In this document: one piece after another, positions 1-62,293 of the stretch
Layout of the letters: each line of letters begins with the position of its first letter
Numbering within the stretch: position 1 is the stretch's first letter
Assembly (NCBI GenBank): GCA_964449345.1
Contig: CAYUYT010000001.1
Location: 1 to 62,293, forward strand
Reading direction: 5' to 3'
Origin: an uncultured Spirochaetia bacterium
GTDB taxonomy: Bacteria > Spirochaetota > CALGPD01
Length of the DNA stretch: 62,293 nucleotides
Made by a program: the position numbers and the translations under genes
Notes under the pieces: model-generated
Databases searched by the model: none
Seen by the model: only the letters and a program-made list of their open reading frames with translations
What the model was told of the DNA's origin: nothing

Positions 1-332
1 GTTCGCCGGAATACCGTAAAATAAAAGACGTTCAGGAGGCAAAATCTATGTTAACCGAACTTGCAGACAGAATTAGAAAAAAAGCAAAAGAAGAAGGCGA
101 AGAAATAGGTATCAAAAAAGGTGAAAAAATAGGTATCGAGAAAGGGCGAAAACAAGGTGAAGAAATAGGTATCAAAAAAGGAATAAAGCAAGGTGAAAAA
201 ATAGGTATTGCGAACGGAAGAAAAGAAGGCAAAATTGATGACGCTAATAAAATGAAACAAAAAGGTATGGACGTTGCGTTGATTAGCGAAATAACAGAAC
301 TTTCCGTTGAAGAGATAGAAAAACTGAAATAA
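1..332 (+). CDS. Rpn-family recombination-promoting nuclease / PD-(D/E)XK putative transposase, C-terminal fragment (5' end outside window)
   Basis: The reading frame of the listed ORF (48-332) is open back to base 3, so the gene starts upstream of the window. The tail GEEIGIKKGEKIGIEKG...ALISEITELSVEEIEKLK parallels the C-terminus of the complete Rpn-like ORF at 7172-8059 (KEGLKEGIEKGI...ICKITGLNQEQIKEL). Confidence 0.6.
   Translation, partial: SPEYRKIKDVQEAKSMLTELADRIRKKAKEEGEEIGIKKGEKIGIEKGRKQGEEIGIKKGIKQGEKIGIANGRKEGKIDDANKMKQKGMDVALISEITELSVEEIEKLK
96..230 (+). repeat. In-frame coding tandem repeat encoding G-x-(K/E)-x units
   Basis: The string gaagaaataggtatcaaaaaagg occurs at 99-121 and again at 159-181 (60-nt period). 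ggtgaaaaaataggtat recurs at 119-135 and 191-207. The peptide reads GEEIGIKK GEKIGIEK GRKQ GEEIGIKK GIKQ GEKIGIAN GRKE. Confidence 0.8.
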
Positions 333-612
333 AAAACCCGTGATTATTTTCGTTTTATTAATTTAAATTTAGACCCACGAAAAGTGCGAAACACTCAAAA
401 GAAAAGGCCGCAGGTGGCTAACACAATTACGATGGAAAACGCTACGATAAAAGAGTATTAAAAGGTAAAATATCAAACATAAAATTTTGCACCTTTTGAT
501 TTTTGTATGTATTTTATTTATTTTATAAATAACGCAAACTCAAGCATAGATAATTGTTAAAATTTGCAATGTATAGGTTTACGTTAATAATATTTTTTCA
601 CGGAGGAATTAG

Positions 613-2091
613 TTGAATTTTCAGACATTTGCAACAAAGGATAACAAAACAGGATATGATTCAGAATACATTTTGTTTTTTGAAGATGATATAAAAAAAG
701 ACAGCATTGAATATGATGTCTTAAAAAACATAGATGAAAAATCTAAAGGATTAGTGGCGAGCTTAATTAAAAAGAAAAAAATAACGGGCAAAACAAAAAA
801 TTTAACTTCCATATATTTAAATGAAACGCGTTATGTTTTACTCGGTATGGGTAAAGCAGAAAAGCATACCCGAAGAAATATGATGAACGTTTCCGGTAAA
901 ATATGCATATCTTCAAACGCAAATAAGGACAACGAAATTTTCGTTCACATGAGGACTAACGAACCCGAAGATTATGCCCGCGCTGCAGAAGCAATTGAAA
1001 CAGCAAATTATACTTTTCTTGATTATTTTGGAAAAGACAAAGTAAAAGAAAAACAAAACACGTTAAAATCAGTACATTTTCTTTGCGCAGATGAAAACAC
1101 AGTAAAAAAATTTATTAAAAAGGGTAAAGCAATTGGTGAAGCTAAAAATTTTGCCCGAAACCTTATAAATCATCCGGCAAATGAAATGACACCGGAAAAA
1201 CTTGCAAAAAAAATTCAATCCGAACTAGATAAGCTTGAAATTGAAATTTTCGATAAAGCAAAAATTAAAAAATTAAAAATGGGCGGACTTTTAGGTGTTA
1301 ATCAGGGTACGAAAACGGAACCGCGTTTTATTATTATTAGACATAAGCCGGAAAAAAAGAAAAAAGGCGTTAAAATTGCATTAGTAGGCAAAGGCGTTAC
1401 TTTTGACACAGGAGGAATTTCATTAAAACCTTCTAAAAATATGCACGAAATGAAAGGCGATATGGGCGGTGCAGCGAGTGTTGCAGGGCTTATGAAAATA
1501 ATTTCAGCCCTTGAAATCCCTCTTGAAATAACGGGGGTTATTCCGTCAACTCCAAATATGCCCGGCGGAAATGCTATGAATCCCGGGGACATAATAAAAG
1601 CGTATAACGGCAAAACAGTTGAAGTTTTAAATACGGATGCAGAAGGACGGTTAATATTAATGGATGCGCTTTCTTACGCCGTTAAGGAAGAAAAGCCCAC
1701 TCACATCGTAGATTTTGCTACCTTAACTGGCGCGATTGTCGTTGCTTTGGGTTCAATTACAACGGGGTTGTTTTCAAATAATGATGAAATGGCACAGGGG
1801 ATTTTAAAAGCAACGGAGAAATCTGGTGAATATGTGTGGCAAATGCCGTTGTATGAAGAGTACGGAAAAATGCTTGAATCCAAAATTGCAGATTTAAAAA
1901 ACATTGGCGGTCGTGAAGCCGGAAGTATTACCGCAGCAAAATTTCTTCAGAATTTCGTTGATGATACGCCATGGACACATTTAGATATAGCGGGAACTTC
2001 TTACATTGATGACCACGAATATTTAAAACCAAGCGGGATGGGCGCTGTAATAAGCACAATTTCCGAGTGGCTTTTAGATTTTTCGCTTTAA
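613..2091 (+). CDS. pepA: Leucyl aminopeptidase (M17 family)
   Basis: M17 signatures VGKGVTFDTGGISLKP and NTDAEGRL are present and the length (492 aa) fits. TTG start at 613 lies 6 nt after GGAGG (602-606). Confidence 0.9.
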   Translation: MNFQTFATKDNKTGYDSEYILFFEDDIKKDSIEYDVLKNIDEKSKGLVASLIKKKKITGKTKNLTSIYLNETRYVLLGMGKAEKHTRRNMMNVSGKICISSNANKDNEIFVHMRTNEPEDYARAAEAIETANYTFLDYFGKDKVKEKQNTLKSVHFLCADENTVKKFIKKGKAIGEAKNFARNLINHPANEMTPEKLAKKIQSELDKLEIEIFDKAKIKKLKMGGLLGVNQGTKTEPRFIIIRHKPEKKKKGVKIALVGKGVTFDTGGISLKPSKNMHEMKGDMGGAASVAGLMKIISALEIPLEITGVIPSTPNMPGGNAMNPGDIIKAYNGKTVEVLNTDAEGRLILMDALSYAVKEEKPTHIVDFATLTGAIVVALGSITTGLFSNNDEMAQGILKATEKSGEYVWQMPLYEEYGKMLESKIADLKNIGGREAGSITAAKFLQNFVDDTPWTHLDIAGTSYIDDHEYLKPSGMGAVISTISEWLLDFSL

Positions 2092-2107
2092 TTATTGAGG
2101 TAATAAA

Positions 2108-2902
2108 ATGAAATTAATTAATGCTTTTTTAATCATTATCACTTTAATATTTTTACCTTGCTTAAGTTTTCCTCAGAATAACACCAGGAATAATGCGACT
2201 GGAAACTCTGCCACTAACTTAAAAATTAATAATTTTTCCATGCCTAAAATTAAAAGCTTACGGAAGTTTAAAAAATTCAGAGGCAGGTTGCCAATTAAAG
2301 CGTGGATAAATTGGAACGAAAACCGCACGTTTAATTTAAAAATTATTAATCCCAATTTGCCTTATAATTACGCTTATCCTTTGCGCAGAAGTATTTCTTT
2401 TGCCCCTGTAATAATTCCCGGCCCTGTTAGATATGCAGAAGGCAAACCCGGTAGTTCCGTTGTAAATGCAAACAGTAATTCCATACACTACAGGGTATTG
2501 AAAGATGATTCTGCGAATTACGGTGTAAATTTAAACAAAAAGTATAATTTTTATATAGTTTTTGAAGGCGTTACCCGTCCTAAAGAGGATTTTAAAGCAT
2601 ACGGAATAATATATATAAATAAAAAAAGGCGGGGAACAACGGATAAAGGTTTAATAACGCAAAGAAAAATTTACCGGACTAAACTCGCCATTAACCGTCA
2701 TCTATTAAAAGTTAAAATAGTAATTCGAGATAAATATCAACGCCGATGGAGGCCTTTACTAAATACAAGCCAACCAAAGGAAAAATATTTTCCCGTAAAA
2801 CGCGGTTATATTACAGTTATAAAAATGACTTACAAGCCCTTAAACAAATACAAACAATATTTTTTCATTGGAAAATTTGTTAAAAAAAGTACAATTAATT
2901 AA
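2108..2902 (+). CDS. Hypothetical secreted, very basic protein
   Basis: Long ORF with an N-terminal hydrophobic signal-like segment (LINAFLIIITLIFLPCLSFPQ). It starts 17 nt after the pepA stop. I recognise no family. Confidence 0.5.
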   Translation: MKLINAFLIIITLIFLPCLSFPQNNTRNNATGNSATNLKINNFSMPKIKSLRKFKKFRGRLPIKAWINWNENRTFNLKIINPNLPYNYAYPLRRSISFAPVIIPGPVRYAEGKPGSSVVNANSNSIHYRVLKDDSANYGVNLNKKYNFYIVFEGVTRPKEDFKAYGIIYINKKRRGTTDKGLITQRKIYRTKLAINRHLLKVKIVIRDKYQRRWRPLLNTSQPKEKYFPVKRGYITVIKMTYKPLNKYKQYFFIGKFVKKSTIN

Positions 2903-2957
2903 CTTTACGCGTTTTTATTAGTATTATTTAGCGTAAAGTTTATGTAAAATTAATTCT

Positions 2958-3542
2958 ATGAATAAAAAATCTAAAATAGAACGAAAAACAAAAGAAACAC
3001 AAATTAATCTTGAGCTAGTTTTGCAAAGTGAAGAGGATTCAAAAATAGACACAGGCATTGCATTTTTTGATCATATGCTTTCACACATTGCTAAACACGG
3101 GAATATGCAAATTAAAATTCAGGTTAAAGGTGATATTGCAGTTGATTTTCACCACACTGTTGAAGATACGGGCATTGTTTTCGGACAGGCCCTAAATCAG
3201 GCAATCGGTGATAAAAAAGGAATTAACCGTTACGGTTATGCTAGTATTCCTATGGACGAAACACTTGCAAACATTTCACTTGACATCAGCGGAAGAAGCG
3301 TTTTGGTATATAACGTAAAATATACGGGGGAAAAAATAGGCGATTTTAATACGGAACTCGTTAAAGAGTTTCTACGCGCTTTTTCTCAGCATGCCGGCTT
3401 AAACCTTCACGTTAACGTTCCCTACGGGGAAAACAACCACCACGTTGCCGAAGCAATTTTTAAAGCTTTAGGTAAGGCTTTAAGCTTAGCAGTTGCAGAT
3501 TCAGGGCTTAAGGGAATTCCATCAACAAAAGGCACTTTATGA
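2958..3542 (+). CDS. hisB: Imidazoleglycerol-phosphate dehydratase
   Basis: N-terminus IERKTKETQINLEL, plus FFDHMLSHIAKHG and HHVAEAIFKALG, matches IGPD. Length is 194 aa. Confidence 0.92.
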   Translation: MNKKSKIERKTKETQINLELVLQSEEDSKIDTGIAFFDHMLSHIAKHGNMQIKIQVKGDIAVDFHHTVEDTGIVFGQALNQAIGDKKGINRYGYASIPMDETLANISLDISGRSVLVYNVKYTGEKIGDFNTELVKEFLRAFSQHAGLNLHVNVPYGENNHHVAEAIFKALGKALSLAVADSGLKGIPSTKGTL

Positions 3543-4648
3543 GCAACATAAAAGACATTTATTACAACAAGAATGTAGGTACATTCCCCGAATCCTTTGA
3601 ATTTAACAACGTAAAATTCAAAAAAAAACACGATTTGCGCTACGGAACAAACCCGCATCAACCTGCGGCAATTTATGAACCGGAGAATTATTTAGGTATT
3701 TTAGGTAGTTATAAAATTTTAAAACAAGGCAAATCAGGATTATCTCAAACAAACGTGGAAGACATCAACCACGCCGCAATGATATTACGCTTTTTTGAAA
3801 CGCCTTCATGTGCTGTAATGAAACACCTTAATCCTAGCGGAGTTGCTTGTTCAAGACATTTTGACGAACCTTTATCAACCGTATATTATCGCGCAAGGGA
3901 CTGCGACGCTAGGGCTGCATTTGGCAGTACGGTTGTATTTAACACTTCCGTTGACGAAGATACAGCAGAAGAAATAATGCAAAGCGTTGTTGAAAACGTA
4001 GTTGCACCGGATTTTACCAAAAATGCGCTCACAATTTTAAAGGATTATGATAAATTCAAACGAAATAAACAAATGCGCGTAATTAAAATCGGAGAGATTG
4101 CAAGCCTTCCAAAATATGTTGGAGATAATTTTAAATATGAGATAAAAGCTCTTGGAGACGGTAGCTTAATTATATCCGCTCCATATTTAACAGGAATTAG
4201 AAATACAGATGATTTAATACGTCCACAAGCAACGGATAAAAACGACAACGCTATTACAATGAAACATACCCCAGAAGAAAGTGTAAAAACGGATTTATTA
4301 TTTGCATGGTACGTTTGCGCAGGTGTTAGAAGCAATTCAGTCGTAATTGCAAAAGATTGCGTTACTCTTGCAATAGGAACAGGTGAGCAGGATAGGGTTG
4401 GCGCAGTAACACAGGCAATTGATAAAGCAAAACAGAAATTTAAGGGTAGCGAAACGCTAGACGGCGCGACAATTGCAAGCGATGGTTTTTTTCCGTTTAG
4501 TGATTCCATTAATTTAATTGCAGATGCCGGCATAAAAGCCGTTATTCAACCCGGAGGCAGTGTTCGAGATTATGAAGTTATCAAAAAGTGCAATGAACGC
4601 AATCTTGTAATGTATTTTACAGGAGAACGCTGCTTTGCGCATCATTAA
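3539..4648 (+). CDS. Stand-alone AICAR transformylase domain protein (PurH-like, no MGS/IMP-cyclohydrolase domain)
   Basis: The protein begins at the AICARFT entry motif LRYGTNPHQPAA. It carries MKHLNPSG (the catalytic K-H), AAFGSTVVFN, GTGEQDRVGAV and the C-terminal ASDGFFPF...IQPGGSVRD...FTGERCFAHH. At 369 aa it has no room for the N-terminal IMPCH domain. The ATG overlaps the hisB TGA (ATGA at 3539-3542). Confidence 0.8.
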   Translation: MSNIKDIYYNKNVGTFPESFEFNNVKFKKKHDLRYGTNPHQPAAIYEPENYLGILGSYKILKQGKSGLSQTNVEDINHAAMILRFFETPSCAVMKHLNPSGVACSRHFDEPLSTVYYRARDCDARAAFGSTVVFNTSVDEDTAEEIMQSVVENVVAPDFTKNALTILKDYDKFKRNKQMRVIKIGEIASLPKYVGDNFKYEIKALGDGSLIISAPYLTGIRNTDDLIRPQATDKNDNAITMKHTPEESVKTDLLFAWYVCAGVRSNSVVIAKDCVTLAIGTGEQDRVGAVTQAIDKAKQKFKGSETLDGATIASDGFFPFSDSINLIADAGIKAVIQPGGSVRDYEVIKKCNERNLVMYFTGERCFAHH

Positions 4649-4735
4649 GGCGTTTATAAAAATTTCAACTTTTCAGTTTTTGAATTTCAATAAAACACGT
4701 TCATTTCAATCATATTTTTAGTTGGTTAGGCAATA

Positions 4736-5281
4736 TTATTTATCTCGCATTAAATTTTTGCTGATTCTTACATTTTCCAAGAAGCGTTTATTTAGTTCAC
4801 GCGGGAACCCTTTTTTTAGTGCGGAATAAAAAGACCCTGATACTTTTTCTATTTGCGGTGCAATTTTTGATTTTTTAATAGCACCGGTAACCCCTCCAAA
4901 AGGAATCATTCGAAGACCAAGTAATAAGAGAGCGCAAATTAAAATCGCTTTAACCCCTCCGATAACAGCGCCGCCTAAACTGTCAAGCCAGCCCAAATAT
5001 ATCATTTCAAGAAATTTTTTTATGCTCAAGCCAATTCGCCTTATTATTATATTGAGGATTATAAAACATCCGGCAAAACATACAATTACAGCTAGTTTTT
5101 CATTTTGCATATATTTATTTATATACGGTGCAATATGTGGGTTAATTTTAATTGCGAGGGCAAAAGAAACAATAATGGCGAGGATACCGAAAACTTCTCC
5201 GGTAAAACCTTTCCTAAAACTTTTGAAAATAAATACTGCAGCAATAATAAGTATAATTATATCAATGTAATTTAGCCCCAA
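4736..5281 (-). CDS. cvpA: CvpA-family membrane protein
   Basis: N-terminus NYIDIIILIIAAVFIFKSFRKGFTGEVF followed by 4 hydrophobic segments is the typical colicin V production protein architecture. Confidence 0.7.
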   Translation of the reverse strand: MGLNYIDIIILIIAAVFIFKSFRKGFTGEVFGILAIIVSFALAIKINPHIAPYINKYMQNEKLAVIVCFAGCFIILNIIIRRIGLSIKKFLEMIYLGWLDSLGGAVIGGVKAILICALLLLGLRMIPFGGVTGAIKKSKIAPQIEKVSGSFYSALKKGFPRELNKRFLENVRISKNLMRDK

Positions 5282-5392
5282 GCTTAGAGTCCTTTCTTAA
5301 ACAAATTGAGCATGAACACGTTTTCAAGGGAATTCCTTTTCCCTATTCTTATTTTCGACAAGTGCGGTATATAAACTTTAAAATAATTCCCC

Positions 5393-6145
5393 TTATCCTA
5401 ATTTCTTAATTTCTTCAACTAATGCCGGGAGAATTTTACTCGTCGAACCTTGAAGAAAAATGTCCGTTATGCTTTGTGTTAATCCCGTTTGTTCTAAGTT
5501 TATTTCAATAATAAAAGCGCCGTAGTCTTTTGCAATAACGGGGAGCATTGAAGCAGGCATTACTTGTGCGGATGTACCTGCAACGATAAATACTTTAGCG
5601 TTAGCCGCGTATTTTTGCGCTTTTAGCAAAATATCCTGAGGCAACATTTCCCCGAACATTACAACGTCGGGTTTTAAAACGTATCCGCAGGCGCAATGCG
5701 GGACATCCTTTTCAATTAGTAATTCTTCATCCCGTTCGTATTTGTTTAAACATTTAATACAAACGAGTTTTTCGTTATTTCCATGCAAATATAAAACCCT
5801 TTTAGCTCCACCGCGAGAGTGCAAGTCATCTATATTTTGCGTTGCTATTGATTTTACAATACCTATTTTTTCAAGCTCGCCTAAAGCAATGTGTCCGGGG
5901 TTCGGCTTGGCTTCGCCGAATTCGTTTTCCATTGTTCTGAAAAAATACCATAATTTCTCAGGGTCTTTTTTAAAATTATTAATATGAGCGTATTCAGCAG
6001 GGTCAAACCTATCCCAAATACCGCCCTTACTTCTGAAATCGGGAATTCCGCTGTCAACCGATATGCCTGCACCGGTTAAAACATGTGCATTTTTTCTTTG
6101 ATATAAAATTTCAGCCGCACTTTTTATCTTATCATTTAAATCCAT
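5393..6145 (-). CDS. cobB: NAD-dependent protein deacylase (Sir2/CobB sirtuin)
   Basis: Motifs GAGISVDSGIPDFRS, TQNIDDLH and the Zn-ribbon cysteines CIKC...CACG are present. The 250 aa single-domain size is typical of housekeeping CobB. Confidence 0.9.
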   Translation of the reverse strand: MDLNDKIKSAAEILYQRKNAHVLTGAGISVDSGIPDFRSKGGIWDRFDPAEYAHINNFKKDPEKLWYFFRTMENEFGEAKPNPGHIALGELEKIGIVKSIATQNIDDLHSRGGAKRVLYLHGNNEKLVCIKCLNKYERDEELLIEKDVPHCACGYVLKPDVVMFGEMLPQDILLKAQKYAANAKVFIVAGTSAQVMPASMLPVIAKDYGAFIIEINLEQTGLTQSITDIFLQGSTSKILPALVEEIKKLG

Positions 6146-6235
6146 AAAAATATCCTTAAAATTATTTGATAACTCGTTACTTTAAACTTATTATATACAA
6201 AATTAATTTTTTTTCAAATTTTTGTGGAGTAGTAA

Positions 6236-6532
6236 ATGGAATTATCGGATTTTGCTTTTGTAGGTTGGATAGCGGCAACTTGTACATCGATAGGTTTTAT
6301 ACCGCAAATAATAAAAGGTTTTAAAACGAAGAAGCTGGATGATGTTTCTTGGGGGATGTTATGGGTAACGTTTACGGGTATTACATGCTGGCTTTTTTAC
6401 GGTATTGTGATAAAAGACGTTATTATTATTGTAGCTAACGTTTTCACAGATTCAACTTTGATTTTATTAATTTCTATGAAACAATTATATAAAAAAGGGG
6501 GAAAGCGTGGATATAGAACTGGTAATATTTGA
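6236..6532 (+). CDS. SemiSWEET / PQ-loop family small transporter
   Basis: About 90 aa with three hydrophobic helices and the PQ motif (SIGFIPQIIKGFKTKK). GGAG lies upstream at 6225-6228. Confidence 0.7.
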   Translation: MELSDFAFVGWIAATCTSIGFIPQIIKGFKTKKLDDVSWGMLWVTFTGITCWLFYGIVIKDVIIIVANVFTDSTLILLISMKQLYKKGGKRGYRTGNI

Positions 6533-7127
6533 TTTAGGCAACGTTTTAATTAATCATAACGCTGAAATTTTTATAGATGAATTTATAAAACATTCAGGGG
6601 AACAAAGACAACGCGTTATAGATGTATTTATTAAAGCATATTCACGCAAATTTGATACCGGGCATAGTTCGGGATATGATTTTTACAATGAAATTAATGA
6701 AGATTTAACCCTTGATTTAACTTTTGAACAGTTTAAGGAAATTTACTGCGGTATTTTTCAAGAACATTCAGAATTTAAGCCAGTTGTATATGAAATCATG
6801 CAAAAATATGATACTGCTATTTTATCAAATATTGACGAATTGCATCACAATTTTATAATGAATAAATGGCCATGGCTTTACGATATAAAAAACATATTTG
6901 TTTCTTATAAAATGGGCATAATAAAACCGGATAAAGAAATTTATGTAAAAGTTCTCAGTAAGTTTGGACTGCCTGCACATAAAACGCTATTTATAGATGA
7001 CAAAGAGGAGAACGTAAAAGGGGCACAGGATGTTGGCTTAAATAGCATTCATTTTTCGGAGACAAACGCTGTGATAAAAGAACTTGGAGAATACGGTATA
7101 TTAAAAAATTCAAAAGTTTTTTATTGA
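6507..7127 (+). CDS. HAD-superfamily hydrolase
   Basis: HAD motif I is read as VIFDLGNVL (DxG) and the late motif as FIDDKEENV. GTG start overlaps the SemiSWEET 3' end by 26 nt. Confidence 0.7.
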   Translation: MDIELVIFDLGNVLINHNAEIFIDEFIKHSGEQRQRVIDVFIKAYSRKFDTGHSSGYDFYNEINEDLTLDLTFEQFKEIYCGIFQEHSEFKPVVYEIMQKYDTAILSNIDELHHNFIMNKWPWLYDIKNIFVSYKMGIIKPDKEIYVKVLSKFGLPAHKTLFIDDKEENVKGAQDVGLNSIHFSETNAVIKELGEYGILKNSKVFY

Positions 7128-7171
7128 TTTATGGAGATTACAGATTACACTTCGCGAATACAAATATTCAC

Positions 7172-8059
7172 TTACAATTCTTTAATTTGTTCTTGATTTA
7201 ATCCCGTGATTTTGCAAATTATACTTGCTTCAAACCCTTCCTTTTTCATATTTTTAGCGGTTGCAATTTTACTTTCTTTAATGCCCTTTTCAATACCTTC
7301 TTTCAAACCTTCTTTCAAACCTTCTTCTCTGGCTTTTATTTTTGCTTCTCTAAGTATGGCTTCATTGTCCCTTTTAAATTTCAAACGCGCTTCGTATAAA
7401 TCACGCATTTTTTTATCCGCTGTAAATTTCTTATATTCCTCATGCGCTTTTTTAAATTCTTCCTTTTCATCAAGAATGCCTTTCATTTTTTCCTCCTGGT
7501 TTTGACCCTCGAGAGTTAAATATTTAAACCAAAATTTTAAATCTTGATTTATTCCTAAAATATTATCTTTAAATTTTAATATTTCTAAAAAGTGAACTTG
7601 AAAATGTCCGGTTAATAATATATCCCGGTTTTGATATTCATAAGGTAAAAAACATGTGTGAAAACTATCTAATTCTTTTATTAAATTGAAATCTAGTATG
7701 TTAATACAAATAACGGGTTTAAGTTCAGCATAGTTTTCGCTTTCCCCTAATTGCCCTGTATACAATTTCGCCCAGTAATAAAGTGTCCGAAATTTATACT
7801 CTTCAAACCCGGAAAGCTGGACTTCAATATTGTATATTTCGCCTGATGCGGCTTCAGCTTTAATATCTAAAAAGGAAAATTTATCATTTTGAAATTCTTT
7901 AAGATTAAACGGATTTAAAATTTCTATTTCAGTTACAGTTTCCATATCAACATCTGCTAAAACTGCGTTTATAAACGATTTTAACAGGTTTTTAGTTTCA
8001 TTTCTTCCAAATATATATTTAAAAACAATATCCCTAAAAGGATTTATATATTCAGCCAT
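7172..8059 (-). CDS. Rpn-family recombination-promoting nuclease / PD-(D/E)XK putative transposase
   Basis: N-terminus AEYINPFRDIVFKYIFG, then FLDIKAEA...YNIEVQL (a D...E-x-Q/K nuclease core), and a C-terminal KEGLKEGLKEGIEKGIKE repeat tail typical of this family. Confidence 0.8.
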   Translation of the reverse strand: MAEYINPFRDIVFKYIFGRNETKNLLKSFINAVLADVDMETVTEIEILNPFNLKEFQNDKFSFLDIKAEAASGEIYNIEVQLSGFEEYKFRTLYYWAKLYTGQLGESENYAELKPVICINILDFNLIKELDSFHTCFLPYEYQNRDILLTGHFQVHFLEILKFKDNILGINQDLKFWFKYLTLEGQNQEEKMKGILDEKEEFKKAHEEYKKFTADKKMRDLYEARLKFKRDNEAILREAKIKAREEGLKEGLKEGIEKGIKESKIATAKNMKKEGFEASIICKITGLNQEQIKEL

Positions 8060-8258
8060 AATTGAAATTTAATAAATTAAAAATTAAGTAAAATCAAAAT
8101 TTTAATTTTCCTTAGTTTTTTATCAGTTTAATTAATTAACATAATCTGTGATTTTTTTTCTTTTTTCTTAAAAAATGCTAATGTGATTTAATAAAAATCC
8201 GAAACCATAAATAAGCTATATTCTATTTTTAAAAAGCATTTTATAAAGAGAGGCAGAT

Positions 8259-8753
8259 ATGCAAAACGAAATCAACGAATTATATGAAAAATTAGTTTAT
8301 GAATACGATGTATTATATAAAATTTTAAAAATCGAAGAAGAAAAAAACGCATACCTTGTTCAAGGAAAATTAAAAGATTTTTCTGAAATGAACGAAAATC
8401 TTGAGAAACTCGTTGAAAATAGCTCAAAAGCTGAACGCGAGCGCACAGTAATAACGGAAAAAATCATGGACTCTTACGGACTTGAAAAAAACGCAAGTTT
8501 AAACGAACTTATTCCAAATCTCAAATCTGAAAGTCAATCTAAATTTAAGAAAATATATGAAGATTTTAAAGATATATTAACGGCAATAAAACTTTATTCA
8601 AATACTAACTCAGAAATGTTAAAGAATACGCTTGATATTCTCGATATTACACTTGCGAACTTAACTCAGGATTATGAAATAGAATATGGCGATGACGAGA
8701 AAAAAGCAAAATCCCGTTCAAAAAAAAGTGTATTGCTAAACAAACTTGCTTAA
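8259..8753 (+). CDS. flgN: FlgN-like flagellar export chaperone
   Basis: A 164-aa all-helical acidic protein immediately upstream of flgK, which is the canonical flgN position. The call rests on context and composition only. Confidence 0.55.
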   Translation: MQNEINELYEKLVYEYDVLYKILKIEEEKNAYLVQGKLKDFSEMNENLEKLVENSSKAERERTVITEKIMDSYGLEKNASLNELIPNLKSESQSKFKKIYEDFKDILTAIKLYSNTNSEMLKNTLDILDITLANLTQDYEIEYGDDEKKAKSRSKKSVLLNKLA

Positions 8754-8780
8754 GGGATTATATAAAAAAGGGAGAAAACC

Positions 8781-10745
8781 ATGGCCTCAACTTTTATGGG
8801 TATTGAAATAGGTAAACGCGGAGTTATCGCTCATCAAGTATCTTTAAATACTACCGGACATAACCTATCAAATATGAACACGGAAGGGTATTCCCGGCAA
8901 CGCGTTATAATGTCTACAACTGACCCTCTTTATAAACCGGATTTAACAAGGGAACAACGACCAGGACAAATGGGGCAGGGTGTTCAGGTTGCTTCGATTA
9001 AAAGAATAAGAGATGATTTCGTTGACGACCGCATCGTAAAACAAATGTCTTCGGTTGGGTATTATAAAATCCGTGAAGATTATCTCGTTCAAATCGAACA
9101 CGTTTATAACGAACCCGCAGCCAAAAATATGCCTAGTTTGAGCACGTCCTATGACGAGTACGTTAAAGCGTGGAACGCAGTTTCAAATAACCCTACGAAT
9201 AACGGTGCAAGGCAAACATTACGCGGAGCTGCATCGAGTTTTGCCGCGCGTCTGAACGCTCATTATAAAAAAATACTTGAAATTCAGCAAAATGCAGACA
9301 AACGCGTTAGAACTAATGTTGCTGGAATAAATAATTTAACCGACCAAATCGTAAAATTGAATATTGAAATTAAAAAATCAAAAGCAATGGGAGATAACCC
9401 TAACGATTTAATGGATAAAAGAGACCTATTAGTTGAAAAACTTGCTAAACTCGCTGACATTAGCATTCAACGCGGAGGCGAAGAAGATTTTATCGTTTAC
9501 ATCGGTTCACAACATTTGATTCAGGGAGACAAAAGGCAAAAACTCGCTGTTATTGACGACCCCGAAAACGAGGGTCTTGCAAAAGTTGTCTGGGCTAAAG
9601 ATAATAGAGAAGTTGTATTTAAAGACGGAGAAATGAAGGGGTTATTGGTAATAAGGGATATTGAAGCGGCTAAAAAATTAAGACAACTAAACTCACTTGC
9701 TATTAATTTAACGGAAACCGTTAACGATATTCATAGGGACGGGTTTGGAATGAACCGATCATCTAACAACAATTTCTTCAGACATATTGCCATGACGAGA
9801 AACGCAAGAGGTAATTACGACAGAAATAATGACGGTAATTTTGATTCCACAGTTATTTTTAAAATATCAGGGCTTCAAAAACTGGAACTTAATCAGCAAG
9901 TTGGTACACAAGGAATAATTAACTTAGGCCGCACTCACGTCAACGGAGAAAACGTTTTAATCCGTTACAGTTCAACAGACACGGTAAAAGATGTAATAGA
10001 GCGCATTAATAAAAGTGATGCAGGGGTTAGCGCATATTTAAACCATAAAGGGCAATTAACGTTTAAAGCTACCATGTCGCAGGATAGACAATATTCTGAC
10101 CACGTTATTCGCCATATTGAAGATTCGGGCAACTTTCTCGTTAACTATGCCGGGATGCTTAAACAATCCGGTGCTAACGGAGCTTTCGATTGGGAAAACG
10201 TTAACTCAATAACGCAAATACAGGGCGGCGAGAGGTATTATACCATAGCATACAAAAAACATGCCGCGAATTGGTTTGCTGTTAGCAAAGCCATAAACCG
10301 CAGTATTGATAATATCGCAGTACGACAGGGTACCGATACTGACGGAGACGGATACGTTGACAGGCCAAACACAACTGGCGATGCAAGAAACGCTCATTTG
10401 ATAGTAAGTGCACAGGATACTCAGGCCGATAGAAGTGGAACGGATTCTCAAACAAAATTAGACCATAATCCTATTTATGTGGAAAAAAGTAATTTATCAT
10501 TTCGTCAGTTTATGCAATTCATGGTTAGAGATATTGGTATCAGCGCTCAGGATGCAAAAATCGGAACAAGCAAAGAAAATGCAATACTAAAAAGCCTAGA
10601 ACAAACAAGGCGGTCAATAAGCGGTGTAAACATAGATGAAGAACTAGCTAACATGATAAAGTTTCAGCACGGTTATTCCGCAAGTGCAAGAATTATTACT
10701 GCAATGGATAGAATGCTTGAAACCATAATAGGTTTGATACGATAA
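8781..10745 (+). CDS. flgK: Flagellar hook-associated protein 1
   Basis: N-terminus STFMGIEIGKRGVIAHQVSLNTTGHNLSNMNTEGYSRQRV and C-terminus DEELANMIKFQHGYSASARIITAMDRMLETII are the conserved FlgK ends. Confidence 0.9.
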   Translation: MASTFMGIEIGKRGVIAHQVSLNTTGHNLSNMNTEGYSRQRVIMSTTDPLYKPDLTREQRPGQMGQGVQVASIKRIRDDFVDDRIVKQMSSVGYYKIREDYLVQIEHVYNEPAAKNMPSLSTSYDEYVKAWNAVSNNPTNNGARQTLRGAASSFAARLNAHYKKILEIQQNADKRVRTNVAGINNLTDQIVKLNIEIKKSKAMGDNPNDLMDKRDLLVEKLAKLADISIQRGGEEDFIVYIGSQHLIQGDKRQKLAVIDDPENEGLAKVVWAKDNREVVFKDGEMKGLLVIRDIEAAKKLRQLNSLAINLTETVNDIHRDGFGMNRSSNNNFFRHIAMTRNARGNYDRNNDGNFDSTVIFKISGLQKLELNQQVGTQGIINLGRTHVNGENVLIRYSSTDTVKDVIERINKSDAGVSAYLNHKGQLTFKATMSQDRQYSDHVIRHIEDSGNFLVNYAGMLKQSGANGAFDWENVNSITQIQGGERYYTIAYKKHAANWFAVSKAINRSIDNIAVRQGTDTDGDGYVDRPNTTGDARNAHLIVSAQDTQADRSGTDSQTKLDHNPIYVEKSNLSFRQFMQFMVRDIGISAQDAKIGTSKENAILKSLEQTRRSISGVNIDEELANMIKFQHGYSASARIITAMDRMLETIIGLIR

Positions 10746-10782
10746 TATGGCTATATAACGTTTAATCACGGAGGAAAAACAA

Positions 10783-12048
10783 ATGCGAATAACGCAAAAT
10801 ATGATGACAAACAACATGATAAACAATATCATGAAACATTCCCAAGAAATGGATAAATTACAGAATAACATAGCAAGCCAAAGGAAAATCCGGCTACCGC
10901 ATGAAGCGCCGAATGACGCGGGCGATGCCATGATTTATAGAAGCAGAATGAACCGGTTGGAAAGATATGAGAAAAACTCAGACGAAGCAAGAAGCCGACT
11001 TCTTCACATTGACTCAAATGTGCAACATATTTTACAGGTTGTTCAAAGAGTCCGCGAACTCGCTGTTCAAGGCGCAAACGGTATTTACACCCACGAAGAT
11101 AGGATAAAAATGGCGGCTGAAATTGAAGAACACTTAAAATCCATTATTCAGGTTGCAAATTCAACTTATGCCGGAGAAACAACTTTCGGTGGAACAAATA
11201 TAAACCACAGAGCCTATGCTATTAAAAAGAACCGCGTTATTGACCCGAAAACAGGAAGTGTTATTTCTGGCGGTCCTGTTGTGTCCGATGTTAAATATCA
11301 GGGCGACATTGGTATGAAATACAGGGAAATTGACAGAGGCGATTTTATGTCTGTTAATATTCCCGGAAACCAAGTTTTTTGGGCAACAAATATGATGATA
11401 ACAGCGGGTAAGCCGGGAACCGGCTACGTTGCTAATAGAAATATGACTTTTAAAATAGACGGTGTTGCTATTCAGGTGAACGAAGGCGACAACCTTGAAA
11501 CAATAGTTAATAAAATAAACGATTCGGATATTTCCGTTAAAGCTTCAATAGACAATACCTCAGGGCAGAATTTAATGGTTATACAATCAACAAATCCTCA
11601 TCAAGTTTGGATAGAGGATATTGGCGGGGGAACGGTTATGCAGGATCTTGGCATAATTGCAGAAGGCGGGTCGCAGGGACCTAATAATTATTCGCCAACG
11701 GCAACTGTACACGGTGATTCAATGTTCAAAGCAATTATAAAACTAAGAGATTCATTATTTAAAAACAATGTAAATGGTGTGAATGCGGGCATTGGACGGG
11801 TGGACGCTGTTATTTCAAAACTAACGCAAAGTTTGGGCAAAATCGGTGGAAAACAAAGGAAAACCCGTGATATTATTAAACGCCATTCACAGGACAGGTT
11901 ATACACAACGGAAATTTATTCAAAGATACAAAGTGTTGATATGTCCGAAGCAATAATGGAATTGCGAGCAATTGAAAATGCTCACAGGGCTGCGATTCAG
12001 GTCGGCGCAAGAATTTTAAAGCCCACTTTGCTCGATTTTATGCGTTAG
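10783..12048 (+). CDS. flgL: Flagellar hook-associated protein 3
   Basis: Flagellin-like N-terminus MRITQNMM, plus C-terminus SEAIMELRAIENAHRAAIQVGARILKPTLLDFM. It directly follows flgK. Confidence 0.85.
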   Translation: MRITQNMMTNNMINNIMKHSQEMDKLQNNIASQRKIRLPHEAPNDAGDAMIYRSRMNRLERYEKNSDEARSRLLHIDSNVQHILQVVQRVRELAVQGANGIYTHEDRIKMAAEIEEHLKSIIQVANSTYAGETTFGGTNINHRAYAIKKNRVIDPKTGSVISGGPVVSDVKYQGDIGMKYREIDRGDFMSVNIPGNQVFWATNMMITAGKPGTGYVANRNMTFKIDGVAIQVNEGDNLETIVNKINDSDISVKASIDNTSGQNLMVIQSTNPHQVWIEDIGGGTVMQDLGIIAEGGSQGPNNYSPTATVHGDSMFKAIIKLRDSLFKNNVNGVNAGIGRVDAVISKLTQSLGKIGGKQRKTRDIIKRHSQDRLYTTEIYSKIQSVDMSEAIMELRAIENAHRAAIQVGARILKPTLLDFMR

Positions 12049-12088
12049 CTATAAAACGGGTTTACAATTAATTTAAGATTAATTATAA

Positions 12089-12111
12089 TTAAGAACATCG
12101 GACGTTCTTAA
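12089..12111 (+). promoter_or_regulatory. Hairpin with GGA in the loop, upstream of fliW-csrA (candidate CsrA site)
   Basis: TTAAGAAC (12089-12096) pairs perfectly with GTTCTTAA (12104-12111), and the loop is ATCGGAC. No T-run follows, so it is not a canonical terminator. A second GGA lies in the fliW SD AGGAG (12127-12131). Confidence 0.35.
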
Positions 12112-12132
12112 TGAGAATGCCAAAAAAGGAGA

Positions 12133-12636
12133 ATGACTTTGGTGAGTACTCAAGAACTTATTGAAATTAACACAAAACCTTATGGTAAAGTAAAGGTTAG
12201 CAAAAAACAACGGATTGTATTTAACGAAGGCCTTTACGGTTTTGAGAACGAAAATGAATTTTATCTTCTTGATATGGAAGAAGATGACGGGCCTTTTTAC
12301 TATCTTCAAAGCGGAAACAATGAAGATTTGGTTTTTATTTTAATCAATCCGTATACATTTAAAAAAGATTTCGTTTTAGACGTTTCCCGTGGGGATTTGA
12401 AAAAAATTAAAGTAGATAATCCTGCTGAAAACCTTGAGGATAAACTCCTCGTTTTTTCAATCGTAACAATTCCTGAAGACGGGGCGGATATGACAGCCAA
12501 TTTACTAGGCCCGATTGTTATTAACGTTGAAAAACAATTAGGAATTCAAGCCCTTTCCTTAATCGAGGGGTACACAACGAAACACAGTATTTTAAAAGAA
12601 CTTGAAAAGAATAAAAATGACGAGGGAGTGGCCTGA
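12133..12636 (+). CDS. fliW: Flagellar assembly factor FliW
   Basis: The peptide FNEGLYGFENENEFYLLD and the overall size match FliW, and the gene abuts csrA. ATG 12133 sits only 1 nt after AGGAG, so the true start may be in-frame TTG 12139 or GTG 12142. Confidence 0.88.
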   Translation: MTLVSTQELIEINTKPYGKVKVSKKQRIVFNEGLYGFENENEFYLLDMEEDDGPFYYLQSGNNEDLVFILINPYTFKKDFVLDVSRGDLKKIKVDNPAENLEDKLLVFSIVTIPEDGADMTANLLGPIVINVEKQLGIQALSLIEGYTTKHSILKELEKNKNDEGVA

Positions 12637-12882
12637 TTGTTAGTCCTTGCGCGTAAACCGAACCAAAGTATAATGATTGGCGACAATATTGAAATTCACG
12701 TTGTCGAAGTAAAAGGCGACCAGGTGAAAATCGGCATAACCGCGCCAAAAAATATCCGCGTTGACAGAAAAGAAATTTACGTTGCAATTAAAGATGCTAA
12801 CAAAGAAGCCATGAAAACGCCGCAGGCTGATAAACTTAAAGAACTCGGCAAAATGTTTAAAAAACCCGAAAAGAAAAAATAA
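12637..12882 (+). CDS. csrA: Carbon storage regulator CsrA
   Basis: MLVLARKPNQSIMIGDNIEIHVVEVKGDQVKIGITAPKNIRVDRKEIY is near-consensus CsrA. TTG start comes immediately after the fliW TGA, with GAGGGAG upstream. Confidence 0.93.
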   Translation: MLVLARKPNQSIMIGDNIEIHVVEVKGDQVKIGITAPKNIRVDRKEIYVAIKDANKEAMKTPQADKLKELGKMFKKPEKKK

Positions 12883-13103
12883 CGCATTTTCCTCTTGCAT
12901 AAAAATACTGCACTGCTCGTAAAGAATAAATATCCCCTCAGATAGACTCGAGTTTGAAACATAAATTAATTTTTTTAAAAAATTACTTTTATTAAACGCA
13001 GAGAGATGCCTACCTATGAAGTGTAAAATATCAAATTTCGCGTTATTAAATTCTTTTATCCAAATTTATATATTTTGTTTTATACAAAGATAATTAACAC
13101 CTT

Positions 13104-13375
13104 ATTTGTAAAACTTTGGGTATGGACGTTCTCTTCTTTTCAAGTGCCACTTTATTCGAAGGGGGATTTTCTTAAATCCGCGTTTGTATTTAAGTTATAA
13201 ACTTTTATGAAAACTTAAGCGTATTCTGCGCCCTCGACGGTATAATAAATTTCCATACTTTAACGCTAATTAGTATTATATCCTTTTGCTTTAAAATCAT
13301 AGTAGTATATCTTGAAAAAAGGATAAAGATAAATGCCGGTAGGAAACGCAAATCTGCGTTCCTTACGAAAAATAG
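13104..13375 (-). repeat. Dispersed intergenic repeat, copy A (composite)
   Basis: The reverse complement of 13104-13281 aligns over about 180 nt, with one indel, to 62075-62238. Shared strings include atactaattag, atggaaatttatt, gttttcataaaagt, acttaaatacaaacgcggatt and aatcccccttcgaataa. Separately, 13258-13375 aligns in direct orientation to 50717-50825. Confidence 0.8.
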
Positions 13376-13377
13376 TA

Positions 13378-15345
13378 TTACAGCATAGTCAACGCGTCAG
13401 TGTCTATTTCAAGATAAACTTTTTTATCCGACATAAAAAATTCCCTGTATTTTTGAGCAACGGGTATAATTTTAGCTATAGAATCCGAACGCAAAATAAC
13501 GTGAAAACGAAAATACTTGTTTGCCTTGGATATGGGGCAGGAAGACGGGCCTAAAAGTTCAACGTCTTTTGCCGTACCTATTTCATGTACAGCGCGTTTT
13601 ATTTTATCTTCAACGTATTTCTCATCAATACCGCGTAAAATCATACGCAAAACGCGGGAAAACGGAGGCCAATTTGTGTAATCACGGATTTCAAGCTCTT
13701 TTTCATAAAACTTTTCATAATTTTCTTCAGCCGCGAGTTTAATAACGAAATTTTCCGGGCTTCTCGTTTGAATTAAAACCCTACCTTTAACATCTCCTCT
13801 GCCTGCCCTGCCCGACACCTGCATTAGAAGAGAAAAAATCCTTTCACCTGCGCGGAAATCAGGAAGGTTTAAGGCAATATCAGCGTCAATCACCCCGACT
13901 AAAGTAACGTTTGGAAAATGAAGTCCTTTTGCAATCATTTGCGTTCCTATTAAAATATCAATTTTCCGGTTTGCAAGAGAATCGAGTATTTGTGAATGCC
14001 CTTTTTTCCCCCGCGTTGTGTCAAAATCCATGCGCGCTACAGCCGCACCGGGAAATGTGCGCTCAAGTATTTCTTCAATTTTTTCCGTTCCGCTTCCGAT
14101 TTCGTCTATTTCATAACTTCCGCATTCAGGGCAAGTAAAAACGCGTTTTTTCGTTGCCCCACAGGAATGGCAAAGCAAAACGCCCTTGCTTTTGTGAAAA
14201 GTCATTGCAACGCTACAATTATCACATTGTATTGTATGTCCGCAATCTTTACACATTATGTACGGAATAAAACCCCTTCGATTTAATAGAAGGATTGCCT
14301 GCTCCCCTCTTGAGAGAGTGTTTAAAAGCGCCTGAATTAATTTTTCATGAAACATTCCTTTTGTTTTTGAAATATCTATAATTTCAACGTCTTTGCTTTG
14401 TTCTTTTGAAAAACGCTTTTTTAGAGGAAGAAGAGTTAGACGTTTGTTCAAAGCGTGATAATAGGATTCGACCTGCGGCGTTGCGCTACCTAAAATGAGG
14501 GGGATTTTATTTTTATGGCAAAGGAAGAACGCAACCTGTTTTGCGCTGTAACGCGGCGTGTCTCCTGATTTGTAGCTGGTTTCGTGTTCCTCATCAATTA
14601 TAATACAGCCTGGGTTTGAAATGGGCGCGAATACCGCGCTCCTCGCGCCTAATACAACGTCAACGTCTTTTTTCTGTATTCTCCGCCAGTGATATAATTT
14701 CTCTCTCGGATTTAAGCGTGAATGAATAACCGCAATGCGCTCCCCGAAAATTTCTGCAAAACGTTTTATAGTTTGCGGGGTTAATGATATTTCAGGCACG
14801 AGAATTGTAGTTATTTTGCCTTTTGATTTGAGATAATGCGCTATATGGCGGTACACTTCGGTTTTACCCGACCCGGTTACACCGTAGAGTAAGAAAGCTT
14901 CATGCTTGTTTTGGTCAATGCTTTGTTTTATTTTTTCAACTGCGTTTTGCTGTTCCTGATTTAAGCTTAAAAGTGATTTTATTTCATCTGCCGGGATGGA
15001 ATCCTGTTTTTCTTTTGTTTCCCCGGGTAGTAGTGTAAATATTGCCTGCCCAAGGGAGCATAAATAATGATGTTTGATCCACTTTGCAAGTTCCAAAGAT
15101 TGTTCATTAAAAAGTGGAGTTTCGTCTAGAATTTCAATAATTTCTTTAACTTTAAAATCCGGTTTTTTCACGTTGATTTCAAGTATGAGCCCTTTTTTCT
15201 TTCCGTTTTTAAAAGGCGCAGTAACGCGGGAATATATTTTAACTTTATTCCGTTGTTCTTGTGTAAGTTTATAAGTAAAACTCGAGTCAACGGGCATATC
15301 AAATACAACGTTAACGTACATATAGCCCCAATTTTTTATACTCAT
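13378..15345 (-). CDS. priA: Primosomal protein N' (replication restart helicase PriA)
   Basis: Walker A GVTGSGKTEVY, DEEH box (IIIDEEHETSYK) and the Cys-rich insert CKDCGHTIQCDNC...CHSCG...CPECGS are present. The true start may be the internal MYVNVVFD (15321). Confidence 0.92.
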   Translation of the reverse strand: MSIKNWGYMYVNVVFDMPVDSSFTYKLTQEQRNKVKIYSRVTAPFKNGKKKGLILEINVKKPDFKVKEIIEILDETPLFNEQSLELAKWIKHHYLCSLGQAIFTLLPGETKEKQDSIPADEIKSLLSLNQEQQNAVEKIKQSIDQNKHEAFLLYGVTGSGKTEVYRHIAHYLKSKGKITTILVPEISLTPQTIKRFAEIFGERIAVIHSRLNPREKLYHWRRIQKKDVDVVLGARSAVFAPISNPGCIIIDEEHETSYKSGDTPRYSAKQVAFFLCHKNKIPLILGSATPQVESYYHALNKRLTLLPLKKRFSKEQSKDVEIIDISKTKGMFHEKLIQALLNTLSRGEQAILLLNRRGFIPYIMCKDCGHTIQCDNCSVAMTFHKSKGVLLCHSCGATKKRVFTCPECGSYEIDEIGSGTEKIEEILERTFPGAAVARMDFDTTRGKKGHSQILDSLANRKIDILIGTQMIAKGLHFPNVTLVGVIDADIALNLPDFRAGERIFSLLMQVSGRAGRGDVKGRVLIQTRSPENFVIKLAAEENYEKFYEKELEIRDYTNWPPFSRVLRMILRGIDEKYVEDKIKRAVHEIGTAKDVELLGPSSCPISKANKYFRFHVILRSDSIAKIIPVAQKYREFFMSDKKVYLEIDTDALTML

Positions 15346-16066
15346 TCATAAAAGCTTTCATATCTTCCCAGTTAGGTCTTTTTAAGGCATTATTTTCTAT
15401 TAATTCAGCCGGGTGATATGTAATAAAAACGGGAATATTTTTTTGATTAATTTTTAAAAAGAAATGCTCTTCCTCAAAATTTTTTTTGCGAAGCTCATCA
15501 AAACCGTTATCAAGATTTAACAGGAGGTTTCCTGTTGAACTTCCCAAAGCAAGAATAATTTTGGGATTTATAATTTCTATCTGATTTTTTAGAACAGGCA
15601 TACAGATTTCAGATTCTTCCCTTCGCGGTATTCTGTCGTTAGGAATATGACATTTTAGGATATTCGTTATATATACTTCTTCTCTTGAAAGTTCAACGGC
15701 TTTGAGCATTTTATCAAGCAGGATTCCGGCATCTGAGGAGAAAACTTTGCCATATCTCATATCTTTTTTTGAAGGCGCATCCCCGATTAACATAATATCA
15801 GCATCCGGGTTTCCGCTATCAAAAGCAGGTTTTATTCTATGCCTTGCAAGCCCGCATAAATAACAATCTTCAAGTTTTCTCTTAAGGTTATTTAATTCTG
15901 TCTTATTGCTTTGTTCCTGTTCATTTGCTTGAGTGTTTATTTTTTGTTCAAAAACAGGGTTTTGTTTTATAGGAATAATTTTATATTTTTTTTCTTTTTC
16001 AATGTAATTTTTCAAATCTTTTACAACGTCTAAAATATCCAAAGCGAATTGTTTCATAATAAGCAC
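15311..16066 (-). CDS. Uracil-DNA glycosylase family 4-like protein
   Basis: Motifs CYLCGLARHR, MLIGDAPSKKD, ITNILKCH and HPA match UDG family 4. The 3' end overlaps the listed priA start. Confidence 0.75.
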   Translation of the reverse strand: MLIMKQFALDILDVVKDLKNYIEKEKKYKIIPIKQNPVFEQKINTQANEQEQSNKTELNNLKRKLEDCYLCGLARHRIKPAFDSGNPDADIMLIGDAPSKKDMRYGKVFSSDAGILLDKMLKAVELSREEVYITNILKCHIPNDRIPRREESEICMPVLKNQIEIINPKIILALGSSTGNLLLNLDNGFDELRKKNFEEEHFFLKINQKNIPVFITYHPAELIENNALKRPNWEDMKAFMNEYKKLGLYVR

Positions 16067-16418
16067 CGTGAAAAATTATTTTATTTAATTGCATCCCGGA
16101 GATTCAGTTTAATAGAGATAATTTTTAATATCTAAATTGATATTTTTTAAATATTTAATATTTCGTGCATAATAACAATTTCCTTTAAATCAGAGAATAT
16201 TCCAAATACATGATAATGAATATAAATCTTTGTTAGGAAAGCGTATATATTAAAAAAATTACATTTTTACGATAAATTAAAGCACAACGGTATAATATAT
16301 TTACGCACTTTAAATATTTTGTATCTCTTTTTCTCTGTGCCTCCGGACGAATTTCATATTCTAATAAATTTTATTATAACAAATTGATTTGCAGAAGTAT
16401 AATGTTAACAAAAATAAA

Positions 16419-16437
16419 AGCGGGAAATAATCCCGCT
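16419..16437 (-). terminator. Rho-independent terminator of the dksA-like gene
   Basis: AGCGGGA-aataa-TCCCGCT lies 8 nt after the stop at 16445. On the minus strand the hairpin is followed by a T-rich tract (ttttatttttg). Confidence 0.7.
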
Positions 16438-16444
16438 TTAAATT

Positions 16445-16807
16445 TTATGTAATTTTTTGCTTTTTTGTTCTATTTTTGTTTTTACACTCTACGCATTCCG
16501 TCGCATAGGGTAAAGCTTCAAGCCGCCCGTAGCCCATTTCTTTTCCGCAAGAACTGCATTCTCCGTAACTGCCCTCATCAATGCGTTTCAAAGCTTCCTG
16601 AATAAGCTGGAGAGTTTTTTGCTCGTTTTGAGATAAATTTATCAACAATTCTTTTTCCTGCAATTTAAACGCCTGGTCAACCAAATCTCCCATATCCGTT
16701 TCATCAAGTCCGGCAAATTCTTCGTTGTCTTCCATTAAATCTTCTAAAATCCTGCTTCTTTCTTCAATAAGGAGTTCTTTAAATTTCTCCATATTCTTAC
16801 TATCCAT
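16445..16807 (-). CDS. dksA: DksA/TraR-family C4 zinc-finger regulator
   Basis: A coiled-coil N-terminal part is followed by CSSCGKEMGYGRLEALPYATECVECKNK (CxxC-N17-CxxC). Confidence 0.85.
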   Translation of the reverse strand: MDSKNMEKFKELLIEERSRILEDLMEDNEEFAGLDETDMGDLVDQAFKLQEKELLINLSQNEQKTLQLIQEALKRIDEGSYGECSSCGKEMGYGRLEALPYATECVECKNKNRTKKQKIT

Positions 16808-16915
16808 TAATTTTCACTCCTTTCTTATTTTTATCTGTTTTATACAAACTGATTTCGAAATTTGATTAAAGTATATAATTTTTTTAAAAAAAGTCCATAA
16901 AATAATAAATAATTA

Positions 16916-17191
16916 TTAATTCTTTTTAAAATTAAATTCTCTGGTAAAAAGGTCGACCATGAGTTCCAAAGCTTCTTTCTCCCGTTCACCATGACAAACA
17001 ATTTCTATTTCTTCTCCGAAAGCCATAGCCATTGCCATCAAATCAAGCATATTAGCAGCGTTTCCCTGCGCTCCTCGCTTGTAAAAATTAATAGTGCATT
17101 TAAAATTTCTTGCCGCTTCAACGATTTGTGCAGATGGACGTGCGTGTATGCCGTCGCGGTTCGTTATTTTTACTTTTTTCCTTACGCTCAT
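16916..17191 (-). CDS. ptsH: HPr-family phosphocarrier protein (NPr-like, lacks regulatory Ser46)
   Basis: The active-site motif is DGIHARPSA. I start the gene at the internal MSVRKKVKITN (91 aa) rather than the ORF-track start at 17230. By hand alignment to B. subtilis HPr, the position equivalent to Ser46 is Asn (GNAANMLDLM). Confidence 0.85.
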   Translation of the reverse strand: MSVRKKVKITNRDGIHARPSAQIVEAARNFKCTINFYKRGAQGNAANMLDLMAMAMAFGEEIEIVCHGEREKEALELMVDLFTREFNFKKN

Positions 17192-17282
17192 GGCAATATT
17201 AGAATAAAGAATTTCCATATAGAATGTCAATACTTTTTATAAAAAAGCTTCACAAATTTTTATTCAGTAGGAGGATTTAATA

Positions 17283-18068
17283 TTACTTTTTTCGTTGACT
17301 TGCAATTACCCGGCTTTTCCATTCAATTGTTAAAGCGTTAGTAAAAGTCAAAATAAAATTTATTTTGCCAATCATGCGTGTCCAATACCCGTTTTTTATA
17401 TCCCAGTAATAAATTCTTTCATATTTACCGATTAACCTTGCGGGCTTTAAATAACGTGGTCTAACCCTTGAATAACCAGGTACGTGGATAAGATTATTTA
17501 AGTTTTTATTAACAACGTAGAAGCATTGAATTACTGCGTGTTTTCTTCCGTTCAAAGTTTTATTTTTTAAATACCTATAACGGGCGTTAAATTTTAATCT
17601 GAATGGCTTTTTAATACCTATGCTACGGAAATCTATTATTTCCTCGCCTGGTTTTTCCCAGAAATTTGATATGCTTATTTTTTTATCGGGAAAAGCAGGG
17701 GTTCCAGTGCTTTGAGGATAAAAAGCGTTTTTATCAAAATACATTTTTCCTGAATCGTTACGTATAAATTCACCGCGTCCCGTGTTTGTTTTTCCGCTTT
17801 TTTTTCTGCTGCCAAAATCGTAACTAAATTTTATGCCCCTTGAAGTTTTTTGCAACGCTTTTTGAACAGAACTCCACTTAGAATTGCTTTGGGATTTTAA
17901 TACGTTGTTTTGATAATAGTTAACTTTAGTGTTTCCGTTAATAGTAAAAACGTCTCTAGGTTTTTGTTTAAACCTAAACAAAACGGCTTTTTTTTCTTGG
18001 GAACTAGATATGCTACCGCAGATGTATGCATTTAAAAGTATAAATAAAATCGTAAATATTTTTTTCAT
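17283..18068 (-). CDS. Hypothetical secreted protein
   Basis: Signal peptide MKKIFTILFILLNAYICGS, 261 aa. I recognise no family. Confidence 0.5.
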   Translation of the reverse strand: MKKIFTILFILLNAYICGSISSSQEKKAVLFRFKQKPRDVFTINGNTKVNYYQNNVLKSQSNSKWSSVQKALQKTSRGIKFSYDFGSRKKSGKTNTGRGEFIRNDSGKMYFDKNAFYPQSTGTPAFPDKKISISNFWEKPGEEIIDFRSIGIKKPFRLKFNARYRYLKNKTLNGRKHAVIQCFYVVNKNLNNLIHVPGYSRVRPRYLKPARLIGKYERIYYWDIKNGYWTRMIGKINFILTFTNALTIEWKSRVIASQRKK

Positions 18069-18267
18069 CTAGTTTTTCAACACCTCAATATATATTATCG
18101 GTTTAATTTTATATTAATAAAAAAATCCGGTTTATTATGAAAGAAATCCGCGGTTTTGGTGATATAATAAAGAAATGCATATAAGCGGATTGCTAATGCC
18201 AAGAAAAACCTCCAATAATTATAAAGAATTAAGGCAAATCAGGTGTTACCGGGTTTGCCTTAATACG

Positions 18268-18666
18268 TTAATCAAGTTCCCCTGAATCTTCCAATTCATC
18301 AAGATAATCATTCATTTCTTCGATATCTTCCGTATATAAAACGTCGCAATCTTCACAGACTTTTTTATGAAGCTTCCATAACCAATGATGCGCATTATCC
18401 TGTTTATGAGGAGAGATAACGCATTCAGGGTCACTTAAATCCATAAAGTCTTTAATTTTATCAACCATATTATCTATGTATTCATCGTATTCTTCATGAA
18501 CGCCTTTGATCCTCCTTGCGCTTCGTAAAACTTCACGAAAATAGACTTTCTCCTTGCCTGATTTTGTGGTTTGTAAAATAGTTATGCCTTCTTTAAAATT
18601 ATGATTAAGCTCGTTAAATTGTCTTAGAGTCTCGATATTACAAAAAGGATTGGCTTTTTTTGGCAT
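18268..18666 (-). CDS. Hypothetical acidic-tailed protein
   Basis: 132-aa ORF with GGAGG upstream (reverse complement of cctcc at 18674-18678) and C-terminus DDYLDELEDSGELD. It is divergent from 18807. I recognise no family. Confidence 0.45.
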   Translation of the reverse strand: MPKKANPFCNIETLRQFNELNHNFKEGITILQTTKSGKEKVYFREVLRSARRIKGVHEEYDEYIDNMVDKIKDFMDLSDPECVISPHKQDNAHHWLWKLHKKVCEDCDVLYTEDIEEMNDYLDELEDSGELD

Positions 18667-18806
18667 TGTATATCCTCCGGTTTTAATAATTAACTTTAAA
18701 ATTCGTACTAAAAAAAATCAAGGAAAAAATATTTTATTAAGTTTAAGTAAAAATTAACCTGCGAAGATTTTATTACGATAATATATTAAAGGTATTAAAA
18801 GAAAAA

Positions 18807-19646
18807 ATGTTTAGTGAAAAAACCATATTGATTTTTTCAGGGTTACTGGAAAATATAAATAACGCAGAAGAATTGGCGAAAATTGCAAAATCAATTTCCC
18901 CGGAAATAGTATCTGAAAAAATAAATGACGTAAAAGGAATAACGGATTATTTTTTTAAAAAAAACCGTATTTATGACTGGATTAATTCGGTTTTAAACAG
19001 GATTGGCTCTGCAAATATTTACGGAATCAGACAATTTCTTCAGGAACTTGAAAATGATAAATTGTTTTATAACCATGAAACAAAGTGCATTGAAACTTTC
19101 AGCCGGGAAAAACATAACTGCCCTAACTGGGGATTGTTTGGCGAAGGAGACAAAGTTTTCGTTTGCATGGCAAGAATAAAACTAACGGAAAAAAAAGAAA
19201 AGCAAATCGATTTAAATAACGCTTTTTACAATTTCGTATCGCCAAAAATAAAGTCATTTAACGGCAGGATATGGAATTTCAACAAAGGCAATTTTACAGC
19301 GGGGTTTTTTCCGGGCAATAAAACAGATGCCTGTATTGAAACAGCAATTGACATTCTATTAAATATGCCCGTTTTCAACAACTGGTATTCTCCGGCACAG
19401 GATAACGTTAACGTTAGAATATCATGCGTAGCGGATTTCGTTAATTATACAAATATAACGAAAAACATTTTCGGTCCGGCTGTGGGAATGATTAATTTAC
19501 TTGAGGACAGAATGGAAGATAATACAATATTGATACATGAAAATTTGTTAAATCAACTTTTACCGGCTAAGCAAAAAGCTTTTCAAAACAACGGACGAAT
19601 AGGCGATGAAAAATTATTTAATTTTTTTTGTGAAATAGGTAAATAG
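18807..19646 (+). CDS. Hypothetical protein with degenerate class III cyclase-like (CHD) C-terminal domain
   Basis: Residues ~115-265 follow the CHD pattern by eye. VFVCMARIKL stands for LFaDIvGF, NGRIWNFNKGNFTAGFF for GxxiKtiGDaymavF, VNVRISCVADFV for lxlRIGIhtGpV, and FGPAVGMINLLEDRMEDNTILIHENL for GDtVNlAsRLEslAepgxIlvSe. Both metal-binding Asp positions appear substituted. Confidence 0.45.
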   Translation: MFSEKTILIFSGLLENINNAEELAKIAKSISPEIVSEKINDVKGITDYFFKKNRIYDWINSVLNRIGSANIYGIRQFLQELENDKLFYNHETKCIETFSREKHNCPNWGLFGEGDKVFVCMARIKLTEKKEKQIDLNNAFYNFVSPKIKSFNGRIWNFNKGNFTAGFFPGNKTDACIETAIDILLNMPVFNNWYSPAQDNVNVRISCVADFVNYTNITKNIFGPAVGMINLLEDRMEDNTILIHENLLNQLLPAKQKAFQNNGRIGDEKLFNFFCEIGK

Positions 19647-20885
19647 ATGAAAACTATTCAAACTTTAATATATTCTACCAATAGAAACCTTATACATAAA
19701 ATTCAAAGCGCACTTGAAATTGTGCCTGCTAAATATGCAGGAGATTTTCGTTTTAATTTAATTTTTGAAGACGATATAAGAAAATTTCAATTGCGTTTGA
19801 ACGAAAATATATTAGATTTGTACATTATTGAACATGACGCGGCTTTGTCTCAAGGGTTCAAAGCTCTGGATATACTTAAAAAACAACGAGAAACAAAACC
19901 TGACTTTCTAGAAAACGCAAAAATAATTTTCATCGGCCCGGATGATGCTAAAACCGTTGTAAAAGCTTATGAAAACGCGTTTTTAAGCGGATATGAAATC
20001 ATGAAGGATTTAAAATCGGAAAATTTCGCAGCTAAAACAATTGATAAATATTTCATACAACAACCTAACCAAACAGTTAATAAAAAAGAAGAAAGCCTGG
20101 ATAAAAACAAAAAAGCAAAACAAACCGGAAATGAACAGATTTTCGATGAGTTGCTTTTATTATTAACGGGCAACTACGTTGATATTGCTGAAAATTTAAA
20201 AAAAGCAGTTTATGAAAAAAAAGAGCTAGAACAAAACGCAAAAAAATTGAGTAAGGAAATAGAAGATTTAAAATTAGCGTACAAACAAAACGAAATAGCT
20301 AAAATCGAGAATATCAAACCGGCAAAACAGAACATGGAAGATTGGCCTTTTAAAAATGAAAATGGTAAATCTTTAGAACAAAAAATGTTTTTTTTAGATA
20401 TTCGAATTTTTATTAATCCGGGAATTAAGCAAGTTTATTTGCGTTATGAAATTCAAATACTTTTGGATTTGATATATAGATTTTTCAATTCTCATTTTCA
20501 GCATTATGAACACGTTACCCTGCTGTCAAATACGGATAGGGTCTTATGCGTATTTAATTCAAGTAACGCAATTAAATGCGCCCTTGAAATAATTATTGAA
20601 CTCGCAAAAATTAATTATACCGAAAACGCGATTTTAAAAAACTTTAAATTTAATATGGGAATAGATTTTCACGATGTAAAAAATGCCCATAACGCAGGGG
20701 ATATTTTAAAAAAAGCCGATTTGAAAACAATTGAAAAAATATTAAACAATGTCAAACCGGCAAACACTTTATATGTAACAGGGGAAGTTTATAATACCCT
20801 TGGGGAAAAAATAAAAAAGTTTTTTAAATATCACAAAAAATCAAAAAATCTTAGCTTCTATTCTTATTACGCTGTATATGGTTAA
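19647..20885 (+). CDS. Hypothetical protein: pseudo-receiver-like N-terminus, coiled coil, degenerate class III cyclase-like C-terminus
   Basis: The ATG directly abuts the stop of 18807-19646. The N-terminus has DLYIIEHD...KIIFIGPDD in a receiver-like layout without the acidic DD pair. The C-terminus has MFFLDIRIF (D251), SNTDRVLCVF (D297), NAIKCALEIIIEL, FKFNMGIDFHDV and PANTLYVTGEVYNTL. Confidence 0.45.
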   Translation: MKTIQTLIYSTNRNLIHKIQSALEIVPAKYAGDFRFNLIFEDDIRKFQLRLNENILDLYIIEHDAALSQGFKALDILKKQRETKPDFLENAKIIFIGPDDAKTVVKAYENAFLSGYEIMKDLKSENFAAKTIDKYFIQQPNQTVNKKEESLDKNKKAKQTGNEQIFDELLLLLTGNYVDIAENLKKAVYEKKELEQNAKKLSKEIEDLKLAYKQNEIAKIENIKPAKQNMEDWPFKNENGKSLEQKMFFLDIRIFINPGIKQVYLRYEIQILLDLIYRFFNSHFQHYEHVTLLSNTDRVLCVFNSSNAIKCALEIIIELAKINYTENAILKNFKFNMGIDFHDVKNAHNAGDILKKADLKTIEKILNNVKPANTLYVTGEVYNTLGEKIKKFFKYHKKSKNLSFYSYYAVYG

Positions 20886-21260
20886 TTTGCCGTTATTTTA
20901 AATCATTAAACGTAACGCTATCACCGTTATTCCACTTTCGAATTTCAACCATACCACAGTAATATGTAGGTTTTGTAAAATACTAAATCAAAATCCAAAA
21001 TGTATTTTTTAATAAAATTTTCACTTTCATATTAAATTATTTTACAAAAAAAATGCAGTGTGATAGTTTTTTGCTATTTTGTAAACTGTAATTTATTAAA
21101 TAGATGTAAGTTAGAAAGACAAATTCGGATGATTTTATAAATTTAAATTTTCACCTTTAAAAAATAAAATATGGCGTTTTATTACTATTGTGTGTAAAAT
21201 TCTACTCACAAAATATTATTACGGTTGCCGTTTACATTCCTTATATTTATACTCATATTT

Positions 21261-22547
21261 ATGGAAATTGCGTTAATAGAAATTAAAAAAGCCGGAGACA
21301 ACAAGGATTATAATGCCGGTTTCGGAACGACTTTTAATTTAAAAACAACGCCTTTAACCTTTGTTTTAAAAAAAACCAGAAAACATTTAGAAAAATTTCC
21401 TACTATTTCTTATGCTTATATTTCAGCAATATTTAAAAAATTTAATCACGTTGTTAATTACTATCAAAACGCGTTGCCTATTGATTGTTCCTTAGCACTA
21501 TTAAACGTAACGGCAATACGGCATAAACAAGAAATACAAATAATTAACGAAATAAAACGCAAAAAAAAATATAAAATCGGGGTTTACGGCGCTTTGGCAA
21601 CTGTTATGCCTGAATTGTTTAAAAACGTTGATTTTATAATCACGGGGGAACCGGAAAACGCTGTATTTAGCATAGCAAAAACGGGAAAAATACCACAAGG
21701 AATAGTTAAATCTTTATATGTAGAGGAATTAGACTCCTTGCCCTTTCCCGACTGGGATATATTTGATGTAAAAAAATTTTCCTATTCGCCTTTGCTTACG
21801 TATAAACCCTTTTTATTTATGCAAAGTTCTCGCGGGTGCAAATTTTCTTGCTCATATTGCCCGCATCGGTTAAACGGTAAATACCGTAAACGCAGTATTC
21901 AAAACGTATTAGATGAAATGCTATATTTAAAAGAAAAATACAGGGTTAAGGGAATACATTTCAGGGACTCATACTTTAATTTTAACGAAAACGAGGCGCA
22001 GGAATTTCTTAGCGAAATGATTAAACGCCGCCTTGATATTAAATGGGGAATGGAAACAAGGATAGATTCTTTAAATACAAAACTCGTTGATATTTTGTAT
22101 GATGCCGGGTTGCGCGCTGTAAAAACAGGCATTGAAAGTTCAGATATGAAATTGCTCGAAAAATTTAACAGAATGTCTCCTGATTTGGAGCACGCAAAAA
22201 ATGTAATCCGGTATTGCAACGGAAAAAAGATCAAATCCAACGCTTGTTATATCTTAGGTTTTCCTTCACAGGATAAAACCTTGCTTAAAAAAACGCTTGA
22301 TTTATCTTTTGAAATAAAATCAACTTTTGCGAATTTTTTCATTCTAACGCCTTTGCCCGGCACTAATTTTGACACCATTTTTGATTTGGAAATAACGGAT
22401 GAAAACTTAAACCATAGGGACAATTTTCACCTTGTTTTTAAACATGAAAATTTTACAAATAAGGAACTTAGAAAAATTCAGGCAAACTTTATTTCACGTT
22501 ATTATTTTCGTTATTCGTGGATTAAAAATTATGTAAAAATAAAATAA
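21261..22547 (+). CDS. B12-binding-domain radical SAM protein
   Basis: The CX3CX2C cluster is SSRGCKFSCSYCPH, preceded by a Rossmann-like segment (KIGVYGALATVMPELFKNVDFIITGEPE). I prefer ATG 21261 (MEIALIEI) over the TTG at 21225 listed in the ORF track. Confidence 0.75.
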   Translation: MEIALIEIKKAGDNKDYNAGFGTTFNLKTTPLTFVLKKTRKHLEKFPTISYAYISAIFKKFNHVVNYYQNALPIDCSLALLNVTAIRHKQEIQIINEIKRKKKYKIGVYGALATVMPELFKNVDFIITGEPENAVFSIAKTGKIPQGIVKSLYVEELDSLPFPDWDIFDVKKFSYSPLLTYKPFLFMQSSRGCKFSCSYCPHRLNGKYRKRSIQNVLDEMLYLKEKYRVKGIHFRDSYFNFNENEAQEFLSEMIKRRLDIKWGMETRIDSLNTKLVDILYDAGLRAVKTGIESSDMKLLEKFNRMSPDLEHAKNVIRYCNGKKIKSNACYILGFPSQDKTLLKKTLDLSFEIKSTFANFFILTPLPGTNFDTIFDLEITDENLNHRDNFHLVFKHENFTNKELRKIQANFISRYYFRYSWIKNYVKIK

Positions 22548-22617
22548 AATTTTTAAAAAAAACAAACCATTTTTTCGTTTTAAGTGTTAGAATACATAAC
22601 ACGGCAGGAGCATTTTT

Positions 22618-23559
22618 ATCCGTACTACTACAAACAAATACATATTTTTAATAATAGCAATTATTTTCTGTTTTGCCTCTGTTAGCGCTCATGCAAAGTA
22701 TGCCAATCCCGGCGTTGCAAATGATAAAAGCTATGATTTTGATAAATATTATAAAGATAATAATTTTAGTTTTAAAAATTACTCAAGAACCGGCCGCCAA
22801 CCTCAAAAATTTGCTCTGGTTATCGGTCAGAATAACTACAAAAAACGCCCTTTAAAAACGTGTGTAAACGATGCAAAAGCAATGACAAGAGTATTTAAAA
22901 CGAGTTTATTCGTACCCGAAAAAAACATAAGATTATTTTTAAACGAAAGCGCAAGCAAAAACCGAATAATCAGGGCTTTTAAGTCCCTTGCTAGGGTAAC
23001 AAAACCCGGTGATAAAGTATTTTTTTATTACTCCGGGCACGGAATAAGAACGTATGACGACTTAAAAGGAGAAAAAAGCACAAGTTTACTCCTTTCAACA
23101 GGAGAAAAAATTAGCGCAAGGCTTTTCGGGAATATGGTTAAAAAAATTAAAGCGTTATCCGTATCCTTTTTAGACAGTTGTCATTCAGGCGGTATGATTT
23201 CACAGGATTTTATATTCAACGTAAAAAAAATATCTAACCCCGTTGTAAACCGCAGGGCTTATTTCGTTGCATCGAGCAAGTCCGAAGAAACGTCAATGAC
23301 TATTCCTCTTTATAAACACAGCAGATTTACATATTTTCTAAGCCGGGCAATTTTGAGAAACAGAGCAGATTTAAATAAAGACGGGAAACTCAGTTTACAG
23401 GAAGTTTTTAGCTGGAGCAAAAAACAAACCCTGCTTTTCGGAGAAAAATACGGAGCTTTGCATAATCCCGTTATTTACGGCAAAAACCCGTCTTCAGTAA
23501 TATTGAACGAAAAAACCAAAAGAGATTTACCTTCAAATCCTGAAGATTTTTCAGCATAA
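22618..23559 (+). CDS. Secreted caspase-like (peptidase C14) protein with EF-hand-like loop; proposed ATC start
   Basis: The catalytic dyad motifs are FFYYSGHG and LDSCHSGG, and the domain entry FALVIGQNNYKKRPLKTCVNDAKAM lies upstream of the listed ATG (22882). The frame is open from 22600 and encodes RTTTNKYIFLIIAIIFCFASVSAHA with no ATG, GTG or TTG. AGGAG (22606-22610) sits 7 nt before ATC 22618. DLNKDGKLSLQE (23368-23403) fits the DxNxDGxLxxxE Ca-binding loop. Confidence 0.7.
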   Translation: MRTTTNKYIFLIIAIIFCFASVSAHAKYANPGVANDKSYDFDKYYKDNNFSFKNYSRTGRQPQKFALVIGQNNYKKRPLKTCVNDAKAMTRVFKTSLFVPEKNIRLFLNESASKNRIIRAFKSLARVTKPGDKVFFYYSGHGIRTYDDLKGEKSTSLLLSTGEKISARLFGNMVKKIKALSVSFLDSCHSGGMISQDFIFNVKKISNPVVNRRAYFVASSKSEETSMTIPLYKHSRFTYFLSRAILRNRADLNKDGKLSLQEVFSWSKKQTLLFGEKYGALHNPVIYGKNPSSVILNEKTKRDLPSNPEDFSA

Positions 23560-23687
23560 TTAAAAAAAACGCAATTATTTGTAAATTTGGGTGTTTAATA
23601 TAATTAGAGCACCAAAATCAAATTTTGGTCTAATTAACCCCCTCCCGGTTATAAATTTAACCGGATTTTAGACTATTTTTTGACCGC

Positions 23688-23719
23688 ATGGCCTTTCCTT
23701 TTCAGGGGAGGCCATTTTT
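23688..23719 (+). terminator. Rho-independent terminator downstream of the caspase-like gene
   Basis: ATGGCCTTTCC-ttttca-GGGGAGGCCAT forms an 11-bp stem with two G-U pairs, followed by TTTT. Confidence 0.6.
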
Positions 23720-23868
23720 ACGTAAACACATATTTCAACGCTTTTTTATAAACTATGTTTTCCCGTAATTTTGTTTTACAAATCGTAAAATCATTTTAAT
23801 TGTTCGTTTTTTAACGCTAATTTCTAAATATGCATTTATAATAAATATATTAATTTTTTATTATCAAG

Positions 23869-23903
23869 AGAGGCGGCATCTGCTAATGTCGCCTCTTTTT
23901 TTT
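23869..23903 (+). terminator. Orphan plus-strand terminator-like hairpin (AGAGGCG-stem family)
   Basis: AGAGGCGGC (23869-23877) pairs with GTCGCCTCT (23888-23896), with a 10-nt loop, followed by 7 T (23897-23903). No plus-strand ORF lies between 23720 and this hairpin. Confidence 0.55.
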
Positions 23904-23976
23904 CTATTTTTCTCTAAAATTTTTTTAAAAACAATAAATAGAATTTCACGTTATAAATTAATTTATTATCAGGTTT

Positions 23977-24327
23977 TTACGGTGAGCTTATTTTTTTAAA
24001 AGTGATTTCCCGTTCCGTTTTATTCACGTTTGTTTTAACTTTTAAAACTTTATCTTCAAGTTTCATAATACTCATAATGATTCGTTTTTTTCCGCCCATG
24101 ATAAAATAATTCAAAGTTAAAGTATTATCATCGAAAACGTATTTTCCGTTTAAACTCGTTGCATTGTCAGTATAAGTAAATGTGCCGTCGTTGTTAATCC
24201 TTAGCGTTGTCGTTGTATTTGTAGCAGTATCAACAGATTTCCACGTTCCGAATAAATCGCATTTTTTACAAGCAGTTAATGCAAATATAATAACCAAAAC
24301 AGGTATAATTAAAACGCCTTTTTTCAT
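23977..24327 (-). CDS. Small lipoprotein, function unknown
   Basis: The internal start MKKGVLIIPVLVIIFALTAC gives a signal peptide with the lipobox LTAC. The mature part is Thr/Asn-rich and looks beta-rich. Confidence 0.55.
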   Translation of the reverse strand: MKKGVLIIPVLVIIFALTACKKCDLFGTWKSVDTATNTTTTLRINNDGTFTYTDNATSLNGKYVFDDNTLTLNYFIMGGKKRIIMSIMKLEDKVLKVKTNVNKTEREITFKKISSP

Positions 24328-24370
24328 AATTTCCTCCGAATGTGTGTATACTCTAATTATAAACAAAAAA

Positions 24371-24390
24371 CCCCTCTGTGAAAAGAGGGG
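24371..24390 (-). terminator. Rho-independent terminator of the htrA operon
   Basis: CCCCTCT-gtgaaa-AGAGGGG starts 21 nt after the htrA stop codon. On the minus strand it is followed by TTTTTTGTTT. Confidence 0.7.
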
Positions 24391-24411
24391 TATGTTTCAT
24401 TTATCTTACTT

Positions 24412-25896
24412 TTATTTTTCTATAACCATAAACCTTATACGTCCTCGTCGCTTAATACGCATTTGGAACGTGTCTTTGTTTTTAATATTTGAAAAGATTT
24501 GTTTCGCCCTGCTAATTGAAGTCATTTTTAAACTTTCAATTTCAAGGATAACATCACCCGGTCTAATTCCCGCATCCATTGCAGAGGAATCCGGTTTAAT
24601 ACGCGTTACTACAACGCCGTAGCGCACTTTATGTCTTTTCTTTTCCGCTACGGTTAAACTGCGTAGTGTCATTCCGAACATTGTGTAAGTATTTCGGCTG
24701 CCGGGTGTACTTCCTCCTTCGCCTAAACTGCCGTCATTGCTGCTAATTGCCGATTCTCTGTTTGCAAGTACGACGCTAAAGGTTTTAACCCGGTTTTTTC
24801 GTCTAACCGTAATTTTAACGGGTTTACCCGGACGTTTTAGTGAAATTACACGTTTTAAATGCCCGAAATTTTTTATTCTCTTTCCGTTTACTTTAATAAT
24901 AACGTCCCATGGTTTTAATCCGGCCTTATCAGCTGGGCTTCCTTCCATAACTTCAGCTATTTTAACTCCGAATTTAATTTTCATTTTTCTGGATGTTTTT
25001 TCATCCGGGTTTGCAGGTATTACACCTAAATAACCACGTGTAACCTTACCGTGTTTAATTATCGTTGATATTACTTCTTTTACCCGATTTATCGGTATTG
25101 CGAACCCTATTCCCATATAACCGCCCGTACGTGTATAAATCATCCGATTGATGCCTATAACTTTTCCGTATATATTAACTAAGGGTCCCCCTGAATTTCC
25201 CGGGTTAATTGCAGCGTCGGTTTGTAAAAAATCATAACCGTATGACCTTTGCGTTTGCCTTGAAACTGCGCTGATTATGCCTTGTGTAATTGATCCTTTT
25301 AATCCGAAGGGGTTGCCTAACGCAAAAACAATCTCTCCCGGTTTTACGTTATCTGAATTCCCCATTTCAGCGTATGAAATTTTTGAAATATCGCCTAATA
25401 TTTTTAGAACAGCCATATCAGTTTCCTTGTCAACACCTACAACTTTAACTTTAAATTCCCTGTTATTTACAAGCATTACGGATAAACCCTTTGCTCCTTT
25501 TATAACGTGATGATTTGTAACGATATATCCTTTTTTGCTGATAATGACACCACTTCCAACGCCCTGTACTCTTCTTTTTGGTTGTTGTCGGCCTCTGTTT
25601 CTTTGCCTAAAAAAGTGCCTAAACAATGGATGCATTCTCCTTGCAGATGCAACGCGCGTTACTTTAATCAAAACAACAGCAGGCATAACGTTTTTAGCGA
25701 TTTGCGTAAAAATGTTGTTCATTGCCTTAATTGAATCAGGTGGATTAACTGTATTTGTCCTCGCTGTAATTTGCGCTTTGTTTACAAGCCCCGTGAGTAA
25801 AATTAATGAGAAAAATATAACTGCAATTTTTTTGCTTTTTGTTCTATGCATAAACAATAATCTCCTTATAATGATGTTTTCTATTTTTTTTAACAC
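24412..25896 (-). CDS. htrA: HtrA/DegP-family periplasmic serine protease with two PDZ domains
   Basis: The catalytic motifs are TNHHVI, the DMAVLK region and GNSGGPL, followed by two PDZ-like segments. The internal MHRTKSKKIAVIFF (25851) is an alternative start. Confidence 0.9.
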   Translation of the reverse strand: MLKKIENIIIRRLLFMHRTKSKKIAVIFFSLILLTGLVNKAQITARTNTVNPPDSIKAMNNIFTQIAKNVMPAVVLIKVTRVASARRMHPLFRHFFRQRNRGRQQPKRRVQGVGSGVIISKKGYIVTNHHVIKGAKGLSVMLVNNREFKVKVVGVDKETDMAVLKILGDISKISYAEMGNSDNVKPGEIVFALGNPFGLKGSITQGIISAVSRQTQRSYGYDFLQTDAAINPGNSGGPLVNIYGKVIGINRMIYTRTGGYMGIGFAIPINRVKEVISTIIKHGKVTRGYLGVIPANPDEKTSRKMKIKFGVKIAEVMEGSPADKAGLKPWDVIIKVNGKRIKNFGHLKRVISLKRPGKPVKITVRRKNRVKTFSVVLANRESAISSNDGSLGEGGSTPGSRNTYTMFGMTLRSLTVAEKKRHKVRYGVVVTRIKPDSSAMDAGIRPGDVILEIESLKMTSISRAKQIFSNIKNKDTFQMRIKRRGRIRFMVIEK

Positions 25897-25953
25897 TTAT
25901 CTTTTTTAATTATAGCATTTTTTCCGTACAATTTTAAAGTAATTGAAAAGAAA

Positions 25954-26769
25954 TTATTTCCCTGACATTCTTTGCAAATACTTTAGAGCATTCCTGTAAT
26001 GATGGGACCTGCTGTTTGCTTTTTGTACAACGAGTAAGAAATGTTTTCTGCTTTCGGAGAAATTCCCTTTTTTAAATTGGTCAACGCCTTGTTTATAATT
26101 CTTTTTAACAATAACATTTTTTTCACCGCTTTTCTTTTCAAGGGAATCAAAAACGCGTCTTGCTTTTTTTTGATTTTGCGTTTCTTTTATAACTTCGGTC
26201 GCATCTTCCTCAACGTTTTTTGCCTTTTCGGATTTACTTTTTGGCAAGCCTTCTGCTTTTTTTTGTTCAACGCCTTTTGAAGCCGAACTAGACTCAGAGA
26301 AACCTTTAGGGTTACCTCTCATAGCGAGGTCAGGTTTTTCTTTAAAACCGTATGTATTTTCGGTTTTAGTATTTGTATCCGATTGTGCAACTGCGAAGTT
26401 TGCGCTGTTTTTACCGAACCTGTATAAAGCCGCCCCGAATATAAAAAGAAACAATATAGTTCCTACTGCGTAAGACAACCGAGGAAGTGTAATATAATCT
26501 ATTATTCTATTCAAAATAGCTATCCTGTTTTTCTTTTGCGGAATTTCGTTTAATTTTAAAAATAATTTTCGTTCAAAATCTTTGGATGCTTTAATATTAT
26601 TAAAATCAAGGTGAATTAATTTTTTAGTATTTAAAATATCATCATAGAATTTTCTTGCGTTTTCATTCTGGTTGATGATTTTTTCAATTTGATATTTTTT
26701 CTCTCCGTCTATTTCTCCGTCGATGTAAGCATTAATTAATTTTTTGTGTTTATTCGTAAGCTCTTTCAT
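25954..26769 (-). CDS. Putative anti-sigma factor (single-pass membrane)
   Basis: It overlaps the ECF sigma gene stop by 4 nt. The N-terminus LINAYIDGEIDGEKK...ARKFYDD resembles an anti-sigma N-terminal helix, with one TM segment (LSYAVGTILFLFIFGAALY). The call rests mainly on context. Confidence 0.6.
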   Translation of the reverse strand: MKELTNKHKKLINAYIDGEIDGEKKYQIEKIINQNENARKFYDDILNTKKLIHLDFNNIKASKDFERKLFLKLNEIPQKKNRIAILNRIIDYITLPRLSYAVGTILFLFIFGAALYRFGKNSANFAVAQSDTNTKTENTYGFKEKPDLAMRGNPKGFSESSSASKGVEQKKAEGLPKSKSEKAKNVEEDATEVIKETQNQKKARRVFDSLEKKSGEKNVIVKKNYKQGVDQFKKGNFSESRKHFLLVVQKANSRSHHYRNALKYLQRMSGK

Positions 26770-27365
26770 ATTTCATCCTTGTCAAATATTTTCGTCAATA
26801 TCTGCTTTAACTTTATTCTTCCTCTTGATAACCGCGACTGCACAGTACCCACAGAGATATCGAGTATTTTTGATGCTTCTTTGTATGACAGGTTTTCCAA
26901 ATCACATAGCATTACAACTTCTCTGTAACGCGGGGGCAATTGATTAATCCCTTTTAAAACAAGTTTTTCGGTTTCATCTTTTGCCACTTTCATTTCAGGA
27001 TTATCTTTTTCCCTGCTTAAAGTAGGGAACTCTTCAGTCGCGTCTGTCTTACGCCTTTTTCTGTCCCTAACCTCGTTAAAAGAAAGGTTCATTGCAATCC
27101 TGTAAATGAAAGTCGAAAACTTTGCTTTAACACTATACCTGTCTTTGCTTCTAAAAACTCTTATAAATACCTCCTGAGCAATTTCTTCGCTTCGCTCAAT
27201 GTCGCGGGTATATTTAAAAATGTACCCAACGATTCGGTCTTTATACTTCTTTACAAGCTCTTCAAATGCGGCATCGTTGCCGTCGCAAAAAGCAGTCATT
27301 AAATATTCATCGCTTTTTTCTTCTAATGAATCTGCTTTTCTTATCTCTTCTATTTTATCTAACAC
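26766..27365 (-). CDS. ECF-type RNA polymerase sigma factor
   Basis: Region 2 (FEELVKKYKDRIVGYIFKYT...AQEVFIRVF) and region 4 (LPPRYREVVMLCDLENLSYKEASKILDISVGTVQSRLSRGR) are present. Length is 199 aa. Confidence 0.9.
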   Translation of the reverse strand: MLDKIEEIRKADSLEEKSDEYLMTAFCDGNDAAFEELVKKYKDRIVGYIFKYTRDIERSEEIAQEVFIRVFRSKDRYSVKAKFSTFIYRIAMNLSFNEVRDRKRRKTDATEEFPTLSREKDNPEMKVAKDETEKLVLKGINQLPPRYREVVMLCDLENLSYKEASKILDISVGTVQSRLSRGRIKLKQILTKIFDKDEI

Positions 27366-27542
27366 GGGTCAACCTTTTTTGTTTCATTTAAGATTTCTAA
27401 ATTAAATTTAATTAACTTTTTTTCAAAAAAAACCAAATTCTTATATAACAATTAATAATAAAAGTTAAATCATTATTTTTATTGCCATTATTATAATATA
27501 TCTATATAATCAATAAAACAAAAATTTTAAAAAGGTTCAAAA

Positions 27543-28898
27543 TTGAAATCAGGAGTTAATTTAATTTCAAATACGCCCATGCCCGAGAAAATATGTGATT
27601 CGGCGGCGCGTTTATCTCAGGTTGATAAAACCGGCAGTGAAATATACAATACAGAATACCCAAAATTCGTCATCCCGAATGTTATTAAATTAGGCCATAA
27701 AAGCGTTGCTGAACACGCTTACTTTAATTTCGTTTTCGAAAACGTAAGTGTTTTTGTTGAACACTTTATGATTGAATTCCGGTTAGCATCATTCACGGTT
27801 AAATCCCGCCGTTACGTTGATTTTAGAAAAGCAGGATTTACAATACCGGATTATCTTAATAAAAAAAAATTTTCTCATTTGAAAAAAAAGTTTATTTCCA
27901 ACGCAGAATATTTATTTGAAACGTATTCCAAACTCGTTGACATTAAAATCCCAGCCGAAGACGCGAGGTTTATCTTACCTTACTGTTTTAAATCAAATTT
28001 TTTCTTATCTATGAACGCCAGGGAATTAATGCACGCAATTTATTCCATGATAAAAGGAAAAGGAAGTAAATATAAGGAAATAAAATCATTGGGCGAGTCA
28101 ATGCTAAGTCAATTAGAAGAAATAGCCCCTTCAATGTTTAACAATCTTTTATCCCTCATTAAAGGTAATGAAGATAAATGGAAAAAATTAAATACATTGT
28201 TAAAAGATAACAAAAAAAACGTAAAGAATAATAACGTAGAAATATTATCTGCTTCAAAAGATGCTCACGAAAACATTATTAAAGGTGTTTGTTCCGTAAT
28301 AAATACAGATTACGAAAAGCTATCTGAACAAAAAAAACGGGAAATATTAAACGTATTAATTTCTGACCGCCGGGCACGTGAACTTGAATTAGCAAATTTT
28401 GTTTTTTCCTTTAATAATATATCTTATCCGTTTTTAACGCATTTTATTCGACACCGAATTCATTCCCCTGTAATTCCCCCGTTTGAATACACCGGTTATG
28501 AAAGCGTTGTTACTCCGCATACTATTAAACAAAATCGTCACGCTCTTGAAATTTTTAATAAAGCGGTTGAAAAAAACGTTAATTTTAATGAGATGGTAAT
28601 TAAAGCAGGCGTGCCAGAAGAATATTACGTTTATTCCAGGATAGCAGGAAACGTATTAAATATAACAACGTCAATGAACGCGCGTGAATTATATCACTTT
28701 TTTGCACTAAGAACTTGCGAGCGGGCACAATGGGAAATTAGGGAATATGCCCAGGAATTGCTCATCAAACTAAAAAAAATAAACCCGTTAATTTTCCAAA
28801 AAGCCGGACCCGGCTGCGTTTTATACGGTATATGTCCCGAAGGTAAAATGAGTTGCGGTAAAATTAAAGAAAAACAGGAGTTCTATAACTCAATATGA
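27543..28898 (+). CDS. thyX: FAD-dependent thymidylate synthase, tandem two-domain form
   Basis: Two ThyX-like halves are present. Half 1 has GHKSVAEHAYFNF, EFRLASFTVKSRRY (27777-27815) and ARFILPY...SMNARELMH. Half 2 has FIRHRIHSP (RHR at 28449-28457) and SMNARELYHFFALRTCERAQWEIREYA. At 451 aa it is about twice the usual ThyX length. The start is uncertain (TTG 27543 or ATG 27579). Confidence 0.75.
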   Translation: MKSGVNLISNTPMPEKICDSAARLSQVDKTGSEIYNTEYPKFVIPNVIKLGHKSVAEHAYFNFVFENVSVFVEHFMIEFRLASFTVKSRRYVDFRKAGFTIPDYLNKKKFSHLKKKFISNAEYLFETYSKLVDIKIPAEDARFILPYCFKSNFFLSMNARELMHAIYSMIKGKGSKYKEIKSLGESMLSQLEEIAPSMFNNLLSLIKGNEDKWKKLNTLLKDNKKNVKNNNVEILSASKDAHENIIKGVCSVINTDYEKLSEQKKREILNVLISDRRARELELANFVFSFNNISYPFLTHFIRHRIHSPVIPPFEYTGYESVVTPHTIKQNRHALEIFNKAVEKNVNFNEMVIKAGVPEEYYVYSRIAGNVLNITTSMNARELYHFFALRTCERAQWEIREYAQELLIKLKKINPLIFQKAGPGCVLYGICPEGKMSCGKIKEKQEFYNSI

Positions 28899-29386
28899 AA
28901 AAGCTTAGCATATTGATATTACTTTACGTTTTTTTTAGCGGTTGTTTATACACTCTTTCTAAAACAGATATTGAAACACCACATGATACAATTAAAACTT
29001 TACAATGGGTTTTACAGAAAATTAAAAATGATGATTTTTTATTATATTTTGAAGAACTTTTTACAGGTAAAGGGGAAGAAATTGCCGAAAAAGTTAAAGA
29101 TTTAAAAGAAAGCAAGGAAGCCGAAGATAAAAAACGCTGGCTAAAACTTCAAGAAATTTTTGAGAAAATTTTAATTAAACTTGATAGAATGAAAGTTAAT
29201 AAAGGATATGCAGTTGCTCATTGCCGGTATTATATTCCGCAGAATTATTATATCCAAAAAGTCATAATCGAAATGGAAAAAAACTCTGATGGGTGGCAAA
29301 TAGTAAAAATCACTCCCGAGAAAAAATGGTCGGAAAGCAAAGGGAAAAATCATAATCAATTATTTAAAAAACCAAAAGCGGATTAG
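28895..29386 (+). CDS. Hypothetical lipoprotein
   Basis: Signal peptide with lipobox (LLYVFFSGC). The ATG overlaps the thyX stop (ATGA). Confidence 0.5.
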   Translation: MKKLSILILLYVFFSGCLYTLSKTDIETPHDTIKTLQWVLQKIKNDDFLLYFEELFTGKGEEIAEKVKDLKESKEAEDKKRWLKLQEIFEKILIKLDRMKVNKGYAVAHCRYYIPQNYYIQKVIIEMEKNSDGWQIVKITPEKKWSESKGKNHNQLFKKPKAD

Positions 29387-29478
29387 AGGTTAAAAAACCT
29401 GCATTTACCCATGATTTTTAAAACAGACATTTTATTTAATAAAAGAATAAAAATTAGCATTAAGGGTTAATATTTGTT

Positions 29479-29505
29479 TTGACAATATTTGCATATTGTG
29501 ATAAT
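29479..29505 (+). promoter_or_regulatory. Sigma-70-like promoter upstream of the pha genes
   Basis: TTGACA (29479-29484), a 15-nt spacer, then the extended -10 TGtGATAAT (29497-29505). It overlaps the inverted repeat TTTGCATA (29488-29495) / TATGCAAA (29511-29518). Confidence 0.4.
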
Positions 29506-29550
29506 GTTTTTATGCAAACAATATAAAATAATTACAGGAAGGATAAACAT

Positions 29551-29922
29551 ATGGCTGAATCACAAGACGTATCAATGAATCAATTATTTGATTTTTTTGA
29601 AAAAACAACAACGGGTTTTATGGAAAAATTACTCAAAGATGATAATCTGCTTAAAATTGCCGGAAAATGGCGGGACAATGCTCTTGATTTTAAAAATTAT
29701 TTTGATAAAATTATTTCCGAAGCATTAAAAAACATGAACTTGCCGAACAAAAAGGATCAGGAAAAAACTTTGCATAAAATTAATATGCTTGAATCTCAAT
29801 TAACAGATTTAACGGAGCGTTTGAATAAAATTTCAGGGAAAAAAGCGGGCGGCGGTTCAAAGTCAACGCAAAGTTCATCGAAAACCGGTTCGTCCCAATC
29901 CGGCAATACCGGAAAATCCTAA
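29551..29922 (+). CDS. PHA synthase partner subunit (PhaR/PhaE-like)
   Basis: It lies directly upstream of phaC. The segment NLPNKKDQEKTLHKINMLESQLTDLTERL matches, from memory, the N(V/L)P(T)K(E)D...LE...L motif of class IV PhaR and class III PhaE. The C-terminal tail is Ser/Gly-rich. Confidence 0.5.
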   Translation: MAESQDVSMNQLFDFFEKTTTGFMEKLLKDDNLLKIAGKWRDNALDFKNYFDKIISEALKNMNLPNKKDQEKTLHKINMLESQLTDLTERLNKISGKKAGGGSKSTQSSSKTGSSQSGNTGKS

Positions 29923-29946
29923 TTCTTTTAGGAAAAGCGTAGGGAA

Positions 29947-31020
29947 ATGAACCCTAAAGACCTTGAAATTTTATTTGATAAATTAAAAAAAGATTTTGAT
30001 CAAGCAGTTGATAATCTCGATAAGGGGCTCGAGATTATTTTCAACCAACCGAATCCTGATGTCGGAGTAACACCCAAAAACACGGTGTATAAAGAACGGC
30101 GGTTAAAAGTATACAGATATAAAAAAATTAGGAAAAAAGCTACAAGACCGCCTCTCTTAATTATTAATTCATTAATAAACGGATATTATATTTTAGATCT
30201 ACTACCTGATTTTTCGTTAGTGGATTATCTCGTTACTAACGGTGTGGATATATACACGACTCACTGGGGTAGCCCTGAAACCGGCGAAAAAAACATAAGT
30301 TTTGACTATCACATTACAGGCTATTTGCATAACGTAATTGAAGAAATTAAACAGGATGCGGGTGTTGATAAAGTAAATATTTTGGGCTACTGTATGGGCG
30401 GAAACTTAGGCATGATATACGCTTGTCTGTTTCCTGAAAACGTTAACGCTTTCATTTCCCTTGCTGCGCCGGTAGATTTTTCCAAAGGCGGAGTCCTTGC
30501 AACCTGGGCAAATTCCGGTATTGTTGATATTGAAGAATTCATTGATTCTTTTGGAAATCTTCCTACTCATATAATGGATATGGTTTTTCCATGGATAAAA
30601 CCATCAGAACGCATGAAAGCTACGGGGTTTTTATTTAAAAACCCTAATAATACTTTTTATTCAAACTTATATAAAGCCATTATGCAATGGAGGGATGACA
30701 ATTCTCCGCTACCTGGAAATTTTACAAAAAAATACATTAAAGATTTATATCAGGAAAACAAATTATATAAGGGAGAATTAAAAATTGACGGAAAAAAAGT
30801 TAATTTAAAAAACATAACCTGCCCTGTTCTAAACATCATTGCAACGAATGACTACATAACTCCCCCCGAAAGCGCAAGGCCATTGCTTGATTTGGTAAAA
30901 AGCAGTGATAAGGAAATCCTCGTTATAAACGGTGGCCATCTGGATATAATATTAAACATTATGGCTAGAAAACCCGCCTGGGATAAAATTCTAAAATGGA
31001 TAAAAAAACATTCTGAATAA
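29947..31020 (+). CDS. phaC: Poly(R)-hydroxyalkanoate synthase, class III/IV PhaC
   Basis: The lipase-box variant with Cys is GYCMGG. The 357-aa size is typical of class III/IV, with an alpha/beta-hydrolase layout and late D and H residues (NDYITPP, GGH). Confidence 0.85.
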   Translation: MNPKDLEILFDKLKKDFDQAVDNLDKGLEIIFNQPNPDVGVTPKNTVYKERRLKVYRYKKIRKKATRPPLLIINSLINGYYILDLLPDFSLVDYLVTNGVDIYTTHWGSPETGEKNISFDYHITGYLHNVIEEIKQDAGVDKVNILGYCMGGNLGMIYACLFPENVNAFISLAAPVDFSKGGVLATWANSGIVDIEEFIDSFGNLPTHIMDMVFPWIKPSERMKATGFLFKNPNNTFYSNLYKAIMQWRDDNSPLPGNFTKKYIKDLYQENKLYKGELKIDGKKVNLKNITCPVLNIIATNDYITPPESARPLLDLVKSSDKEILVINGGHLDIILNIMARKPAWDKILKWIKKHSE

Positions 31021-31043
31021 CGAATAAATTTTTATAAATAAAA

Positions 31044-31071
31044 AACGCCCGCGTTATTTTACGCGGGCGTT
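31044..31071. terminator. Bidirectional rho-independent terminator between phaC and the sigma gene
   Basis: AACGCCCGCGT (31044-31054) and ACGCGGGCGTT (31061-31071) form a perfect 11-bp stem. It is flanked by an A-run upstream and a T-run downstream. Confidence 0.8.
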
Positions 31072-31098
31072 TTAATGTATGTTATAGGAGTTTATATT

Positions 31099-32007
31099 TT
31101 AGTTTGCAAGAAACGCTTTTAAGGATTCACTTCTTGACGGATGACTTAACCTTCGAAGAGCTTTTTTCTCAATTTGCCTAATTCTCTCTTTTGTCAGATT
31201 AAACTTTTTACCGATTTCTTTTAAAGACATTGGCTCATTACCATCTAGACCGTAACGATATTTGATAACCATTTGCTCTTTTTCCGTTAAAGTTTCAAGT
31301 GATTTATGAATTGCTTCACGCAACGAATTATCAATTTGAACTTCTTCTGGTTGCCTGAAACTTGTGTCTTTAATCATTTCGCTTAAATAACGCTCTTTTT
31401 TATCAAACTTAATAGGCGCATCAAAAGAAACGTATTCCCTTGAAGCGTTAATAATATTTTTAACGCTTGCCTGATCAATATCAAGTGCGTCAGCAATTTG
31501 TTCGTTTGAAACTTCACCGCTTTGAAGCATATCTTTTTCTTTTTTATACTTTTCAATCTGCATAAGCTGATTTGCTCTATTTAATGGCAAACGAATTAAA
31601 CGCGTTTTCTCTGACAATGCTTTTAATATGGATTGTTTAATCCACCAAACAGCGTAAGAAATAAAATGGTATCCGCGTTTATAATCAAATTTGTCAGCCG
31701 CAGTAATTAACCCCATATTTCCTTCGTTAATAAGGTCAATTAAAGGCAATCCGCGTTTTTGATATTTTTTTGCAATATTCACAACGAATCTTAAATTCGC
31801 CTTAATTAATTTTTCCCGCGATTCTCTGTCGCCTTCGAATGCTTTTTTCGCAAGGTATTCTTCTTCTTCACGGGTGAGTAAATTAATTTTATCTATCTCC
31901 ATTAAATACTGTGCAAGAGGACCTTCGTAAACAATATCTTTAATTCTGTTCTTTACTTTTACTTTTTCCGGTTCTTTTGCTTTACTAATTTTTGTCTTAT
32001 TAAGCAT
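31099..32007 (-). CDS. Sigma-70 family RNA polymerase sigma factor (group 1/2-like, RpoD/RpoS type)
   Basis: Regions 1.2 through 4 are present: YLMEIDKINLLTREEE, LIKANLRFVVNIAKKY, LINEGNMGLITAADKFDYKRGYHFISYAVWWIKQSI and KEIGKKFNLTKERIRQIEKKALRRL. Confidence 0.88.
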   Translation of the reverse strand: MLNKTKISKAKEPEKVKVKNRIKDIVYEGPLAQYLMEIDKINLLTREEEEYLAKKAFEGDRESREKLIKANLRFVVNIAKKYQKRGLPLIDLINEGNMGLITAADKFDYKRGYHFISYAVWWIKQSILKALSEKTRLIRLPLNRANQLMQIEKYKKEKDMLQSGEVSNEQIADALDIDQASVKNIINASREYVSFDAPIKFDKKERYLSEMIKDTSFRQPEEVQIDNSLREAIHKSLETLTEKEQMVIKYRYGLDGNEPMSLKEIGKKFNLTKERIRQIEKKALRRLSHPSRSESLKAFLAN

Positions 32008-32339
32008 TTTTTTGCTCCTTATTTTAAAACTATTAATTTTTCCAATTTACTTTGTGTGCATTATACAAGCAATTTATATGCCAACCTAGCAAACCAAGCA
32101 AATTTAATTTGCCCTTCTAATTGCTTATATAAAAACAAATTATAAAATTCAATTAATATGGGATTCTTCGTTTTTATGACTTCGATCATTTTTATGACAT
32201 TTTGTCAGATGTAACTCAAAACATGTCATACTTTTATATTTTTGTCATATTTTTACAATACTTACTTAATCCCGTAATATTAGTTTAATTTATTAAAAAG
32301 CATAAATCAATGATTATTCAATTGAATTATATGCAAATT

Positions 32340-33128
32340 TTATACATTCCCATTCTGATAAGTGTTTTCTTTTACCCATTTAAATAACTCATAAACCTGT
32401 TTTCTATCTATCCAGTGTTCAACATGAGGAAAACCTTTAATTATTACGTTGGAAAACTTTTTAGACTTAAGATGCTTATAAGAAGCAACTGTTGAGCCAA
32501 GCCAGTTTCCGTCCTTATGCCCAGAACTTAAAAATACAGGTATATTTCTATCAACGTTGTCATCAATATTATTCCAAACCAAACGGCAACCGCCGGCAAA
32601 GGCAAAAACACCTTTCACTTTTATTTGCTCGGATAATACAAGTTTTAAAGCCACTTCAGCGCCGTTAGAAAATCCGCCGAAATAAACCGGGCTTAAAGGG
32701 TTAATCCTGTAATCACGTTTCACTTTTCTTAGAACATGTTTAATAAAACTTTCGTCTTTTTTTCGCCAACGCGGATATGAAGATACCGGCATTGTAGGCG
32801 CAACGAAAATTACGTTATCATGTTTTAATACGCTTCTAAAAATTCTTGAAAAAACATATCCGTGATCAGAGTTATTAAATACCCCGCCGTGTAATAATAT
32901 TATAATAGGTGTCTTTAGTTTGCTCGAGATTTTTTCAGGCAAACTTATCCAATACGTTCCTTTATCAACTTTATCCTTATAATAAAGTTTACTAAACTCT
33001 TTAACTATCTCTTTATTTTCAACTCTTTTATTTTTAAAAATCTGGCCGCTTATTGCGTTGTTAAGAATTAAAAAACCTGATAATAAAAACAACGACAAAA
33101 AGAATATTAAATATTTTTTCAATTTCAT
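32340..33128 (-). CDS. Secreted alpha/beta hydrolase (esterase-like)
   Basis: The internal start MKLKKYLIFFLSLFLLSG gives a signal peptide. LLHGG and the nucleophile elbow GGFSNGA (GxSxG) are present. Confidence 0.6.
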   Translation of the reverse strand: MKLKKYLIFFLSLFLLSGFLILNNAISGQIFKNKRVENKEIVKEFSKLYYKDKVDKGTYWISLPEKISSKLKTPIIILLHGGVFNNSDHGYVFSRIFRSVLKHDNVIFVAPTMPVSSYPRWRKKDESFIKHVLRKVKRDYRINPLSPVYFGGFSNGAEVALKLVLSEQIKVKGVFAFAGGCRLVWNNIDDNVDRNIPVFLSSGHKDGNWLGSTVASYKHLKSKKFSNVIIKGFPHVEHWIDRKQVYELFKWVKENTYQNGNV

Positions 33129-33360
33129 TTTTAATACCTTAATAAATAACGTTTTAATTATATCGTTACAGTGTACTAAGAAATTAAGCAAAATTTATGC
33201 CATACAGAGAAAAACAACGAAATATATACTAATTGATTACTGTGCAATCAATTAAGTCGGCTTAAAAGTATTTTATTATTTACGTTTTATTTTTTTAACA
33301 ATTATAAATTGCCCCATAATGACACATAGATAAAAAAAAATGAGTCAAAAAGATTTTACA

Positions 33361-33380
33361 GCCCGGATAAAAATCCGGGC
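33361..33380 (-). terminator. Terminator-like hairpin after pfk
   Basis: GCCCGGAT-aaaa-ATCCGGGC lies 7 nt beyond the pfk stop. On the minus strand the trailing T tract is weak (tgtaaaatcttttt). Confidence 0.5.
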
Positions 33381-33387
33381 ATTAAAT

Positions 33388-34425
33388 TTATAAACCTTTG
33401 AAGATTTCCATTTCTTTTATTCTGGATTCGGGTACGGTTTTTAACGTTCCTAAGGCATGCTCAAGCGGGACCGGCACTATTTCCGTTCCGCGTAAAGCGG
33501 TTAAATACCCGAATTGTTTATTTTCTATAAGTTCTATTGCTTTTACACCCATTCTTAGCGTTATGACTCTATCAAATGCGCAAGCACGGCCGCCCCTTTG
33601 TAAATGTCCCAAAACAACGTGACGCGACTCTATTCCGGTTCGTTCGCCTAAAATTTTTGCAAGTTGTTTTCCGATTCCGCCTAAACGAACGTGTCCAAAC
33701 TCATCAGTTTCGGCATCCTGTAAAACGAGGCCTTCTGCTTCAGCGTTTTCAAGCATTGCGCCTTCGGAAACTGCAATCATGTGATATTTTTTCCCTTTTT
33801 TTTGACGTTCTTTTATAACAGAAACAACGTCTTTAATAGTAAAAGTTTTTTCAGGAAGAAGGATTACGTTTGCCCCACCTGCCATTCCTCCTTCTAAAGT
33901 CATCCATCCGGCGTGTCTGCCCATAACTTCTACAACCATAATTCTATGATGACTTCTTGCCGTTGTATGCAAAGTATCGAAATATTCCATAACGAGTTGA
34001 ATTGCAGAGTTATAACCGAAAGTAAAATCCGTTGCATTCACGTCATTGTCAATTGTTTTAGGGCATCCTACCATTGGAAACCCTTGGTCCGTAAAACGCT
34101 TACAAACGCCTAGTGTGTCTTCCCCACCCGTTGCTATTAAAGCGTCAAGGCCCATTTCTTTAAAACTTTTTTTAGCCTTATCAGCAAGTTTAGGATTTTT
34201 AAATAAGTTAGTCCTTGATGTTCCTAAAATAGTGCCTCCAATTCTGTGAATATCTTCAACGTCATCTAAACAGAGCTCAATTTCTAATTTTTCAAGTAGC
34301 CCTTTCCAGCCGTCCTGCAAACCCACTATTTTCCAGCCGCGCTTTATTCCTGCCGTAACCGCTCCCCTTATGATACCGTTCAATCCGGGACAATCACCCC
34401 CGCCGGTTAAAATACCTACTTTCAT
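33388..34425 (-). CDS. pfk: 6-phosphofructokinase (phosphoryl donor uncertain, ATP or PPi)
   Basis: Motifs MKVGILTGGGDCPGLNGIIRG, ATGGEDTLGV, PKTIDNDV, MGRHAGW and LGHLQRGG match the PFK-A family. The GGEDT and PKT signature puts Asp at position 104 and Lys at position 124 (E. coli numbering). Confidence 0.9.
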   Translation of the reverse strand: MKVGILTGGGDCPGLNGIIRGAVTAGIKRGWKIVGLQDGWKGLLEKLEIELCLDDVEDIHRIGGTILGTSRTNLFKNPKLADKAKKSFKEMGLDALIATGGEDTLGVCKRFTDQGFPMVGCPKTIDNDVNATDFTFGYNSAIQLVMEYFDTLHTTARSHHRIMVVEVMGRHAGWMTLEGGMAGGANVILLPEKTFTIKDVVSVIKERQKKGKKYHMIAVSEGAMLENAEAEGLVLQDAETDEFGHVRLGGIGKQLAKILGERTGIESRHVVLGHLQRGGRACAFDRVITLRMGVKAIELIENKQFGYLTALRGTEIVPVPLEHALGTLKTVPESRIKEMEIFKGL

Positions 34426-34566
34426 TTATACCTCCAAAAAAATATTATTCATAAATCCATTCATAAAAATATATTCAATACAGATAGAATGCAAAAAAAA
34501 TAATCCGCACAAGAATAAATTTTAAGTGTGAATAATTGCAGGAAAGAAAAATTACCCCAATATTTA

Positions 34567-35262
34567 TTAATATCTAAAATTGCTAAGCTGAATTCCCGTT
34601 GTTTTGTGAAGATAATATATTCCAAAAGAAATAAAGACTGCGATATTATTTAAATTCCCATCGTTTTTTAATGTATTTAAAAACCCTGCAACTAAGGTAA
34701 GCTCTAATGAAACGACAATATTTTGCGATACTGCCCAGTAATTAAAACTCATTTTAATAATCGCACTTATGTCTATTTTATTCATATTATACATAACATT
34801 AATGCCGTCAATTTCCGCATAAGGTAAATACGAAATCCCGATACCCACCCCCGCGGCAAGGAGTTTGCCAAAAAGCCAGTATTTGCCTATCATGTTTAAA
34901 TCAATGTAATGCATATTTAAACTATGGCTGTCTCCGTTAATATCGTGGACACGTTCACCTGCCCTTCTATATAATAATTCGTACTCCATTCCCCAGTTAT
35001 CCCGTATAATAAAATTTGCAGCGAAACCGGCATTAAAAACGAATTTACCCCGTTTATCCTGTTTCGTTATTCCCATTGAAAAATCATTTGGCGATATTTC
35101 GTTTAATCCTATTTCAAGCATAGAACCACCATATCCCAATGCTCCCTTGGGACCGTAGTATATATCCCATTTTGAAGTATCTACTGCAAAAAGATTTGAA
35201 GATATACAAATGCTTAAAATAAAAAAGATTATAAATAAAGTTGTTTTTAAATAAATTTTCAT
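34567..35262 (-). CDS. Outer-membrane beta-barrel protein (putative)
   Basis: The internal start MKIYLKTTLFIIFFILSICISSNLFA is a signal peptide. The rest shows an alternating aromatic/Gly beta-strand pattern and ends in aromatic ...SNFRY. Confidence 0.5.
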   Translation of the reverse strand: MKIYLKTTLFIIFFILSICISSNLFAVDTSKWDIYYGPKGALGYGGSMLEIGLNEISPNDFSMGITKQDKRGKFVFNAGFAANFIIRDNWGMEYELLYRRAGERVHDINGDSHSLNMHYIDLNMIGKYWLFGKLLAAGVGIGISYLPYAEIDGINVMYNMNKIDISAIIKMSFNYWAVSQNIVVSLELTLVAGFLNTLKNDGNLNNIAVFISFGIYYLHKTTGIQLSNFRY

Positions 35263-35456
35263 ATCCGCACCGGAAATAAAATATAATACGAATGAATAAA
35301 TCAAACTAATGATTTTAATCTTACAATATATTAAAAAAATTTTCAAGAAAATCATTTATTTGTTTAAGCAAAACGCGTTTTGTACAGATTTTTGTTGATT
35401 TATTGTACCGGTTTATGTTAGATTTTATTTTCTAGATGAATAATAATTTTTAAGCA

Positions 35457-36383
35457 ATGATTTCGAAAACAATTATGTTAAATAGAAAAAATTATAATGC
35501 CAATATATACTTTGTCGGATTAATTTTGATAATGTTTGTTATGGAAAATTTTTTCCGGCAATTTTTTATCAAAGAATTAACATTAACGTATAATGCTTTC
35601 CCGAAAATATGGCAATTTTTTACTTACGCTTTTTATACCGGACTTGATATAACGAAAGCGGGATTTAGTCAGCTAAATATACTGTGGTTTATTTTTCACG
35701 TTTTAATTGCTTTTTGGTTTGGGAGAATGTTAGAGGCATATTTAGGTACATACAGATATATCATATTTTTAGTGTTAACCTTATTAGGAGAATCCCTCGT
35801 TGTTTACGCATACAGAGATTATATTTTAATAACCGGGGGAACGTATTCAAGAGGCATTTTTGACCTTGCAATAATGATGATGTTCGGATTGACTTTTCCT
35901 AGAGAAGAAATCTACGTATTTTTCATTATCAGGGTAAGGGTTCTGATTCTTGCAATAATTTATTATCTTTGGTATTTGTTCGGGGTATTCCAAATCTGGA
36001 ATAGAAGTTTTTTTGAAATTGTAGTTATCCTGTCAATATTTTTAGGAAGTTCCCTTGGAATTATTGTTTTCAAAATTGCAGGAAACGTTTTAAAAGGCGT
36101 TAAAACGGGAACAAATAAACTTGTTAACAACATAAAAGAGAAAAAAAACATAACCCGGTCAGAAGAAGAATACGATTTATTTTTGCGTATTAAACAAAAG
36201 CTTGAGTACGGCAAGATTTTAAGCTCAAGAGAAAGAAAATACCTTGAATCATTAAAAAAAACAGAACCGGAAGGCAATTTATGCATGGAAGAAGATTTTG
36301 AACCGGAAACAGAGCTTTGTAAAAACTGCGCAAATTACGGTTTATGCATAAAACGTTTTCTTGACAACCACATTATTAAATAA
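35457..36383 (+). CDS. Rhomboid-like membrane protein with C-terminal Cys-rich tail
   Basis: It has IWQFFTYAFYTG, GRMLEAYLGTYRYIIFLVL and GGTYSRGIFDL in the rhomboid helix order, but I see no clear GxSG/His dyad. The C-terminus reads C-x12-CxxC-x5-C. Confidence 0.4.
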   Translation: MISKTIMLNRKNYNANIYFVGLILIMFVMENFFRQFFIKELTLTYNAFPKIWQFFTYAFYTGLDITKAGFSQLNILWFIFHVLIAFWFGRMLEAYLGTYRYIIFLVLTLLGESLVVYAYRDYILITGGTYSRGIFDLAIMMMFGLTFPREEIYVFFIIRVRVLILAIIYYLWYLFGVFQIWNRSFFEIVVILSIFLGSSLGIIVFKIAGNVLKGVKTGTNKLVNNIKEKKNITRSEEEYDLFLRIKQKLEYGKILSSRERKYLESLKKTEPEGNLCMEEDFEPETELCKNCANYGLCIKRFLDNHIIK

Positions 36384-36552
36384 TAACCATATTAACGCGA
36401 AATTCGATTTAACTTTATTTTAATAAACTAATCTTTTCTATTTTATTAAGTGGCTGCTTTGTCCTATATCGCCTCTGTAATTGATAATATTATACTAATT
36501 TGCGTTAAAATATAAAAACTTATTCTATTTTATTCCTTTTGATTTTGATAAA

Positions 36553-36618
36553 GTAGGGCTTGAAGAAAGGCAAATCCCCCTTCGACTAAATAGGGACTTG
36601 CAGAAAAGAGAAAACGAA
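36553..36618 (+). repeat. Partial copy (C) of the dispersed repeat core
   Basis: gtagggcttgaagaaaggcaaatcccccttcgactaaatagggacttgcagaaaagagaaa resembles atgggggacttgaagaggagaaatccccc plus atcccccttcgaataat at 62165-62211. Confidence 0.6.
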
Positions 36619-36625
36619 CACATTG

Positions 36626-36655
36626 TAGAGGCGACAATGGCCATTGTCGCCTCTA
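36626..36655. repeat. Perfect 30-nt palindrome (AGAGGCG-stem family)
   Basis: TAGAGGCGACAATGG (36626-36640) is the exact reverse complement of CCATTGTCGCCTCTA (36641-36655). Confidence 0.9.
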
Positions 36656-36657
36656 TT

Positions 36658-36676
36658 GGCAGGTAACGTACCTGCC
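36658..36676. repeat. Hairpin with 8-bp stem
   Basis: GGCAGGTA-acg-TACCTGCC. Confidence 0.8.
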
Positions 36677-36797
36677 CCTACGGCTAGCTATCTTAAATTC
36701 ATAATCACAACGTATAAAAAAATACCTCCCTCTTTACTTAAAGGGGGCAGAAGAAGAACGATATTTGAGGTATACTAATAATACTTTAAATTTTATG

Positions 36798-36823
36798 CAA
36801 CCGACACTTTAAAGTGTCGGTTG
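36798..36823. repeat. Perfect 26-nt palindrome
   Basis: CAACCGACACTTT (36798-36810) pairs with AAAGTGTCGGTTG (36811-36823). Confidence 0.9.
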
Positions 36824-36918
36824 AAAAGCAATTACAATATACAATACTTTGATTTTAAAATCACTTTAGTATAAAACGCAGGGGGATTTCCTATCTTTCG
36901 GATATTTAAATAATGTAA

Positions 36919-37818
36919 TTAAACGCGTTTTTCCCTCTTAAAATGAAAAAAGAAAAGTAAAGCGCTATAAGTAACGTGGTTTCCGATGATAGCGAGTACA
37001 CAGGGAATAGTAGAAGCATGTCCGAAATTTATAAGCGCAACGATTAAAGCAAGCTGAGTATTTTTTGAAGCGCTAATTACAGTAATTGTTTCTACACCGG
37101 TTTTAAAAAACGCTTTTCCTGCGATATAAGCAAAAAAGGCTTGAACAAAATATTGCGCAAGAACGGCTAAAAATAAAAACGACATTTTATAATTAATGCT
37201 AATGCTCTCACTTGCGCTTGCAACGGCAACGTAAATTAATATAAAAAGAAAACTTATACTAAATAAAAAAGAATATTTTCGAACACTTTTTAAATATTTT
37301 TGACTTACAAATTTATGCACGATTTTTGATGTTGCCCATGGAACTAAAATCAAATAGCAAAGTTTTAAAATCAATCCGGGCACATCGAATTCTATTTTCG
37401 TTTTGAAAAACAAATACGTAATAACGGGAACGGTTACAACAGCGGCTAACGTAAAAACGAATAAATTAGAAATAACGAGTTTTTTATCGCCATTTTTCAA
37501 CAAATCAATCAGTCCCGTCATGGAAAAACCGGTAGGAGCAATTGCAATTAAGAACAACCCCACTCTATAATCAAAACGGAAAAAACTTTTAAAAACGAAA
37601 AAGGAAAAAAAAGGCATTAAAATTAATGATATTATACCGTACGCTATTATTTCAGTGCGTTTTAAATCGGAAATCTTAAAATCTTCTTTCAGAAAACCAA
37701 TAAATAGAATAAAAGCCAAAAGGTAAGGTATTAACCATTTAAGTTCTTTCCCCTGAGGAAAAATAAACCCTAAAATTATACTTATAAATATAACCGGATA
37801 AGAAATTAGACGAGTCAA
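36919..37818 (-). CDS. Multi-pass permease, BASS/AEC-like (putative)
   Basis: About 9-10 hydrophobic helices, with SASKNTQLALIVA resembling the BASS-type xKN..LA motif. TTG start overlaps the upstream HAD gene stop (TTGA). Confidence 0.45.
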   Translation of the reverse strand: MTRLISYPVIFISIILGFIFPQGKELKWLIPYLLAFILFIGFLKEDFKISDLKRTEIIAYGIISLILMPFFSFFVFKSFFRFDYRVGLFLIAIAPTGFSMTGLIDLLKNGDKKLVISNLFVFTLAAVVTVPVITYLFFKTKIEFDVPGLILKLCYLILVPWATSKIVHKFVSQKYLKSVRKYSFLFSISFLFILIYVAVASASESISINYKMSFLFLAVLAQYFVQAFFAYIAGKAFFKTGVETITVISASKNTQLALIVALINFGHASTIPCVLAIIGNHVTYSALLFFFHFKREKRV

Positions 37819-38483
37819 ACTTCAACTCCAAGTAAACGAAGGATTTCTTGGTGAGAATTTACAACGTAATCTGCGCCTGCATTGTATAATGTCTTTTCGT
37901 TTAACGTCGTTGTTATTGCGCATGTATAAACACCTGCGCCTTTTGCGCTTTTTATTCCATATGGAGCGTTTTCAATACATACGCATTCACCGGGAGATAA
38001 TTTAAGCATTTCATACGCTTTGATAAACGACATGGGGTGCGGTTTTCCTTTAGTAACCATATCGCTATTAACAACCGCATTAAAATATTTTGCAAGTTGA
38101 AAATCGTTCAAAACTCTGTTTACATTATACTTTGTACTGCCTGAAACAATAGCAAGTTTATATTTTTCTTTAAGTTTTTCCAAAACAGTATAAATTTCTT
38201 TAAACGGTAAAGGATTATAATTATTCCAGTAATGAGAAATTTTTTCGTCAAGTACGTTTTGCATACTTTCATTGCTAATTTGCAAACCGTTTATTTGATA
38301 TATCTCATGAATTAACCGGGCAGGCTTAATCCCCTCTCTTTTGTAAATTTCGCTTTGCCTTATATTAATTCCTTTTTGCTTAAAAATATGCACCCAGCAT
38401 TTTGCATGGTGTTTCATTGAGTCTATTATAACACCGTCCATATCAAATAGTATTGCTTTTACGTTTTTTATATCAGGTTTCAT
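37815..38483 (-). CDS. HAD hydrolase, beta-phosphoglucomutase-like subfamily
   Basis: The internal start is MKPDIKNVKAILFDMDGVIIDS (DxDG motif I). AIVSGS is motif II and ENAPYGIKSAKGAG is motif III/IV. Confidence 0.8.
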   Translation of the reverse strand: MKPDIKNVKAILFDMDGVIIDSMKHHAKCWVHIFKQKGINIRQSEIYKREGIKPARLIHEIYQINGLQISNESMQNVLDEKISHYWNNYNPLPFKEIYTVLEKLKEKYKLAIVSGSTKYNVNRVLNDFQLAKYFNAVVNSDMVTKGKPHPMSFIKAYEMLKLSPGECVCIENAPYGIKSAKGAGVYTCAITTTLNEKTLYNAGADYVVNSHQEILRLLGVEV

Positions 38484-38612
38484 AAAAATCCTTTCTATTT
38501 TTTCGTTTATATTGTAAAATATATTAAAGAATAATTGCATCTAATTTTTACGTATATAAAAATTAGACTGTTGACATTTTATGTCTATTTTAATATAACT
38601 TTAATTGTTTTT

Positions 38613-40946
38613 ATGGATAAACAAAAATTAACAACTCTTGAACTTATATCTGGTATTATTGCAAACTCGCATAATTTAAATGAAACGTTAAAAAGTATTG
38701 TGCGTTTGGTTAAATCCAGAATTAAAAGTGAAGTTTGCTCAATTTACCTGCTTGATGAATATGAGGATTTACTTGTATTAAAAGCAACAGTGGGGCTTAA
38801 TCAGGACGCTGTTGATAAAGTAAAACTTCCCGTTGATAAGGGGCTTGTCGGGGAAGTGTTACGCACTAAAGTAACGCTAAGCGCGCCTGTGGCTGCTGAC
38901 CATCAGGCTTTTGAATATATTCCCGAAACAGGCGAAAAAAAGTTTACATCTTTTCTCGGTGTGCCTCTATTCGACAGGGGTAAAGTCATTGGTGTTTTAA
39001 CCGTACAGACTAAAAAGAAATACGATTTTACCGAGCAGGAAATAAAACTCATTAATACTATTGCAGGTCAAATTTCTCTGGTAATTGTTAACGCGAAATT
39101 ACTAGAATTTATTAATTCTCAAAAAGAAGAATTGCAGCAGGAAAAAAAAGCAATTGACGAATTAAAACGCAAAAAAAAGACTCAAGACAGGGAAAACATT
39201 CGCTTAATCGGGGTGCCTGCGTCTAAGGGTGTTTCCGTTGGCCGTGCGCATTTTTTAAAAGCAAAAGTAGATATTGATTCTGTTACAGATGACAAATCCC
39301 ATGACCCGAAAGTAGAATGGGAAAAATATCTTGACGCCATTGACAAGTCTAAACTTCAGCTTGTTCAGCTTGAACTGGATATTTCTAAAGTTTTATCCGA
39401 AGAAGAGGGCAAAATTTTCCATACCCATCTAATGATACTTGAAGACACATCTTTTCACAATAAAATCCATGCCGAAGTTGACGATGGCTGGAAAGCCGAA
39501 ACAGCTGTTAGAAAAATCATTCACGAATATATTAACGCTTTCAAACAAATTGAAGATGAATATTTAAGAGAACGTTTAAATGACATACGCGATGTGGGAA
39601 ATCGCCTTTTATCTAATATTCTTAACAAATCAACAGGCGGGTATGAAATTCCCGATAAAAGCATCATCATTGCAAGGAGTTTAACTGCAACGGATATTGC
39701 GACCCTTGATGTAAAAAACGTAAAGGGCATTTTGTTAGAAAAAGGCGGAGCTATATCCCATACAACAATTCTTGCAAAATCATTCGGCATTCCCGTTGTA
39801 GCCGGGATTTCAAATATATTTTACATTGCCAGAGAAAAGGATAAAATTGCGATAGACGGCAATTCGGGCAATGTTTATATAAACCCGGATAAAAAAATAC
39901 TTGATGAATATAAACGCCTTGAAAAAGAATTTGACCAGATTGCGGATATATTTGAAACGAAAAAGGATGAAAAAGCCACCACCAAAGACGGCAGGGAATT
40001 AATCATAGGGGCAAACGTTGGTCTGTTATCCGAACTTGAACTAGCAAAAGAATACGGAGCAGAGGAAATCGGGCTTTACCGTTCAGAGTTTTCTTTTTCA
40101 ATTCGTGATAATTTTCCCACAGAAGACGAGCAATGCCGCTATTATAAAAGCATAATAACCAAATTCGACAAAGGAGCAGTTACTTTCCGTATTTTAGACA
40201 TAGGCGGAGACAAACACCTTCCTTATTTTAAAATCCCTAATGAAGAAAACCCGTTTCTTGGTTATAAATCAGTGCGTATTTTATTTAACGAAATTGAAAT
40301 CTTTAAAGCGCAAATAAAAGCAATTTTAAGAGCAAGCACGCAGGGCAAAGTAAAAATAATGTTTCCCATGATAACAAATCTTGAAGAAATTATTCACATA
40401 AAACGTATTTATGAACAATGCAAACTGGAACTACATAAAGACGGATATGAATTTAACGAAAATATTGAGCTCGGTGTAATGATAGAAGTTCCTTCTGCCG
40501 CTATAATATGTGATATGATTGCACAATACGTTGACTTTTTTTCAATAGGCACAAACGATTTAATCCAATATTTATTAGCCGTTGACCGTAACAACCGTAT
40601 TGTAGCTAAAATGTACCGCCCTCTGCATCCGGCAGTATTAAAAACCATAAAGCAAATAATTGACGTAGGACACGACGCGGGTATTTGGGTATCCATGTGC
40701 GGCGAAATGGCAGGGAATTATTTATATACACCTATGTTAACGGGAATGGGTCTTGATAAATTTCACATGTCTCCGTCCAATATCCCAATGGTCAAATTAA
40801 CCATGCTTGAAACGCATTATGAAAAAGCAAAACCCCTGGCAGACGAAATACTTACCATGAAAAGGCCAAAATATATTAGAAAACTCATTATTGAAAACCA
40901 CCCCCTTGATGTTGATGAATTAAGCTTCCACGTTGTATCCGAATGA
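38613..40946 (+). CDS. ptsP: GAF-domain phosphoenolpyruvate-protein phosphotransferase (EI-Ntr type)
   Basis: An N-terminal GAF domain (SEVCSIYLLDEYEDLLVLKATVGL...GVLTVQT) precedes an EI core with GGAISHTTILAKSFGIPVV and the PEP-utilising C-terminus (IGTNDLIQYLLAVDR, CGEMAG). I prefer the start at MDKQKL (38613) over 38535. Confidence 0.9.
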   Translation: MDKQKLTTLELISGIIANSHNLNETLKSIVRLVKSRIKSEVCSIYLLDEYEDLLVLKATVGLNQDAVDKVKLPVDKGLVGEVLRTKVTLSAPVAADHQAFEYIPETGEKKFTSFLGVPLFDRGKVIGVLTVQTKKKYDFTEQEIKLINTIAGQISLVIVNAKLLEFINSQKEELQQEKKAIDELKRKKKTQDRENIRLIGVPASKGVSVGRAHFLKAKVDIDSVTDDKSHDPKVEWEKYLDAIDKSKLQLVQLELDISKVLSEEEGKIFHTHLMILEDTSFHNKIHAEVDDGWKAETAVRKIIHEYINAFKQIEDEYLRERLNDIRDVGNRLLSNILNKSTGGYEIPDKSIIIARSLTATDIATLDVKNVKGILLEKGGAISHTTILAKSFGIPVVAGISNIFYIAREKDKIAIDGNSGNVYINPDKKILDEYKRLEKEFDQIADIFETKKDEKATTKDGRELIIGANVGLLSELELAKEYGAEEIGLYRSEFSFSIRDNFPTEDEQCRYYKSIITKFDKGAVTFRILDIGGDKHLPYFKIPNEENPFLGYKSVRILFNEIEIFKAQIKAILRASTQGKVKIMFPMITNLEEIIHIKRIYEQCKLELHKDGYEFNENIELGVMIEVPSAAIICDMIAQYVDFFSIGTNDLIQYLLAVDRNNRIVAKMYRPLHPAVLKTIKQIIDVGHDAGIWVSMCGEMAGNYLYTPMLTGMGLDKFHMSPSNIPMVKLTMLETHYEKAKPLADEILTMKRPKYIRKLIIENHPLDVDELSFHVVSE

Positions 40947-40991
40947 TTACTCTTAATATAATCCACAGTTATTCAAAAGCCCTGATTACAA

Positions 40992-41654
40992 TCAATACGT
41001 TTTTAGTTTGATTTCACCGTTAGTTATTTCAATGTAATCGGATTCATCATTAACGAAACAACCGGAATTATAATATTGCTCACTGCTTTCCGGTGTGTGT
41101 GAATGGCCTACAATTAGGGATTTATATTCAGGATGCTTTTCTAAATACGCTTTTGCTTTTTCCCGCATCTTGCCTTTTCGAATTTTTTTTCTGTCATATC
41201 CAAAAATTTTTTTTAAAATATCATTAACGTTCATTCTAAAAACGCGTTCCGTTAATGCAACTGACAAATTTAAAAAGTGATAAAAAAACGGAAAATAGCT
41301 AGTGTGTTCTCCGAAAGTATCACCATGAAAAATTATTATATCATTGTTCACAACTTTGCTTGTAAGTTCACTGTCTTCATCGTGGTTTCCCCGAAGCTTT
41401 ATTAATCTATCATTTTTATCCAGTTCTTCTAAAATACGGAATATTTCATCGTTGGTTTTTTTTACCCGTGCCTTGCGGTGTTTGGAATATTCAAAAAAAT
41501 CTCCGTTTAAAATCAAGACTGCATTAGTATTATCTAATACGTCTTGTAAAAACGGCACGAGTTTAGTGTAATTACATGCATCCATGCAGGTATGGCATCC
41601 TACATGCGCATCGCTTATAACAAAGTAATCAGCATCACTGTTTAATTTACCCAT
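40992..41654 (-). CDS. Metallophosphoesterase (calcineurin-like)
   Basis: The ordered motifs are VISDAHVG, LNGDFFE, RGNHDED, FHGD and VGHSHTP. Confidence 0.75.
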   Translation of the reverse strand: MGKLNSDADYFVISDAHVGCHTCMDACNYTKLVPFLQDVLDNTNAVLILNGDFFEYSKHRKARVKKTNDEIFRILEELDKNDRLIKLRGNHDEDSELTSKVVNNDIIIFHGDTFGEHTSYFPFFYHFLNLSVALTERVFRMNVNDILKKIFGYDRKKIRKGKMREKAKAYLEKHPEYKSLIVGHSHTPESSEQYYNSGCFVNDESDYIEITNGEIKLKTY

Positions 41655-42038
41655 TTACTTTTCCAAAACCACCATTGCAATTGCATATTCTTTAGTGTGG
41701 GACATGGAAAGGTGAATTTCCTTTATCCCGTTGTCTGTGAAATACGGTATCTCGCGTTTTAACCTGATTGACGGCTTGCCCTTTTCGTCAATATCAACGT
41801 TTATGTATTTTAGGTTTATATGCTTGATTACTCCCGTGCCTAAAGCTTTGACGAAAGCTTCTTTTGCCGCAAACCTTGCCGCCAAAGAACTCATTGCGCT
41901 TTTTTCGTTGCTTTTTGTCAATGCATAATCAATTTCCTTACGGGAAAAAATTCTATCTAAAAATTTCTGACCGTATTTTTTGTATAACGACTTGATACGG
42001 TTTATCTCAACCATATCAACCCCCGTACCAAAAACCAT
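41655..42038 (-). CDS. acpS: Holo-[acyl-carrier-protein] synthase
   Basis: GTGVDMVEINRI, RFAAKEAFVKALG and SMSHTKEYAIAMVVLE match AcpS. Length is 127 aa. Confidence 0.9.
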   Translation of the reverse strand: MVFGTGVDMVEINRIKSLYKKYGQKFLDRIFSRKEIDYALTKSNEKSAMSSLAARFAAKEAFVKALGTGVIKHINLKYINVDIDEKGKPSIRLKREIPYFTDNGIKEIHLSMSHTKEYAIAMVVLEK

Positions 42039-42500
42039 TAACTTTTCCTGATGTAAATATTGTATATAAAAAATTTAAAAAAATCAAGCCCCTTAAAGTA
42101 ATCGGGCGCAAGTATAATAATTTTACTGCAAAAAAAAGCAATTTAATACAAAAAAATAAAAATCAATGTATTAATAACAAAAAATACATAAACTCTTTTT
42201 AATATGCAAATTTTATTTCAAAACGGGTCGCAAGTTTGCAATTAACGTAAATTTAGATATAAATTATTATCCAAACATTTACCAGATTTTTCTTCTCATT
42301 ATAGAAAACATTGTGAGGTGTAGCCTCTATTTTTTTGTTTCATTTCAAACTTACGCTTATTTTATTAAATAATATTAGAAAACATATTTTATATTTGAAT
42401 TAGTAAGTAAATTTCGTTATAAAATATAATGTATAGGATACTATTTCACGTTATCTACGAATTTGTTATATGGCTAAATAATATTAACCAGGATTAATCA

Positions 42501-45476
42501 GTGAGCGGCAAATTAGAATCAGTACCGGACAGTCAATACATTAAGAACCTATATTTAAGAATAATTTTTGCGAATATAATTATTCAGTTTATTTTTTACA
42601 ATATTAACTTATTCATTTCAAGTATTTTTGATTCATATACAAACTTAAATTTTGTAAGTAAATTCATTAAAAGTTATTTAAGTATTTCCGTTCCGCTTTA
42701 TTTTATTTTCACAATTATTTTATCTTTAATAATTCTGAAAATTGTTTGGCCCCTTATTAAATACGTTAAAACGCATCAGGGTTATGATAAAGCAAGAATA
42801 GCAACCGTCCGCCTGCCGTGGATTTTAATTATAATCTATATAATTGCATGGACAATAGGGTCTATTACTTCATTAATTTTTAGCAGTGAAAATTATCCCC
42901 TTGCTTATTACGTTCTTGAAGGGTTTAGGGATGTTAGCACAGGGTTAATAGCCACGGTTTTTACAATATTCTATTTAAAAAATTCAATGATTGAAATAAA
43001 GCGAAAATTAAACATTAACACTATAAACAAAGGGGAATACGATAATTTTTATAAATATAAATCCTATTTTGTGGTCTTGCCGTTGCTTCTTTATTCCATA
43101 TCAAATTTTTCCTATATTATGTATTATTTTAACTATAAAGGGCAAAATACTAATACAATATCCGAGTTATTAACAACGGTTTTAATTTTAAGTTCATACC
43201 TCATAATCATTTCTATAATACTAACAACTATTTCAAAAATCGAAGATAGAAAGCAAACAGAAATCGTTATAGATAAACTTGACGATTTAATAAATGAACG
43301 CGGAAGTCTGAAAGAAAAACTCGTTATTTTAAATTTCCACGATTTCGGAAGGGTTACGCAAAAAGTTAACGAGTTAACGGAAAAAATATCCAAGCAAAAG
43401 GATTTACTCGAGGATAAAGTAAAAGAGCGGACATCCGAATTAAAGCTTGCATATGAACAATTAAAAGAATTCGACCAGCTTAAAACAAATTTTTTCGCAA
43501 ACGTATCTCATGAAATTAGAACGCCCCTAACATTAATTTTAACACCAATAGAATCAATCATTGACGGTGATTTTAAAGACGAGGTGGATATTAATTTTTT
43601 CATTAAGCTGTATAAAAACGCAACAAAATTATTAAATTTAATTAATGACCTTTTGGATTTTTCAAAAATTGAAGCGGGGAAAATCAAGCTAAAAATAACG
43701 GAAATTAATTTGCAAGACTTGATTCAAAGCCAGGTAGATTTGATGAAAAATCATTGTATGAGCAAAAACATCGAATTAAATTTTTTTACAGGGAATGAAT
43801 ATTTACCCGTATTTGCAGACAAATTAAAGCTTGAAAAGGTTTTCATCAATTTATTATCAAACGCTCTGAAATTTACCCCGCAAAAAGGTAACATAGAGAT
43901 TAAAATTAAAAACAATAAAAAAAATTATTTAATCTCAGTTAAAGATAACGGCATCGGCATTCCTCAAAACAAAATACACAAAATATTTGATAGGTTTTGT
44001 CAAATTGAAAACGATTTACACGGTGATTTCACAGGAACGGGTTTAGGTCTTTCCATTATCAAGGAATTCATTGAAATGCACAACGGAAAAATAACTGTTT
44101 TTAGCAGAGATATTAAACACGCGCCGGAAAATCACGGCACAGAGTTTAAAATAACGCTTTTAAAAGGCAAGGAACACTTTAAAAATAAACAATTCGTTGA
44201 GTTTGCAGAAGAACAAGTATTTTTTAATAACAAAAAAATAGAAACTCCTAAGATTAATTCCCTTAATTATGAACAACCATTTAAGCAAGATAAAGAAAAA
44301 TACGGTAAAAGTCTAGGTCATAAAATTTTAGTGGTTGAAGATAATGAAGATATGCGGGAATTAATTAATTTTTATCTGGAAAATGAGTACAAATTATCGT
44401 TTGCAGAAAACGGAAAAATAGGCATTGAAATCGCAAGAAAAATCCTTCCTGATTTAATTATAACGGATATAATGATGCCGGTGATGGACGGATTTGAGAT
44501 GGCGGCAAGAATAAAACAAGATGATTTAACAAAAACCATTCCCGTTTTGATGTTGACTGCCAAAGCCAATATTGAAAACAAAGTACATGGATTTGAATAC
44601 GGGGCGGATGATTATTTAACTAAACCCTTTAACTACAAAGAATTATATGCAAGAATAACGTCCTTATTAAAAATAAATCAGCTTCAAAAAAAATTAGAAA
44701 AAGCAAATATAAATTTACACGATAAAGTTGAAGAATTGCTTGAAAAGGAACGAATAATTAATAACGACCTTTTAATCGCAAAAACAATCCAGCAAAATAT
44801 ATTGTCTCAAGGCATAGATGAAAACGAAAGAATCAGTACTGTAATAAAATATTTGCCTCAATACGAAGTTGGCGGTGATTTTTATAATATTTTTGAATTA
44901 CGAAAAAACGTATTTCGCTTTTTCATTGCAGACGCTACGGGGCACGGTATTCCTGCCGCATTAACAACCATGCTCATTAAAAGTGAATACGAAAAAATGA
45001 AAGTATTTGAACTTGAACCCGGCATTATTTTAACATTATTGAACGAAACATTTGTTCAGCAGTATTACAATATTAGTCTGTTTTTTTCCTGTTTTATTAT
45101 GGATATTGACCTTGAAAACAATTCTTGCAGTTACGCTTCTGCCGGACATCCTGAAATGTATTTAAAAAACCACAATGAAATTATTTCCCTTTATAGTTCT
45201 GGCGGATTAATCGGCATCAAAAAAGAACCTACTTATCAAACAGCAGATATTAATATTAAAAAAGGAAATACAATATACCTTTTTACCGATGGAATTATTG
45301 AACAAACTGATAATAATAATAAAGAATTCGGCGAAATAAACATTAAAAATATTATTCAAAAAGCAAACGCAAATATAAACTCTACGGTGGAAAAAATTGT
45401 AAATTCGCTATTAAACCATGCCCAGGATGAAAAACTTTCTGACGATATTATGCTAATCGGAGTAGAAATATTATGA
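42501..45476 (+). CDS. Membrane sensor histidine kinase fused to a receiver and a SpoIIE/PP2C phosphatase
   Basis: There are 6 or more N-terminal TM segments and a coiled coil. HisKA is FFANVSHEIRTPL and HATPase is NALKFT...DNGIGI...GTGLGLSI. REC is ILVVEDNEDMRE...LIITDIMMPVMDG...LTAK...KPF. SpoIIE is GGDFYNIF...FFIADATGHGIPAAL...DGIIE...DDIMLIGVE. GTG start. Confidence 0.85.
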   Translation: MSGKLESVPDSQYIKNLYLRIIFANIIIQFIFYNINLFISSIFDSYTNLNFVSKFIKSYLSISVPLYFIFTIILSLIILKIVWPLIKYVKTHQGYDKARIATVRLPWILIIIYIIAWTIGSITSLIFSSENYPLAYYVLEGFRDVSTGLIATVFTIFYLKNSMIEIKRKLNINTINKGEYDNFYKYKSYFVVLPLLLYSISNFSYIMYYFNYKGQNTNTISELLTTVLILSSYLIIISIILTTISKIEDRKQTEIVIDKLDDLINERGSLKEKLVILNFHDFGRVTQKVNELTEKISKQKDLLEDKVKERTSELKLAYEQLKEFDQLKTNFFANVSHEIRTPLTLILTPIESIIDGDFKDEVDINFFIKLYKNATKLLNLINDLLDFSKIEAGKIKLKITEINLQDLIQSQVDLMKNHCMSKNIELNFFTGNEYLPVFADKLKLEKVFINLLSNALKFTPQKGNIEIKIKNNKKNYLISVKDNGIGIPQNKIHKIFDRFCQIENDLHGDFTGTGLGLSIIKEFIEMHNGKITVFSRDIKHAPENHGTEFKITLLKGKEHFKNKQFVEFAEEQVFFNNKKIETPKINSLNYEQPFKQDKEKYGKSLGHKILVVEDNEDMRELINFYLENEYKLSFAENGKIGIEIARKILPDLIITDIMMPVMDGFEMAARIKQDDLTKTIPVLMLTAKANIENKVHGFEYGADDYLTKPFNYKELYARITSLLKINQLQKKLEKANINLHDKVEELLEKERIINNDLLIAKTIQQNILSQGIDENERISTVIKYLPQYEVGGDFYNIFELRKNVFRFFIADATGHGIPAALTTMLIKSEYEKMKVFELEPGIILTLLNETFVQQYYNISLFFSCFIMDIDLENNSCSYASAGHPEMYLKNHNEIISLYSSGGLIGIKKEPTYQTADINIKKGNTIYLFTDGIIEQTDNNNKEFGEINIKNIIQKANANINSTVEKIVNSLLNHAQDEKLSDDIMLIGVEIL

Positions 45477-45489
45477 TATGGAAAAATAT

Positions 45490-46743
45490 TTAATCCTGCT
45501 TTTCATTGATTATCTCTGAAACAGTAACAAAGCGATAGCCCTTCTGCTCCATTTCTTTAACAAAATCAGGAAGAATGTAGATCAATTTATCAACTTTTCT
45601 ATTCGTTCCTAGATGCATTAATATTATCGAACCGTTCATTCCATAACGCGTATTTTTTTCATAGCTAATCAGCATTTCAAAAGCTTGTTTTCCGGTCATA
45701 AAAAGTGGGTTAGGAACGAGATTGCCATTTCTGCGGACAAGGCGTTTGGAAATATAATCCGGTATATCAAGTGAACGCCGGCCATTGTTTGACCAAAAAA
45801 TATGTTTTTCATAACCGAACCTTGCGGCAATTTTCAACACCGTATTATTTATTGCACCATAAGGTGCACGCCATATTTTTGTTAATTTGCGGCCTGTTAA
45901 ATTATAAAAACGGTCCTCAACCTGCATCATTTCTTTATGAAATCTTTCTAAGCTCAATGGTTCATCGGAAATATTTGTACGTCTTAATCGGTGTTTTAAC
46001 GATTTAACTTTCAAAGAACGCACCAAATTGAAATGACTCCATGTGTGATTACCGAATTCTACTTGATTTCCAAGTTTTGCAAATTTTCTAATCCAATAAA
46101 TATTTCGCCTTTTAAATAAAGAACCATATTTATAACTTGCGTTTTCATTTGATATAAAAATTGTAACTTTTATTCCCGTTTTTTTTATAAAATTATATAA
46201 AAACTCGCAATCCTCGCCCGAAGCTAGGTCAAATGTTAAAGAAATTTCCTTAAAACGAGTATTGCCGCGGATTATATTATACGCCTTAACGTTTTTTGTT
46301 TTATTTTTGATTTCCCTAAAATTTTCGGCGACAGGCTTTGATAAGTCTTTATCTTCAATATTTCTAAGTTTTTCTTTTAATATTTTCTGATATTTTTCTA
46401 CCCTGCGAATTTGCTCTTCTTCTTCCTGTTTTATACGGTTAATTTCCATTTGCAAATCCGTTATTTTATAATTCATGCTGTCAATAAATCTTTCGTGGGA
46501 CTTATTGCGGTAATATAAATAGGAAATAATGAAGCTTATTGCAATGACAACGAAAAGTATTAAAAAGAAAAAAACGCGTTTAAAATATTTTTTGGTTTTT
46601 TCTTTTGACACTATTTTTTCGTAATCTTTTTTGGAATAATCGGAAATGCTTTGTAAAACGTATTCATCAGGTACGTTGTCCGTATTTCCGTTTATTTTAT
46701 TATTTGCCCTTTTCATGTAATCCGTATTGTTATTTTTATTCAT
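45490..46743 (-). CDS. Membrane-anchored polysaccharide deacetylase (NodB homology) protein
   Basis: A TM segment and coiled coil are followed by ISLTFDLASGED and GNHTWSH (the NodB His motif). In motif 1 the second Asp is Leu. Confidence 0.7.
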   Translation of the reverse strand: MNKNNNTDYMKRANNKINGNTDNVPDEYVLQSISDYSKKDYEKIVSKEKTKKYFKRVFFFLILFVVIAISFIISYLYYRNKSHERFIDSMNYKITDLQMEINRIKQEEEEQIRRVEKYQKILKEKLRNIEDKDLSKPVAENFREIKNKTKNVKAYNIIRGNTRFKEISLTFDLASGEDCEFLYNFIKKTGIKVTIFISNENASYKYGSLFKRRNIYWIRKFAKLGNQVEFGNHTWSHFNLVRSLKVKSLKHRLRRTNISDEPLSLERFHKEMMQVEDRFYNLTGRKLTKIWRAPYGAINNTVLKIAARFGYEKHIFWSNNGRRSLDIPDYISKRLVRRNGNLVPNPLFMTGKQAFEMLISYEKNTRYGMNGSIILMHLGTNRKVDKLIYILPDFVKEMEQKGYRFVTVSEIINEKQD

Positions 46744-47131
46744 ATTATCAATAGAAAAATTTATTCTCTTTATTAATCGACTAAATACAACGGGTTAAGT
46801 TATTTTTTTTTTAAAAATCTAAATAAATTCAGTCGCTATTAATTGTTTTATGTATTTCCCCTAAATTAAATATAAAAATGTACCGGTACATAAAAACGGT
46901 GCAAACGGGATTCGTATCTTAACGTTATATTGCTTTAGACAATCCAAACCAAGAATATACAAGCCCTATAAAAGAAACAAACATAATAAAATAAAAACGC
47001 ACTTGTATCACGTGTTATTATTCTTGTTATGAATGTTTCCAAAAAGACACAAAAAAACATCAGACAATATGCAAAAAATATGTATTCCGGATTTTAATAT
47101 TGAACAAATGGCATTAATTTTTTCACCTCAA

Positions 47132-49660
47132 CTAGTTATTTATCGACGGTAAATTAAGTTTATCAGAACCATCGCTCATACCCGGAATATTTACATCGCT
47201 TTTTTTACCGCCAAATGTTTTATTTCTATCTTCTTTAAGTATATCAATCTTATTAATCTCGGTTTGTTTTACCATGTCTTCCTTCCATTCCATATCATAG
47301 TCCGTAGGTTGAGTGCCAGATAAAAATAATTCCTCATAAGTTTCATCAGTAGATTTTTTATGAACAAGTTTCCCGCTTCGTTTAGTTACTTCAACTTTAA
47401 CAATACCGCCGGGCATAGGCCACTCACGGTTTTTGTATTTCTCCGTTGCCTTTTTCATAAACTCCATCCAAACCGGAGCTGCAACTTTACCTCCATACTG
47501 CTCAGGCCCAAGGGAAATATTCGCTTTATCAAATCCCACCCACACGGCTGTAACAATATCCGGGGTAAAACCAACGAACCATGCATCTTTAGTAAACTGT
47601 GTCGTACCTGTTTTGCCGCCTGAAATCTTATGCCAGTTTGCCTCCTGGGCGGCTTCAGATCCGGTACCTTCCCTGACTACACCCCTCAACATATCAACGA
47701 GAATATAAGTCGGAGCTTCGGGCAGAATTTGTTTTCCGTTTTCAGGGTCGTTAGCGGTTTCCTCTTCAAAATTTCTAAAAATTTTCCCGTTCCTGTCGGT
47801 TATACGTAAAATTGAAATAGGTTTAACGCGTTTGCCTAAAGTAGCAAAAACGGCAAAACCTTTTGCCATTTCAAAAGGCGAAATCTCGTTAGTTCCAAGT
47901 CCGATACTTAAATCATACCTAAATCTTTGCTCCGGATTTTCAATACCCATTATCAAAGTTGCCATTTTCATTATAGTTTCCGGGGTTAAATTTTCCACCA
48001 GTTTTACAGAAACAATATTAACGGAAAAACGAAGAGCGTCTCTAAGCCGGAGTTTACCTAAGTAATTACCGCCCGCATTTTCAGGCACCCATACTGCGCC
48101 TGTATGGTCCTTAAATATAATTGGTTCGTCTTTCACGGTTGATGCGGCAGTAAACCGTCTGCTTAATAACGCCGTTATATAAACATAAGGTTTAAATGCG
48201 CTACCGGGTTGCCTTCTTGTCTGGTATGCTCTGTTAAGCTGGTTATTCTGGGTAAAACCCGTTCCTCCGACCAGCGCCAAAACGTGTCCGTTATTAACGT
48301 TAATGCTCACAAGAGCGCCTTGAGTTTTAACCCCCTGCTCTTCGGATATTTTCATTGCCCTGATTTTTTGAAGCATTGCGTTTAATTTTTCAGCTCCTGC
48401 TAAATAGGAAATTAAATCCGTTGTATTTAAAATTTCATTCCGCATTTTATTAACGAACTTATTTATTGCCTGTTTTTCTCTGAAATTGAAGTTTGCCGCG
48501 CCCATACCCATTCCAATAAAATCAAGGTATTTGGTAAATTTATTTTTAATTCTACTATAAATCTCTGCGTTTTTTTTCTTATAATATCTGTTTTGTTTTT
48601 CGGTTCTCTTTTTAATTAATTCTAAAGCAAGTTTTTGAAGTTTTAAATCAAGGGTTGTATAAATTTTATATCCGCCTGTGTATAATTCCTGCCCCTGAAA
48701 AATTTGTAATAATTGTTGCCTAATGTATTCTGACCAATAAGGTGCAAGATCAATTCTGTCCTGCCATGCGCTTTTAAACGAATTCGATATTAATCGGCTT
48801 TCAAAATTGACCCAGAATTCTTCAAAAGAATCCTGTGCCTGCTTTTTCGTTATAAATCCGTTTTTTATCATTTTAGATAACACGATTTTTTGTTTACGTC
48901 TGGCATGATTAGGAAACCTGATAGGAGAATAATAAACTGGCGCTGAAGGCAAAGAAACCAATATTGCAGATTCCGCCGGGCTAATCTCCCGCACACTTTT
49001 ACCAAAATAATACTGACACGCTGCCTCTGCCCCGTAAGTATTATGTCCGAAATATATCTGGTTTAAATATTTTTCCAGTATTTCTTCTTTAGTAAACTTT
49101 TTTTCGATTTGCAATGTATACCAAAGTTCTGTAAATTTTCGTAAAAAAGTACGCTGCCCTGTAGTAAAAAGGCGTTTTGCCAGTTGCTGTGTTAATGTAC
49201 TTCCTCCCTGTACAATACGCCCTGCAAGTATATTTTTTATCATAGCGCGTATAACGCCCCATGGGTCAATTCCGTTATGATTATAAAAGCTCTGGTCTTC
49301 AGTGGAAATTAAAGCTTTAATCAAATGTTTGGGGAATTCTTTATAAGGCACAATAGTTCTTTTGTAGAGAAAAAACTCGGTGATTTTTTTCCCGTTTCTA
49401 TCATAAACTTCCGTGGGTAACTCATAAACCGAATAATCGTCAAGCGCTCTTATATCCTTTAAATTTTTAAACTCATAAGACATCAAACCGACTACAACGC
49501 CGGAGCCAACGAAAATTAGAAATAAAAGAACAATAACGCATTGTTCGATTCTTCTAATTGTTATTCCTTTTTTTATTTTTATAAAAAATGATTTTATACC
49601 TAATAAAAAATTATGAAAACTCTCTGAAATGAGAATTAAAAATTCCAGTAAACTTTGCAT
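47132..49660 (-). CDS. mrcA: Penicillin-binding protein 1A (bifunctional transglycosylase/transpeptidase)
   Basis: GT51 motifs are STEDQSFYNHNGID, GGSTLTQQLAK and RKFTELWYTLQIEKKF. The transpeptidase motifs are PGSAFKP, SVN and KTGTT. Confidence 0.9.
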   Translation of the reverse strand: MQSLLEFLILISESFHNFLLGIKSFFIKIKKGITIRRIEQCVIVLLFLIFVGSGVVVGLMSYEFKNLKDIRALDDYSVYELPTEVYDRNGKKITEFFLYKRTIVPYKEFPKHLIKALISTEDQSFYNHNGIDPWGVIRAMIKNILAGRIVQGGSTLTQQLAKRLFTTGQRTFLRKFTELWYTLQIEKKFTKEEILEKYLNQIYFGHNTYGAEAACQYYFGKSVREISPAESAILVSLPSAPVYYSPIRFPNHARRKQKIVLSKMIKNGFITKKQAQDSFEEFWVNFESRLISNSFKSAWQDRIDLAPYWSEYIRQQLLQIFQGQELYTGGYKIYTTLDLKLQKLALELIKKRTEKQNRYYKKKNAEIYSRIKNKFTKYLDFIGMGMGAANFNFREKQAINKFVNKMRNEILNTTDLISYLAGAEKLNAMLQKIRAMKISEEQGVKTQGALVSINVNNGHVLALVGGTGFTQNNQLNRAYQTRRQPGSAFKPYVYITALLSRRFTAASTVKDEPIIFKDHTGAVWVPENAGGNYLGKLRLRDALRFSVNIVSVKLVENLTPETIMKMATLIMGIENPEQRFRYDLSIGLGTNEISPFEMAKGFAVFATLGKRVKPISILRITDRNGKIFRNFEEETANDPENGKQILPEAPTYILVDMLRGVVREGTGSEAAQEANWHKISGGKTGTTQFTKDAWFVGFTPDIVTAVWVGFDKANISLGPEQYGGKVAAPVWMEFMKKATEKYKNREWPMPGGIVKVEVTKRSGKLVHKKSTDETYEELFLSGTQPTDYDMEWKEDMVKQTEINKIDILKEDRNKTFGGKKSDVNIPGMSDGSDKLNLPSINN

Positions 49661-49901
49661 ATAATTTACAATATCTCCGTATATTTTTTTCTATTGAAAT
49701 TTAATAAAAACGTTATTCTTAGCATAGTGTTATTAGTAAAGTAACGCACATTTTGTTCTGTTAACTAATAAAACGGATAAAAATATACTTTGGAACTTGA
49801 TTTTTACTTTTATCAAAAATATTTTTAATATAGAAAAAAATGTATTATGTTAACAAATAAATCTGCCGAATTTTTTAAAAACATGACTTTAGGTTAAAAT
49901 T

Positions 49902-50513
49902 ATGAAAAAACTAACAATATTATTCATTTCTCTTATTTTTATTTTTTCTTCCACGGTTTTCTCAAAACGAGGAAATAAAAAAGGAAGTTCAATACAAGCG
50001 CGTCTTGTAGCACAAATCTATAATATTTATAAAACCCAATCATACCGTAAAGCGCTTAAAATAACTACGGGTTCGATGAAAAAGCGGTTTAAAAAACTTT
50101 ATGATTATTTAAGAATGCATCAATACAGGATTCCTACCCGTCTAAAAAAACTTAGCGCTATGCTTCACGATTACCGTTTCGTCGGGCAATACGACCAAAC
50201 CTTAAAAGGGAAAAAATATTCCTTGATTGACTGTATCTGGGTTTTGAAATATAGAGACAATTCAAAGTACGGCAGCGGAATGACTAAAACGAAAATCGTT
50301 GTAAGGGCTTATCTCGTTAAAAAAGTAAAAGGAAGATGGAAAGTTTCTTCCGAAAAATTTATTACCGAGCATATTCTCAGGGACGAAGAGTTTAAACATA
50401 ACAAGATGATTGAGCGCAGTATAAAAAAACAACGTATCAAAAGAATGAGACGAAAAAGATATGGCGGGGCACGACAATACCGCAGAAGGCGTTATTACAG
50501 AAGAAATGGATAG
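49902..50513 (+). CDS. Hypothetical secreted protein with Arg-rich C-terminal tail
   Basis: Signal peptide MKKLTILFISLIFIFSSTVFS. The C-terminus is KKQRIKRMRRKRYGGARQYRRRRYYRRNG. I recognise no family. Confidence 0.45.
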   Translation: MKKLTILFISLIFIFSSTVFSKRGNKKGSSIQARLVAQIYNIYKTQSYRKALKITTGSMKKRFKKLYDYLRMHQYRIPTRLKKLSAMLHDYRFVGQYDQTLKGKKYSLIDCIWVLKYRDNSKYGSGMTKTKIVVRAYLVKKVKGRWKVSSEKFITEHILRDEEFKHNKMIERSIKKQRIKRMRRKRYGGARQYRRRRYYRRNG

Positions 50514-50716
50514 ATTATTGATTCATTTGGCTCTAGCAAGTTACAAAAAGGCCATATCGTCCAATGTTACCTCTATTCAAATATGCCCATGATTAAAACT
50601 TTCAAGCTTAATCTTACCGGATGATTTTGCTAATTTACATTACTAAAATATTAAAATCCTTAACTTATTCAAGTAATAAAGCCTTTTATAAAAATTGAAT
50701 TTTTAACCATTTCTAT

Positions 50717-50825
50717 CTTTACGCTAATACAACCCTCCTTTAAACTATGGAATATATCTTAAAAAAACATAAAGATAAATGCCCGTAGAAAAGGCAAATC
50801 TGCGTTTTTTATGAAAAATATTTTT
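50717..50825 (+). repeat. Dispersed repeat, copy D (3'-end module shared with the priA 3' flank)
   Basis: ctttacgctaata...tatatcttaaaaaaacataaagataaatgcccgtagaaaaggcaaatctgcgttttttatgaaaaata aligns to 13258-13375. The 52-nt core has about 85 percent identity by hand count. Confidence 0.75.
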
Positions 50826-50860
50826 ACTAAGAATGAAAGGACTGTGGTATTGTATGCAAT

Positions 50861-51793
50861 TTATACACATCTTTCAAGTATCCAGTCTGCGATGTTAAAA
50901 ACGCTTTGCTTTTCTAAAAACAAATCCGATATGTTTGAATGTAAAAAATCATCAAGTAATTCCAAATCAAATAATTCGTCGTTGTTTATTCTGTTTGAAA
51001 AGTTAACCGAATGTTTATAGTTGACAACGGGATCGTTTTTCCCATGAATCAAAAGTGTTTGAATTTTCTCATTCCCTGTAACAAAGTTAATTGGGTTGGC
51101 TTTGTCAAAATTTTTCAGACTGCCCAGTACTTTAAGAATTTTTTCCCTTTCATAGCGCTGAAAGATTAAATTTAAATCAAGGGGACCCGAAATGCTTATA
51201 AAATTTTTAATTTTACTGCAAGGTATACCGTATTTTTTTCGTTTATTTTTTTTATACGTTAATAACGCTCCTAAATGGGCACCGGATGATTGTCCCGCTA
51301 TAACAATTTTATCCTTGGGAAAATTAAATTTCTTATAATTCAAAAAAGTTTCCAAACCTTGAAAAACGTCATTTTCCATTGTAGGATAAACGTAATATGG
51401 GGCTTTTCTGTAAGAGGGCATAACGCATGGAATACCGTAAGAAGCAAAGTAATAACCGATAAAAGCAAAATCTTCAGGATTACCGTATTGCCAGCCCCCG
51501 CCATGAATAAAATAAACCGTAAAATTTGCAATTTTATTTCTTTGGGGAAGGAATAAAACCAGATAACGGTTTTCACTTTCATTAATATTTAAATACAGCT
51601 TTTTTGCAAAATCTCTATTTTTAACGGTGTAATAAACCGCTTTTGCTCCCATAGTTATTAACGATAAATATTCGGTAAGTCGCTCTTTTGTAAAATACTC
51701 TACGATATCATTCCTTTGAATAATATTTTCTATTTTCCGTTTAAATATGCTTTCCATAACATTAAGTATAGGATAAATTATTGGAGTTTTCAA
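50861..51793 (-). CDS. Alpha/beta hydrolase (esterase/lipase, HGGG type)
   Basis: The oxyanion motif is FIHGGGW and the nucleophile elbow is AGQSSGAHL, with late HGKNDPVV and a histidine. Confidence 0.75.
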   Translation of the reverse strand: MKTPIIYPILNVMESIFKRKIENIIQRNDIVEYFTKERLTEYLSLITMGAKAVYYTVKNRDFAKKLYLNINESENRYLVLFLPQRNKIANFTVYFIHGGGWQYGNPEDFAFIGYYFASYGIPCVMPSYRKAPYYVYPTMENDVFQGLETFLNYKKFNFPKDKIVIAGQSSGAHLGALLTYKKNKRKKYGIPCSKIKNFISISGPLDLNLIFQRYEREKILKVLGSLKNFDKANPINFVTGNEKIQTLLIHGKNDPVVNYKHSVNFSNRINNDELFDLELLDDFLHSNISDLFLEKQSVFNIADWILERCV

Positions 51794-51815
51794 ATAGTGA
51801 GTAGTATTTACCGTG

Positions 51816-53303
51816 TTATTCCGTTTTATCTATTATAATAATAGCAACATCATCATTAAAATGCGTTTCTTCGGTATATGAAAAAATATCATTATATAAC
51901 GCCTCAACTAATTTTTCCTGCCCAAAACTATGGTTTTTTTTAATAAAATCATAAAAACGTTTTTTACCGTAGATTTTTTCATAATCTCTAGTATGTTTTT
52001 GGGACGCTTCAATGAGTCCGTCTGTGTATAAAATAATCCTGTCGCCTTTTTCAAGGGTTACTTTTTCAACCTTAAATTCATAATTCCGATTAAAACCAAT
52101 TACTGAACCATCAGCAACGAGTTCGGTTATTTGCCCTTGCCGTATTAATAAAATTGGAAGATGCCCTGCGTTTGCATAAGACATTTCACCAAAGCGTTTA
52201 TTGATTACGCAATAAGCCCCTGAAAAATACATACCGTGCATATGATAGTTTAACGTTTCTCGAAGATAATCTAAAAAAACTCCCGGGTTTTTCTGAATAA
52301 CTCTATTATATGACATACCGAGTTTAATCATTGATGTAATAAAAGCGGCGGGTACGCCGTGCCCTGACACATCGCAAATCAAAGTACCTAATAAATCTTC
52401 TGATATTTCAATAAAATCGTATAAATCTCCGCCTAATTTATCAAGCGGGTTGTACGACGTATATATTTCAAATCCCGAAAATTTCGGAGGATGAGCCGGT
52501 ATTATACCTAATTGAATTTTACGGGCATAAGACAAATCTTTTTCTATAATTACGTTGCGTTTGGTCAATTCTTCCTTGGTTTTTTCAAGCTCGTTTATAG
52601 TATCCCGCAAATCTTTTGTGCGTTCTTTTACTTTTTCTTCAAGTGAGTTTCTTTCCTGTTCAAGTTCGTCGTAAAGCAAGGCGTTATGTATTGCTGTTCC
52701 GATTTGTTCTATAAAATATTCCATTCTGTTTATGTCGTCTTCGGTTAAATCCAATTTTTTGGTATGTGTGCTCATAAAAATTGCGCCGATTGCCTGGTCC
52801 TGTACAATAATCGGGTGAATTACGTTGCTTTTTATTTGCATTGCAATTGCAGCTTGTCTGTTTGCCGGATTTTCAATATCGTTATAATCCACTTCCGGGA
52901 AGTAAATAAAATCTTTGTTTAAGATTGATACGGCGATTGCCCCTCCCATTTTAATATTTAGAGGGAATTTTACGTTAAACAACCGTTGTTCGATTTCTTT
53001 TAAGTATTCGGGAAAACTTACTTTATAGAATTCGTAATATTTACGTTCTTTATCCACTAACATTATAACAACGCCTTCAACGTTAAATAAATTGCGTAAT
53101 TCCGTTATTATCATTTCAAGGACTTCATCTTCTTTAAGCGAAGAATTTATTGCGGTAGTTACTTTTCTAATTCTAGTAAACTCATCGCTTACTTCTTTTT
53201 TTGCTTTTTCAAGTTCGGTTTCAAGATGTTTTACCTTTGATTCGAGTTCTTTAATTTGACTTTTTAGTTGTTTAATTTTTTGCTGCGGTTTTGATTCGGA
53301 CAA
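51816..53303 (-). CDS. GAF-domain SpoIIE/PP2C-family serine phosphatase
   Basis: An N-terminal coiled coil and GAF-like segment (VVIMLVDKERKYYEF...GAIFMST) are followed by a second coiled coil. The PP2C part has GGDLYDF, LICDVSGHGVPAAF, YTDGLIE and NDDVAIIIIDK. It starts 22 nt before the hydrolase gene, so they are probably one operon. Confidence 0.8.
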   Translation of the reverse strand: MSESKPQQKIKQLKSQIKELESKVKHLETELEKAKKEVSDEFTRIRKVTTAINSSLKEDEVLEMIITELRNLFNVEGVVIMLVDKERKYYEFYKVSFPEYLKEIEQRLFNVKFPLNIKMGGAIAVSILNKDFIYFPEVDYNDIENPANRQAAIAMQIKSNVIHPIIVQDQAIGAIFMSTHTKKLDLTEDDINRMEYFIEQIGTAIHNALLYDELEQERNSLEEKVKERTKDLRDTINELEKTKEELTKRNVIIEKDLSYARKIQLGIIPAHPPKFSGFEIYTSYNPLDKLGGDLYDFIEISEDLLGTLICDVSGHGVPAAFITSMIKLGMSYNRVIQKNPGVFLDYLRETLNYHMHGMYFSGAYCVINKRFGEMSYANAGHLPILLIRQGQITELVADGSVIGFNRNYEFKVEKVTLEKGDRIILYTDGLIEASQKHTRDYEKIYGKKRFYDFIKKNHSFGQEKLVEALYNDIFSYTEETHFNDDVAIIIIDKTE

Positions 53304-53476
53304 TAGTAAACCCTTTTTTGAAGCATTGATTTTTAATTATTCTAAAATATAACAACGGGAAAATCAATGTGCAATAGTATTAATTGTTTTGTTAGCTAAT
53401 ATTTTCTCATCTTTAAAATAAAAAATTGAAATTTTAAAATTCTATGTTATAATACAATGAAAAACGGAGAGTTTAC

Positions 53477-53869
53477 ATGGCAAATAAAACCATAAAACAA
53501 ATCGTGCATTTTAACGCGGCACCGGATAAAGTTTATGAAATTTTACTAAACGGAAAAAAACAAAGCGAATTAACAGGCTATGAAGCGAAAATAAGCAAAG
53601 ATGTGGGCGGTAAGCTTTCAATGTATGACGGCTATATAAACGGTGAAAACGTTGAACTCGTTCCCGGTAAAAAAATTGTGCAAACATGGCAGGTTTCGGG
53701 GTTGGCCGATGCAGAACCCTCGGAAACGATTTATGAATTAGCCGAAAAAAACGGAGGAACTGAACTTGTTTTTACTCAAACAAACATACCCGAAGAACAC
53801 TATGATGAATTATTCGATGCATGGATGTATTTTTACTGGGCACCAATACAGGAAGAGTTGGAAGAATAA
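53477..53869 (+). CDS. SRPBCC / AHSA1-like small protein
   Basis: 130 aa, with IKQIVHFNAAPDKVYEILLN...QTWQVSG...LVFTQTNIPEEHYDE typical of the Aha1-like SRPBCC fold. Confidence 0.6.
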   Translation: MANKTIKQIVHFNAAPDKVYEILLNGKKQSELTGYEAKISKDVGGKLSMYDGYINGENVELVPGKKIVQTWQVSGLADAEPSETIYELAEKNGGTELVFTQTNIPEEHYDELFDAWMYFYWAPIQEELEE

Positions 53870-53888
53870 AATAAAGCAAACGTAACTG

Positions 53889-54758
53889 TTAATCATTTTG
53901 CTCTATTGTTATTTGCCCTGTTCTGTGTTTGATTATTTTATAAACAAGTCCTTTAACCGGAATTTTTAAAACAATCAATCTCTGCACTGTACGAACGCCT
54001 GGCAAGAATAATTCCTTTTGCTCTAAATTAGTCCAAATCTTTTGATTTTTTGCGTAATTATTAGGATCTAAGATATATATATCAAGGTTCGCTTTTGCCC
54101 GGTCTCTCTTTGCAAGCCTAAATTTTACGCCTAATACGCCTGCCCATAAAAATTTATGTTCAAAACCCAAAAACGAAATCCATTTTTTATAATAAAGCTG
54201 ATAAGCAAAAATCCCTATCTGGTTACCTCTAACGCGGACTTTCTCATGCACCTTTTTAATGTCCCCGTCATCAAGTTCTTCAATTCGCATGGTAATAAAA
54301 TCCGCAGCCGAGTTAATTATTTTTATCCTTCCTACTGTTTCTTCTTTAAAAAGTAAATAAAGACTCCTGTTTAGCATTATAAACATTGCAATGAAAGCAA
54401 TTATTAATAAAACAAAAACCGAACCTATAATTTTTTTCAAACGCAAAAATAAAAAGAATATTATCGCTGATACGGCTAAAGTAATTAGCTGTGTATAATG
54501 AAATTTTGAATACCTGAAAAACAGAAAAAAAACAACAATATATAAAACAGCCAAACTTACTCTAATAAAACGCGTTTTAATAAATTTAACAACAGGGTTT
54601 GCCTGTTTTTCTCCTTGTTGATAATCTTGGCGGCGGGACGTTTCAAGCGAAGATTTTTGCTTTTTCTTTTTTTTAGATGCTAAAAGTGCAATGAAAAAAC
54701 CAAGCCCGGTTGCTAAAAAGTGATTTAATAATCCGTAGAGTGAATAATCAAGCTTCAT
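53889..54758 (-). CDS. Hypothetical multi-pass membrane protein with ~150-aa C-terminal soluble domain
   Basis: About 4 hydrophobic helices (aa 10-130) and then a soluble C-terminal half. It starts 17 nt after the oxidoreductase gene stop on the same strand. I recognise no family. Confidence 0.5.
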   Translation of the reverse strand: MKLDYSLYGLLNHFLATGLGFFIALLASKKKKKQKSSLETSRRQDYQQGEKQANPVVKFIKTRFIRVSLAVLYIVVFFLFFRYSKFHYTQLITLAVSAIIFFLFLRLKKIIGSVFVLLIIAFIAMFIMLNRSLYLLFKEETVGRIKIINSAADFITMRIEELDDGDIKKVHEKVRVRGNQIGIFAYQLYYKKWISFLGFEHKFLWAGVLGVKFRLAKRDRAKANLDIYILDPNNYAKNQKIWTNLEQKELFLPGVRTVQRLIVLKIPVKGLVYKIIKHRTGQITIEQND

Positions 54759-54775
54759 AGATTTACTGCAATTCC

Positions 54776-55351
54776 TTATTTAATATTTGCGACGATTTTT
54801 TCTGCCTTTAAAAGCCATTTTTCCCGTTTTTTATCTGTGGAATTATCAATAGAAGCAAAACTAAACCATTTTACTTTTTTTATTCCACAGAATTTAAGCG
54901 TTCCTTTTATTAACGTTCTTTTTATAGGGCTTTTTAAAAAACATGAGTAATAAAACTTAGGTGAACTCATTGTTGTGAAAACTGCTGCCCCTTTGAAGTG
55001 TTTTAAATACGGCTTTGGAAATATTTTTTCTTTTTTAAAAGCAAATAAAGGCAAAAACACTTTATCAATAAATCCCTTTAAAATTGCGGGCATTGTTGTC
55101 CACCAAATAGGGAAAACGAAAAATAAATATTCAGCATTTTTAATTCTATCCTGATATTGTTTTACTTTCGGGTCTTTTGATTCACCTTTTGAATAAACAG
55201 CAAGGGATTCTTTATCAAGCACAGGGTTAAAATTATCCTCGTTCAAATCCAAAATATCAATTTCGTTGTTATTTTCTTTTAAGCCCTTTTGAATTTTTTC
55301 CAATATTGCATTATTGAAACTTTTTTCGTAGGGATGGGCATATATTATCAT
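54776..55351 (-). CDS. Flavodoxin-like fold NAD(P)H oxidoreductase (Flavodoxin_2 / quinone reductase family)
   Basis: The internal start is MIIYAHPYEKSFNNAILEKI. DLNEDNFNPVL and AEYLFFVFPIWWTTMPAILKGFIDKVF match the NQO/MdaB/KefF-type family. The start is moved from 55429 to 55351 so the gene no longer overlaps the upstream gene. Confidence 0.8.
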   Translation of the reverse strand: MIIYAHPYEKSFNNAILEKIQKGLKENNNEIDILDLNEDNFNPVLDKESLAVYSKGESKDPKVKQYQDRIKNAEYLFFVFPIWWTTMPAILKGFIDKVFLPLFAFKKEKIFPKPYLKHFKGAAVFTTMSSPKFYYSCFLKSPIKRTLIKGTLKFCGIKKVKWFSFASIDNSTDKKREKWLLKAEKIVANIK

Positions 55352-55376
55352 TACTTTCACTTGCAACCTCCTAAGA

Positions 55377-57596
55377 TTAAATATACCAAAAAATATCGAG
55401 TGAGCGGGCGAAATGAGCAAACCTTTCAATTTTTTTTATCCCTTGTTTTGTTAAACAGCATGAAAATACATTAATGCCTTTGCCGATTTTTGACATAGAG
55501 CGCATAAGCCCGATTGTAACGTCAAAACCCGTTATGTCTAATGTGGAAAAATCAATAACGTAACGTGACTGATCGCCTAAAATAGCAAGGGTTATATCAA
55601 AATTCGCTTTATATACATCTGGATTGCGCTCGTTAAAAGATAATAAAGCAAAGGATTTAAAATTTTTAATATCAAGAACGCCTTTACGTATAAACGTTAT
55701 TTTTATTTTTTTTTTGCTTGCATAGTTTTCATAATCAAGAAAGTCCTGCGATTTTTTAAAAACTACGTTAAACGGAGCATAAGTCCCATTAGCAATGGAT
55801 TTAAAGATTTCTTTTTTTAACGCATTATCTTTTTGCGCTTTGCTTTTTACATAATTTAGCAAGGTGTTATCAAAACTAAAAAGGCGTTTTAATATTTCGT
55901 CAAAATGTTCAAATTCAAACTCACCGTTATAAGCAAGGTATGAAATATGTTCAAGATAACGTCTTTCCTGTTTGGTGGGAAAACTTATTGAAACCTCATC
56001 CGGCGTAACGTTATTTGCCTTTAAGTAACCGTATGCGTGTTTTACCTTGTCTTTTTCTTCAGACAAAGACCATTCGATAATTTTTTCCGTTAACAGCCCG
56101 CTGCCCGGTTTGGAATACAAATTTTTATACAATTCGGGGAATAAATAATAGGGTGAAATTTCAATTAAGGTTAACAACGTATTAATTGAATAACCGTTAA
56201 TTTCTGGCAACACCTGCGCTGATTTTATCGCAACTTCACGATTATTGGATAAAAGTCCGTATTTAAGAGCATTGAAAAATTGTTCATAATTCATTTTTCC
56301 CTTTTCAAATAAATCTTTAAAAACGGAAACAATCATGGACTGGTTTTCACTTTGTTTGGAAAGGGAATCCACAACGCTTTGTTCCAAATAAGAAATAAAG
56401 AAATCCATGCATTCAGGGAAAAAATCCGATAATTTTTTTATCCAATATTGCCTGTTTTCCTTAGAAAAATCATTTTTAAGCTCGCTTTTAGTAACGAGTT
56501 CGGTTTCATCCAAATTCAATTCAAGTTTCACCTTGTGCTTGTTGATTTCATTTAAACGTATTAAATCAAGATACAAATCCGGATTGTATGAAAAATCCTG
56601 TGTAGCTCTTTCAACTAATTCGCGTACGCGGATTAGCTCAAGTTCCTGTTTTGATAAACCGGATAAAAGTTTTTTTACAAGATATTCATGCGCTATTTCA
56701 TAACAATCACCAACTTTTTTCAATATTCTCGATGTTACTAAAAAATTTATCTCGTGCAAGTTTTCTTTGTAATTACAAATACGCGTTCTTTCTCCTGTAC
56801 TTGATATTCCTTTTTTTAAAACCCTTTTTTGCGTTTCTGTTAAATTTTCATATAATCTGTCATAAAAACCGTCTATTTTATTATAAACTTCTTGTGATGT
56901 TATTTCATTTATTTCATCTTCATTATTTTCATGGAAAAGTTCATACCCTACTGCCTGAACGTCGGCGAGTTCTATTTTTCCCGTTGCTTTTTCAAGCGTA
57001 TCGATTACTGTTGTTGCGAAACCTTGTGAAATTTTGACTCCCGCGCTTTTAAAAATTTTAATAAAAACGTCAATTACATTGCTTCTTTCCATTTTATACA
57101 AATGAAAACCCGTTTCATCTGACAATAGAGAAAAATTATTTTTTGCCGAAAACTTAAAAAGCTCTCCTATACTTTCTTCACGAATTATTATTAATAGCTT
57201 AAAATCCCGGTTTTCTAAAAAATCATTGACAACGTATTTAACAAATTGAACGTTTGCCGCCGGGTCATAAAATATTTTTTCAAACTGGTCAAGTGCAATA
57301 ACAGGGCGCTTCAATGACTTGGTCGTTTGAAGAAACTTTATATAATCCGCATTTTTTAATCCGGTTCTTTTTTCAAGATAATCATGCGTATAGTCTTCAA
57401 TGTATACATCCGGCTCAAGCCCTGCTTTGCAAATTGAAGATTTTCCCGCGCCGGAAGGGCCATAAAAAATAACAATATTGTTTGCAAGTTTTTTTTCAAG
57501 CTGGGAAATTTCTTTTTCCCTGCCGAAAAAAGCGTTTTTGTTCGTCGCGTTGTAATTATCCCATAAAATAAACGGGTTATTCTTTTTATTTTTCAT
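55377..57596 (-). CDS. STAND-type P-loop NTPase with helical middle region and C-terminal STAS-like domain
   Basis: FFGREKEISQLEKKL...IVIFYGPSGAGKSSICKAGL is the Walker A region, VIALDQFEKIFY is a DQFEE-type Walker B, and LLIIIREESIGEL follows. The last ~100 aa (YVIDFSTLDITGFDVTIGLMRSMSKIGKGINVFSCCLTKQGIKKIERF) align by eye to SpoIIAA-type STAS ([46 protein letters not shown]). Confidence 0.7.
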   Translation of the reverse strand: MKNKKNNPFILWDNYNATNKNAFFGREKEISQLEKKLANNIVIFYGPSGAGKSSICKAGLEPDVYIEDYTHDYLEKRTGLKNADYIKFLQTTKSLKRPVIALDQFEKIFYDPAANVQFVKYVVNDFLENRDFKLLIIIREESIGELFKFSAKNNFSLLSDETGFHLYKMERSNVIDVFIKIFKSAGVKISQGFATTVIDTLEKATGKIELADVQAVGYELFHENNEDEINEITSQEVYNKIDGFYDRLYENLTETQKRVLKKGISSTGERTRICNYKENLHEINFLVTSRILKKVGDCYEIAHEYLVKKLLSGLSKQELELIRVRELVERATQDFSYNPDLYLDLIRLNEINKHKVKLELNLDETELVTKSELKNDFSKENRQYWIKKLSDFFPECMDFFISYLEQSVVDSLSKQSENQSMIVSVFKDLFEKGKMNYEQFFNALKYGLLSNNREVAIKSAQVLPEINGYSINTLLTLIEISPYYLFPELYKNLYSKPGSGLLTEKIIEWSLSEEKDKVKHAYGYLKANNVTPDEVSISFPTKQERRYLEHISYLAYNGEFEFEHFDEILKRLFSFDNTLLNYVKSKAQKDNALKKEIFKSIANGTYAPFNVVFKKSQDFLDYENYASKKKIKITFIRKGVLDIKNFKSFALLSFNERNPDVYKANFDITLAILGDQSRYVIDFSTLDITGFDVTIGLMRSMSKIGKGINVFSCCLTKQGIKKIERFAHFARSLDIFWYI

Positions 57597-58094
57597 GTAA
57601 AAAATTTTCCATAAAAAGCATTTTTTCTTTCAATCATTATAATTTGTTTATTACAAAATTGCAATCATTAGTAAAAATAATTTCCAAAGGAAAAACATGA
57701 ATTTTATAAAAAAATTTCAATCTCGTTTACGGTAAATAGGATTAATTTAACTTATGGGTAATTATTTTTTGTCGGTATTACTTGGGAATTATCATAATCA
57801 AGGGAAAAGTTATCCATACAATAGGTATATATACCAACTATATAAGGTTGTTGAGATTCTGTCCTTATTTTTCTGTAAAAATAAAATGAAAAAATAAAGT
57901 ATGCAGGGTACGCAATAGCGGGAACATTTACAGCAAGTGTATCTTCGCATTATCCGTTTAAAAAATTAAAATAGAAATGATATTATGTGAATGATTTTTG
58001 ACTAAACATAGCATCGGATATATATTTATCAATTTTTTTAAAAATATTATTTCAAATCCTGTCAATTTTTTGTAATTTTATATTAGCATATCTA

Positions 58095-58121
58095 AGCCTA
58101 ACAAAGCAAGGTTAGGTTTTT
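58095..58121 (+). promoter_or_regulatory. Terminator-like hairpin in the lipA leader
   Basis: AGCCTAAC-aaagcaag-GTTAGGTT followed by TTTTT ends 30 nt before the lipA ATG. No plus-strand gene lies upstream. Confidence 0.4.
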
Positions 58122-58151
58122 AAAGAATTAATATACAAATAAGGGTGTAAA

Positions 58152-59012
58152 ATGAATAAACAGGGAAACCGGCTTCCCGGCTGGTTAAAAACGAGAATTC
58201 ACACGGGAAACGGGTATAAAAAAGTTACAGACATAATTCAAAAAACCGGACTTAATACCATTTGTCTAGAATCCCGCTGTCCTAATAAACCGGAATGTTT
58301 TGCGAAAAAAGAGGTTACTTTCCTAATCGCGGGTAAAAATTGCACACGCAATTGCAAATATTGTAACGTTGAACCTGCCGCAAAAAAACCGAAAACTCTA
58401 GACGAATCCGAACCGGAAAAAATTGCAAATACCGTTGCTGATTTAGGGCTTAAATACGTCGTTGTTACATCCGTTACGCGAGATGATTTAGAAGACGGTG
58501 GTGCGGAACATTTTAATAAAACTGTAAAAACAATAATGAAAAAAAATCCTAATATAAAAACCGAGGTTTTAATTCCTGATTTTGCAGGAAATTTAGACCA
58601 CGTAACAAGTGTTTGCAAATCAGGCGCGCTTGTAGCCGGGCATAACGTAGAAATTGCCGGGGAATATAATTTTGTAAAATTAAGACCCGGGGCTAATTAT
58701 AAAACGAGTTTGAATATATTAAATGAAATTTCAAAAAATATAGAATACAGCAAATCCGGATTAATGGTTGGATTGGGTGAAACAATGTATGATATAAAGC
58801 AAACACTTGAACATCTGAAGCAAGCCGGAGTTAAACTCGTTACCATTGGGCAATATTTAGCCCCCAGCAAAAAGCATTTCCCCGTCCAAAAGTATTATAC
58901 GCCAGCGGATTTTAAACAAATAGAAAAATATGCCAACGAGCTAGGGTTTTTAAACGTAAAAGCAGGGCCTTTTATCAGATCTTCTTACCGGGCCGGAGAA
59001 ATTTTTGAATAA
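58152..59012 (+). CDS. lipA: Lipoyl synthase
   Basis: The auxiliary cluster is CLESRCPNKPEC (Cx4Cx5C) and the radical SAM cluster is CTRNCKYC. VTSVTRDDL and the C-terminal SSYRAGE are also present. Confidence 0.93.
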   Translation: MNKQGNRLPGWLKTRIHTGNGYKKVTDIIQKTGLNTICLESRCPNKPECFAKKEVTFLIAGKNCTRNCKYCNVEPAAKKPKTLDESEPEKIANTVADLGLKYVVVTSVTRDDLEDGGAEHFNKTVKTIMKKNPNIKTEVLIPDFAGNLDHVTSVCKSGALVAGHNVEIAGEYNFVKLRPGANYKTSLNILNEISKNIEYSKSGLMVGLGETMYDIKQTLEHLKQAGVKLVTIGQYLAPSKKHFPVQKYYTPADFKQIEKYANELGFLNVKAGPFIRSSYRAGEIFE

Positions 59013-59778
59013 TGATTGGTATTTAATACAAAGCGGTTATAAAAGCGGATTTTACAATATGGCGGCTGATGAAGAAATGCTTAAACTGAAAAAACCCGTT
59101 TTGCGTATTTACGGTTTTAAACCGTATTGTCTAACATTAGGGTACTTTATGAGCGCCGAACAAACCCTTGATATGAATTTCATTAAGGATAATAATATAA
59201 ACGTAACGCGAAGAATTACCGGAGGAAAAGCCGTTTTACATGCCAATGAAATAACGTATTCCGTTGCTGCTCCACTCTCATTATTCGGGAAAAGCATAAT
59301 CTCTGCGTATGAACAAATTTCAAAAGCCCTGCAAAACGCTTTTAGAGAATGCGGATTAAACGTAGATAGAACACAAGGCAAATCCCTTTCTAAAGGTCCT
59401 GTGTGTTTCGCAGAGAAATCCCGATACGAAATAACGTATAACGGTAAAAAGGTTGCCGGGTATGCTCAAAAAAAATGCGGTGATAAAATTTTGCAACACT
59501 GTTCTATTCCTTTTGAAATTGATTATAGCTTATTAATTAAATGTTTTAAAGAAAAACATCAAACCCAACGGGATTTAAAAAGTAAAATGACGTGTTTAAA
59601 TGAAAATTTATCTTGTCCGGTTAATTTTCATGATTTCTCCCGTTGTATCGTAAAAGGATTTGAAAACGTATTAAATATTAATTTTACCCGTTATGATTTT
59701 ACTCTCCAAGAAGAACAAAACATTTATAATCAAATGCAAAAAAAATATCTAATGCCGTGTTGGCTCGGTAAAAGATAA
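59005..59778 (+). CDS. Lipoate-protein ligase / octanoyltransferase family protein (LplA/LipM-like)
   Basis: FYNMAADEEML, RRITGGKAVLHANEITYS and the Lys motif GKKVAGYAQKK match the BPL_LplA_LipB fold. The TTG start overlaps the lipA stop by 8 nt. Confidence 0.75.
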   Translation: MNNDWYLIQSGYKSGFYNMAADEEMLKLKKPVLRIYGFKPYCLTLGYFMSAEQTLDMNFIKDNNINVTRRITGGKAVLHANEITYSVAAPLSLFGKSIISAYEQISKALQNAFRECGLNVDRTQGKSLSKGPVCFAEKSRYEITYNGKKVAGYAQKKCGDKILQHCSIPFEIDYSLLIKCFKEKHQTQRDLKSKMTCLNENLSCPVNFHDFSRCIVKGFENVLNINFTRYDFTLQEEQNIYNQMQKKYLMPCWLGKR

Positions 59779-60006
59779 TTTATAGTGTATTATTTTTAAA
59801 TTAGTTCCCGCTTATGGTAATATATTTCTTTTTTTTTTGTTTATAGTAACCGTATTTATTAAATTCTCATACGTAAATGGGACATAAAGTATATTTATCA
59901 AATAATAAGAAATATTCTTGAAAAATACTGCGATATGTGAAAATCAATATATTATCAAAAAAAGAGAAACACATTTTGTGTTAAAATATAAAACAAGGAG
60001 AATAAT

Positions 60007-61212
60007 ATGAAAATACTCGTTATTAATAGCGGAAGTTCTTCAATTAAATTTCAGTTAATTAATATGGAGAGCAAAAATGTTCTTTGCAAAGGTCTTTTAG
60101 AAAGGATAGGCATTGAAGACGGAATTTTTAATTACGAGCCCGCCGGGCATAAAAAAATTAAAGAAACCCGTAATATACCCGGACATGATCAAGGTATAAA
60201 AATGGTATTAAATGCAATCACCGACCCTAATACCGGTGTTATTGGCAATTTAAGTGAAATCAACGCTGTTGGGCATAGAATAGTGCACGGCGGAGAAAAA
60301 ATTCAGGAATCCGTTTTGCTTGATGAATCTTCTATAAAGGACATTGAAGATTGTATACCCCTTGCTCCTTTGCATAACCCGCCTAATTTAATGGGCGTTG
60401 CTGCGGTTAAAAAAGAATTACCAGACATTCCGCACGTCGGGGTTTTTGACACGGCTTTTCACGCCACAATGCCTCCCGAATCATATATTTTCGGTTTAAA
60501 TTATGATTATTATGAAAAACACAGAATCAGGCGTTTCGGCTTTCACGGCACATCGCATCAATACGTATCCAAACGCGGTGCAGAAATATTAAATAAAAAT
60601 GCAGATGATTTTAACTGTATAACGTGCCACATGGGTAACGGTGTTTCGTTTACTGCGATAAAAAAGGGTAAATCAATCGATACTTCTTTGGGTTACGGAA
60701 CAATGTGCGGTGTTCCCATGGGAACGCGTGCAGGCGATATTGACCCTGCAGTAATGTTGCACTTAATTGACAACTTAAAAATGAGTACGGATGAAATTCA
60801 CAATTTAATTTATAAAGATTCCGGTTTGAAAGGTTTAAGCGGGTTAACTAACGATATGCGCGATATTGAAGGAGCAGCGGAAAAGGGTAATAAAAGAGCA
60901 GAAATTGCCCTTGAAGTATTTGCTCACGCTGCTAAAAAATACATCGGTGCGTTTTCAACTTTAATGGACGGCCGGCTTGATGCAATAATATTTACAGCGG
61001 GCATCGGTGAAAACGCAATTTCCATGCGCGAAAAAATTTGCAACGGGCTTGAAGTATTAGGGGCTAAAATTGACAAGGATAAAAATAACGTGAGGGGTGA
61101 AGAAAAAATCGTTTCAACCCATGACTCTAAAGTAAAAATATTGGTTATTCCTACAAACGAAGAATTGATGATTGCCCTTGATACTGAAAAAATTGCTAAA
61201 AAACAAAAATAA
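60007..61212 (+). CDS. ackA: Acetate kinase
   Basis: MKILVINSGSSSIKFQL, GHRIVHGG, FDTAFH, RRFGFHGTSH, FTAGIGEN and IPTNEE are near-consensus AckA. Confidence 0.95.
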   Translation: MKILVINSGSSSIKFQLINMESKNVLCKGLLERIGIEDGIFNYEPAGHKKIKETRNIPGHDQGIKMVLNAITDPNTGVIGNLSEINAVGHRIVHGGEKIQESVLLDESSIKDIEDCIPLAPLHNPPNLMGVAAVKKELPDIPHVGVFDTAFHATMPPESYIFGLNYDYYEKHRIRRFGFHGTSHQYVSKRGAEILNKNADDFNCITCHMGNGVSFTAIKKGKSIDTSLGYGTMCGVPMGTRAGDIDPAVMLHLIDNLKMSTDEIHNLIYKDSGLKGLSGLTNDMRDIEGAAEKGNKRAEIALEVFAHAAKKYIGAFSTLMDGRLDAIIFTAGIGENAISMREKICNGLEVLGAKIDKDKNNVRGEEKIVSTHDSKVKILVIPTNEELMIALDTEKIAKKQK

Positions 61213-61280
61213 TTAATCGCATGAATTTCGATTTATTTAATAACTGTATTGATTAAAATAAATCCGCAGATTTTACGCGA

Positions 61281-61321
61281 TATAGAATAGAGGTGTTGCA
61301 TTGCAACGTCTCTATTCTATA
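61281..61321. repeat. Long hairpin downstream of ackA (AGAGG...CCTCT-stem family)
   Basis: TATAGAATAGAG (61281-61292) pairs with CTCTATTCTATA (61310-61321), enclosing the near-palindrome gtgttgcattgcaacgt. Confidence 0.85.
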
Positions 61322-61428
61322 AATATTTTATCATTACGTTGTTTAAACTTATTTGGAATATTAAACATATACCGCTGTCTATTTATTATTAACGTGAATT
61401 TCCAAATAGATCATTGATTTATTTAATT

Positions 61429-61457
61429 CTCTGTAAATAATACTGTCATTTACAGAG
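61429..61457. repeat. Hairpin with 10-bp perfect stem
   Basis: CTCTGTAAAT (61429-61438) pairs with ATTTACAGAG (61448-61457), with a 9-nt loop. Confidence 0.85.
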
Positions 61458-61555
61458 GCGGCATTTGCCAATTTCACTTCTTAATAAAGTGAAAAAGGTT
61501 AGTTTCATTGAAATAACAAACAAATTAAATTTGCCGTTATTTGTAAAATGGATTG

Positions 61556-61765
61556 TTAATTTCCTGATAATCCCGGCTTATAAGATCCGCTTGAATTATT
61601 ATCTCCTCCGCTTGAAAGCCCCGGTCTATCAGGGTCGTTGTATCTTCTGTGATGTCTTCTTCTGCGTCTTCGTACATATCCGTCATCGTCAGAGGTTCCG
61701 CCGAAACAGCCAATCAACGAGATAGAAAACATTGAAACGAAAATCATTGCTAATAATTTTTTCAC
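61556..61765 (-). CDS. Small lipoprotein with poly-Arg/His core
   Basis: GTG start lies 9 nt after AAGGAG. The signal peptide has the lipobox SLIGC, and the mature part is DDDGYVRRRRRRHHRRYNDPDRPG... followed by a Gly/Ser/Asn tail. Confidence 0.5.
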   Translation of the reverse strand: MKKLLAMIFVSMFSISLIGCFGGTSDDDGYVRRRRRRHHRRYNDPDRPGLSSGGDNNSSGSYKPGLSGN

Positions 61766-62074
61766 TTTGTTTTACTCCTTAGTTGTTCTTATTTAATTAT
61801 TATATATTTTATTAAGGAAATTTTCAATTTAATATAAAGAAAAGAGTGCAAATTTAAAATTAGATAAAATTTCGATTTAAAATATAGAAAATTTCTGTAA
61901 GAAATAATTAAAGTATATTCCTGTAAAAAACGCAAACAAAAGCATTTTTCAAAGAACTAAACCAAAGTAGAATAAAAAACTGGAAATAGGCCGTATTATT
62001 TTTGCAACCTTTATATTCCTTTTTTATTTTAGCTCATGCGCGGGTGAGAGCCAAAATAAAAAAAAGTTGTTACT

Positions 62075-62293
62075 TATACTAATTAGGGTTAAAATATGGA
62101 AATTTATTAAAATCGCTGAGGTTTTCATAAAAGTTCAGGACTTAAATACAAACGCGGATTAAAAAAAATCCCCCTTCGAATAATGGGGGACTTGAAGAGG
62201 AGAAATCCCCCATACCCCAAACTTTTACTAATCCTCCCTCTTTACTCAAAGAGGGAGATACAGCGGTGATTCTCTTCCTCCGCCCTCTTTACT
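62075..62293 (+). repeat. Dispersed intergenic repeat, copy B, followed by pyrimidine/purine hairpin units; runs off the window end
   Basis: 62075-62238 aligns to the reverse complement of 13104-13281. Hairpins are TCCCCC (62169-74)/GGGGGA (62185-90), with a second TCCCCC at 62206-11, and TCCCTCTTT (62235-43)/AAAGAGGGA (62248-56). A second cctccgccctctttact unit begins at 62277. Confidence 0.8.

Follow-up and report, generated by a model that had tools for sequence, protein, structure and literature searches.

Few signalling enzymes are understood as well as the class III nucleotide cyclases. The mammalian membrane adenylyl cyclases (C1/C2) and soluble guanylyl cyclases (alpha/beta) form one complete composite site, with an Asp/Asp pair and an Asn/Arg pair contributed by opposite halves. 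Bacterial class III cyclases, for example Ma1120, Rv1900c, CyaB and M. tuberculosis Cya, are described as symmetric homodimers, in which both sites have the full residue set (PMC9433096).

Spirochaetota also encode a split pair: in 51 of 80 fetched loci, a B gene comes directly after an A gene. The A subunit consists of a helical N-terminal domain and a cyclase core that keeps both metal-binding Asp residues, and the B subunit of a receiver and a cyclase core with invariant Asn and His. In MAFFT alignments, the second metal-binding position (Asp2) is D in 16 of 16 paired-A rows, and all 41 B rows carry N and H in the Asn and His columns. A conserved Lys at the substrate-specifying column is absent across the whole A/B family. 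The A-type profile matches the solved cyclases 3mr7 (E 1.5e-9) and Ma1120 (E 6.5e-8), bacterial homodimeric cyclases are matched by the parent-family profile at E 1e-9 to 1e-5, and the B-type N-terminal profile matches receivers (E 3.8e-6). Our literature searches returned no description of this spirochaete split pair or of bacterial pseudo-cyclase pairs. The split pair by itself hints at a bacterial counterpart to the C1/C2 heterodimer of animals.

Within the window (the whole stretch of DNA that was analysed, 62,293 nucleotides) we examined two abutting genes, P1 and P2, which resemble the split pair in layout. Their features are as follows, with AF2 positions also given in the numbering of a fused P1-P2 chain used for modelling.

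18807..19646, + strand: P1 gene, 279 aa plus TAG, with the A-type architecture of helical N-domain and cyclase-homology domain (ORF list)
18807..19106, + strand: P1 N-terminal helical domain (approximately residues 1-100), common to the A-type family; the hhalign match covers residues 4-100 of it
19128..19643, + strand: P1 cyclase-homology domain, residues 108-279, from alignments and Foldseek matches to cyclase domains
19644..19649, + strand: TAG-ATG junction, with the P1 stop directly against the P2 start in the same frame
19647..20885, + strand: P2 gene, 412 aa plus stop (ORF list, AF2, hhalign)
19647..20057, + strand: P2 N-terminal (beta-alpha)5 domain, residues 1-137; AF2 strand/helix pattern at fused residues 282-417, pLDDT 80-93
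20175..20297, + strand: P2 long helix, a putative coiled coil, residues 177-217; AF2 helix 457-497 in fused numbering
20379..20882, + strand: P2 cyclase-homology domain, residues 245-412 (hmmalign, hhalign, MAFFT)

Both open reading frames are real and lie on the + strand in the same frame, and they abut as stated by an earlier model reading of the sequence alone (the sequence-only reading). Such junctions are shared by canonical A/B pairs, which have a gap of 0 in 11 of 41 cases and an overlap in 17 of 41. Natural fusion of P1 and P2 by read-through of the TAG was ruled out, with orthologues carrying TAA, or TAG plus an extra codon.

When searched directly against Pfam, NCBIfam and PDB sequences, neither protein has a match (hmmscan returned none at E<=10), in line with the sequence-only reading, which recognised no annotated family for either. 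Homology is evident through the split-pair family. The hhalign match of P1 to the A-type family spans the whole protein (99.7%, E 1.2e-25), and the A-type HMM scores it at 97.6 bits (E 2.4e-28). The P2 family matches the A-type family (hhalign 97.3%, E 2.4e-11), and P2 matches the B-type family (93.4%, E 2.6e-7); the P1 and P2 families do not match each other directly by hhalign, and only the A/B family connects them. The P2 cyclase-homology domain also has a weak direct match to PycC (E 0.002). P1 and P2 both fall below the Pfam PF00211 threshold, and a paralogue in the same genome exceeds the gathering score (28.2 vs 21.9 bits). By AU tests, the P2 core is compatible with B-type ancestry (p 0.23) and its grouping with paired-A sequences is rejected (p 0.0002); the corresponding tests of P1 origin are confounded by non-monophyletic comparison groups and long branches.

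An AF2 model was built as a single fused P1-P2 chain, in which read-through of the stop is a modelling device only, and reached a pLDDT of 80.5. The top 50 Foldseek matches in the PDB all belong to class III cyclases; their single-domain TM values of 0.73-0.77 do not distinguish whether the matching core is that of P1 or P2. These values, with an rmsd of ~3 A, indicate the same catalytic-domain fold as in the bacterial homodimeric cyclases. Two-domain cyclases align over 640-780 columns, and the best match is to mammalian AC9 (6r3q_A, E 2.6e-12), across both cores. The fold is shared with C1/C2 and soluble guanylyl cyclases, and so is the design of two divergent cores that are meant to pair; the P1/P2 cores differ in being separate polypeptides from coupled genes. 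Against sAC, one core of the fused model superposes (TM 0.28), as in the canonical-pair control (0.28-0.31); the two cores do not superpose jointly on either sAC or AC9, and the canonical control behaved alike, so this result is no evidence against a head-to-tail dimer. A GGDEF diguanylate cyclase was ruled out, with no Pfam GGDEF match and no GGDEF proteins among the top 50 Foldseek matches. Profile-profile comparison and predicted fold agree on cyclase-homology domains of ~170 aa at both C-termini, and the significant profile and structural matches bear out the main proposal of the sequence-only reading. Its core inference holds: the products of these two coupled genes carry degenerate class III cyclase-homology domains and belong to a line of heterodimer-type cyclases built from two genes.

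The degeneracy becomes apparent when the catalytic columns are read from the alignments.

19179-19181, + strand: P1 K125, in the column of the first metal-binding Asp (Asp1)
19287-19289, + strand: P1 G161, in the Asp2 column
19485-19487, + strand: P1 G227, in the Asn column
19497-19499, + strand: P1 L231, in the Arg/His column
20397-20399, + strand: P2 D251, two residues before the canonical Asp1 column (i-2)
20403-20405, + strand: P2 R253, invariant, in the canonical Asp1 column
20535-20537, + strand: P2 D297, in the Asp2 column
20724-20726, + strand: P2 K360, in the Asn column
20736-20738, + strand: P2 K364, in the His/Arg column

P1 has lost both metal-binding Asp residues (beta1 and beta2-beta3 turn), as proposed, with K125 and G161 in their columns (hmmalign, MAFFT). 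A transition-state role for the Asn and Arg noted in its GPAVGMINLLEDR block is not supported: the block is homologous to GDxVNxAxRLE, yet the catalytic columns hold G227 and L231. The residues put forward for these roles, N230 and R235, are out of register (-1 and +4) and are D and Y in the L114 orthologue. For P2, a metal pair of D251 and D297 had been proposed. Both residues exist, 46 positions apart, but hmmalign, hhalign and MAFFT all place R253, not D251, in the Asp1 column. The Asp-Asp spacing of the A/B family is 44, which equals the R253-D297 distance vs 46 for D251-D297. D251 is invariant across four P2-family sequences; the Asp2 column reads D, D, K and N in the same number of sequences, and D297 is unconserved, being kept in the window and in G001. 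The Asn/Arg pair of P2 is indeed gone, replaced by K360 and K364. The substrate-specifying column, four residues before Asp2, is N157 in P1 and L293 in P2, neither of them a Lys or Glu.

A C1/C2-like division, with the metal pair on P2 and Asn/Arg on P1, had been offered as one reading of the pair. Given K/G at the Asp columns and G/L at the Asn and Arg/His columns of P1, and Lys/Lys at the Asn/His columns of P2, such a division of labour is unsupported. Polarity in the parent pair is also the opposite, with Asp/Asp on the upstream A subunit and Asn/His on the downstream B subunit. Each half has lost its own hallmarks, the A-type Asp pair in P1 and the B-type Asn and His in P2, and the complementary half-sites that characterize the split pair are absent. 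Neither half is complete, unlike the single composite site of C1/C2 and the soluble guanylyl cyclases, and the residue set of the bacterial homodimers is missing from both. The other option in the sequence-only reading, a pseudo-enzyme pair, fits these losses better than the composite-site model.

P2 also differs from a B subunit in its architecture. As in the parent pair, the partner with the N-terminal extension lies downstream. For P2, AF2 predicts, in order, a (beta-alpha)5 pseudo-receiver-like domain, a disordered Lys/Glu-rich linker (residues 140-176; pLDDT <50 at fused 420-455), a long helix and the cyclase-homology domain; the linker and helix are extras relative to the split pair. The (beta-alpha)5 topology fits a receiver, and one further feature is conserved within the domain.

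19833-19838, + strand: P2 H63-D64, invariant, aligning with the B-type phospho-acceptor Asp column (MAFFT)

The other receiver pocket residues are absent: S10-T11-N12 stand in place of the acidic pair and G97 in place of the Thr/Ser, and the Lys is also missing. Among pocket residues only the Asp64 column is kept, and a Pfam search of P2 gave no receiver (PF00072) match. The N-terminus is co-linear with the B-type N-terminal profile at non-significant similarity (hhalign E 0.0095, 4% probability), and it matched no receiver in the PDB. The earlier description of P2 as having a pseudo-receiver-like N-terminus and a coiled coil agrees with the predicted (beta-alpha)5 domain and 41-residue helix; by sequence, the domain has diverged past recognition as a receiver. 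In P1, AF2 places helices within residues 4-83 (pLDDT 75-90).

The split A/B pair is widespread and the P1/P2 pair very rare. P2 has three representatives among 1.84 billion proteins, metagenome scans with the P2-family and P1-family alignments recovered no further loci, and outside this genus the pair is confined to two or three metagenome lineages. Of 401 sampled genomes, the same 2 carry a full-length P1-type and a full-length P2-type gene. The two genes are adjacent in all three lineages with visible context and are never apart in assessable loci, which supports the linkage implied by their contiguity. Four P1 lineages and four P2 lineages retain intact open reading frames, and P2 is only 49%, 33% and 25% identical among relatives. 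The pair is under purifying selection, with dN/dS of 0.15-0.36 for P1 and 0.23-0.30 for P2, values that are rough given saturated dS. New invariant motifs have appeared in both families: 'GPAVGM', specific to the P1 family, and '[LM]D[IV]RI..N' and 'CALEI' in P2.

The locus also occupies a different conserved neighbourhood from that of the split pair, with two genes that occur only beside P1/P2-type loci.

18268..18666, - strand: 132-aa gene, divergently transcribed and co-conserved with the pair, next to P1 in L017, L018 and L115; no family matched
21225..22547, + strand: B12-binding-type radical SAM gene, likely start 21261, downstream of the pair and co-conserved with it (Pfam PF04055, 55 bits)

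Identity for the 132-aa protein is 86-88% (dN/dS ~0.05). The radical SAM protein resembles HpnJ/BchE, scoring under their cut-offs, and is 49% identical to the product of the gene after the P2 relative in L114. A reverse-strand gene lies between P2 and the radical SAM gene in G001, so the link to the radical SAM enzyme may be mere synteny. A known defence system was ruled out, as PADLOC matches are generic or weak only.

What, then, do P1 and P2 do? We lean, at slightly better than even confidence, towards a rare, fast-evolving offshoot of the split cyclase that is retained as a non-catalytic regulatory heterodimer. Homology to obligate dimers and the coupling of the genes suggest that P1 and P2 would assemble through a cyclase-type dimer interface into such a pseudo-enzyme. 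The hallmark catalytic positions have all drifted in both partners, so the composite site has most likely lost nucleotide cyclase activity. Both proteins have nonetheless stayed intact, translationally coupled and co-inherited, each with its new motifs. The pair would probably serve in regulation or sensing. The P2 pseudo-receiver and long helix are candidate input or oligomerisation elements, and output would pass through contacts between proteins, perhaps with the co-conserved radical SAM enzyme. A more specific version, in which the retained nucleotide pocket senses a ligand without turnover, or has been rebuilt with migrated residues (such as D251 at i-2), and the pair controls the B12-type radical SAM enzyme, is a long shot.

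Sequence-predicted pseudo-enzymes sometimes turn out to be active through migrated residues, and D251 and D297 in this genus may yet bind metal should the beta1 register depart from that of the alignments. An active heterodimeric cyclase, the first option of the sequence-only reading, would use one composite site, with metal ligands from P2 (D251 and/or D297) and substitute transition-state residues from P1 (such as R123, K125, R154, R204 or R235). The invariance of D251, the presence of D297 in the window and G001, the conserved RIGIH-block Arg of P1 (R204), the GDxVN loop shape that persists as 'GPAVGM' and a parent family built for such complementation are compatible with this. Yet it would have to accommodate an invariant Arg in the canonical Asp1 column of P2, replacement of D297 by K or N in relatives, catalytic columns that lack Asn or Arg/His in both proteins, off-register and unconserved N230/R235 in P1, substrate columns without Lys and a polarity reversed relative to the parent pair, and we regard it as quite unlikely. 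An alternative that we also consider unlikely is that P1 and P2 are mainly non-productive ('poison' or regulatory) partners of other cyclase-homology proteins in the genome and not of each other. Potential partners exist: three solo A-type paralogues (on C3, C366 and C211) have a complete residue set, a solo receiver-fused B-type protein on contig C59 keeps Asn/His and lacks both Asp, and a profile search found no canonical A-B tandem in this genome. Class III cores moreover dimerise via a conserved interface (PMC9433096). However, strict adjacency, stop-start coupling and a shared narrow distribution point to mutual partnership, and the long branches of P1 and P2 suggest that they diverged together, away from the other paralogues. 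The loss of all hallmark catalytic residues and the fast evolution of P2 might finally be read as decay of a split pair into functionless relics. This is very improbable in view of full-length, intact open reading frames in several lineages at 25-70% identity, dN/dS well below 1, newly invariant motifs and conserved gene order.

The locus carries a caution for annotation, in that a motif picked by eye may sit two residues off the catalytic column ('FLDIRIF' vs the FADIxGF block). If the ligand-sensing version of the preferred non-catalytic heterodimer were true, a class III scaffold that once served second-messenger synthesis would have taken on direct allosteric regulation. More generally, P1/P2 would represent the next evolutionary step beyond the split pair: both halves are without catalytic residues, and the pair is still coupled, conserved and syntenic. 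Should the two proteins form a non-catalytic heterodimer, they would provide a natural case of pseudo-enzyme evolution from an obligate heterodimer, in which the death of one half-site releases the other, and a handle on the non-catalytic roles of cyclase scaffolds.

Two abutting genes of the window, here P1 and P2, were identified by ORF calling on the same strand:

18807..19646, + strand, P1 ORF, 279 aa
19647..20885, + strand, P2 ORF, 412 aa

The sequence-only reading had described the genes as directly contiguous, and the TAG of P1 is indeed followed immediately by the ATG of P2 (19646/19647), in one reading frame. It had also placed neither protein in an annotated family, in agreement with single-protein searches against Pfam, NCBIfam and PDB sequences, which gave no match. 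Among 5.8 billion proteins searched by word index, a single orthologous pair came up (70% and 49% identity), together with one additional P1 orthologue (58% identity). The P2 alignment, run with HMMER as a full scan across 1.84 billion cluster representatives, recovered three members only.

Relatives of P1 were sought by six-frame searches of related genomes, which recovered paralogues in its own genome and ~307-aa relatives across many Spirochaetota genomes, usually in tandem with a ~323-aa gene. The upstream (A-type) gene encodes a helical N-domain and a core; the downstream gene is termed B-type. Solved class III cyclases match the A-type profile (3mr7, E 1.5e-9; Ma1120, 6.5e-8; also CyaB and Rv1900c), and one paralogue from the same genome as P1, at 28.2 bits, exceeds the Pfam gathering score for Guanylate_cyc (21.9 bits). 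Matches to Pfam (30.9 bits) and to PDB receivers (E 3.8e-6) mark the N-terminus of B-type proteins as a true receiver. It is an atypical one: Asp occupies the Thr/Ser column in 28/41 rows, and ‘DY’ is invariant. Among the best 80 of 318 confirmed loci, an A gene is immediately followed by a B gene in 51, and the remainder are ‘solo’ A genes. In 28 of the 41 pairs examined, the A and B genes either abut exactly (0 nt) or overlap. One locus, L041, has two A-type genes in tandem (2992-3915 and 4004-4927, +) and not an A-B pair.

Paired A proteins retain both metal Asp residues (Asp2 is D in 16/16 rows); in the ‘SDxINxxxHLE’ block they lack Asn and His. B-type proteins have N in 41/41 and H in 41/41 and are without the Asp residues; in canonical pairs L035-L113, Glu (‘IELD’) occupies the first-Asp column in 29/41 B-type rows. 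Solo A proteins retain all four catalytic positions. The parent pair thus splits its active site between halves as animal C1/C2 do, and no description of it was found in the literature searched.

The P1 family aligns from end to end with A-type proteins (hhalign 99.7%, E 1.2e-25), and the score against the A-type HMM is 97.6 bits. By hhalign, P2 residues 167-408 match A-type (97.3%, E 2.4e-11) and residues 246-408 match B-type (93.4%, E 2.6e-7); direct comparison of P1 with P2 gave no match. On the basis of these profiles, P1 and P2 are divergent members of the A/B cyclase family. An AlphaFold2 model of the pair, based on 44 paired alignment rows and with the in-frame stop read as Gly (a modelling device only), has a mean pLDDT of 80.5 and pTM of 0.64. 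Modelled P1 has an alpha/beta core after a helical N-domain, and modelled P2 opens with a (beta-alpha)5 domain, followed by a disordered linker, then a helix of 41 residues and finally an alpha/beta core. Class III cyclases make up all of the top 50 PDB matches from Foldseek (single-domain TM 0.73-0.77), and AC9 and sAC align over both cores. A control model of a canonical pair reached TM 0.28-0.31 against sAC with the cores not docked, as with the P1-P2 model. Profiles and Foldseek matches together bear out the degenerate cyclase-like domains first noticed from sequence.

The observation was largely right, with residue assignments partly off-register. Both Asp residues are lost from P1, as proposed: their places are taken by K125 (K, K, K, E across four P1 sequences) and G161 (G, G, G, N across the four). 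The Asn/Arg pair is likewise lost from P2, which has K360 in the Asn column and K364 in the His column. The Asn and Arg noted in the P1 block are off-register: N230 lies one residue before the Arg/His column and R235 four after, and the L114 orthologue has D and Y in their place. In P1 the catalytic Asn column reads G227 and the Arg/His column L231. Of the proposed P2 Asp pair, D297 falls in the Asp2 column, but that column varies (D, D, K, N across four P2-family sequences), and D251 is probably outside the Asp1 column. The P2 ‘FLDIRIF’ resembles the canonical FADIxGF block, yet hmmalign, hhalign and MAFFT all align it to paired-A ‘FLRIDIV’, which puts invariant R253 in the Asp1 column and D251 two residues earlier. 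The family Asp-Asp spacing of 44 is that of R253-D297; D251-D297 is 46. In the models, the control A subunit has its Asp at position 10 of a beta1 strand of 11 residues, and in P2 R253 takes position 9 of 12 and D251 position 7 of 12. Alignment and models favour R253, rather than D251, at the Asp1 column. P2 beta1 (window 20397-20405) reads F-L-D-I-R-I vs F-L-R-I-D-I in half of paired-A proteins (L059 and others), an apparent exchange of Asp and Arg charges on one face of the strand; both P2 residues are family-invariant.

In a core tree, P1 and P2 form separate, well-supported, long-branched clades (SH-aLRT 99 and 98), and P2 groups with two divergent B-type proteins. AU tests rejected P2 with paired-A (p 0.0002) and did not reject P2 with B-types (p 0.23) or with P1 (p 0.29); the tests on P1 are confounded by the lack of monophyly in the comparison groups. 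We read P1 as A-type from its architecture, and P2 is most likely a B-type derivative. The window's genome (G000) has further cyclase genes:

G000:C3:24030-25037, - strand, solo A-type paralogue (L019)
G000:C366:148-1089, + strand, solo A-type paralogue (L020)
G000:C211:5913-6677, - strand, solo A-type paralogue (L022)
G000:C59:14995-16032, - strand, solo B-type gene, genuine-looking receiver and cyclase core

Where alignable, none of the three A-type paralogues has lost a catalytic position (Asp, Asp, Asn, with His replacing Arg); they are candidates for active homodimeric cyclases, and this His is unusual. The copy on C3 scores above the Pfam PF00211 threshold. The C59 core keeps Asn/His, with both Asp absent and no A-type gene adjoining, and grouped with P2 on the tree.

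Several neighbour genes accompany only the P1/P2-type pair and occur at none of the canonical loci fetched. Genes flanking the pair in the window are:

18268-18666, - strand, 132-aa gene transcribed divergently from P1 (86-88% identity, dN/dS about 0.05)
21225-22547, + strand, B12-binding-type radical SAM gene accompanying the pair (49% identity between lineages)
22600-23559, + strand, caspase-like gene accompanying the pair

The 132-aa protein, which had no family match, is much more conserved than P1/P2 and adjoins P1 in every lineage with visible flank. The radical SAM protein resembles HpnJ/BchE and scores far below their cut-offs; its start is probably 21261 rather than TTG 21225, since the L114 homologue alignment begins at Met13. 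In the frame that opens at 22600, the caspase (Peptidase_C14) match starts at residue 72, upstream of ATG 22882. In the congener, G001, a gene on the reverse strand separates P2 from the radical SAM gene; the window has no terminator-like site before 23688.

P1 and P2 are intact in every lineage seen, with pairwise dN/dS of 0.15-0.36 and 0.23-0.30, rough values because dS is saturated. Co-occurrence across genomes, proposed as a check on the pair, was found: the two types are adjacent in 3/3 lineages with visible context (window, G001/L017 and L114/L115), and among 401 sampled Spirochaetota genomes full-length copies of both occur only in G000 and G001. New invariant motifs have appeared, ‘GPAVGM’ in P1 and ‘[LM]D[IV]RI..N’ and ‘CALEI’ in P2.

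The sequence-only reading had offered either C1/C2-like complementation or a pseudo-enzyme scaffold. Complementation is not supported, the parental division (A Asp/Asp, B Asn/His) not being kept and the window pair lacking these half-site residues. Where an obligate heterodimer has a single composite site, loss of any essential residue frees all others from selection. P1 and P2 are each without the hallmark residues of their own half, yet the genes are coupled and conserved and carry new invariant motifs. A pseudo-enzyme heterodimer fits this better than an active cyclase, partners for other paralogues or relics do, and the scaffold alternative is supported. We infer heterodimerisation, inactivity and any regulatory role of such a pair. 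P1/P2 is a new, degenerate variant of the split A/B pair of Spirochaetota.

Follow-up and report, generated by a model that had tools for sequence, protein, structure and literature searches.

An nSTAND1 NTPase gene paired with a membrane-protein gene in an uncultured Spirochaetia bacterium and a few related lineages

In the abortive-infection systems known as CBASS, the effector Cap15 combines transmembrane (TM) helices with a beta domain. Antiviral STAND (Avs) and bacterial NACHT defence proteins were reportedly described by Gao et al. in 2022 and by Kibby et al. in 2023. A further group, the nSTAND1 NTPases of prokaryotic conflict systems, was named by Kaur, Iyer, Burroughs and Aravind in 2021 (PMC8195603). 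Since a 2026 STAND census (PMC13581612) assigned only 198 of its 589 clades to the defence-associated class, the presence of a STAND domain alone does not imply a role in defence.

We analyzed a locus from an uncultured Spirochaetia bacterium in which three co-directional minus-strand ORFs (57596-55377, 55360/55351-54776 and 54758-53889) encode a STAND NTPase, a flavodoxin-like oxidoreductase and a membrane protein; the window is the whole stretch of 62,293 nucleotides that was analyzed. As in Avs and NACHT proteins, a long C-terminal region, a putative sensor, comes after the STAND switch, and its ∼400 aa fall within the sensor size range given by Lee et al. 2026 (PMC13581612). Unlike these proteins, however, the NTPase carries neither a nuclease or protease nor a TIR or SIR2 domain as a fused effector, and its gene has no defence-gene neighbourhood. 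None of the three proteins matched a defence system in PADLOC-DB 2.0, with the STAND protein reaching only mad8 at an E-value of 0.023, a match at the level of the P-loop.

With the nSTAND1 conflict NTPases the protein shares a near-full-profile match and the motifs FFGR, GPSGxGKSS, DQFE, R(E/A) and EI(A/S)H. It differs from them in lacking an N-terminal effector-associated domain or enzymatic effector, and in having a dedicated four-TM partner encoded downstream. Where L008, L012 and published nSTAND1 examples end in WD40, TPR or FGE/C-lectin domains, this protein ends in an orphan region. The membrane protein resembles Cap15 in its N-terminal TM helices, its compact beta-rich domain and the position of its gene beside that of a sensor or switch protein. 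It departs from Cap15 in having four TM helices instead of two, in showing no sequence or PADLOC similarity, in a beta-rich domain predicted to lie outside the cytoplasm, and in the absence of a second-messenger synthase.

The NTPase and its orphan C-terminal half

The first gene (55377..57596, minus strand, stop codon included) encodes a protein of 739 aa which, judged from its sequence, is a genuine member of the STAND NTPases, in the nSTAND1 family, with intact motifs, as the original prediction had held in naming it a STAND NTPase. Residues 13–335 (56592..57560, minus strand) match Pfam nSTAND1 (PF20703) with an E-value of 6e-23 and 82.5 bits against a gathering cutoff of 27.1, covering profile positions 6–371 of 379, and its orthologues (67% and 44% identical to it) have a precomputed nSTAND1 match as well. 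Within this module, on the same strand, lie the P-loop GPSGAGKSS (G46-S54; 57461-57435), the Walker B motif LDQFE (L102-E106; 57293-57279) and the stretch IIIREE (residues 136–141) with the sensor Arg139, while an EIAHEYL motif is found at the C-terminal end. In an alignment that includes the truncated family member P0010, G46-S54, D103/E106 and R139 are invariant within the family and are common to P0004 and the nSTAND1 protein of L008.

Because the nSTAND1 match starts almost at the N-terminus, beginning at profile position 6 with only 12 residues ahead of it, the protein has no fused N-terminal effector, nor is an effector-associated adaptor found there by Pfam. The earlier description of a P-loop lying almost at the start of an effector-less protein is therefore borne out, but the view that such an N-terminus is unusual is not: the other nSTAND1 proteins that we fetched (L008, L012 and P0004) likewise carry only short N-terminal leaders.

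The region that follows the NTPase has few relatives. Its middle part (residues 336–625; 55722..56591, minus strand), which appears mostly alpha-helical by eye, belongs to no known family, with no Pfam match and no PDB relative at E ≤ 10. No repeat family (TPR, WD40, LRR or HEAT) was found in the STAND protein by Pfam at E ≤ 1, though helical repeats of a divergent kind may lie in the middle part, and no DNA-binding or other output domain was detected on it in Pfam or the PDB. When 1.84 billion representative proteins were searched with a profile built on the C-terminal 404 aa, the matches were confined to the family itself (two members of full length plus the truncated P0010), apart from one further match to a repeat protein that we judged spurious. 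Conservation is fairly even along the protein, without a hypervariable sensor region. It is lowest in residues 471–625, and between the window protein and P0002 it is highest, at 73% identity, in the C-terminal domain of alternating beta strands and alpha helices (residues 626–739; 55380..55721, minus strand). The conservation of this domain equals that of the NTPase module, which is expected of a functional interface and not of a fast-evolving sensor.

Readings of the C-terminal beta/alpha domain

The original prediction read the last ∼100 residues as a STAS domain of the SpoIIAA/RsbV type, with the Thr of a DVT motif in place of the phosphorylatable Ser. The STAS fold consists of a four- or five-stranded sheet in the order beta1-beta2 hairpin, alpha1, beta3, alpha2, beta4, alpha3, and in partner switching of the RsbV-RsbW-RsbU kind the phosphorylatable Ser/Thr starts helix alpha-2, as the Ser that follows Asp in MDSSG or MDSTG. 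The predicted order of strands and helices in the C-terminus is compatible with this fold, provided that residues 70–84 of the 150-aa segment are helical, and a STAS-like pattern is found in only ∼40 residues. There, a single local hhalign alignment in the right register (beta3, ‘DSSG’ loop, alpha2, beta4; 36–42 columns) matches the strand-loop-helix-strand hydrophobic pattern of SpoIIAA/RsbV STAS antagonists (PF01740), aligns a conserved Asp with the Asp of MDSSG, and scores above 200 of 200 column shuffles.

These likenesses are set against comparisons in which the C-terminus stays at background. Its hhalign probability was 4.7% (P 0.0086) against a SpoIIAA/RsbV profile and 14% (P 0.002) against a diverse STAS profile, whereas genuine STAS proteins withheld from the profile reached 98–99%, with scores of 80–103 compared to 23 for the C-terminus. 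Unrelated 150-aa segments from the window's own proteins scored as high or higher. Taken as single sequences, the three orthologue C-termini ranked 1, 15 and 26 of 211 against STAS, the third in a different register, and in semi-global alignment they ranked 10, 96 and 214 of 283; no full-length collinear alignment was obtained. STAS was absent from the Pfam matches of the full protein at E ≤ 1 and from those of the last 150 aa of the three orthologues at E ≤ 10, and a PDB profile search with the C-terminus returned no STAS chain at E ≤ 10. No sequence or profile test thus separates the C-terminus from background. The proposed phosphorylation site fares no better, since the sole hhalign alignment pairs the MDS(S/T)G motif with LDITG, which puts Ile688 (Ile, Ile and Leu in the three orthologues) at the position of the phosphorylatable Ser and DVT inside helix alpha-2.

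The genomic context was also part of the STAS proposal. Two SpoIIE/PP2C ORFs do lie within 15 kb, with their domains confirmed at 42501-45476 and 51816-53303, and the RsbW-type kinase is absent as originally stated: among the ∼53 window ORFs scanned there is neither an RsbW-type nor a STAS gene. Near the orthologues in L001 and L013, however, no SpoIIE, STAS or RsbW-type gene was found, and the PP2C neighbours occur in the window only, which gives the suggested wiring to them no support. We consider it very unlikely indeed that a STAND oligomer displays the C-terminus as a STAS domain of the SpoIIAA/RsbV type that switches partners, in a phosphorylation-dependent manner, with the PP2C phosphatases nearby.

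Structure prediction brings in a second reading. Two AlphaFold models, with pLDDT values of 45–49, were too poor to use; one of them, an AF2 model covering the final 150 aa, had a mean pLDDT of 44.6. The top 50 Foldseek matches of the AF2 model contain no STAS protein and are not meaningful at this confidence; most are RNase H-like (Argonaute PIWI, retroviral integrase, terminase nuclease, RNase H), with a best E-value of 3.5e-3 and TM-scores of ∼0.3–0.4. Together with invariant acidic residues (D618, D621, E623, D642, D667, D687 and D692) and an invariant D642-x-K644, they could suggest that the beta/alpha domain is itself an effector, such as a divergent RNase H-like or PD-(D/E)xK nuclease, to which the membrane protein would be incidental or an anchor. 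We regard this as highly doubtful. Matches of a model with such a pLDDT carry no weight, the first predicted strand lacks the acidic residue that the RNase H fold needs there, P0003 has Ser in place of the Asp on the fourth strand, and neither Pfam nor the PDB gives a nuclease family match for the C-terminus.

The downstream genes and the conserved pair

The second gene (54776..55360, minus strand) encodes a Flavodoxin_2 NAD(P)H:quinone oxidoreductase, in agreement with the original prediction, with a match to PF02525 at an E-value of 5e-36 (124.6 bits against a cutoff of 27). Its best PDB match, the NADPH quinone oxidoreductase 3LCM (E 4e-33), spans residues 1–193, so that the protein resembles the NQO1/MdaB/KefF-type quinone reductases over its full length, and it is 64% identical to the L001 orthologue. 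It carries the motifs YAHP...SFN and FP(I/V)WW...P(A)xLKGxIDKV, which we take to be the flavin-binding motifs of this group. Of the two alternative starts, GTG at 55360 (194 aa) and ATG at 55351 (191 aa), the former is probably the one used, because AGGAGG lies 6 nt upstream, the orthologue also has 194 aa, and this very product of 194 aa is on record. The gap to the STAND gene is then 16 nt and not 25 nt as first given, while the second gap, of 17 nt, is unchanged. The protein is ordinary for its family; the one unusual thing is where its gene lies, between the other two, and this arrangement is not conserved.

The third gene (53889..54758, minus strand) was assigned by hydropathy, charge counts and orthologue position. 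Its 289-aa product has four hydrophobic segments (residues ∼9–27, 63–81, 88–105 and 110–128), confirming the expected ∼4-TM protein, followed by a basic C-terminal domain of ∼160 aa that is beta-rich in the AF2 secondary structure, at low confidence. No match was found in Pfam, PADLOC, PHROGs or the PDB. Loops 1 and 3 contain 13–14 Lys/Arg versus 1–2 in the opposite loops, with loop 1 being Lys-rich, and the positive-inside rule predicts an N-out/C-out topology with the large C-terminal domain outside the cytoplasm. An outward-facing domain would leave a cytoplasmic STAND protein only short loops of the membrane protein, which counts against coupling of the two.

The family is tiny, being confined so far to 4–5 metagenomic lineages that are related to one another, one of them a Spirochaetia MAG, and a search of 185,579 species genomes gave only one match. 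In L001 and L002 the STAND gene has the TM gene as its neighbour on the same strand, with a flavodoxin-like gene present, and in the window this gene sits between them. In contrast, the STAND-TM pair lacks it in L003, L007, L013 and L014, where the gap is 86 nt, and in L005, where the gap is 25 nt. The original three-gene operon is thus upheld as three real ORFs but not as a conserved unit: two lineages have the flavodoxin-like gene and two lack it. It is accessory to the cassette, non-conserved and dispensable across lineages, and the conserved core is the two-gene module of STAND and TM genes.

The link between the STAND gene and the downstream membrane-protein gene is supported, with adjacency in four lineages at 44–73% protein identity. 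The pair is flanked by AHSA1 and GAF-PP2C genes on one side and lipA on the other in the window, by rpoD and a radical SAM gene in L001, and by a gene for a 388-aa secreted protein without known function and coaX-birA in L013. Because the flanks differ at all three readable loci, it is the pair that has been kept and not its neighbourhood. The three proteins have also diverged in parallel between the window and L001 (67% identity for the STAND protein, 64% for the flavodoxin-like protein and 67–69% for the TM protein), and two orphans, the TM protein and the C-terminal half of the STAND protein, are confined to the same few lineages. As the 4–5 lineages are interrelated, kept adjacency is weaker evidence here than it would be across phyla.

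A consensus scan, weak as evidence, found a sigma-70-like promoter match (TTGCAA-17-TATAAT; 57636..57664, minus strand) ∼40 nt ahead of the start codon of the STAND gene and no terminator-like site in either intergenic gap, the sole same-strand terminator-like site between the STAND start and the cassette end lying inside the TM-protein gene. That the three genes are mere neighbours without a functional link would fit the clear separability of the flavodoxin-like gene, and it would fit the hhalign comparison, in which the STAND and TM proteins show no common domain that might point to homotypic docking. Nevertheless, with short gaps free of terminator-like sites, an adjacency that persists while the flanks change completely, and two orphan families found in the same lineages only, such chance association is quite improbable.

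A candidate membrane-coupled switch

Adjacency, co-divergence, shared lineage restriction, the upstream promoter-like site and the absence of terminator-like sites from the gaps all argue for coupling of the STAND and TM proteins. Our leading explanation, to which we give somewhat less than an even chance, is a lineage-restricted module in which the orphan C-terminal half would hold the NTPase off and bind a cue. Once the cue is bound, the NTPase would be able to exchange its nucleotide and oligomerise in the manner of other STAND proteins, and when assembled it may act on, or be controlled by, the TM protein via its Lys-rich cytoplasmic loop, with altered membrane integrity or transport as the output. 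The quinone oxidoreductase would be an optional passenger or modulator and not a core part.

The direction of signal flow could also be the reverse. In a non-defence module, the four-TM protein would sense an envelope or redox cue on the extracytoplasmic side and pass it inward to the STAND switch, with the reductase tying the module to quinone or redox state in some lineages; KefF/KefG with the KefC/KefB channels would be a loose parallel for a quinone reductase with a membrane partner. This is possible, though somewhat unlikely. It is favoured by the predicted N-out/C-out topology, by the even conservation of the STAND protein, by the reductase gene inserted in two lineages, by the housekeeping context of the three loci with readable flanks, and by the census in which most STAND clades are not defence-associated (PMC13581612). 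Conversely, the STAND protein has no detectable output domain, nSTAND1 was defined from conflict systems (PMC8195603), and the extreme rarity and patchiness of the family are more in keeping with an accessory gene than with a core regulator.

As regards defence, the neighbours of the cassette in the window are housekeeping genes without defence-island context, and no recognisable effector chemistry was found in the STAND/TM module; together with the PADLOC result, this counts against the leading explanation. Overall, the locus most likely encodes a switch gated by NTP and coupled to a partner in the membrane, acting in defence or signalling. If it is a conflict system, its output would be abortive-infection-like.

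Layout of the cassette and its NTPase

The cassette lies on the minus strand of the window and comprises gene 1, encoding a STAND NTPase of 739 aa (57596-55377), the flavodoxin-like gene 2, running from a GTG at 55360 or an ATG at 55351 to 54776 (194 or 191 aa), and gene 3, encoding a transmembrane (TM) protein of 289 aa (54758-53889). The GTG start of gene 2 is likelier, since AGGAGG is found 6 nt 5′ of it, the orthologue in L001, an orthologous locus of another lineage, has 194 aa, and an identical 194-aa product is recorded in the protein collection; with this start the intergenic gaps are 16 and 17 nt. As weak evidence on transcription, a sigma-70-like match (TTGCAA-17-TATAAT) is found ∼40 nt 5′ of gene 1 and no terminator-like site occurs in either cassette gap, the sole one on the minus strand from the STAND start to the end of the cassette being inside the TM-protein gene. 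The region separating the STAND gene from the divergent lipA (57597-58151, 555 nt) is AT-rich and unusually long, and includes an upstream ORF of 11 codons overlapping the start codon of the STAND gene; the region shows no conservation in the orthologous loci L001, L013 or L015. A search for insertion signatures returned just AT-rich chance repeats, with neither a conserved leader in the upstream DNA nor an Rfam match.

Residues 13-335 of the gene 1 product match Pfam nSTAND1 (PF20703) over profile positions 6-371 of 379 (E 6e-23; 82.5 bits, cutoff 27.1). The P-loop and Walker B motifs had been read correctly in the original prediction: the P-loop GPSGAGKSS (46-54), Walker B LDQFE (102-106), the sensor Arg139 in IIIREE, and EIAHEYL are invariant among orthologues, and the same NTPase motifs are common to unrelated nSTAND1 proteins, P0004 and a 1387-aa WD40 protein at the distant locus L008. 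Judged by its sequence, the gene 1 product is a genuine STAND NTPase. It does lack an N-terminal effector, as had been noted, but this absence is not the oddity it was taken for, since in P0004 and the nSTAND1 proteins of L008 and L012, too, just a short leader precedes the NTPase.

The C-terminal half and the STAS question

Residues 336-739 gave nothing in Pfam or PDB profile searches, and HMMER with a profile of these 404 aa against 1.84 billion representative proteins recovered only two orthologue clusters, the truncated relative P0010 and a spurious match, the repetitive adhesin-like protein P0011. By these searches the C-terminal half is an orphan region. Identity between the window protein and its orthologue P0002 is 68% in the NTPase module, 67% in residues 336-470, 59% in residues 471-625 and 73% in the C-terminal beta/alpha domain, this last being a domain under constraint rather than a fast-evolving sensor tip.

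The last ∼100 residues had been proposed to form a SpoIIAA/RsbV-type STAS domain with the Thr of a DVT motif in place of the phosphorylatable Ser. No STAS match was found in Pfam for the full protein, nor for the C-terminal 150 aa of three orthologues even at E ≤ 10, nor in a PDB profile search of the C-terminus at E ≤ 10; phmmer with SpoIIAA and RsbV as queries found nothing among all the ORFs in the window and the loci, and a scan of viral contigs for STAS genes was likewise empty. We then compared a profile of the C-terminal 150 aa, made from three sequences, by hhalign with a narrow STAS profile (20 SpoIIAA plus RsbV) and a diverse one built from SpoIIAA, RsbV and 11 plasmid-borne STAS genes of Firmicutes, Actinobacteria, Proteobacteria, Deinococcus and Nostoc. 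The narrow profile gave a probability of 4.7% (score 21, P 0.0086), its sole local alignment pairing FSTLDITGFDVTIGLMRS...INVFSCC with a STAS stretch ending ...EMVVCAI, and the diverse profile gave 14% (score 23.4), while STAS proteins left out of the diverse profile each reached 98-99%, scoring 80-103. The tail scored above 200 of 200 column shuffles, but 150-aa segments of unrelated window proteins reach 19-23 against the STAS profiles, so that the match is weak, local and no higher than that of real-protein controls. Entered one sequence at a time, the three orthologues take ranks 1, 15 and 26 of 211 against STAS, the third in a different register, and in semi-global alignment they rank 10, 96 and 214 of 283. 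The phosphorylatable Ser (MDS*SG / MDS*TG) aligns in hhalign not to the Thr of DVT but to Ile688, in a column that reads Ile/Ile/Leu in the three orthologues.

The structural check suggested for the tail was run on the last 150 aa: the AF2 model, built on a three-sequence alignment, yielded RNase H-like Foldseek matches without STAS, which at a pLDDT of 44.6 carry no weight. The low pLDDT here and in the TM protein (49.4) is attributable to there being only 3-5 homologues. Two other readings of the C-terminus were rejected. A beta-alpha periodicity of ∼25-29 residues had prompted a leucine-rich repeat (LRR) reading, but the spacing judged by eye is unlike LxxLxLxxN/C and Pfam reports no LRR, while an RNase H or PD-(D/E)xK nuclease lacks conserved catalytic residues in the right elements. 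The predicted order of strands and helices is compatible with STAS and also with other small alpha/beta domains. A STAS-like fold is unlikely, and a domain working as a SpoIIAA-type phospho-switch more so.

A partner-switching model, in which the STAND protein presents a STAS module, does have phosphatases at hand, since both nearby ORFs named as PP2C genes carry SpoIIE/PP2C domains in Pfam: a single 991-aa HisKA, HATPase_c, receiver (REC) and SpoIIE/PP2C hybrid (42501-45476) and a GAF-PP2C protein (51816-53303). Against it, neither STAS nor RsbW-type proteins occur in the window (Pfam scan of ∼53 ORFs; phmmer with SpoIIAA and RsbV), the absence of an RsbW-type kinase having been correctly anticipated, and the surroundings of the orthologous L001 and L013 cassettes contain no PP2C gene. 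None of the tests run lent support to the putative STAS module, and we consider the model highly improbable. What stands of the cassette as first described is its genes, the STAND identity, the flavodoxin family and the TM protein; the STAS tail does not.

Distribution, gene order and neighbours

Full-length STAND orthologues are P0002, which comes from an uncultured Spirochaetia MAG and shows 67% identity, and P0003/P0132 (44%), with a C-terminal fragment at L005 and a frameshifted copy at L015, from one more lineage, as further relatives. At L015 (1300-1589) the homologue stops after residue 390 and the family's middle region resumes in another frame, a frameshift that reflects either sequencing error or a pseudogene. 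For the TM protein there are five clusters, 47-73% identical. When 185,579 species-representative genomes (GTDB) were scanned by pattern, one locus emerged, and a scan of JGI metagenomes found no member of the cassette family, just distant nSTAND1-WD40/TM proteins. The STAND family is tiny, confined to a few uncultured lineages of which the sole named one is a Spirochaetia MAG.

The order STAND-flavodoxin-TM is seen in the window and in L001/L002, where the encoded proteins have diverged in step (window versus L001: STAND 67%, flavodoxin 64%, TM 67-69% identity). The flavodoxin gene is missing in L003/L007/L013/L014 and in L005, where the TM gene follows the STAND gene after 86 and 25 nt, respectively, and the three-gene order hence does not hold as the conserved unit. 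Flanking genes are unlike in each lineage with readable flanks: AHSA1 and GAF-PP2C versus lipA-lipB-ackA in the window, dnaG-rpoD versus radical SAM in L001, and a 388-aa secreted protein and response regulators versus coaX-birA in L013. The absence of the flavodoxin gene from some lineages and the changing flanks indicate that the conserved unit is the STAND-TM pair, with the quinone reductase facultative. The 388-aa protein (L013 7800-8966; also L003 1752-2918), which has a hydrophobic N-terminus like a signal peptide and no family, is encoded on the STAND gene's strand 82 nt upstream of it in that lineage only, with no counterpart in the window or L001.

Several neighbours were recorded in passing. 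In L001 (9936-16439), 3′ of the cassette, a TerB-domain protein adjoins a DnaJ-domain protein; farther along, two proteins have double zinc ribbons (DZR), and one of the two is a fusion with a CPBP protease domain of the Rce1-like type. The window encodes a stand-alone caspase-like Peptidase_C14 (22882-23559, E 6e-11) preceded by a radical-SAM gene (21225-22547) and four ORFs without family (17283-20885); together (17283-23559) these genes may form a conflict-type module of their own, ∼32 kb away from the STAND gene. A ThyX of 451 aa (27543-28898), about twice the usual length and with two Thy1 stretches, seems to be a flavin-dependent thymidylate synthase in tandem-duplicated or fused form. 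Genes for a SIR2-family protein (5393-6145) and a PDDEXK_2 transposase-like nuclease (7172-8059) adjoin flagellar flgN-flgK-flgL-fliW (8259-12636).

The membrane protein and possible roles of the pair

Gene 2 encodes, as predicted, an ordinary Flavodoxin_2 quinone reductase (Pfam E 5e-36), whose closest solved relative is the NADPH quinone oxidoreductase 3LCM (E 4e-33, full length). The gene 3 protein has four TM segments, in accordance with the earlier estimate, and no match in Pfam, PADLOC, PHROGs or PDB. Its loop 1 is rich in Lys (10-11 Lys/Arg) and its loop 3 basic (2-3 Lys/Arg), with 1-2 Lys/Arg in the opposite loops, so that by the positive-inside rule both termini, including a C-terminal domain of ∼160 aa, are predicted to lie outside the cytoplasm. 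This domain is very basic (25-31 Lys/Arg versus 13-17 Asp/Glu), essentially cysteine-free and beta-rich in the AF2 model of pLDDT 49.4, for which Foldseek found nothing, a result disregarded at that pLDDT. A docking domain common to the STAND and TM proteins was sought and none was found.

In the reading with the best support, an NTP-gated STAND switch would work together with a polytopic membrane protein dedicated to it; whatever the role, this is a serious possibility, if somewhat short of an even chance. A conflict (abortive-infection-like) role for the pair would fit its nSTAND1 pedigree, the name having come from predicted counter-invader systems (PMC8195603), as well as the rarity and patchiness of the family and the movement of the pair between contexts. 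However, in the most recent STAND census only 198 of 589 clades are defence-associated (PMC13581612), and the housekeeping neighbourhoods, the lack of a PADLOC match or recognisable effector and the predicted outward-facing partner domain speak against it. A specifically non-defence signalling role would accommodate these same four features at least as well, and we regard it as possible, on balance unlikely.

More speculative still, and rather improbable, is a minimal ‘split’ STAND that has neither fused effector nor classical repeat sensor and would be hard-wired to a separate outward-facing 4-TM protein, signaling across the membrane. Such a switch could either respond to a cue from outside the cytoplasm or drive an effector directed at the envelope; coupling would run through an unprecedented C-terminal adaptor, possibly with a very divergent, non-phosphorylatable STAS-like fold, with the quinone reductase as an optional third member. 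At present the pair stands as another uncharacterised architecture among several hundred STAND clades. Should the coupling prove real, bacterial NLR-like switches would gain a new type of output or input, namely a polytopic membrane protein that has a gene of its own and carries an outward-facing domain; the pair would also offer two orphan domains worth solving.
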